DNA from: a virus
Taxonomy: Duplodnaviria > Caudoviricetes
Direction: 5' to 3' (one strand)
Length of the DNA: 26,984 nt
IMG/VR virus record: IMGVR_UViG_3300032884_000301
Location: 1 to 26,984 of that record
The position numbers and the translations under genes were made by a program. Under the pieces are notes generated by a model that searched no databases, was not told the DNA's origin, and was given only the letters and a program-made list of their open reading frames with translations. Position 1 is the first letter of the stretch. Each line of letters starts with the position of its first letter. Shown piece after piece: positions 1 to 26,984 of the stretch.

Positions 1-295
1 CTCGACCTCGGCCGATTCCACCGCCGCTAGCCAGTTGGTGTATACACCCAGAACTGCCTGAACCCATTGCCATGGTTGGTGTTAAGCGGGGACTTATCCT
101 GTAAGTAGGAAGCTCGGGCTAGCCTTTCCCTAAGCTCTCCCGAAGGTGTAGAATCACCCGCGGTTTCGCGATCCATCGGTTCCGGCAGCCAACTGATCGC
201 CTTCAGCCGCTCGCGAGATCACGTCCAGGGGGAGGACATGAAATCGTCGCCGTTCTACTGCAAAACTTGGCTTCGCATACTCGGCGTTTTCCTCG

Positions 296-529
296 TCAAT
301 CGCGCAGGCCCTGTTTCACGCTGGCAAAGGGCTTGATGACGGCCGCCTGACGCAGGACGAAGTCCTTCTTGCGGATGGTGAACTCCTGCTCGATGTGCCG
401 CCGCTCGGTGGCCTGGATTCGCTTGGCGGTCGCGTTGATGGCGTTCACGACGACGTAGGCCAGGCGGCGTTGGCCGTTCTCCAGGCGCAGAACCAGCGAA
501 GCACAGTCGATCTGCAGGTCTATTCTCAT
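296..529 (-). CDS. Phage tail-associated (gpZ-like) protein, probably C-terminally truncated
   Basis: ATG at 529 overlaps the upstream stop (ATGA). The 77 aa product MRIDLQID...VVNAINATAKRIQ...FTIRK resembles the N-terminus of minor tail protein Z-like proteins but is short for that family. Confidence 0.4.
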   Translation of the reverse strand: MRIDLQIDCASLVLRLENGQRRLAYVVVNAINATAKRIQATERRHIEQEFTIRKKDFVLRQAAVIKPFASVKQGLRD

Positions 530-819
530 CGCCCGTCCTCTTCCGCCTGCCGCATCTGGCGGCTGTGTCGGTAGATCGCCTCGAGGGTGAGACGGCCCTG
601 GGACATCTCGACCAGGGCCATGGCGCGGTCCGGGTGGGGGGTGTGGCCCTGGAGCCACTCGTAGACGGCCTGATTGGTGATGCGAAGCAGGGGGTCGTGG
701 GCCAGGCGGGCGACGATGCGGGGCACGCCGACGTCGGCCACCCAGCGGCCGAAATCGGTCTGCCAGCGGTCAGGGGCGCGCTTGAATCGCCCTGAGGCAA
801 GAGCCTCGTCGCGGAACAT
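526..819 (-). CDS. Cro/YdaS-like HTH transcriptional regulator
   Basis: ITNQAVYEWLQGHTPHPDRAMALVEMSQGRLTLEAI fits the Cro/YdaS recognition helix and tail. GGGAG lies 5 nt before ATG 819, and the gene is coupled to the next one. Confidence 0.6.
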   Translation of the reverse strand: MFRDEALASGRFKRAPDRWQTDFGRWVADVGVPRIVARLAHDPLLRITNQAVYEWLQGHTPHPDRAMALVEMSQGRLTLEAIYRHSRQMRQAEEDGR

Positions 820-1335
820 TGTCACTCCCGGGGAAGTAGTCCGCGTTCGGCGGACGCGAGGATCCTTCCGGTTACCTACCCCGTGCCGTTACAATGTGTC
901 GCGAGAAATTCCACTTGTTTTGCTGGGATGGCTTTGGGTGGTTCCAAAGCTCGGTTTGCTTTTGATGAGTTCTGCGTGGATTCGAACAGATAGACGCAAA
1001 CCAGGAATGAAGTGCAGTTCGTAAGGAATATTACCGAAAACTTACTATAAAAATCATTGACGCGTGTTTGTGCCTGCCCTAATTTCCGCGTGGGGACGCC
1101 GGGATTGGAAACTGCACCATTTAGCCCTCATCACACCGGCGCCATGTCTACTCGTCGTATCGGCAAAAGTACGGCTCGTCATCAATAGAACAGCCGAAGG
1201 GGGGAGTCTATCACTCGGCTGACCAGTTGAGGTCTGCCCGATAACCGAGCCTGATTGCAATGACGAGATGGCCACGTACAGCGACCAAGCGTGACGATGT
1301 CGTTTCGTACGAAAAATCTGAAAGGGGGGCGATCC

Positions 1336-3222
1336 ATGGATCGAACCAGTCGAATCTGTTCCGCGCTGTTGCTCGTTTCCGGAATGCTGCTGTGCATGAA
1401 CTCGCAAGTCGCGGCGCAAACTTCAAGTGTGGAATACGTCGACCGGTCCTCGGAGACCGGAATCTCCATGACCGGGCTTCCGACAAACGCGTCGAACCTG
1501 AACGTCGAGGCAAATCAGTACAAGGATCTTCTGATTTCTAGATCGGGGATTGCGGCAATGGGTTGGTCTGGTAACGGCTTGAGCGGGAACGGCGCTCCCA
1601 TGTTCCTGGACAACTCGAACGGCTTCTTCCCATCCGGCGCACCGTCCGGTTACGGTACTGGCTACGCCGCAGCCGATTTCGACAACGACGGATGGGTCGA
1701 TTTCTTTTACTGCGAACCTAATGGGGGAGCCAAACTCTATCGAAACATGGGGGGTAACGGCTTCCAGAACTGGACGACAGCCAGCGGGCTGAGTACGTGG
1801 CAGGGATATATCCAAGACACCGGATCGTGCGCCTGGGGCGACTATGACGGGGACGGGTTTCTAGACCTGGCTACCGTCACAGATGGGTACCCAAACGGCG
1901 AGCTTCGCGTCTACCATAACGCCGGCGGGACCTTCGACGCGGTTGTTCTTGAAGGTTACTACGCCGGGCTGTCGCCTCTGTGGGCTGACTTCGACAACGA
2001 CGACGATCTCGACCTGATCGTGCTCGACAGCGAACCAGACCCCACCGGTCCGCCGCCCGGCTATGTGGACCGTTGCTTCATCAATCAAGGTGATGGGACC
2101 TTTGTGGACGAAGGGTGGGACCGCATCGGGGAGCTAGAGCATTACTATGGCTTCACGATCGCGGTGCCGTCCGACGTAGACAAGGACGGGGACATCGACA
2201 TCATGTACGGTCGCGAACAGTTCGTTTCCTTGCTAGAGAACGACGGTTCTGGCTATTTCACCCTGGTACCGATTGTCGAATACGACAGCAACTATATCCA
2301 ACCGACCGGCATTTCCGTCCTCGACTACGACCTGGATGGATACCCGGATGTGCTGTCGTCCTGGTACGGCACCTCTGGCCATAAAGTGTCGTTGTTACGC
2401 GGGTCGGCGAACGGCACCTACACGGAATCCGCGGTAGGGGCGGCGATCAACTCCTCCCTCGAGACATACGGTATCGCGCCGGGGGACTACGCTCACGATG
2501 GTTTTACGGACGTCTACTTCGCTCGACCCACGAGTCAGCCGTTCTTCTACAAGGCCCGGCCCGCAACTGGGTACTCGAAGGGCAGTTGGGTTGGAATCCA
2601 CCTCGAATCGCAACACGGCGCCAACAATGCTACGGGTGTTGGGGCTGTCGTGAAAGTCACTGCTGGTACGAACGTGTACACGCAGATCGTTGATGGCGCC
2701 GGTGGGTACGCAAGCCAGCACGACCGCGATCTACCCTTCGGGCTGGGCACATATAGTGGCACGGTCGACGTCGAAGTGCGCTGGCCGAACGGACATACTC
2801 AGATTGGCACCGACCTCGCCGTCAACCAGTACCACACGGTTCTCGACGATTCACCGGTCATCAATGACACTCAGATCTTCTGCTCGAAGGTCTTTCACGA
2901 AAACGGCCAGGAAGACTGGGTCTTTACCTGGTACACGTACTACTCGAGTGACCGGTTGGAGGACAAGGTCATTTTCGACTTCTACGGAGTACCGACGCGC
3001 TGCCTGCCGCCGTACGAAGTCCTCGAGGACGGCCTGGACGACGTCGTGGTCGATTCGGTGGTGAGCGAGAACGGGATGTACAAGCACACCGTAACCCTCC
3101 AATACGTAGACTGCGAAGCTCGCTGTACTGTCCCCTACGTCGTAGAGAGCGGGTTCGATGATTGCAAGGACGAATCCGCCGACAAGACCCTCAAAACCCA
3201 GTACTGTGCGCAGTTGCAGTAG
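1336..3222 (+). CDS. Secreted FG-GAP/VCBS-repeat (CRTAC1-family) beta-propeller protein with ASPIC/UnbV domain
   Basis: Signal peptide, repeated DxDxDGxxD motifs (ADFDNDGWVD, GDYDGDGFLD, ADFDNDDDLD, DVDKDGDID, DYDLDGYPD) and an ASPIC/UnbV-like segment (GVGAVVKV...GYASQ...FGLG...VRWPNG). G-rich RBS before ATG 1336. Confidence 0.85.
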   Translation: MDRTSRICSALLLVSGMLLCMNSQVAAQTSSVEYVDRSSETGISMTGLPTNASNLNVEANQYKDLLISRSGIAAMGWSGNGLSGNGAPMFLDNSNGFFPSGAPSGYGTGYAAADFDNDGWVDFFYCEPNGGAKLYRNMGGNGFQNWTTASGLSTWQGYIQDTGSCAWGDYDGDGFLDLATVTDGYPNGELRVYHNAGGTFDAVVLEGYYAGLSPLWADFDNDDDLDLIVLDSEPDPTGPPPGYVDRCFINQGDGTFVDEGWDRIGELEHYYGFTIAVPSDVDKDGDIDIMYGREQFVSLLENDGSGYFTLVPIVEYDSNYIQPTGISVLDYDLDGYPDVLSSWYGTSGHKVSLLRGSANGTYTESAVGAAINSSLETYGIAPGDYAHDGFTDVYFARPTSQPFFYKARPATGYSKGSWVGIHLESQHGANNATGVGAVVKVTAGTNVYTQIVDGAGGYASQHDRDLPFGLGTYSGTVDVEVRWPNGHTQIGTDLAVNQYHTVLDDSPVINDTQIFCSKVFHENGQEDWVFTWYTYYSSDRLEDKVIFDFYGVPTRCLPPYEVLEDGLDDVVVDSVVSENGMYKHTVTLQYVDCEARCTVPYVVESGFDDCKDESADKTLKTQYCAQLQ

Positions 3223-3238
3223 GAAGAAGGGAGATAAC

Positions 3239-4123
3239 ATGTTGCTCCAAAGGACGACTCTCTTGGCCGCGTTGGTGCTCTTTGGGAGTCTAGGCGGCGC
3301 AAGTGCTGACGAAATCGTGATTGACGGCGTGCTCGGCCTTGCGCCGAGCTGCAACGGTGCAGGAATTGCAATCTGGGTTCCCCTCCAGAGCGGAGAGATG
3401 ATTTCCGGCGTGACCTGGTACAATAATGACAGTACGCACGGATTCCCTTCGATACTCGTCGTCGACGGTGAGCCTGGCGTCCCTGCCCGGACGGAGGATG
3501 CGATCGCTGTTGCAGAAAACGTCTCCGGCCCAACCGGGGGTTGGGGACAGTGTGACTTCTCGCAACCCGTGGCGACCTTGACCAGCGGAATCTACGTCAT
3601 CTTCGGGCTGCCCGGCGATGCCGACTTCGTCGGTGCGGGCAATGGTCCGGGTTTCGGTTTCGTGCGCGGTGGAGAAGAGGTTACGTGCTGGGCCACCGCA
3701 GGGGAGGAGTGGGACAGTTTCGCTCCTGCCGTTCGTGTTGCCATTGAACCGATCGTAAACGCCAACAAGGGCGGAAACGTCCTAGTCCTGGGCGGGGAAG
3801 GCGCGGATTCCAACGAGCAGGACGGCGGAGATCTGGCGCTGCCGACCTCTTTCGGCGCTCTGACCGCAAGCCCGAATCCCTTCAACCCGCAAACGGAGAT
3901 CAGTTTCACGATAGACTCGGGTCGTGAGGTTCACCTCGCGGTCTTTGACTTGCGCGGCCGTCTCGTCAAGGTGCTTCTTGATGAGGATAGGGCACCGGGG
4001 TTGCATTCGGCTATCTGGAATGGGCGCGACGACTCAGGCAGAGCACAGCCGAGCGGTGTGTACCTAGCCGTGATGCGGGCTGGGGCTGAACATTCGATGA
4101 AGCGGCTGACGCTGGTCCAGTAG
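3239..4123 (+). CDS. Secreted protein with C-terminal FlgD-Ig (T9SS type-A-like) sorting domain
   Basis: RBS GAAGGGAG, signal peptide (ASA-D), and C-terminal SPNPFNPQTEISF...VFDLRGRLV...WNGRD...SGVYL. Confidence 0.8.
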   Translation: MLLQRTTLLAALVLFGSLGGASADEIVIDGVLGLAPSCNGAGIAIWVPLQSGEMISGVTWYNNDSTHGFPSILVVDGEPGVPARTEDAIAVAENVSGPTGGWGQCDFSQPVATLTSGIYVIFGLPGDADFVGAGNGPGFGFVRGGEEVTCWATAGEEWDSFAPAVRVAIEPIVNANKGGNVLVLGGEGADSNEQDGGDLALPTSFGALTASPNPFNPQTEISFTIDSGREVHLAVFDLRGRLVKVLLDEDRAPGLHSAIWNGRDDSGRAQPSGVYLAVMRAGAEHSMKRLTLVQ

Positions 4124-4134
4124 ACTGCATGATG

Positions 4135-4161
4135 GGGGCGGGAGGTAGCACCTTCCGCCCC
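4135..4161 (+). other. Intergenic GC-rich stem-loop without U-tract
   Basis: GGGGCGGGAGGT-AGC-ACCTTCCGCCCC forms a 12-bp stem with one G-U pair, between two co-oriented genes. Confidence 0.5.
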
Positions 4162-4184
4162 TCACAGGCGGGAATGGAGCGACA

Positions 4185-5402
4185 ATGACATGGTCGAAGG
4201 TCCGCTTTCGGGTTGCGGTTCGAACCGCCGTAGTTGTGATAGTAGGTGCCATTGTCGCGGCAATTGCGCCCGCAGATACGCTACGCGTCGAGCGCGATGG
4301 TACTGGCGACTACACGGTGATCCAGGATGCCATCGACGCCGCGGCATCAGGGGACACGATCCGTATCGGGCTCGGGCGATTCAATGAGCAACAGCTGGTG
4401 ACATGCCCCGGATGGTCGGAGATGGTGAGAGTTCTTGTCCGGCAGGATACACTTACGATTATCGGATCCGGACCAGGGACGATTATCGGGCAGACAGAGC
4501 CATATGAATGGTCACAGGGAGTCCATAAAGGTATCGTAGCATCCGATATCTGGGGAACCACGTGCTTGCGAGTAGCCGATTTAACCGTCGAAAACGTAAG
4601 AGATGCCATTTATACTAGTCATGAGTCTCTTGGCCATGACTTTGTCGAGGTGCGTAACTGCAGCTTCAGGAACAACGAGTATTCGCTATTTCTCATCGGC
4701 GATGGCGGAATCGTCAGTGTGTCAGAATGTGAGTTTACGGGCATCGCCTTAACTGGAGCCCATCTATACGCTTACGGGCAGTCACATGTTGATATGAACA
4801 ACTGCGATTCGTGGATCTCACTTAACACGAATTGGAACCCGGTACACGCGGCGTTTGAGTTTTGCGGGCAGGCTCAGGTCGATAATTGTAGGTTTCAGGG
4901 TGGGCGTGGCGGTATTTCCGTACACGGTGCGTCTGCCGACATCAAAAACTGCACGTTTTATGGCCAGAGTCTGTTTGGGCTGTCGCCGTCTGCAGGCGCG
5001 AATGTTCATGTAAGGTCTAGTTCGTTCCTTTGGCAGTATCGTGGGGTCGTCTCGACCCAGCCGGATAATTCAATCCAGATCGAGACTACTGTATTCCAGG
5101 AAATTTCGCAAGCGGCTATTTGGCTATGCTATGCAGGGTCACTGACGGTCAACAATTGCGACCTAACGGGGGGCTCACAAGGGGTAGTATGGGGATACGA
5201 GAATCCACCGCAACCCATCAAGACTTTCAACATGGAGAACAACTACTGGGGCACCGACGACCCGCAGGCGATCCGGGATCTCATCCACGACCGAAGCGAT
5301 ACGACTAGTATCCAGTTTATAGTAGACTTCGAGCCGTTCGCACCAGAATCGACTCCGGTTGCAAGGGAGAGTTGGGGAGACTTGAAGACGGGCTTTAGAT
5401 AG
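4185..5402 (+). CDS. Secreted right-handed parallel beta-helix protein with C-terminal SWGxxK motif
   Basis: Signal peptide, DGTGDYTVIQDAIDAAASGDTI entry motif, repeated xxNCxFxxN strands, NNYWG, and terminal TPVARESWGDLKTGFR. Confidence 0.8.
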   Translation: MTWSKVRFRVAVRTAVVVIVGAIVAAIAPADTLRVERDGTGDYTVIQDAIDAAASGDTIRIGLGRFNEQQLVTCPGWSEMVRVLVRQDTLTIIGSGPGTIIGQTEPYEWSQGVHKGIVASDIWGTTCLRVADLTVENVRDAIYTSHESLGHDFVEVRNCSFRNNEYSLFLIGDGGIVSVSECEFTGIALTGAHLYAYGQSHVDMNNCDSWISLNTNWNPVHAAFEFCGQAQVDNCRFQGGRGGISVHGASADIKNCTFYGQSLFGLSPSAGANVHVRSSSFLWQYRGVVSTQPDNSIQIETTVFQEISQAAIWLCYAGSLTVNNCDLTGGSQGVVWGYENPPQPIKTFNMENNYWGTDDPQAIRDLIHDRSDTTSIQFIVDFEPFAPESTPVARESWGDLKTGFR

Positions 5403-5793
5403 ACGCACTATTATAGTTGGCCGTGCTTCGAACGAGCAATCACGAGTATTGTCTATCTCGCGCGACCTCCCTGCCAATCTCTCGAACGGCCTCATGCGAC
5501 CGCCCCTGTGCCTACTAAAAACTCCAACGATGGACCGCGAGATCTTCGTATTGCGGCGTATTCCGCCATGACGGCGGCTGCAATGTGAATTTGGATGCCG
5601 TGGTCGAAGATGGGGCGAGGAATTCGTGCCGAGGCTGGTGGCTGCTGCTCATTGGAGACGCACGGCGAATGCGGAGGACACCCTAACGATCGGCAGTAAT
5701 ATCGGCGTTGAAGTCGAATAGCTGGCGGCGTACACTCCATCTGGCGCCTGGCTGGGTTATCTCCCTCCAATTCCCCACCTGGTTGGGCGCCGA

Positions 5794-6048
5794 TCAATTC
5801 TCCCGCCAGTTCATGATCGTGCTCATCCGGGCTCGCGAGACTCCGCAGCGCCGGGCAACGTCGGCCATGTCGGCGAACGCCCCGGCGGCGATACGTGTCT
5901 CGACGACCTGCGCTAACGCAATCCGCCGCAGAAGGCGTTCCTCTCGGGCGCGACCCCGATTCTCGGCTACGACCTCGGGGTCCACGACGGGCTTCGGTTT
6001 CAGCGCTGGCCCCGCCGGTCGCAGGTCGACGTCTAGCTCGACACGCAT
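5794..6048 (-). CDS. Small HTH protein downstream of the serine recombinase
   Basis: AAGGAG RBS, 16-nt overlap with the recombinase end, HTH-like MADVARRCGVSRARMSTIM. Confidence 0.7.
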   Translation of the reverse strand: MRVELDVDLRPAGPALKPKPVVDPEVVAENRGRAREERLLRRIALAQVVETRIAAGAFADMADVARRCGVSRARMSTIMNWREN

Positions 6049-7616
6049 GTAGACTCCTTCGCGCTATCGACCTCGCCCGCCAGCGCCTGGATGCCCGAAG
6101 GCGCGAACGTCACGGCGAGCTTCTTGTTCACTGCGTCGTGGTCGATGCGGGCGATCAGCAGTTGAATCACCCTTGCCTGTTCGACTGGGTAGAGCACTTC
6201 CCAGATCGGCGTGAACATCGAGAGCGCCTTCGCCAGGTCCGCCTCATCGACGGTGCCGGCGTCAAGCACTGCGAGTGCCTGCCGGATCTCCGTGAGCCTC
6301 CGTTCGATCTTCCCCGCCTGCTCCTCGAGGTCGGCGATCCTCGCGCCCACAGGCGCCCCGTGTTCGCCCGTGGCGAGAGAATCCAGTAGGTGGTGAAGTT
6401 GGCCTCGGACCTTCTCCAGGCGCGTCCTGAGACGCTTCTGTTCGCCCAGGAGCGCTGGCCGTTTCGCGGCGCGAATCTCCCGCACCTGCCGCACCGTCTC
6501 GCGCTGGAGTTCCCGGTCCTGGCCGATCACACGGATCTGCGAGACGATCACATCTTCCAGTTTCTGGGCGTTGATCTGCGGGCACGGACATGTCCGGTAG
6601 CCCTTCTTCATGGCGCCGCCGCAGACGTAGTATCGATAGGTTCGCGAACCTTTCCGCGTCACCGACGGGATCAGCGGCGCGTTGCAGGCGGTGCAGCGGG
6701 CCAGCCCCTTGAGCAAGAAGCCGTATTTGTTCCTCACCTGGCTGCCGTTGGTCTGGGCGTTCCTCGCCATCAGGTCCTGGACCCGCTGGAAGGTCCGCTC
6801 ATCGACGATCGCCTCGTGCTCGCCCGGGAACTCCTCACCCTGGTAGCGTACGCGGCCGACGTAGATTGGATTGGCTAGAAGGTGATTGATGTAGTTCTTG
6901 GTGAACGGCCCGCCGCCCAGCCGCTGCCCGGTCTTGGTCGTGCACGACTTCGACACCCAGCCGCGACAGTTGATCTCCTCGACGACTTCGCTGATGGACT
7001 GGGCGGCCAGGTACAGCTTGAAGATCTCGCGGACCATCGCGGCCTCGGCCTCGTTGATCACCAGACGCTTGTCGACGACGTCATAGCCGAGTACAGGCCG
7101 CCCACCCGTCCACTTCCCCTTCCTACGGGACGCCGCCATCTTATCCCGCGTGCGGTCGGAGACCATCTCCCGCTCGAACTGCGCGAAGGACAGAAGGACG
7201 TTCAGCATCAAACGGCCGGCGCTGTCGCGGGTGTTGATGGGCTGGGTCACGGAGACCAGGGAGACGCCGTGCTTGTCGAAGAGCTCCACCAGGCGGGTGA
7301 AGTCCAGTAGGGAGCGAGACAGCCGGTCGACCTTGTAAATGACGATGCAGTCCACGCGCCCGGCCTCGACAGCGGCCAGGAGTCGCTTCAGGGCGGGCCG
7401 GTCCAGATTGCCGCCCGTGAACCCGCCGTCGTCGAAGCGGTCGTCCAGGCAGACCCAGCCTTGGCTCTTCTGGCTGGCGACGTACGCCTCGCCTGCTTCG
7501 CGCTGGGCGTCCAGGGAGTTGAAGTCCATGTCCAGGCCCTCATCGGTCGACTTGCGCGTGTAGATGGCGCAGCGGACCGACGAGGGCGCTTGGTGGTTGC
7601 TGGCGCGGCGGATCAT
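6033..7616 (-). CDS. Large serine recombinase (resolvase + recombinase + zinc-ribbon domains)
   Basis: CAIYTRKST catalytic Ser motif, YKVDRLSRS, FAQFERE, GYD, NPIYVG, CTAC...YYVC zinc ribbon and coiled coil. ATG 7616 overlaps the upstream stop (ATGA). Confidence 0.95.
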   Translation of the reverse strand: MIRRASNHQAPSSVRCAIYTRKSTDEGLDMDFNSLDAQREAGEAYVASQKSQGWVCLDDRFDDGGFTGGNLDRPALKRLLAAVEAGRVDCIVIYKVDRLSRSLLDFTRLVELFDKHGVSLVSVTQPINTRDSAGRLMLNVLLSFAQFEREMVSDRTRDKMAASRRKGKWTGGRPVLGYDVVDKRLVINEAEAAMVREIFKLYLAAQSISEVVEEINCRGWVSKSCTTKTGQRLGGGPFTKNYINHLLANPIYVGRVRYQGEEFPGEHEAIVDERTFQRVQDLMARNAQTNGSQVRNKYGFLLKGLARCTACNAPLIPSVTRKGSRTYRYYVCGGAMKKGYRTCPCPQINAQKLEDVIVSQIRVIGQDRELQRETVRQVREIRAAKRPALLGEQKRLRTRLEKVRGQLHHLLDSLATGEHGAPVGARIADLEEQAGKIERRLTEIRQALAVLDAGTVDEADLAKALSMFTPIWEVLYPVEQARVIQLLIARIDHDAVNKKLAVTFAPSGIQALAGEVDSAKESTCVSS

Positions 7617-8113
7617 CTCCCGTCCTTGCTCGCGCAGTTGAAGAACGTGAACCCGTTCCACGACGTGCCGGTGACCTCGCTGGCGATGGCCGACAGCGAG
7701 CGGAACATCCGGCCGTCGTACTCGAAGCCGGAGGCCAGGACCTTCACGACCACGTCGTTGCCCTTCCACTGGCGCGTGAGCACGCCGCCGACCTTGGGCA
7801 GGCGGGCGTCGCGCAGGCCGGGGCGGGTGTTGGAGGTTGGCTTGGCGTTCTTCCGGTTACCGGCGTTCGGGAACCACCGCTCGGGAGGCGTGGCCTCGAT
7901 CTCGCGCCGGTACTCCGCAACGCGAGCCTCCTGCTCGGGCGTCAACTTACCGAAGCGGTCCGCTTGTAATTGCCACGCGAGCCTCTTGATCATGTACACG
8001 CGATGGCGCTGGCGAGTCTCTTCCCCGAACACCTCGCGCCACCGCTCGCGCAGCTGCGGGACGGTCATGGACTGCAGCGCCAGGACCTGCGCTGCGATTG
8101 TGGGCTCGGACAT
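7613..8113 (-). CDS. DUF2924 domain protein
   Basis: LRERWREVFG...RLAWQLQ...GGVLTRQWKG...GFEYDGRMFRSLSAIASEVTGTSWNGFTFF, directly upstream of the recombinase, the usual position for this family. Confidence 0.85.
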   Translation of the reverse strand: MSEPTIAAQVLALQSMTVPQLRERWREVFGEETRQRHRVYMIKRLAWQLQADRFGKLTPEQEARVAEYRREIEATPPERWFPNAGNRKNAKPTSNTRPGLRDARLPKVGGVLTRQWKGNDVVVKVLASGFEYDGRMFRSLSAIASEVTGTSWNGFTFFNCASKDGR

Positions 8114-8535
8114 CACTCGCCGTCCTTGGCGGCAGCCTTGGGCTCGACTAGCCGGAAGAAGACCGGCCCGCTGATCGCCGGGTAGCCGGTGATGTGCTTG
8201 GCGACCGCCGAGATGCTGCGGAAGGTCTGACTGTCGTACAGGAAGGTGCCGTCGTCCTGGACCTTCACGGTGATCTCGTCGCCCTTGTACACGCGCGTCA
8301 GCGTCGCGCCCGGGGCAACGCGCGGGTCGTTGGGAGCCCTCATCTCCTTGGGGACCGTGGGTGCCTTTCGGGTGCGCTTCGGAGCGGGCGTCGTCTCGGC
8401 AGCCGGCTGCTCGGCCAGGGTCGCGTCGTACACCGCGATCTTGGACTTGCCGCGCTTGCGCGGGGCGGGAGTCTTGGTAGTGGCCTTCTTGGCGCTCTTG
8501 CGAGCGGGAGCGGACTTGGTGCGCTTCGTGGTCAT
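8113..8535 (-). CDS. Second DUF2924-like protein with Lys/Ala/Pro-rich N-terminal tail
   Basis: GGAGGT RBS. C-terminal PGATLTRVYKG...FLYDSQTFRSISAVAKHITG...SGPVFF is paralogous to the neighbouring gene. Confidence 0.8.
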   Translation of the reverse strand: MTTKRTKSAPARKSAKKATTKTPAPRKRGKSKIAVYDATLAEQPAAETTPAPKRTRKAPTVPKEMRAPNDPRVAPGATLTRVYKGDEITVKVQDDGTFLYDSQTFRSISAVAKHITGYPAISGPVFFRLVEPKAAAKDGE

Positions 8536-8559
8536 GATCAAACCTCCAGGTACGGTGTT

Positions 8560-8784
8560 TCAAAGTCCAAAGCTCTGGGCCAGCCGTTCGCTGTCGTTCA
8601 GCGGGCCAGCATCGATGCACTGCAGCGCGGTTTCCACTTCGGCGGTGAACTGCGATCGCGACAAGCCGTCGAGAGTCGGATGCTCACACCGCATCCATGC
8701 CTCGACGTGACGCGGGTCGGCGGTGCCGATCCGCCCGATCGTGGCCAGCGTTTCGCGGATGGCGGTCTGGTAGTAGCTCGCCAT
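8560..8784 (-). CDS. Hypothetical protein (74 aa)
   Basis: AGGAG RBS, 2 nt from the upstream stop, part of the leftward operon. Confidence 0.65.
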   Translation of the reverse strand: MASYYQTAIRETLATIGRIGTADPRHVEAWMRCEHPTLDGLSRSQFTAEVETALQCIDAGPLNDSERLAQSFGL

Positions 8785-8786
8785 GG

Positions 8787-9080
8787 CTATCGACTCCTGA
8801 CGATCGTGACCTGGAACTCACGCGCACCGACGCGCACGACCAGCCCGGCGTCCGTCGTCAGCACTCCGGCGTCGCGAAACGTGGCCGCCTCCAGCGCGGG
8901 ACCATCGAAGTTCGGGTTGTCGCCGTCGGTGACGGGGTCGTCAGCGTCCTCGTAGTCGTGGCACATCTCCGCGCAGATCGCGTCGTAGATGTCGAGATCG
9001 TCGATGCCCTCGCCAGCCGCGTTGAACGCATCGACCAGGACGTTCTGGAGCGCCTTGGCGGTCATCACGCGGTCGTTCAT
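8787..9080 (-). CDS. Hypothetical acidic protein (97 aa)
   Basis: ATG 9080 overlaps the upstream stop (ATGA). Ends in TFRDAGVLTTDAGLVVR...EFQVTIVRSR. The longer ORF to 9761 in the track is an over-extension. Confidence 0.65.
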   Translation of the reverse strand: MNDRVMTAKALQNVLVDAFNAAGEGIDDLDIYDAICAEMCHDYEDADDPVTDGDNPNFDGPALEAATFRDAGVLTTDAGLVVRVGAREFQVTIVRSR

Positions 9081-9352
9081 CGCGTCACCCCGTGGATCTC
9101 GCGGGCGCGGTCGAAGCCGACCCACTGGCCGTCGGCGTCGAGGCCGCGGTTGGCGAGCATCTCGCGGGCGAGGCGAACCGGGTCGATGAGGCCGTGGACG
9201 ATTCCGAGCAGCAAGTCGGTCGCGGTCGTCGAGTAGAGGAAGATCGGGTTCTGAAGGTCGCTGACCTCGGGGTCGGCGATCTGCGCCTCGATCCGGCGGC
9301 GCGTGGCGTCGGTCATCTGGAGCGCGGGGGCGGTCTTCTGTTGCTTGGCCAT
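9077..9352 (-). CDS. Hypothetical phage-type protein (91 aa)
   Basis: GAAGGGA RBS, LAREMLANRGLDADGQWVGF motif, coupled to the next gene. Confidence 0.7.
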   Translation of the reverse strand: MAKQQKTAPALQMTDATRRRIEAQIADPEVSDLQNPIFLYSTTATDLLLGIVHGLIDPVRLAREMLANRGLDADGQWVGFDRAREIHGVTR

Positions 9353-9354
9353 CG

Positions 9355-9576
9355 CTAAGTCCCTTCGTTGGAGCGAGTTGCGGCCGATTCCGCCCTACAT
9401 TCATCACTCCGGGGGCTACTTGTATCAAGGGAATAGCGGCGCAAGTGCTTAGTATTAATGGGCTTATCGTGATTGGGCGTTTCGTCGGGTGGGAACGAGG
9501 CCCGCAACCGCACGAATCCGAGTGCGAGGATTGAAGCGATCTCGACCAGGGGACGTTCGGCGTCTTCCTGAACCAT
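9355..9576 (-). CDS. Small leader protein of the leftward operon
   Basis: GGAGGT RBS, helix EIASILALGFVRLR similar to small ORFs I recall upstream of DUF2924-recombinase modules, and a stop 2 nt before the next start. Confidence 0.55.
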   Translation of the reverse strand: MVQEDAERPLVEIASILALGFVRLRASFPPDETPNHDKPINTKHLRRYSLDTSSPRSDECRAESAATRSNEGT

Positions 9577-9594
9577 CTCGACCTCCTATGAGGC

Positions 9595-9624
9595 ATAGGG
9601 GGTCGCGGGCGCCAAGTGGGGACA
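9595..9624 (-). promoter_or_regulatory. Bipartite motif TGTCCCC-N12-CGACCCCCTAT, putative alternative-sigma promoter of the leftward operon
   Basis: Both boxes and the spacing are identical to 11205-11234. It ends 18 nt upstream of ATG 9576. Confidence 0.7.
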
Positions 9625-9886
9625 GAAATCTCGGAGCGGGAGGGCGGCGACAAATTGCCTGAGTTCGGCGCGACGGTCTGTCTAAAGCAGGCGTCGGATT
9701 GACGGCCCTCGGACGACGCTGAGGAAATGCTGATTGAAGTAAAAATAGTTGCCTCTGCCACTCTTGACGGATCGCCATTCCATGTGAGCCTCGTGGGGTC
9801 ATAGCTGAACGGCTGCAGAGGTCAACCCGGGGAAATCCGGAACCTGACCCGCGACGAGCACTGCGGCCACGTCGGGGAGAGACGCC

Positions 9887-10336
9887 ATGGGAAACTACCC
9901 TCGGAGATTGATGACCAAGAGCGCCCCACGCTTCCGGCCGTGGTCACCGGAAGACGAGTACCTCAAAACAATCTGGAAGTGTGAATGCTTCCGAACTATC
10001 GGCGTCAGAGCCGGCAAGGCGGTCGTCATCAGGTATGGGCAAGAGAACATCCACATCACACTTCCTTGCTATCGGAACTGTCCCTCGTGTGGGTTGCCGA
10101 ATTACTTGGGCTGGTGTCTCGACGAAAGTGTCGCGCCTCTGTCCTCGCAGCTACCCGGCACGAGTCGCCCATGGTGGTGCTCTAACTGTCCACAGTTCCT
10201 CGGTCGAGTCCGGGGGAACAGGGTCGAGATTAGTCGAGGCAAACGATTCAGGCTCGTCGGATTCGCGCCCTGCATCAGGCAGTGCCCGAGTTGTCGTCAT
10301 CTGAACAAACTCTACCGGCAGCCGCTGAAGTCGTAG
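9887..10336 (+). CDS. Protein with two tandem Com-like zinc ribbons
   Basis: Two internal repeats, WKCEC...IG...RNCPSCGLPN and WWCSNC...LG...RQCPSCRHLN. GGGGAG RBS. Confidence 0.6.
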   Translation: MGNYPRRLMTKSAPRFRPWSPEDEYLKTIWKCECFRTIGVRAGKAVVIRYGQENIHITLPCYRNCPSCGLPNYLGWCLDESVAPLSSQLPGTSRPWWCSNCPQFLGRVRGNRVEISRGKRFRLVGFAPCIRQCPSCRHLNKLYRQPLKS

Positions 10337-10468
10337 CGGCCGCCGACACTATTAACCACGCGCAAGACGCACACCGGCCTTCTATAAGGTGCCTGACGCC
10401 CGGCCGAAAGGTTGGGCGTCTTGTTTACTCCGTACCTAGCGGCATCGCGCGCTACACAGGAGCGCGTT

Positions 10469-11215
10469 GTGACTCAACGGGATGCGACGGAAGCGCTAGA
10501 TCACCTCGCGACCAAGAACCTCGTCTACCGGCAGGAGAACTGGCCAACGTGGATCGCGGTCGAAACACGCGTCAACCAATGCGGCCTCAAATCTCGGGAA
10601 ACGGACGACATCGTTCGGCCACTCATTCACGAACTCAAGACTACCCCTTCACCGTGGACGGACATCCTGCTGCTGCTGAGTTGGGATTCGCTGCGTTCGA
10701 TTCACCACTTGACCCGCGGTTACGACGAGGACCAATTGGCGCGGTGGTCTCAAGTCATGTGGCATTTTCGGAGCAGCCTGTATCGGAAGGGTCTACTTGG
10801 GCGCGAGGTCCTGGTAGGCCGCAAGATCTTCAACGATACAAAACGAGGCGTCCGGGATGCGTACCTGCGGGAGATCGGTATTGCCAAAAGATACCGAAGT
10901 CTTAGTCGCGAGTTACCCGAGGATGATGAAGGTCATGGCGCACCACCGTGGGAGCAGATCCCCTATTTCGATTGCGAATTCGGGGGAGTCGAGGCAGAGC
11001 ACGACGCGGCGTGGGCGTGCTCAGACCTCGACAGGCTCGTCAAGCGTGGTCGTCTAAGCAAGACGGACAGTCTGATTCTCGTTGGCTACCGGATCTACGG
11101 CCACCCCCTCCAGCAAGTCGCAGACGAAACGGGCCTGGACTACGAGGTCGTCAAGAAGCGCAGCCTGCGCGCCTCGGTGCTTCTGAAAAATATACAGAGA
11201 AACATGTCCCCGTAG
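10469..11215 (+). CDS. Sigma-70/ECF-like factor (region-4 HTH)
   Basis: C-terminal LSKTDSLILVGYRIYGHPLQQVADETGLDYEVVKKRSLRA matches sigma region 4. GTG 10469 has AGGAG 6 nt upstream, so it is preferred over the track's TTG 10412. Confidence 0.7.
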   Translation: MTQRDATEALDHLATKNLVYRQENWPTWIAVETRVNQCGLKSRETDDIVRPLIHELKTTPSPWTDILLLLSWDSLRSIHHLTRGYDEDQLARWSQVMWHFRSSLYRKGLLGREVLVGRKIFNDTKRGVRDAYLREIGIAKRYRSLSRELPEDDEGHGAPPWEQIPYFDCEFGGVEAEHDAAWACSDLDRLVKRGRLSKTDSLILVGYRIYGHPLQQVADETGLDYEVVKKRSLRASVLLKNIQRNMSP

Positions 11216-11234
11216 GCCGACTTCGACCCCCTAT
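11205..11234 (+). promoter_or_regulatory. Bipartite motif TGTCCCC-N12-CGACCCCCTAT, putative alternative-sigma promoter of the replication/packaging operon
   Basis: Second exact copy of the motif. It overlaps the sigma gene stop and ends 36 nt upstream of ATG 11271. Confidence 0.7.
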
Positions 11235-11270
11235 AGGAAGTAGAAGGCACACGGTGCCGAAGGAGGAATC

Positions 11271-11567
11271 ATGAACGACAACTGCAAATGCCGAGGGGCT
11301 CTTGACGGAGCCTTCCAGGAAGCCGCGCTCGCGCTAGGGGGCGTGGTAGCTTCCTCCCCCATTCTCGATGAGGCGATCTGGGACCTCGCCCGCGCGCTCG
11401 ATCAAATCCACGAGCGGGCGAGCGAGCGGTGCGGCGCGACGCAAACCACCCTTGCCCGCGAGACAGAAGACCCCGAACACCCGGCTATCGTCCATCTGCT
11501 CACCCGGCTGCGGGACAGGGGCGCTGCGCGCGGCGGTGCGTGCGGGTCCTGTAGGGGGCAACGATGA
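11271..11567 (+). CDS. Hypothetical protein (98 aa)
   Basis: AAGGAGG RBS and ATGA overlap with the next gene. Confidence 0.65.
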   Translation: MNDNCKCRGALDGAFQEAALALGGVVASSPILDEAIWDLARALDQIHERASERCGATQTTLARETEDPEHPAIVHLLTRLRDRGAARGGACGSCRGQR

Positions 11568-12505
11568 GCGCGCCCGAACCCACGCGGCTCGACCGCAATT
11601 CGCCGTTTCAGCCGGCAACTACCGGCAATCGCCGCCTCAAGCTCTTCCTGTGGGGAGATTCGGGTGTCGGGAAGACTACCCTCGCGCTCCGTTTCCCTAG
11701 CCCGGCCGTGATCGACCTCGAAGGCGGCACCGAGCACTACGGCGGTGAGTTCAAATTCGAGGTCCTCAAGGCCGCGAACGCCGACGAGGTCGCCGCGGCG
11801 GTCGACTGGCTACTCACCCACGAGCACCCCTACCGAACTCTCGTCATCGATCCGATCACTCTGTACTGGGACGCGTTGCAGTCCAAATGGACCGAGGTGT
11901 TCCTGCGCCGCAACAAGGGCGGCAAGGGGCACCGCGGCGAGTTCTACGACCTGCAGCCGCGCGATTGGATGACCCTCAAGGCGGAGTTCAAGGACCTCGT
12001 TCGCAAGCTCCTGCGCCTGGATATGAACGTCATCGTCACGGCCAGGCAGAAGGCGCAGTACGCCGACAGCGGCTTCATGCGGGTCGTCGGCGAGACGTTC
12101 GACGGGGAGAAATCCCTGCCCTACCTGTTCGACTCCATCTTGCGCCTGTACCGGGACGAGACCGGCCGGTTCATGGCGGAGAACCTCAAGGACCGCTCCA
12201 ACAAGCTGCCTCGGGGTCACTTCGAGGCCAGCTACGGCAAGTTCGAGACTCGGCTCGGCGCCGAAGCGCTCGACCGCGCTGCAGAGCCGGTACCTGTCGC
12301 TACGTCGGAGCAGCAAGACCGCATCCGACACTTCATCGCCACGTCCGGTATGTCATCAACGACGGTCACTCAGCGCTTGGCGGCCTATGGCGCCGCGCGG
12401 CTGGAGGACCTGAGCCCCGAAAACGCCGACCTGATCATCGCCAAGTTCGAGCACGCGGCCGCGGCCAAGCAGGCGGCGGTCCAGGACCATCCAGTAGGAG
12501 GTTGA
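11564..12505 (+). CDS. AAA_24 / Sak4-like phage ATPase (single-strand annealing)
   Basis: Walker A GDSGVGKT, IDLEGG, Walker B TLVIDPIT, NVIVTARQK, followed by a DUF669 gene as in Sak4 modules. Confidence 0.85.
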   Translation: MSAPEPTRLDRNSPFQPATTGNRRLKLFLWGDSGVGKTTLALRFPSPAVIDLEGGTEHYGGEFKFEVLKAANADEVAAAVDWLLTHEHPYRTLVIDPITLYWDALQSKWTEVFLRRNKGGKGHRGEFYDLQPRDWMTLKAEFKDLVRKLLRLDMNVIVTARQKAQYADSGFMRVVGETFDGEKSLPYLFDSILRLYRDETGRFMAENLKDRSNKLPRGHFEASYGKFETRLGAEALDRAAEPVPVATSEQQDRIRHFIATSGMSSTTVTQRLAAYGAARLEDLSPENADLIIAKFEHAAAAKQAAVQDHPVGG

Positions 12506-12508
12506 GTC

Positions 12509-12925
12509 ATGCCGAGAATCGACTTCGACAATGTGGAGTCCCCGTCCAGCTTCGCGCCCGTTCCTGACGGGGAGTACTCGGTTCGCGTCGGCGACATCGA
12601 GGCGGACTTCACCCGCGCCGGCGACGAGATGTGGAAGCTGCGCCTCTTGATCGAATCCGGCGAGCACCAGGGCCGGATCCTCTTCGACAATCTGGTCTTC
12701 AGCCCGAAGGCCATGCCGCGGGTGAAGCTCGTCTGCGAGGCCTGCGGTCTGGACACGACCGGCGTCGTGGACCTCACCCCGGCGATGCTCCTGGATAAGC
12801 TCGCGCGCGTCACGACGTACATCGAGGAGTACACCGACGACCACGGCGTCACGAAGGCGCGCAACCGCGTGCCGTTCGATGGCTACAGCCGCATCGAAGC
12901 CGTGGGCGATGACTGCCCGTTCTAA
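12509..12925 (+). CDS. DUF669 family ssDNA-binding-like protein
   Basis: FAPVPDGEYSVRV...GRILFDNL and an acidic C-terminus DDCPF. AGGAGG RBS. Confidence 0.8.
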   Translation: MPRIDFDNVESPSSFAPVPDGEYSVRVGDIEADFTRAGDEMWKLRLLIESGEHQGRILFDNLVFSPKAMPRVKLVCEACGLDTTGVVDLTPAMLLDKLARVTTYIEEYTDDHGVTKARNRVPFDGYSRIEAVGDDCPF

Positions 12926-13403
12926 GGGCGCGCTGGCGCAGGTGGAGGCGGTGCCGGCGGCCGCCTTCACCATCGCCATCGATACGCGCGAACAACTGCC
13001 GTACGCGTTCCCGGGCGCGGTCACCAAGACCCTGCCCAGTGGGGACTACTCCATCGTGGGCCTGGAGGACCGGGTCGCGATCGAGCGGAAGTCCAAGACG
13101 GACGCGTACGGCTCACTCGGCCAGGGGCGGGCGCGGTTTCGGCGAGAGGTCGAACGGCTGGCCGCCTTCGACTACGCCGCGATCGTGATCGAGGACACGG
13201 TGCAGGGGTTCCTGCGCCGCCCGCCGCACTCGAAGATGAATTCCCGCGGTGCGATCGGAACTCTCCTCGCGTGGTCGGTTCGCTACAGAATTCCCGTCTA
13301 CTTCGCCGGCGATCGCGAACATGCGCGCGCCCTTACCCAGAAGCTGCTGCAGATGTACTGGCGGTACCACCACAAGGAGCCTGCTCATGATCGCGGTTGT
13401 TGA
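12909..13403 (+). CDS. ERCC4-domain nuclease
   Basis: IDTREQ...LPSGDYS...IERKS catalytic signature. The start codon is uncertain. Confidence 0.88.
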   Translation: MTARSKGALAQVEAVPAAAFTIAIDTREQLPYAFPGAVTKTLPSGDYSIVGLEDRVAIERKSKTDAYGSLGQGRARFRREVERLAAFDYAAIVIEDTVQGFLRRPPHSKMNSRGAIGTLLAWSVRYRIPVYFAGDREHARALTQKLLQMYWRYHHKEPAHDRGC

Positions 13404-16035
13404 CGAGTGGGCCCAGTACAAAGACGAGATCCTGGCGAAGCTGGATTTCGCCAAAGTCTACGTCGACATCAAGCAGATCCGGTCCTCTGGTCCAGGCAAG
13501 ATCTCGGGGCTATGTCCCTTCCATGAGGATCACAAACCGTCGTTCGGCGTGGACCTGACCACTGGGGCTTGGGAATGCTTCGCTGGTTGCGGCAAGGGCG
13601 ATGTCTTCAAGTACCTGATGCAGAGGACCGGTAGGGGGTTCAAAGAGGTCCTGGTCGATCTTGGCGACGAGCACGGACTCGCGAGGCCAGGCAACGGTGG
13701 CGATGGATCCACGGCCGTCTACAGCTACCAAGATGAGAACGGCGCCGAGCTATTCCAGGTCGTGCGCGGCCCGAACAAGACATTCTGGCAACAACGGCCG
13801 AATGGCCACGGCGGCTACATCAAGAACCTCAACGGCGTGCGTCGAGTCTTGTACCGGCTGCCCGAGCTACTCGCGCGCCCGGGCGAAACCATATTCATCG
13901 TCGAGGGCGAGAAGGACGTCGACCGGTTGCACAACGAGGGCGTGCTTGCCACCACAAACTCCAACGGCGCGGGGAATTGGCGCAACGAGTACAACGCGTT
14001 CCTGACCGACCGTGACGTCGTCATCGTGCCGGACAATGACGCGCCGGGCCGTGCACACGCTTCGCAGATCGCCCGCGCGTTGCGTGGTCTCGCTACCAGC
14101 ATTCGCGTCATCGAGTTACCCGGATTGCCCGAGAAGGGCGACGTCAGCGATTGGCTCGATGCCGACCACACGGTGACCGAGTTGCTCGAATTGGTCGGCG
14201 CGACGCAACCGTGGTCGCCGAGCGATGAAGACACTGTGCGCCATCCGGGGGGGGCACCGCCGGACACTGGCCATGGTGGCGCGCTCGCCGACCGCGTGTT
14301 CGCCGCCGGTCGAGCGGCGGGAGTCACTCTCTTCCACGACGAGGATCGCCGTCCCTACGCCGCGATTCCCACCGAGCGGGGCCAGCGCATCGTGGCCGTC
14401 AGGTCTACCGATTTCGAGCATTGGTTCATGCACCTGGCCTGGCACGGCCTCGGTAAGTCTCTGAGCCGCGACGCGCGAAACACCGCGAGGGAGCTGTTTA
14501 GCTGCCATGCGATCTACGACGGAGACCAGATCCCGTTGGCAACTCGCGTCGCCCGCGTAGACCGCACCGTGTGGATCGATCTCGATGGCTATCGGGCCGT
14601 CCGGGTCGTACCCGGGTCCTGGGAGATCGTCGCCAGGCCGCCGATTCTCTTTCGCACGTATCCCCACCAGCGGTCGCTGCCGGAGCCCATACGAAACGGC
14701 GACATCAAGCGCGTGCTCGAGCTCGTCAATCTCTCGAGGGAAGAGGACAAGCTGCTCTTCCTCTGTAGCTTGGTCGTCGCGCTGATTCCAGATATTCCCG
14801 CGCCGGCTCTCATCCTCCACGGCCCCCAGGGCGCAGCAAAGACCACGTTTCTCAAGGTCTTCAAGCGGCTCGTGGATCCGTCGGCAGCGCCGGTCATCGG
14901 TAGCGTGAAAAGCATCGACGAGTTCGCCGTGGTCGCCGCACAGCATCGCGTCCTATTTTTCGACAATCTTACATCGCTGCCGGCGTGGCTCTCCGATGCG
15001 CTGTGTCGCGCGGTGACCGGCGACGGCTTCATGAAGCGGACCCTGTACACCGACGCCGAGACGACGACGTTGGCGTACCAGCGCCTCGTCGGCCTGTCGG
15101 GCATCAACAATGTGGTCGACAAGCCGGACCTGCTCGATCGCTCCTTGATCCTGCAACTGGCCCCGATCACGCCGGAGCAGCGTCGGGAGGAAGGGGAATA
15201 CCGGCAGCAGTTTGAGGAACTTGCGCCGGCGATCTTCGGCGGGATGCTGGATGTGCTGGCCAAGACGCTGGAAATCGCACCGACTATCAAGCTCACCAGC
15301 CGACCGCGCATGGCTGACTTCGCGCGCTGGGGGGCTGCGGCCGCCGTCGTGACGGGAGTGACGATAGAATCCTTCTTTTTAGCTTATGGAGGAAACGTAG
15401 GACGGCAAAACGAGGCGGCGTTCGAGGCCAGTCCGGTCGCCCAGGCCGTTCTGGAGTTCATGGAGAACCGCACGAGCTGGGATGGCCGCCCCGGCGACCT
15501 ATTGGAACAATTGACCTTAGCGGCTGAGGCCCTTCACCTCGACCAGCACGATCGGCAGTGGCCGAAGAACCCCCAGTGGCTCCATCGCCGCCTGACGGAG
15601 GTCGAAGCGAATCTGCTCGCCCAGGGGATCCAGGTCACCTGGTCTCGGACGGGGGAGCGCCGGACAGTCCGCATCGAAAAGGTCGGCGAAAATAGCGTCA
15701 CTGGCGTCACTGACGACAACATATTGAAAATCAACGAGTTGTCGATGACGCCATGCGCCGCGGAACTATTCGATGACGTCACGGATAGCGTCACCACGAC
15801 CTTCTATAAAGAAAACACCAGTGACGATAGTGACGATAATGACGCTACCGCCACCTCGGCTGGCGTCACCCCCTTCACGGTTATGGCGGACGATGACGAC
15901 GAGTGCGAAGCCCGCGAAGAACGCGCGGCCATCATGGAGTTCGATGGGGGATTGCCGGCAGAGGACGCAGAGCGGCTCGTGACCAGTGGCGATTCGCATC
16001 CGCAGATCGGTGATCTGTACGCGAAGGAGCAGTGA
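13387..16035 (+). CDS. DNA primase (CHC2 zinc finger + TOPRIM) fused to a P-loop helicase-like domain
   Basis: CPFHED...CFAGC zinc finger, IVEGEKDV and PDNDAPG TOPRIM motifs, GPQGAAKT Walker A, FFDN Walker B. AAGGAG RBS before ATG 13387. Confidence 0.9.
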   Translation: MIAVVDEWAQYKDEILAKLDFAKVYVDIKQIRSSGPGKISGLCPFHEDHKPSFGVDLTTGAWECFAGCGKGDVFKYLMQRTGRGFKEVLVDLGDEHGLARPGNGGDGSTAVYSYQDENGAELFQVVRGPNKTFWQQRPNGHGGYIKNLNGVRRVLYRLPELLARPGETIFIVEGEKDVDRLHNEGVLATTNSNGAGNWRNEYNAFLTDRDVVIVPDNDAPGRAHASQIARALRGLATSIRVIELPGLPEKGDVSDWLDADHTVTELLELVGATQPWSPSDEDTVRHPGGAPPDTGHGGALADRVFAAGRAAGVTLFHDEDRRPYAAIPTERGQRIVAVRSTDFEHWFMHLAWHGLGKSLSRDARNTARELFSCHAIYDGDQIPLATRVARVDRTVWIDLDGYRAVRVVPGSWEIVARPPILFRTYPHQRSLPEPIRNGDIKRVLELVNLSREEDKLLFLCSLVVALIPDIPAPALILHGPQGAAKTTFLKVFKRLVDPSAAPVIGSVKSIDEFAVVAAQHRVLFFDNLTSLPAWLSDALCRAVTGDGFMKRTLYTDAETTTLAYQRLVGLSGINNVVDKPDLLDRSLILQLAPITPEQRREEGEYRQQFEELAPAIFGGMLDVLAKTLEIAPTIKLTSRPRMADFARWGAAAAVVTGVTIESFFLAYGGNVGRQNEAAFEASPVAQAVLEFMENRTSWDGRPGDLLEQLTLAAEALHLDQHDRQWPKNPQWLHRRLTEVEANLLAQGIQVTWSRTGERRTVRIEKVGENSVTGVTDDNILKINELSMTPCAAELFDDVTDSVTTTFYKENTSDDSDDNDATATSAGVTPFTVMADDDDECEAREERAAIMEFDGGLPAEDAERLVTSGDSHPQIGDLYAKEQ
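15695..15869. repeat. Cluster of CGTCA/TGACG short repeats around a palindrome, a putative intragenic replication origin
   Basis: GCGTCAC at 15695, 15704, 15788 and 15863. TGACG at 15711, 15746 and 15774. Tandem GTGACGATA-GTGACGATA-ATGACGCTA at 15821-15847. CGACAAC-N17-GTTGTCG at 15714-15744. Confidence 0.6.
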
Positions 16036-17339
16036 TGAGTAGGACGGTCTTGACCCTCGAATCCATGGCGCTCGCCGACCTCGCACCCGCCCCCTACAAC
16101 CCCCGCACCATTAGCTCGGAGTCACTCGCCGGCCTCAGGGCCAGCGTAGAGCGCTTCGGCCTCGTGGAGCCCATCGTCTGGAACCGCCGCACAGGCCGCG
16201 TCGTGGGCGGCCACCAGCGCCTCAAGGCCCTGCAGCAACTCGGCGAGACCGAGACCCAGGTCGTGGTCGTCGACCTCGAGGAAGCCGAAGAGAAGGCGCT
16301 GAACGTCGCGTTGAACAACCCAGCGATTGCCGGCGAGTTCACAGCCGACATCCATCTGCTCCTGGCCGAACTCAAAGTCCTGATGCCCGAGCTCTACGAC
16401 GATCTGTGCTTCGACGACCTGGCGGCGCAGACCGCCAAGCTACTCGCCGAACTCGCTCCCGAGGACGGCCTCACCGATCCCGACGACGTGCCCGAGCCGC
16501 CCGAGGAGCCGGTCACCCAAGAGGGCGACCTCATCATCCTCGGCGGCCACCGGCTCGTTTGCGGCGACAGCCAGGACGCGGCAGTCATCGCGCGGCTCAT
16601 GGACGGCCACAAGGCCGCACTCTACGCCACAGACCCGCCCTACGGCGTCGGCTACGACGGCACCAGCCATCCCCAAAACCAGCGCGACAAGCAGGCGGGC
16701 CGCGCGCCTGGCACGCAGAACCACGACTGGTCGGACGACTACGAGGACCTCGACGCCTGGGACCACTTCGAGGACCAAGCGGCGTTCGAGAAATTCCTCG
16801 CCACCGTCTTCACCACGGCACGTCCTCACCTTTCGGATTCCGCCGCCTGGTACACCTGGCACGCCAGCGCGACCTCGGAGAGTTTCCGGCGGGCGTGGCA
16901 GGCGGCCGGCGTGCGCTACCACCAGATGATCAACTGGGTCAAGCCGACCTTCGTCCTCGGTTTCGCGATGTGGAACTACCGCAGCGAGCCGTGCCTCATG
17001 GGCTGGCAGCAAGGCCATAAGCCCGCGGCGTATCCCGTTGCCGACGAGAAGTCGAACGTCTGGGAGGTCGACTGGGAGGGCAAGGGCCGTTGCACCGATG
17101 GCGTGCATCCGACCCAGAAGCCCGTCCGGTTGTTCGAGCTGCCGATGTTGAAACACACCCGCCCGGGCGACATCTGCCTGGAGACATTCGCAGGCTCTGG
17201 CTCTCAGGTGATCGCCGCCGAGCGCCTGGGCCGCCGCTGCTTCGCCGTCGAGCGCAATCCCCGGTTCTGCGACGTGATCGTCTCGAGGTGGGAACAGTTC
17301 ACGGGTCAAACGGCCCAACGCATGGAGGTGTCCCGATGA
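16035..17339 (+). CDS. ParB N-terminal domain + N6/N4 DNA methyltransferase fusion
   Basis: PAPYNPR...GGHQRL ParB-like domain, TDPPY, HPTQKP and FAGSGS motifs in beta-class order. TGATG coupling to the primase gene. Confidence 0.92.
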   Translation: MSRTVLTLESMALADLAPAPYNPRTISSESLAGLRASVERFGLVEPIVWNRRTGRVVGGHQRLKALQQLGETETQVVVVDLEEAEEKALNVALNNPAIAGEFTADIHLLLAELKVLMPELYDDLCFDDLAAQTAKLLAELAPEDGLTDPDDVPEPPEEPVTQEGDLIILGGHRLVCGDSQDAAVIARLMDGHKAALYATDPPYGVGYDGTSHPQNQRDKQAGRAPGTQNHDWSDDYEDLDAWDHFEDQAAFEKFLATVFTTARPHLSDSAAWYTWHASATSESFRRAWQAAGVRYHQMINWVKPTFVLGFAMWNYRSEPCLMGWQQGHKPAAYPVADEKSNVWEVDWEGKGRCTDGVHPTQKPVRLFELPMLKHTRPGDICLETFAGSGSQVIAAERLGRRCFAVERNPRFCDVIVSRWEQFTGQTAQRMEVSR

Positions 17340-17893
17340 AACTCAAGGGTTACAGCCAAGACGTAAAACTGCGTGCGAAGGCGCTGTGGATCGTCGGCAA
17401 CCTTTCCGACCAGCAGATTGCGGACCAGCTTGGCATCGCCCGCGCCGGCACGATCGGCGACTGGCGCAAGGAGGACGGCTGGGAACATGAGCGCGAGATC
17501 ATTCGGCAGGCGACCGAAGAGAGGGTCGCCGCGGCGGTCAGCGAGACGATCTCGGCGATGAACACCCGCCATCTCAGGGAATACCAGTTGTTGCAAAGCA
17601 AGGGTGTCGCTGCCCTCAAGCACCTCGATCCGCGAACGGCCGCCGAAGCACAGTCGGCGATCGATGTGGGGATCAGGGGCGAGCGCCTGGTCCGCGGCGA
17701 GCCGACCGAGGTCCGCGAGGTTCGGGCGCTGATGCTGGCCAACGTGCAGGTCCTCGAGGTCGTGGTGTCTGAGGTGATAAAAGTCCTACTAAACAACGGC
17801 GTGATCGACAGCCGCGGCGCTCGCCAGTTCGCGGAGCTATTCGCCGACCGGATCAACGGAGCGCCGTTTCGGTACCGCGTGGAGGGAAATTGA
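17336..17893 (+). CDS. Putative terminase small subunit (N-terminal HTH)
   Basis: AKALW...SDQQIADQLGIARAGTIGDWRKEDGW HTH followed by a helical region, located between the methylase and terL. GGAGGTG RBS and ATGA overlap. Confidence 0.65.
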   Translation: MKLKGYSQDVKLRAKALWIVGNLSDQQIADQLGIARAGTIGDWRKEDGWEHEREIIRQATEERVAAAVSETISAMNTRHLREYQLLQSKGVAALKHLDPRTAAEAQSAIDVGIRGERLVRGEPTEVREVRALMLANVQVLEVVVSEVIKVLLNNGVIDSRGARQFAELFADRINGAPFRYRVEGN

Positions 17894-17995
17894 TACCGTA
17901 GAAGAATCTACGGTGACGAAAATGGCTGAATCCGGATAAGTGCAAGTAATGAGACAACTTGCAGAATTAGGCGATTCGGGAAAACCGCCGATTTG

Positions 17996-18058
17996 CTACG
18001 GCAAATCTACGGTAAAACCACGCCAGGACGGCAAATCGACGGCAAAACTACGGCAAAA
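17996..18058 (+). repeat. Five direct copies of an 11-mer (consensus CTACGGCAAAW)
   Basis: CTACGGCAAAT 17996, CTACGGTAAAA 18007, GGACGGCAAAT 18026, CGACGGCAAAA 18037, CTACGGCAAAA 18048. Confidence 0.85.
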
Positions 18059-18142
18059 AGGTCGCATAGATGTGAATATGAGACTAGGTAATATCAGCAG
18101 TAACAAAGGTCGGAGAGTAATATGCGACCCCAAGTAACAAAC

Positions 18143-19018
18143 TCACGCACCACGACCCGCCCCCGCGTTGATGACCTCGCGCCAGCGCAACGGGTCGACC
18201 TGCGCGTAGTACTCCGTCGTCGCGACGTGCTGGTGGCGCATCGCGACTTGCACGAGTCGAATATCACCCGTCTGATTGTAGAGCCGCGTAGCGAACGTGT
18301 GGCGCAGCGAATGCGGCGAGAGCTCCTTGTCGATGCCCGCTTCGCGCAGCCGCCGTTGCACGATGCGTTGCACTTGACGTGTCGAGATGCGCCGCCCGCC
18401 AGCCGTGAACAGCGGCGCCTCCGCCGCGCGAGTAATAAGTGGTGCGAGTACCGCCAGCGCCCGCTCGCTGAGCAAGACTCGCTCTGGCTCGCCGCCCTTC
18501 GCGGCCTTGATGATCGCGACCTTCCCGCGCGCGTCGATATTACCAACATCAAGGCCGACCGTTTCTGCGAGACGACAGCCGGTAAGAATCATGAAGGTCA
18601 GGAGCGCGTGGTCGCGCGCGGCGTGGCGTCCTACGAAGTCGAAGCTCAAGACCTGCTCGATCTCGGCTTCGGTGAGCACGGCCGGCGGCAGCACGCGATG
18701 GCGCTGGCAGCGCAGAATGGCGGTCGGGTTGCGCGGCACGAGCCACCTCGCTTCGCTCCACGCGAACAGCGCCTTCAAGGTGACGCGGTAGCGGTTGATG
18801 GTGGCCTTGGCGCGGTGGCGGCCTGTGGCGTCGAGCTGCACGCCCGGGCTACCGATGAATCGCTGCAGCAGGTCGGGCGTCACGGCGGCGAGGTCCATGT
18901 CGCCAGTGAAGGTGGTGAAGGCGCGCAGGTCTCGGCGGTACGCGGCCACCGTGTGCGGCGAGCGTTGTTCCGCCGCCAGGTTCGCCAGGTATTGGTCGGC
19001 AGTTTCGCGAACGGTCAT
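18143..19018 (-). CDS. XerC/XerD-family tyrosine recombinase
   Basis: SPHTVAAYRRDL N-domain and complete catalytic set R (TGCR), K (KGG), HSLRH, H, Y (TTEYY). AAGGAG RBS before ATG 19018. Confidence 0.95.
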   Translation of the reverse strand: MTVRETADQYLANLAAEQRSPHTVAAYRRDLRAFTTFTGDMDLAAVTPDLLQRFIGSPGVQLDATGRHRAKATINRYRVTLKALFAWSEARWLVPRNPTAILRCQRHRVLPPAVLTEAEIEQVLSFDFVGRHAARDHALLTFMILTGCRLAETVGLDVGNIDARGKVAIIKAAKGGEPERVLLSERALAVLAPLITRAAEAPLFTAGGRRISTRQVQRIVQRRLREAGIDKELSPHSLRHTFATRLYNQTGDIRLVQVAMRHQHVATTEYYAQVDPLRWREVINAGAGRGA

Positions 19019-19081
19019 GGGGTTCTCCTTGGGTCCGGGTGGTGGCTCTACGTCTGCCTCCATCAGGGCTCTTGGGGGACC

Positions 19082-19106
19082 CCGTAGCAAGTGATATCTG
19101 CCGTAG
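19082..19106 (-). repeat. Two inverted copies of the CTACGG 11-mer upstream of the integrase
   Basis: The minus strand reads CTACGGCAGAT (19106-19096) and TTGCTACGG (19090-19082), matching 17992-18006. Confidence 0.65.
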
Positions 19107-19141
19107 TGGTAATGGTTTAAGGTTTGTAAAGGGGCGATCAA

Positions 19142-21538
19142 ATGGCGATGCAAAAGGCGCTGACGAAGGTCATCCGCGGCAGTGAGAGTGGCGGCGACGT
19201 GACGGTGCTCACGACGTCTTCGTCACTATTGGAGAAGGTCGGGCTTGGCGCCTCGCCCATGGACTTCGGCCTACCGGACCTCCTGGAGGATGGCCTCACG
19301 CCCGGTCAGCAAGACGCCCTCTTGAAGCACCTCGTCGAGACCCACCTGTTCATCTTCAAGGACGGCCGCCGCCAGGCCATCGTGATGATCGAGCCGATGG
19401 TTCGGTTCGTAGCCGACCTGTTCTTCGAGCGCCAGCAGCAGGCCATCTTGTGGAAACCGCGAGGGGGCGGTGGGTCGCTTGCGGCCGCAATTCTGATCTG
19501 GCTCATGATGGTCTACCGGCAGAAGTCGTTCCTCGATATGGCGGGCTCGGGGGAGCAGGCGAAGCGGGTTTACGAGTACACGACCCAGTTCTGGTACTGC
19601 GTCCCTGGGCTTACCGACGCCCTCCTGGACGGCGATCCGCTGCTCTCGGAGACGCGGTTGAAGAGCGGCGTCACGCTGTCGTGCGTCCCGGCGTCCGAGA
19701 AGGCGGCCCGCGGCAAGCATGTCGCCGGGTTCGTCGCCGACGAGAGCTGTCAGGAAGATGTCCGCGTCGGTAAGGTCCTGCAGGCTGCCGTCCAAGGCGC
19801 GCTCAGCGAGCCGAACTTCACAATCGTCTTGCTGTCGACCTTCCACGTCCCGTTCGGGTTCTTCCAGGAGAACTGGGACTTGGCCGAGGAGCGGGGGTAC
19901 GCCCGGTACCGCTGGGACGTGTATGACTGCATGGCGTGCTGCCGGGTGGGGATCGAGGACGCTACGGAGGCCGACCCGCAGGCGCTCGGGTACTGCCGGC
20001 GGGAATGTCCGCTGACCGAGGTCGTGCCGGACCGCAACGCGGAAGGCCAGCTCATCGGCGAGCACTTCGAGGGGTGCAACGGCCGGGCCAGGACCGCCGC
20101 CGGCCACCTCTCGCGAGACAACGTCCTGAAAGCGAAGATGCTCAACCGCGGCACCGACGTCTGGGCCGTCGAGCACGAGTGTAAGCGGCCCACGTCCTCA
20201 GGGATGATCTACGACGCGGAGAAGGTGCAGGAGGCGGTTACACCACTGGCGGAACTCCAGCGCCCCACAGGAGCCGTCAGACGGGCTGTGGGCATCGACT
20301 GGGGCCGCTTCGCCGTCGCCATCCTGGCCGAGCGTGCCGTCGACCACATCTCGGTCAGCGAAGCGCGGATCTTCGACTCGAAGACCATCGGCGACCTGGT
20401 CCAGTACTTGGTGGAGTTGCGTGCCCGCATCGGAGACTTCGTGGTCTACGGCGACGCGGAGAACGCCTACGGGAACCTCGACTGCCGCAACGCGGGCTTC
20501 GAGGTGGTCCCCGTGCCCTTCAACAAGATGAAGGACGAAGGCATCGAGAACCTGGCCCGATACTTCAACCACGGCAAGATCAAGATCGCGGACGACGGTC
20601 AGCTGAAGACCGTGGTCAGGCAACTACTGCGATACCGTCGAAACGAGGCCGGTCGAATCGTGAAGCAGGACGACCACGGCCCGGACGCCCTCATGTGCGC
20701 GATGCTGCACTTCCCATTCGTGGACGAGTTCGACACCGCCCTGGGGCAGCTGCTCTCGGGAACCGACCGCGAACGCCTGAAGGTCACCAACGCCCTACTG
20801 GACGCCTGCATCCACGAATACCCGCAGGAGTTGCCCGAGGACGGGTACTGCTCCATGGGCGTTTCGATGTCCACCTCGAGCTTCTACGTCGTGGTCTCGC
20901 TCGTGCCCGACTTCGAGGACGGCAAGTTCCTGGGCCCGCGCCGGGCGATGGTCATTGGCCGGGTCAAGGACTGGCACGACCTGGATGCGTTGATCAAGCG
21001 CTGGAACGTCCGCAACTGCCTGATCTGTCCGCAGCCCGAGCCGCACCTGGTCCAGCAATGGATGCGCAAGTACGAGGATCATGAGGTCTCGCAGCTCATC
21101 TACGTGAACGACGGGATTCGCGAACCCGAGTGGAACCAGCAGGAGAACCGGGTCACGGTGGATCGCACGTACGCGTTCAACGCTGCCTACGAGGAGGTGC
21201 GTGCCCGTTCGTGGTGGATTCCGCCCTCGGCGCGGGACATCGACAACGGCGACTTCTATGCCCAGATGAAGGTGCCGACGCGAGTTCGCGATGCTGCCGA
21301 CGGCGAGATCAAGTACCGCTGGATCGAGACCGGACCCCTGGACCACTACCGCCACGCCCACGCGTTCGACTGTATCGCCGCGGACATCGCGCGCCAGAAC
21401 CCGCCTGCGTACATGTTCGTGCCAGAATTCGTCGGCGAAAGCGAGAGCGCGCGCCTGGCGCGGGCGCTCGGGTACGACACCGGCTACCGCAACGGGTGGT
21501 TGACGCATAACTGGCCGAGGCGACGGTCGTACCGCTGA
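19142..21538 (+). CDS. Terminase large subunit with an additional C-terminal nuclease-like domain
   Basis: ATPase region (PRGGGGS, FVADES, LLSTF), RNase H-like nuclease (GIDWG, YGDAE, DDHGPDAL), then about 260 extra aa with a gpA-nuclease-like pattern ending DHYRHA. Confidence 0.85.
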   Translation: MAMQKALTKVIRGSESGGDVTVLTTSSSLLEKVGLGASPMDFGLPDLLEDGLTPGQQDALLKHLVETHLFIFKDGRRQAIVMIEPMVRFVADLFFERQQQAILWKPRGGGGSLAAAILIWLMMVYRQKSFLDMAGSGEQAKRVYEYTTQFWYCVPGLTDALLDGDPLLSETRLKSGVTLSCVPASEKAARGKHVAGFVADESCQEDVRVGKVLQAAVQGALSEPNFTIVLLSTFHVPFGFFQENWDLAEERGYARYRWDVYDCMACCRVGIEDATEADPQALGYCRRECPLTEVVPDRNAEGQLIGEHFEGCNGRARTAAGHLSRDNVLKAKMLNRGTDVWAVEHECKRPTSSGMIYDAEKVQEAVTPLAELQRPTGAVRRAVGIDWGRFAVAILAERAVDHISVSEARIFDSKTIGDLVQYLVELRARIGDFVVYGDAENAYGNLDCRNAGFEVVPVPFNKMKDEGIENLARYFNHGKIKIADDGQLKTVVRQLLRYRRNEAGRIVKQDDHGPDALMCAMLHFPFVDEFDTALGQLLSGTDRERLKVTNALLDACIHEYPQELPEDGYCSMGVSMSTSSFYVVVSLVPDFEDGKFLGPRRAMVIGRVKDWHDLDALIKRWNVRNCLICPQPEPHLVQQWMRKYEDHEVSQLIYVNDGIREPEWNQQENRVTVDRTYAFNAAYEEVRARSWWIPPSARDIDNGDFYAQMKVPTRVRDAADGEIKYRWIETGPLDHYRHAHAFDCIAADIARQNPPAYMFVPEFVGESESARLARALGYDTGYRNGWLTHNWPRRRSYR

Positions 21539-21555
21539 CTCGCTGGACAGCAGGC

Positions 21556-21741
21556 GATCGACGGCGGGGAGTTGTACGCCCATCTGAAGGCGCCGACGCG
21601 CGTCAGGGATCTCACGACCGGCGAGCTGCGGTACCGGTGGACGGAGACGGGGGCGCTGGATCACTACAGGCATGCGCATGCGTTCGATCACACCTGGCGG
21701 GTGTGTTTCGCGGGGCGTTGTCGGGGGTGAGGTTGCTGTAG
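21556..21741 (+). pseudogene. terL 3'-end relic 1 (frameshifted)
   Basis: Encodes IDGGELYAHLKAPTRVRDLTTGELRYRWTETGALDHYRHAHAFDH, homologous to 21239-21370, then a 2-bp insertion, then LAGVFRGALSGVRLL*. Confidence 0.85.
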
Positions 21742-21824
21742 CGGGTGGAAGTTGGCGAGAGGAGTATCGCGAAAGAGGTATGTGATTTCACCCACGCAAT
21801 TCAACGAGTAGTCCAAATTTATAC

Positions 21825-21854
21825 TTGACAGCTTAGTTTTGCCTCCGCTACGAT
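21825..21854 (+). promoter_or_regulatory. Sigma-70-type promoter of the cargo gene
   Basis: TTGACA-N18-TACGAT, 56 nt upstream of ATG 21911. Confidence 0.55.
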
Positions 21855-21910
21855 CAAATCGCGGACTGGAGGAGTCCGGTCTAAGGTTTCTTCGTATGGG
21901 GGGTGGCAAA

Positions 21911-22918
21911 ATGCAAAAGTTGATCTTTCTTGTATCCATCGTATCTTTTTTTCTCGTTGTCACTCTTGGAATTCCCCTGCAATCGACCGCTACAGCTATT
22001 GCCGGTTGCTCTGAGGTCGGGCTGACCGCCGTTTTCTTGGTGAGCTACATTTACCCTCTGGATTCGCCGCAACTCTACTTGCTGGACGTCGCCGCGGTTG
22101 GCCCGGTGACAAGTCCGTCAGAACCCGAGATGGTTGCGGCCATCCAGGCCGTTCAACCCGAATCTTACTACGAGCATCTCGCTCAGTCTGGCCCATTTCA
22201 TCTCTTCATCTCTGAGCCGGACGATTGGGGTGCCTGCGCCATCGTTGATGGCCGGGACGGGCGCGTCGTCTTCGCCGGTACAATTGCTTGGCTTGGCTTC
22301 GGCTCGGTGACTCTGCCGGCGAACTCGAGCCATCCCTGGTCGTTCTCTCCCGGCGATCCGGCGGCTGAACCCGGCACAGTTGGGTATCTTCCCAACGACA
22401 ACTGGTTAAATCAATACGGTACACCAGAAGATATCACGGATGCGGTCGTAGATTACCTTCGTGGTAGCGACATCTTACGGAGTTTTGGTGACTGCGGCGC
22501 TTATGATATTGTATCGTATATCTACACTCCCATTGATAATCCGGGCGTCGACCCACAGTCTGCTTCGATGGTTGTCCTCGTCAGTGGTCGCTGTGGGCTG
22601 CCGTGGAACGACGCCATCACCGTGGTACCGTCGAGTCCCGTGGCGACGTGGCTCGCGGCGGCGGCTCCGAATCCTTTCAACCCGCGAACCACGGTGACCT
22701 TTACCCTGCAGGCCACTGGACACGCGACGTTGGCGATTCATAATGCCCGGGGGATGGAAGTGGCGCGGTTGGTAGACGAGACGCTCGCCTCCGGAATTCA
22801 TAGCGTCGAATGGACGGGCATAGACGCCTATGGCCGCTCGCTGCCATCGGGGACGTATTTATGCCGCCTCTCGACGCCATGGGGTGTGACGACGAGCAAG
22901 ATGGAGCTCCTCCGATAA
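21911..22918 (+). CDS. Secreted protein with C-terminal FlgD-Ig sorting domain
   Basis: Signal peptide MQKLIFLVSIVSFFLVV and C-terminal APNPFNPRTTVTF...WTGIDAYGRSLPSGTYL. The N-terminal domain is unrecognised. Confidence 0.8.
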   Translation: MQKLIFLVSIVSFFLVVTLGIPLQSTATAIAGCSEVGLTAVFLVSYIYPLDSPQLYLLDVAAVGPVTSPSEPEMVAAIQAVQPESYYEHLAQSGPFHLFISEPDDWGACAIVDGRDGRVVFAGTIAWLGFGSVTLPANSSHPWSFSPGDPAAEPGTVGYLPNDNWLNQYGTPEDITDAVVDYLRGSDILRSFGDCGAYDIVSYIYTPIDNPGVDPQSASMVVLVSGRCGLPWNDAITVVPSSPVATWLAAAAPNPFNPRTTVTFTLQATGHATLAIHNARGMEVARLVDETLASGIHSVEWTGIDAYGRSLPSGTYLCRLSTPWGVTTSKMELLR

Positions 22919-23187
22919 GGCAAGGGCTCTTAACCCGACCGTCGACCCTGATTCAGCCCGGGGTTTACACTTTGCGGCATTGGCGATCACGCTGACGGTC
23001 TGGAAAACCAGGTTAATCCGTCGCGGTCTAAATAAATACAATTGCCTGGACATTTGTCACCTGCACTCGTATCTGGGTGCGCAATTTGCCCGGAGTTATG
23101 TTTCGGCCTCCAGGTGTGCATGGTGCCAGTGCGGGATTCGCACCCGACATTTGCAGTGCGCAACAATATCTAATTGAGGGGGAAATC

Positions 23188-25365
23188 ATGAAACAGGTTA
23201 CGACAGCGAACAACGAGATACTAAATCAGAAGTACACTATTGGATGGCTTTTTCGTTTGATGTCGGCTATGTTCACGATAATCTTAATGATTGGAATTGC
23301 CTCCGCTCAGCCGTCAGACCTTATTGAACGAGATTGCGGAGTAATCGTACAGTTTCGAGAACCGCTAATTACGTTCGACGGGAATCTCCATCGAGGCAAC
23401 CTGACCGAACTGCTGATTGATGGCGAGATGCTGCGGAGCATTCTGCAAGACGCTGGTGTGACCTATGTGCGACAGATACACCGACGCGCAGTACCTGTAA
23501 AGGAAATCAATGGCATAGTTAGGCGAATGCCCGACCTTGCCAATACTTACGTTCTGACCTGTGAGAGTCCGAGAATGATCGGCCCTTGTATTCGCGCTCT
23601 CACTGAGCTTCCTATAGTTGTTTTCGCCGAGCCAAACTACATGGAGACTACTCCTTTGGCGTGCCCAAATCCAATAGACCCGTACTTCGAGCCTGATTCC
23701 GTTGATGCATACCAGTGGTGGTTCACCGGGGCCCGAGAGCATACAGATGCACACATAAATATCGGGCCTGCGTGGGAAGTTACTTGTGGTGAGTCAACGA
23801 CCCGCATCGGATTCCTAGACCAAGGTGTTCGCACCAGCCACGATGACATCGGCAATAGATGTATTAATTACGGCGGCGAAAACGGTGGCCACGGAACCCG
23901 AGTGTACGGTATCTTAGCGGCAAATGCAAACTCAGTTGGCATCGCCGGGATGATCCAAGAGGCGCAAGTCGTATCGTGGAATATATCGCCATATTCTCTG
24001 GCGGCATTCGCTGACACAATTATCGCGGCAGTAGATAATTGGGACTGCGACGTCTTGTGTACATCGAGTACCATTATAACTGCTACATATTCATACGAAG
24101 TCGCAAGCACGTTGAAGAATGCGATTGACTATGCGTACGATTCTGGGGTGCCGTTTGTCGCGGCCACAGGCAACGATGAACAAGGATATGTGTATCAGCC
24201 GGCTTGCATAGACGAAGTGATCGCTGTTGGCGCAAGCGATACCACGGACGCGTTCCGCGATGCGAATACCAACGGCATACCGGACTACAATTGTGGCCGC
24301 TTGCTGGACATTCTAGCGCCGGGAGAGTGGATGACTACGACGGATTCGGCGTCCAATTCAAGTTACTATACGGCTACCTGGGGAACGTCCTTTTCGCAAC
24401 CAATTGTCACCGGGGCAATTGCGTTGATGAACGCGGCCCAGGATGAGCTGGGCGTTTGGAGATATTCGGTTGAGGACTACGAAGGAATGCTGTACGCGTA
24501 CGCGAAAGACTTTGCGTCGGCCGGATATGACACGTTGACGGGGTGGGGCAGAATCGATGTCGGTAGAACCATCGAGAATATGTCTGGCAGATACAGCATG
24601 ATCCACGATCAACAAACCGGCGGAGCTCTCGTAGATTCTACTGGGAGGATCAAATGTACGGCGTACGGGTTTTCAAACCAAGGGCTCAAGCATGGTAACC
24701 AGTACCACATGAAACGGTTCACGATAGAAAAGACTGTTACTTGGCCGCAGTATGCCGACGGAGACTCTGTATTTTGCTGGGGCATGTCAAATGTATCGAG
24801 TGGTATAAGAGACTATGTCCGGAAATGGTCCTTCTTACCGCCTGGCGGACAAACCGCCAGTCATTTGCTGTTCAATCGGCGAATGTGCTATCCTGTGTAC
24901 TCAACGATTGAAGATAACGGCGCGGTGTTTCATAGCTATTACTATAAGGTCTACGCTGGGCCGGTGGACGACACGGTTATTGCTGTTCTCGGGCAGAGCA
25001 ATCCCGATAGCGTAGTATTTTCGTTCGGCGTTGTCGGTCCGGACAGTATTCCTAGTAAGCAATTTGCGTCAGGCACGAAAGTCGCGGGTTCATCGTGGGC
25101 GTCTAGGAGCTATCCCAACCCGTTCAACCCCGGGACGACAATCTCGTTCAGCCTGCCGCAGTCGGGGCGCGTCGCGGTGGCCGTTTACGATATGGGCGGC
25201 CGCATGGTGCGTGTACTGGTAGACGAAATGCGTAGAGCCGGGAACTACGATGTTCGATGGGATGGAACGGATGGCCGCGGCCAGCAGGTGGCGTCCGGGG
25301 TTTACGTCTGCCGGATGGAGGCGGGCTCCTTACGAGAGACGAGACGGATGACCTTGGTGAGATGA
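23188..25365 (+). CDS. S8 subtilisin-like serine peptidase with FlgD-Ig C-terminal domain
   Basis: Propeptide ending FAEPNY, triad LDQG / GHGT / GTSFSQP, AATGND, GWGRID, and C-terminal YPNPFNP...ASGVY. GAGGGGG RBS. Confidence 0.92.
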   Translation: MKQVTTANNEILNQKYTIGWLFRLMSAMFTIILMIGIASAQPSDLIERDCGVIVQFREPLITFDGNLHRGNLTELLIDGEMLRSILQDAGVTYVRQIHRRAVPVKEINGIVRRMPDLANTYVLTCESPRMIGPCIRALTELPIVVFAEPNYMETTPLACPNPIDPYFEPDSVDAYQWWFTGAREHTDAHINIGPAWEVTCGESTTRIGFLDQGVRTSHDDIGNRCINYGGENGGHGTRVYGILAANANSVGIAGMIQEAQVVSWNISPYSLAAFADTIIAAVDNWDCDVLCTSSTIITATYSYEVASTLKNAIDYAYDSGVPFVAATGNDEQGYVYQPACIDEVIAVGASDTTDAFRDANTNGIPDYNCGRLLDILAPGEWMTTTDSASNSSYYTATWGTSFSQPIVTGAIALMNAAQDELGVWRYSVEDYEGMLYAYAKDFASAGYDTLTGWGRIDVGRTIENMSGRYSMIHDQQTGGALVDSTGRIKCTAYGFSNQGLKHGNQYHMKRFTIEKTVTWPQYADGDSVFCWGMSNVSSGIRDYVRKWSFLPPGGQTASHLLFNRRMCYPVYSTIEDNGAVFHSYYYKVYAGPVDDTVIAVLGQSNPDSVVFSFGVVGPDSIPSKQFASGTKVAGSSWASRSYPNPFNPGTTISFSLPQSGRVAVAVYDMGGRMVRVLVDEMRRAGNYDVRWDGTDGRGQQVASGVYVCRMEAGSLRETRRMTLVR

Positions 25366-25404
25366 TATGGAACAGCTAGTCAAGCGTATATGAAAACTCT
25401 CCTC

Positions 25405-25433
25405 GGGTCCCGGCATCAGCTGGGGCCCTTTCT
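25405..25433 (+). terminator. Probable intrinsic terminator
   Basis: GGGTCCCGGC-ATCA-GCTGGGGCCC stem (two G-U pairs) followed by TTTCT, 40 nt after the peptidase stop. Confidence 0.55.
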
Positions 25434-25616
25434 GATTGCTGGCGCAGGGACTCCAACGGACGGTTGATCAGACTGTTTTCCGCGGGTTGGTTACCGCACA
25501 AAATTCTGTCCGTCTCGGGTTGACCTCCGTCTAAGGCCGCGGGTCCGGCTCATGGCCTGCCGCATACTTCAGACGAGGATTCCCCTGAGCGGTCCCTGCT
25601 CCACCCCAGTTTCTAC

Positions 25617-25883
25617 TTGGTCGACCAGACGTTCGCTCTGAACGCCGCCTACGAGGAGATCGGTGCCCAAAACTGGGTGCTGCCGCCGAATGCTCGCGAG
25701 ATCGACGGCGGGGAGTTGTACGCGCAGCTGAAGGCGCCGACGAGAGTCCGCGACCTCACGACGGGCGAGCTGCGGTACCGCTGGACGGAGACGGGGGCTC
25801 TTGATCACTACAGGCATGCGCATGCGTTCGATCATCTGGCGGGCGTGTTTCGCGGGGCGTTGCCGGGGGTGAGAGCCTTGTAG
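25617..25883 (+). pseudogene. terL 3'-end relic 2
   Basis: VDQTFALNAAYEEI...IDGGELYAQLKAPTRVRD...DHYRHAHAFDHLAGVFRGALPGVRAL* aligns with the terL C-terminal domain. It is 5'-truncated and has no RBS. Confidence 0.85.
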
Positions 25884-25967
25884 TGGGGAGAATGGCGGCG
25901 GGACTTCCTCCTCTATTGGACTCCAGCGTCCGCGTCTGCCGGCTAGCCGACGCGTGCCACCCCCGAC

Positions 25968-26027
25968 GCCTTCGACCACCCGGCGGGCGTCTATCGCGGG
26001 GCGCTGCCTGGGGTAGAAGTGCCATAG
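25968..26027 (+). pseudogene. terL 3'-end relic 3 (short, degenerate)
   Basis: Encodes AFDHPAGVYRGALPGVEVP*, colinear with the last 19 codons of relics 1 and 2. Confidence 0.7.
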
Positions 26028-26771
26028 CCATGAGGACATAGACGACGGCCGGGCTATGACACACAATTTCAGATAATACCAGTCTCCGCTCCCCCGCAAG
26101 GTAAAGCGCCGGGACAAACTGGGAATTCACAAATTTCGCCTTGGACGCACGCAACAGGCGCAACATTACCCAGAGTAGAGACTTACAAATGCAACCAGTT
26201 ATTATCCTAATCCCGTAGCCGGCGACCGCCGCAAATACCACTTCCTCCCGCCGCTCACCGCGGTAGTCTGACACTGCGGCGAGACGACTGGGGAATCGTC
26301 AGCAATGGAAGACGGGGGTCTTTCAATCCGCGCCGACGGTTTCCGCTTTCGTCTCACTGCTGGGGTGACTGCCGATGGAGGGAGAGCGCGGTCGTGGGGA
26401 CAATTGAGGTCATTTCGGACTTTTTAGGCGCGTGTTTTCCGAAACGGTACTCGATCCTGATGCCGTTTGACCGTCTGGGCCCCGTCGTTCTTATCGTGCC
26501 CGACTCTCCAAACGGCTGTATTCGTCTGCACGGCAACTGCCGCGCATCTACTACAGAACACTTGGCCGGCACTTGCAATGGTAAATTGCCAGGGTAAAGA
26601 ATCGGAAGGATGCCAGTGAGTGTTCGTCATCGAAACCGTCGACTATTTGCGGCAGTCGACTCGAATCCCCTCCTGAAGGGTGTAGCGAAAGCAATATACG
26701 TTAGCGTTCAAGTCTAGTATGCAGAAGGAGCGCAACGCTCCTCAGGTCCACAAACGCATTGGGGGAGCAAA

Positions 26772-26936
26772 ATGCGGCAACTATCTTGCATTGTTGTATT
26801 CTTAGCGTTGGGTTCGATGCTGGCGACTCAATTTTGTCGTGCGAACCCACCGACCAATAATGGCTCCTCGCTGAATTGTGTGGGTGAAAACAGACGCCTC
26901 CGGTCTCCTATAATCCCTCCGCCGCTCTTCTGCTGA
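26772..26936 (+). CDS. Short signal-peptide ORF (54 aa), possibly a truncated cargo gene
   Basis: GGGGGAG RBS and MRQLSCIVVFLALGSMLATQFCRA signal-like N-terminus, with an early stop. Below the ORF-track cutoff. Confidence 0.35.
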   Translation: MRQLSCIVVFLALGSMLATQFCRANPPTNNGSSLNCVGENRRLRSPIIPPPLFC

Positions 26937-26984
26937 CCCCAACGACAGTGCTAGATTGCAGGCTCGATCTAGGGCGTTTTGTGC

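Follow-up and report, generated by a model that had tools for sequence, protein, structure and literature searches.

Gene Content of the Element

The window, meaning the whole 26,984-nt stretch of DNA analysed here, is an IMG/VR contig containing an integrative element of ~15.7 kb. Homology with relatives begins at ~5821–5838 and stops within the tail of the large terminase gene, terL. The element and its left flank comprise the following features.

1291..5402, plus: left flank as a whole, three genes
1291–3222, plus: FG-GAP/ASPIC protein, probably the 3' part of a larger gene (Pfam)
3158–4123, plus: FlgD-tailed protein (Pfam)
4185–5402, plus: beta-helix protein (Pfam)
5838..21538, plus: element core, reaching from its conserved left terminus as far as the stop of terL (Pfam/PHROGs)
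6033..7769, minus: large serine recombinase, at the element's left end, with domains Resolvase, Recombinase and Zn_ribbon_recom (E 1.8e-37)
7613–8620, minus: DUF2924 protein, after the serine recombinase
11564..17339, plus: recombination/replication module (Pfam/PHROGs), made up of the next five genes
11564–12505, plus: Sak4-like AAA_24 protein
12509–12925, plus: DUF669 SSB-like protein
12879–13403, plus: ERCC4 nuclease
13249–16035, plus: primase
16032–17339, plus: ParB-N6/N4 methyltransferase
17090..17893, plus: putative small terminase, or else a DNA-binding protein (hit to phrog_4151, DNA-binding protein, E 2e-6)
18143..19153, minus: Xer-like tyrosine recombinase, divergent from terL (Phage_integrase and SAM_1 domains)
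19142..21538, plus: intact terL, 798 aa, with a long ("alpha") tail (phrog_2 E 8.5e-11; phrog_675 E 7.4e-9)

The serine recombinase is CcrB/XisF-like, with scores under the NCBIfam cut-offs, and the tyrosine recombinase resembles XerC, XerD and XerA (XerC model, 151 bits). The pairing of this integrase with terL is kept in every relative whose upstream sequence could be compared. The ORF at 17090..17893, which probably starts at an internal MKLKG near 17333, also keeps its place 5' of terL in relatives, and its product may serve as TerS. No capsid, portal or tail gene was recognisable in the element by Pfam or PHROGs, and the element may be a phage satellite. The original prediction had expected portal and capsid genes after terL; this was mistaken, as the terL genes of relatives also lack them downstream. 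The three genes of the left flank are found 3' of terL in relatives. GC content is 0.64 in the element core, 0.577 in the left flank, 0.54 in the cargo downstream of terL and 0.524 in cargo gene 2.

The terL product has a nuclease fold at ~aa 538–757 (AF2 model, pLDDT 78), and its 14 best structural matches were all large-terminase structures, mostly isolated nuclease domains (Z 10.9–14.8). It ends in a 55-aa tail, ...CIAADIARQNPPAY...WPRRRSYR and stop. The terL proteins have C-terminal tails of two types, long and short, for which disorder is predicted.

Truncated terL Copies and Cargo Downstream of terL

Self-BLAST and protein searches confirmed the predicted presence, after terL, of three 5'-truncated copies of a terL 3' end, all on the strand of terL (BLAST E 1e-65 to 1e-7), which we call relics.

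21557..21741, plus: relic 1, terL 3' unit of the short-tail ("beta") type, from aa ~698 to the stop (self-BLAST, protein search)
21825..21854, plus: promoter-like site, TTGACA-18-TACGAT (10/12 matches; consensus match only)
21839..22918, plus: cargo gene 1, encoding a secreted protein that bears an FlgD_ig / T9SS type A sorting tail (Pfam E 2.4e-7; TIGR04183 at cut-off)
23077..25365, plus: cargo gene 2, encoding an S8 subtilase whose C-terminus is of FlgD_ig / Por_Secre_tail type (Peptidase_S8 E 2.4e-28)
25405–25428: terminator-like hairpin 3' of cargo gene 2
25620..25883, plus: relic 2, short-tail terL remnant, aa ~672 to stop, open frame (self-BLAST, protein search)
25903–25944, plus: small, decayed internal terL fragment, ~aa 557–570, between relics 2 and 3
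25968..26027, plus: relic 3, last 19 codons of a short-tail terL (self-BLAST)
26772..26936, plus: 54-aa ORF near the contig end (ORF list), with a signal-peptide-like N-terminus as read from the sequence

Relic 1 begins 18 nt past the terL stop, in frame with terL. In the window self-BLAST, it (21556–21731) matched relic 2 (25700–25873) at 90.9% over 176 nt (E 1.2e-65) and terL (21239–21369) at 74.2% over 132 nt (E 3e-16), while the relic 2 region matched terL (21167–21369) at 72.1% over 204 nt (E 7.5e-24) and relic 3 (25968–26014) matched relic 2 at 83% over 47 nt (E 1.5e-7). A protein-level search of the record aligned relic 2 with terL aa 672–747 (E 3.4e-33) and relic 1 with aa 698–743 (E 2.3e-18). 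The internal fragment is 83% identical over 42 nt to the terL of a relative (E 9e-6), and part of relic 3 is repeated downstream of it in inverted orientation (arms 25979–25994 and 26038–26053). Relics 2 and 3 end in AFDHLAGVFRGALPGVRAL and AFDHPAGVYRGALPGVEVP, each followed by a stop; relic 1 ends in HLAGVFRGALSGVRLL and stop only if a 2-nt indel is skipped, and as written shifts frame to HTWRVCFAGRCRG and stop. The proposal of a common tail absent from terL stands for relics 2 and 3 and for the difference from terL, and extends to relic 1 only with the indel skipped. Relic 1 is the clean unit type, whereas relics 2 and 3 resemble what decay would leave of longer terL genes more than tidy cassettes.

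Relics 1 and 2 differ in 10 of 45 codons, 9 of them synonymously (12 nt differences), reproducing exactly the count from which the first reading of the sequence had derived them from separate functional terL genes. That derivation holds: the short-tail modules compared are diverged, selected alleles (dS 0.3–3.1, omega 0.01–0.15), and the relics come from a diverged short-tail terL lineage, not from the resident long-tail terL.

Cargo gene 1, whose N-terminus is hydrophobic in translation, likely starts at an internal MQKLIF near 21911. The promoter and two secreted FlgD-tailed proteins predicted after relic 1 were recovered as a promoter-like site and as FlgD_ig/T9SS tails on both proteins. 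No Pfam family was assigned to the 54-aa ORF. The cargo differs in GC from the element core (0.54 vs 0.64) and brings its own promoter-like site and terminator-like hairpin, so it may not have travelled with a relic at any time. The secreted-protein genes between the window relics may be either cargo or resident host DNA.

Recurrence in Related Elements

Besides the window, 5 viral contigs carry relatives of the element, as do 7 MAG contigs and 35 metagenome loci; within one order, relatives occur in 19 of 91 genomes. For a hand tally we took distinct terL loci with at least 600 nt downstream and counted same-strand, 5'-truncated terL 3' copies within ~6 kb. Relics were present at 9 of 25 loci (the window, L016, L048, L051 with four relics, L056, the L070-72/G072 lineage, G006 unit 1, G052 E1 and G048:C448) and absent from 16. 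The cargo between terL and relic differs by locus and includes PD-Lambda-2, a REase-like gene, a HEPN gene and T9SS-tailed proteins, as well as DUF4238. Neither a recombinase family nor mutual similarity was found among the screened cargo ORFs, and no integrase was found in the window cargo (Pfam) or in the screened cargo ORFs of G006 unit 1, L051, L056 and L072; the G052 E1 cargo was screened by PADLOC only, and that of G048:C448 lay outside the screen. The sole locus with an integrase adjoining a relic is L067, in which a different 506-aa TerL and an Xer-like integrase are immediately followed by an E-type terL relic that begins from the integrase stop codon. Tandem or decaying elements occur in G006, G007 and G052, and solitary relics in the long chromosomal contigs G023:C3 and G051:C5.

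Two expectations of the original prediction were realised in these relatives. First, relics beside varied cargo recur across many independent assemblies and are not confined to the window. Second, there are intact terL alleles with a relic-type short tail, such as a 756-aa terL ending in HLAGVYRGVLGRMVVVV; many terLs of 748–770 aa bear related short tails, and a 239-aa C-terminal piece, limited by its contig, ends in HLAGVYRNALPGVRVL.

Junctions and Mosaic terL Genes

The 5' limits of the relics cluster, with 17 relics beginning at terL aa 685–704 and many within codons ~688–704; other limits are scattered (aa 289, 547, 629, 632, 655, 660 and 671–677), which speaks against a joint. Seven head-to-tail junctions were found in six contigs (window, L048, L051 c>d, L073 a>b, L044, L054 and L075, the last two being homologous loci), each consisting of a tail stop codon, 0–22 nt, and then (GAG)ATCGAC.... 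The stacking of units proposed from the window is seen at these head-to-tail junctions; the decayed appearance of relics 2 and 3 and the host-like cargo with its own signals do not fit it.

Mosaic terL genes were also found. In L048 and L049 the body is non-beta but the module on it is beta-like, and in L051_b a beta module is joined to an alpha tail; crossovers lie at the conserved HYRHAHAFD stretch and at a variable loop near aa 697. The abutting units c and d of L051 are 77% identical in their first 132 nt and 92% in their last 52 nt, and the L048 terL module is identical to its own downstream relic only over the first ~27 nt. No DNA core with clear synonymous-site constraint was found in the terL tails. 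Across 37 long terL tails, variability peaks at codons 693–700, as does third-position entropy, and codons 700–707 show modestly low synonymous diversity (0.36 vs 0.47; rank 4 of 37 windows), though these are mostly two-fold codons under GC bias. None of six inspected element left ends (window, G006 units 1 and 2, the second unit of G007, and G052 E1 and E2) had terL sequence beside it, and no circular or excised form was seen.

Origin of the Relics

The copies are real, lie on the strand of terL, and follow a pattern common to many independent relatives with varied cargo. We tentatively favour, with a little under even confidence, the explanation that the relics are displaced terL 3' ends left by repeated recombination at a joint in the terL 3' end. 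Related elements, or cargo-bearing segments of them, would recombine repeatedly at this joint, placed within the last ~50–125 codons of the terL already there; every event would give the gene a new end and move the previous one further downstream. The joint would act like an attachment site, and the enzyme may be the element's own, either the Xer-like integrase beside terL or, from the opposite end, the large serine recombinase. By analogy with the partial tRNAs that accumulate in tycheposon islands, the array might grow by serial events.

Observations on the side of such a joint are the recurrence, the clustered limits, the independent origins, the mosaics, the varied cargo, the L067 integrase, and the tandem elements and lone relics. 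On the other side are the missing DNA core, the scattered limits, the left ends free of terL, cargo lacking integrases and host-like in character, the 16 relic-free loci, and the failure to see a circular or excised form.

Homology-driven exchange is somewhat unlikely as the source of the relics. The element's Sak4, SSB and ERCC4 proteins or host RecA would recombine the diverged terL 3' ends of related elements, with one crossover homologous and the other illegitimate, so that partial duplicates remain; the relic 5' limit would be the end of homology, and gene conversion would keep the relics "fresh". The element does encode a Sak4-like annealing protein, a DUF669 SSB-like protein and an ERCC4 nuclease, and such exchange would suit the positions of the mosaic crossovers, the almost identical tails on diverged bodies in L051 c and d, the match of relic limits to the starts of conserved sequence blocks, and the lack of a conserved DNA core. 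However, all seven junctions fall 0–22 nt past a stop and at nearly the same terL position in unrelated upstream contexts, which makes random illegitimate joins unlikely, and the short identity at L048 gives no sign of recent conversion there.

We consider it rather improbable that the region is a passive graveyard in which related elements integrated at different nearby sites of a variable island and decayed by deletion, with terL tails kept by chance or by adjoining selected host genes and with no joint in terL. Several observations are on the side of this reading: diverged tandem elements lie 15–21 kb apart in G006, G007 and G052, the G052 E1 element and the G001 terL are frameshifted, the 5' ends of shortened remnants are scattered, shortened terL proteins lie within long contigs, an internal terL fragment accompanies relic 3, and cargo GC is host-like. 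It leaves unexplained why 3' ends alone survive, always in terL orientation, why their limits cluster at aa 685–704, and why units abut head to tail.

In work on lambda and T3/T7, TerL tails are reported to bind the portal. Relics might be kept as silent donors for swapping the TerL end (the last nuclease helix and variable tail), whether to match the portals of different helper phages, for instance, or to evade terminase-sensing defences. The strong purifying selection on relic modules (omega 0.01–0.15 at dS up to 3.1), the two tail types with their predicted disorder, the mosaic genes, and the lack of capsid genes, which would make the element dependent on a helper's capsids, agree with this. 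It is nonetheless very improbable: decay or frameshifts affect many relics (1 and 3 of the window, L051_a, L093, L075_b), those examined mostly lack start codons and none is a proven donor, the relic-type block is one third of the nuclease fold and not a separate domain (AF2 model, structural matches), and 16 of 25 terL loci have no relic. Finally, an assembler chaining strain variants of one terL tail almost certainly did not create the pattern: the window does come from a metagenome, and many related contigs are interrupted in the terL tail or close to it, but the copies are 72–91% identical, unequal in length and separated by unique sequence with complete genes, and many assemblies made independently show this architecture too, some of them in contigs 135–468 kb long.

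Comparison with Known Systems

The claim that no described system works in this way was overstated, since serial integration with partial target copies has been described for tycheposon-type islands. The tycheposon preprint describes tRNA-targeting islands in which serial integration leaves partial target-gene copies and new arrivals push older ones further in (bioRxiv 10.1101/2020.12.28.424599). As in tycheposons and, more generally, islands that target tRNA/tmRNA 3' ends, a full-length target is followed here by cargo broken by partial direct copies of the target 3' end; degenerate remnants, tandem elements, a tyrosine recombinase and primase-type replication genes are also shared. Unlike in tycheposons, the target is the 3' end of a protein gene, terL, of a mobile element and not of a host tRNA, the screened cargo intervals lack an integrase (with L067 the sole case of one adjoining a relic), the att core is only putative, and the hosts appear to be Fibrobacteraceae-like MAGs (3 of 7 genome loci).

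A true integron was rejected. The integron-like accretion originally suggested finds no integron machinery: the recombinase is Xer-like, not IntI (83.5 bits against an integron-integrase cut-off of 265), relics 1 and 2 showed no attC-like hairpin, and there is no proven conserved DNA core. Integrons resemble the locus in having a tyrosine recombinase divergently encoded beside the array start and head-to-tail units with unrelated cargo, some of them "empty". They differ in that the repeat units here are coding terL 3' ends under protein-level selection rather than structured attC sites, the cargo has its own promoter-like sites, and a 2.4-kb gene separates integrase from array.

PICI, cfPICI, P4-like elements and PLE are phage satellites, and this element shares with them its small size, its integrative nature, genes for a recombinase, a primase and packaging-related functions, and the lack of capsid, portal and tail genes. 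It differs in carrying a full large terminase (798 aa, nuclease fold Z 14.8) in the absence of a capsid gene, in having two recombinases in the window element, and in having no known helper phage. P2/P4 hotspots and PICI accessory regions are variable cargo and defence hotspots of phages and satellites; here too accessory and defence genes (PD-Lambda-2, REase-like, HEPN, DUF4238) vary at a fixed backbone position. In contrast to those hotspots, partial terL-end copies mark the far side of the slot in about one third of loci, and the window cargo consists of T9SS-tailed secreted proteins rather than defence genes.

Truncated terL ends downstream of an intact terL

Three 5'-truncated pieces of a terL 3' end had been predicted downstream of the window's intact terL. 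Self-BLAST and a protein search of the record upheld all three and put them on the same strand.

Features of the window (coordinates, strand, description)
1291-5402, plus: FG-GAP/ASPIC protein, FlgD-tailed protein, beta-helix protein
6033-8620, minus: large serine recombinase and DUF2924 protein
11564-17339, plus: Sak4-like protein, DUF669 SSB-like protein, ERCC4 nuclease, 928-aa primase, ParB-methyltransferase
17090-17893, plus: small DNA-binding protein, possibly TerS
18143-19153, minus: Xer-like tyrosine recombinase
19142-21538, plus: terL, 798 aa
21557-21741, plus: relic 1, aa ~698 to stop
25620-25883, plus: relic 2, aa ~672 to stop
25968-26027, plus: relic 3, last 19 codons

Relic 1 starts in frame 18 nt past the terL stop and is 90.9% identical to relic 2 over 176 nt (E 1e-65, self-BLAST); the match of relic 3 to relic 2 (E 1.5e-7) was the weakest of the relic comparisons. 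Positions 25903-25944 hold a further, decayed piece of terL (about aa 557-570). The relics were expected to share an AGV(F/Y)RGAL(S/P)GVxxx* tail missing from the intact gene. Relics 2 and 3 carry the tail AGV(F/Y)RGALPGVxxx*, relic 1 has it only across a 2-nt indel, and the intact terL indeed ends instead in a different 55-aa tail. The predicted codon count was exact, with 10 of 45 codons differing between relics 1 and 2, nine of them synonymously. No tRNA or known RNA was detected at the relics, and no integrase remnant was visible upstream of relic 2 in three frames.

The window relics belong to a short-tail terL lineage ("beta"); the resident gene is of the long-tail type ("alpha"). Intact short-tail terL genes, whose existence the original prediction implied, were found: a 756-aa beta terL ends HLAGVYRGVLGRMVVVV, many terL proteins of 748-770 aa carry related short tails, and a contig-limited 239-aa beta piece ends HLAGVYRNALPGVRVL. 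Differences among beta modules, relics included, are mostly synonymous (dS 0.3-3.1, omega 0.01-0.15), supporting the earlier view that the relics derive from separate, selected terL alleles.

The element and its relatives

The window spans the entire IMG/VR record, of linear class, with a CheckV completeness of 16%. Relatives of its terL, at 45-83% amino acid identity, were found at six viral loci on five contigs, on seven MAG contigs (three titled Fibrobacteraceae or Fibrobacter), at 35 metagenome loci, and in 19 of the 91 genomes of the order of one such MAG. Relatives retain the backbone (methylase, TerS-like gene, integrase and terL) at 55-86% amino acid identity, and in them the element begins at a left terminus that is conserved and lies next to the serine recombinase, and ends at about the terL stop. 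At window 19142-19153, the integrase (minus strand) and terL (plus strand) overlap by 12 nt at their starts as annotated, and the true start of one or both probably lies further in.

The window's element yielded no capsid, portal or tail families in searches against Pfam and PHROGs. Portal and capsid genes had been expected to follow terL, but this expectation does not hold for the element family because the terL-to-next-recombinase intervals of G006 and G007, two related genomes, contain no virion structural families among the ORFs screened with the same databases, apart from weak fn3 or LamG-type matches. The screened ORFs there encode FG-GAP giant, FlgD-tailed and beta-helix proteins, type I R-M, GmrSD and methylases. 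We infer that the element resembles a satellite or defective island. An FG-GAP/ASPIC giant, a FlgD-tailed protein and a beta-helix protein form a trio that is upstream of the serine recombinase in the window (1291-5402) and downstream of terL in several relatives; its amino acid identity to the related loci L010, L011, L016 and L051 is only 25-33%, compared to 55-82% for the element core, and it could be either host DNA or element cargo.

As predicted, relics recur in related elements with differing cargo. Same-strand terL tail copies were present within ~6 kb at 9 of 25 terL loci, with four at L051, and absent at the other 16; this tally was made by hand, required at least 600 nt downstream and collapsed near-duplicates. 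Solitary relics were also seen in the long chromosomal contigs G023:C3 and G051:C5, where the fetched flanks contain no element genes, and long contigs hold truncated terL proteins internally.

The terL protein

The window terL matches only PHROG terminase profiles, and no Pfam or NCBIfam family was reached. These profiles are phrog_2, a large-subunit terminase family whose match supports the N-terminal ATPase (aa 93-528, E 8.5e-11), and phrog_675 (E 7.4e-9). An AlphaFold (AF2) model of aa 530-798, built from a 24-sequence alignment, had a pLDDT of 78 and a pTM of 0.76. Its 14 best structural matches were all large-terminase structures, mostly isolated nuclease domains (Z 10.9-14.8, 161-183 residues aligned), with 5m1f the best (167 residues aligned, rmsd 3.3). 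The C-terminal part is thus predicted to fold as the RNase H-like nuclease known from terminases. At the sequence level, aa 437-520 also weakly resemble terminase nuclease domains (E 0.02), with the motif QDDHGPDAL just ahead of aa 520 and the structural nuclease fold at aa 538-757; there may be a duplicated or inserted nuclease-like segment.

Cargo genes

The window cargo comprises two T9SS-tailed secreted proteins with a GC of 0.54, compared to 0.64 for the element. The FlgD/T9SS tails were as first described, as were a sigma-70-like site directly ahead of cargo gene 1 and a terminator-like hairpin after cargo gene 2, both of which are consensus matches only. Elsewhere, the cargo between terL and relic varies by locus: the related genome G052 carries a complete PD-Lambda-2 A and B pair (B subunit E 7.7e-134, PADLOC), the L072 lineage a REase/RAMA-like gene, L051 a HEPN protein, and other loci ~400-aa proteins without assigned family that are mutually unrelated. 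The PD-Lambda-2 pair (L111:15436-17048, on contig G052:C1) sits between the terL of a decaying element and a terL relic. In G006 unit 2 and L076, DUF4238 proteins sit just 3' of either terL or a relic, and past the last relic, relatives usually run into FlgD-tailed, FG-GAP or beta-helix genes.

With Pfam, the two cargo genes of the window showed no integrase, and neither did the cargo ORFs covered in G006 unit 1, L051, L056 and L072; the screen left out G048:C448, and the G052 E1 cargo was screened against PADLOC only. A common recombinase among the cargo genes was considered and rejected, as three of the ~400-aa cargo proteins are unrelated.

Relic limits and junctions

Relics fall into two classes, the first with 17 members whose 5' limits cluster at aa 685-704. 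The second has scattered limits (aa 289, 547, 629, 632, 655, 660 and 671-677) and looks like plain truncation. At seven junctions in six contigs, units are stacked head to tail, with a tail stop codon, 0-22 nt and then the next unit, which in every case opens (GAG)ATCGACGG... (also given as (GAG)ATCGAC...). A ~340-nt unit, which opens near codon 697 and extends 80 nt beyond the stop, occurs twice in L016 and once in G007. The abutting units c and d of L051 are 77% identical in body and 92% in tail.

A stretch of 23-27 nt is invariant among the closest beta modules, and among these copies only. No conserved DNA core was found, codons 693-700 being the most variable stretch among 37 tails, and synonymous diversity at codons 700-707 was only modestly low, with no clear constraint in family-wide tests. 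In most relatives, G-rich DNA follows directly on the terL stop (e.g. TAG GGGG...), and across the terL stops of many loci no post-stop motif more specific than a G-rich run emerged.

A single locus, L067 (4024-6773), has an integrase ending exactly at a relic start. There, a different TerL of typical length (a 506-aa open frame, phrog_2 E 2.3e-30), whose tail ...CCGLLGPTRESVKLLGNYDY... resembles the long tails of the 798-aa terL family, is followed by an Xer-like integrase, and a relic of the 798-aa family (aa ~674 to end) begins exactly at the integrase stop. L108 (G005:C11:61451-61534) holds a terL fragment of aa 624-693 whose end falls in the variable loop, the place at which many relics begin. 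This candidate was rejected; unrelated DNA comes next.

Comparison with known systems

The array had been proposed to be integron-like, and this part of an otherwise partly supported interpretation failed. The window recombinase scored 83.5 bits against the integron integrase model TIGR02249 (cut-off 265), in two partial stretches, and 53 against NF011946 (cut-off 435); its best matches were XerC, XerD and XerA (145-151 bits, all under their own cut-offs). An inverted-repeat scan of the sequence revealed no attC-like hairpins in either relic region. The palindromes there were short, one of 11 nt in the region of relic 1 and one with 9-nt arms in the stretch that separates relic 2 from relic 3. 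Integron cassettes are promoterless and share a common promoter, whereas the window cargo has its own promoter-like site by consensus match. The array is not an integron by its recombinase, and the lack of attC-like hairpins and the promoter-like site would be two further differences. Diversity-generating retroelements make adenine-specific differences, whereas relics 1 and 2 differ by mostly third-position changes of several kinds, and no reverse transcriptase was found by Pfam in 20 scanned window ORFs.

Islands of the tRNA or tycheposon type have an intact target gene followed by direct partial 3' copies that flank inserted DNA, the same arrangement as in the window and at 9 of 25 related terL loci. 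In tycheposon islands, incoming elements are described as pushing older ones inward and leaving partial tRNAs behind (bioRxiv 10.1101/2020.12.28.424599). By analogy, the array would work most like tRNA-targeting islands that accrete at one site, with a different target: the repeated target there is a host tRNA, and here the end of a terminase gene on a mobile element. A second difference is that such islands encode the integrase in the inserted unit, whereas it is absent from the screened cargo here, L067 being the sole case. Nothing on point was found in the open-access literature searched for terminase genes as attachment sites or for terL-bearing satellites.

Proposed recombination at the terL 3' end and alternatives

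The reading that we tentatively favor, at a little under an even chance, is a series of recombination events at a joint within the terL 3' end, each of which would shift the previous end downstream. We infer both the mechanism and the enzyme. In favor of the mechanism are the recurrent limits, the stacking of units head to tail, the derivation of neighboring units from independent alleles, the pairing of integrase and terL that relatives conserve, the integrase stop that meets a terL relic in L067, and the tycheposon precedent. It is weakened by the lack of a conserved DNA core in the variable joint region, by the lack of an integrase in the screened cargo ORFs, and by the lack of a complementary left junction (terL beside the element's left end) at the six left ends inspected.

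If the terL 3' end is truly the attachment joint, it would be a new kind of cargo-accretion target, inside a mobile-element gene rather than a host tRNA, and would account for how, in an uncultured bacterial lineage, defense and secreted-protein genes come to gather beside packaging genes. Tail fragments of a terL behind the intact gene would then be a simple signature for finding such slots in metagenomes. The joint would also point to a widespread, undescribed island family with a large terminase and without capsid genes.

Homology-driven exchange via the element's Sak4 module is a less likely explanation, though one to take seriously; mosaic terL genes have joints near aa 697 and at an invariant HYRHAHAFD stretch. 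Somewhat more doubtful is a broader scheme in which the last ~50 codons of terL would serve the capsid-less, terminase-bearing islands that carry it as their docking site. The neighboring Xer-like recombinase would cut and paste units consisting of a terL end, alone or joined to cargo, forming integron-like arrays that shuttle defense systems and secreted proteins between elements and renew the terminase C-terminus.

Passive decay of tandem elements is unlikely. Two diverged copies (79-91% identical in nucleotides) do lie 15-21 kb apart on one contig in G006 (loci L034-L037), G007 (L038-L039) and G052:C1 (L109-L112), one G052 copy being frameshifted in its recombinase, methylase, integrase and terL genes. 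Quite improbable is that alternative TerL ends are kept as a library; in the AlphaFold model, the relic block forms the last hairpin and helix of the nuclease fold followed by a disordered tail, and is predicted not to be a free-standing domain. Misassembly is highly improbable. At L073, L074, L075 and L077, and also at L007, L009 and L013, the contig either begins no more than a few codons from a relic-type boundary or stops just past the terL tail; a tail present as a multi-copy repeat, at which assemblies break, would have this effect.

Several candidates at the left end were rejected. Serine-recombinase insertion into a resident terL was dismissed, as terL codons up to ~697 are absent beside the left terminus in the window and at the other inspected left ends. 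The 10-mer GCTCGCGAGA, common to the window's left junction and a relic boundary (E 0.4), is a conserved element terminal sequence in relatives. A terL-tail-like match at window 5890-6018 (E 0.11) was attributed to chance, being antisense of a conserved small ORF; at the equivalent position, relatives' left ends do not match their own terL tails. A left-terminus pattern scan returned records without terL.

Two further observations concern the relics themselves. The relic 3 tail has an inverted repeat 43 nt downstream (16 nt, 88% complementary; window 25979-26062), with a second 11-nt inverted pair nested beside it. In L054 (280-1287), from another metagenome, the arrangement of window 25114-25883 recurs: a gene has a closely similar FlgD sorting tail (72% nucleotide identity), and some 420 nt further on there is a terL relic that starts near aa 675. 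The protein bodies upstream are unrelated to those of the window.
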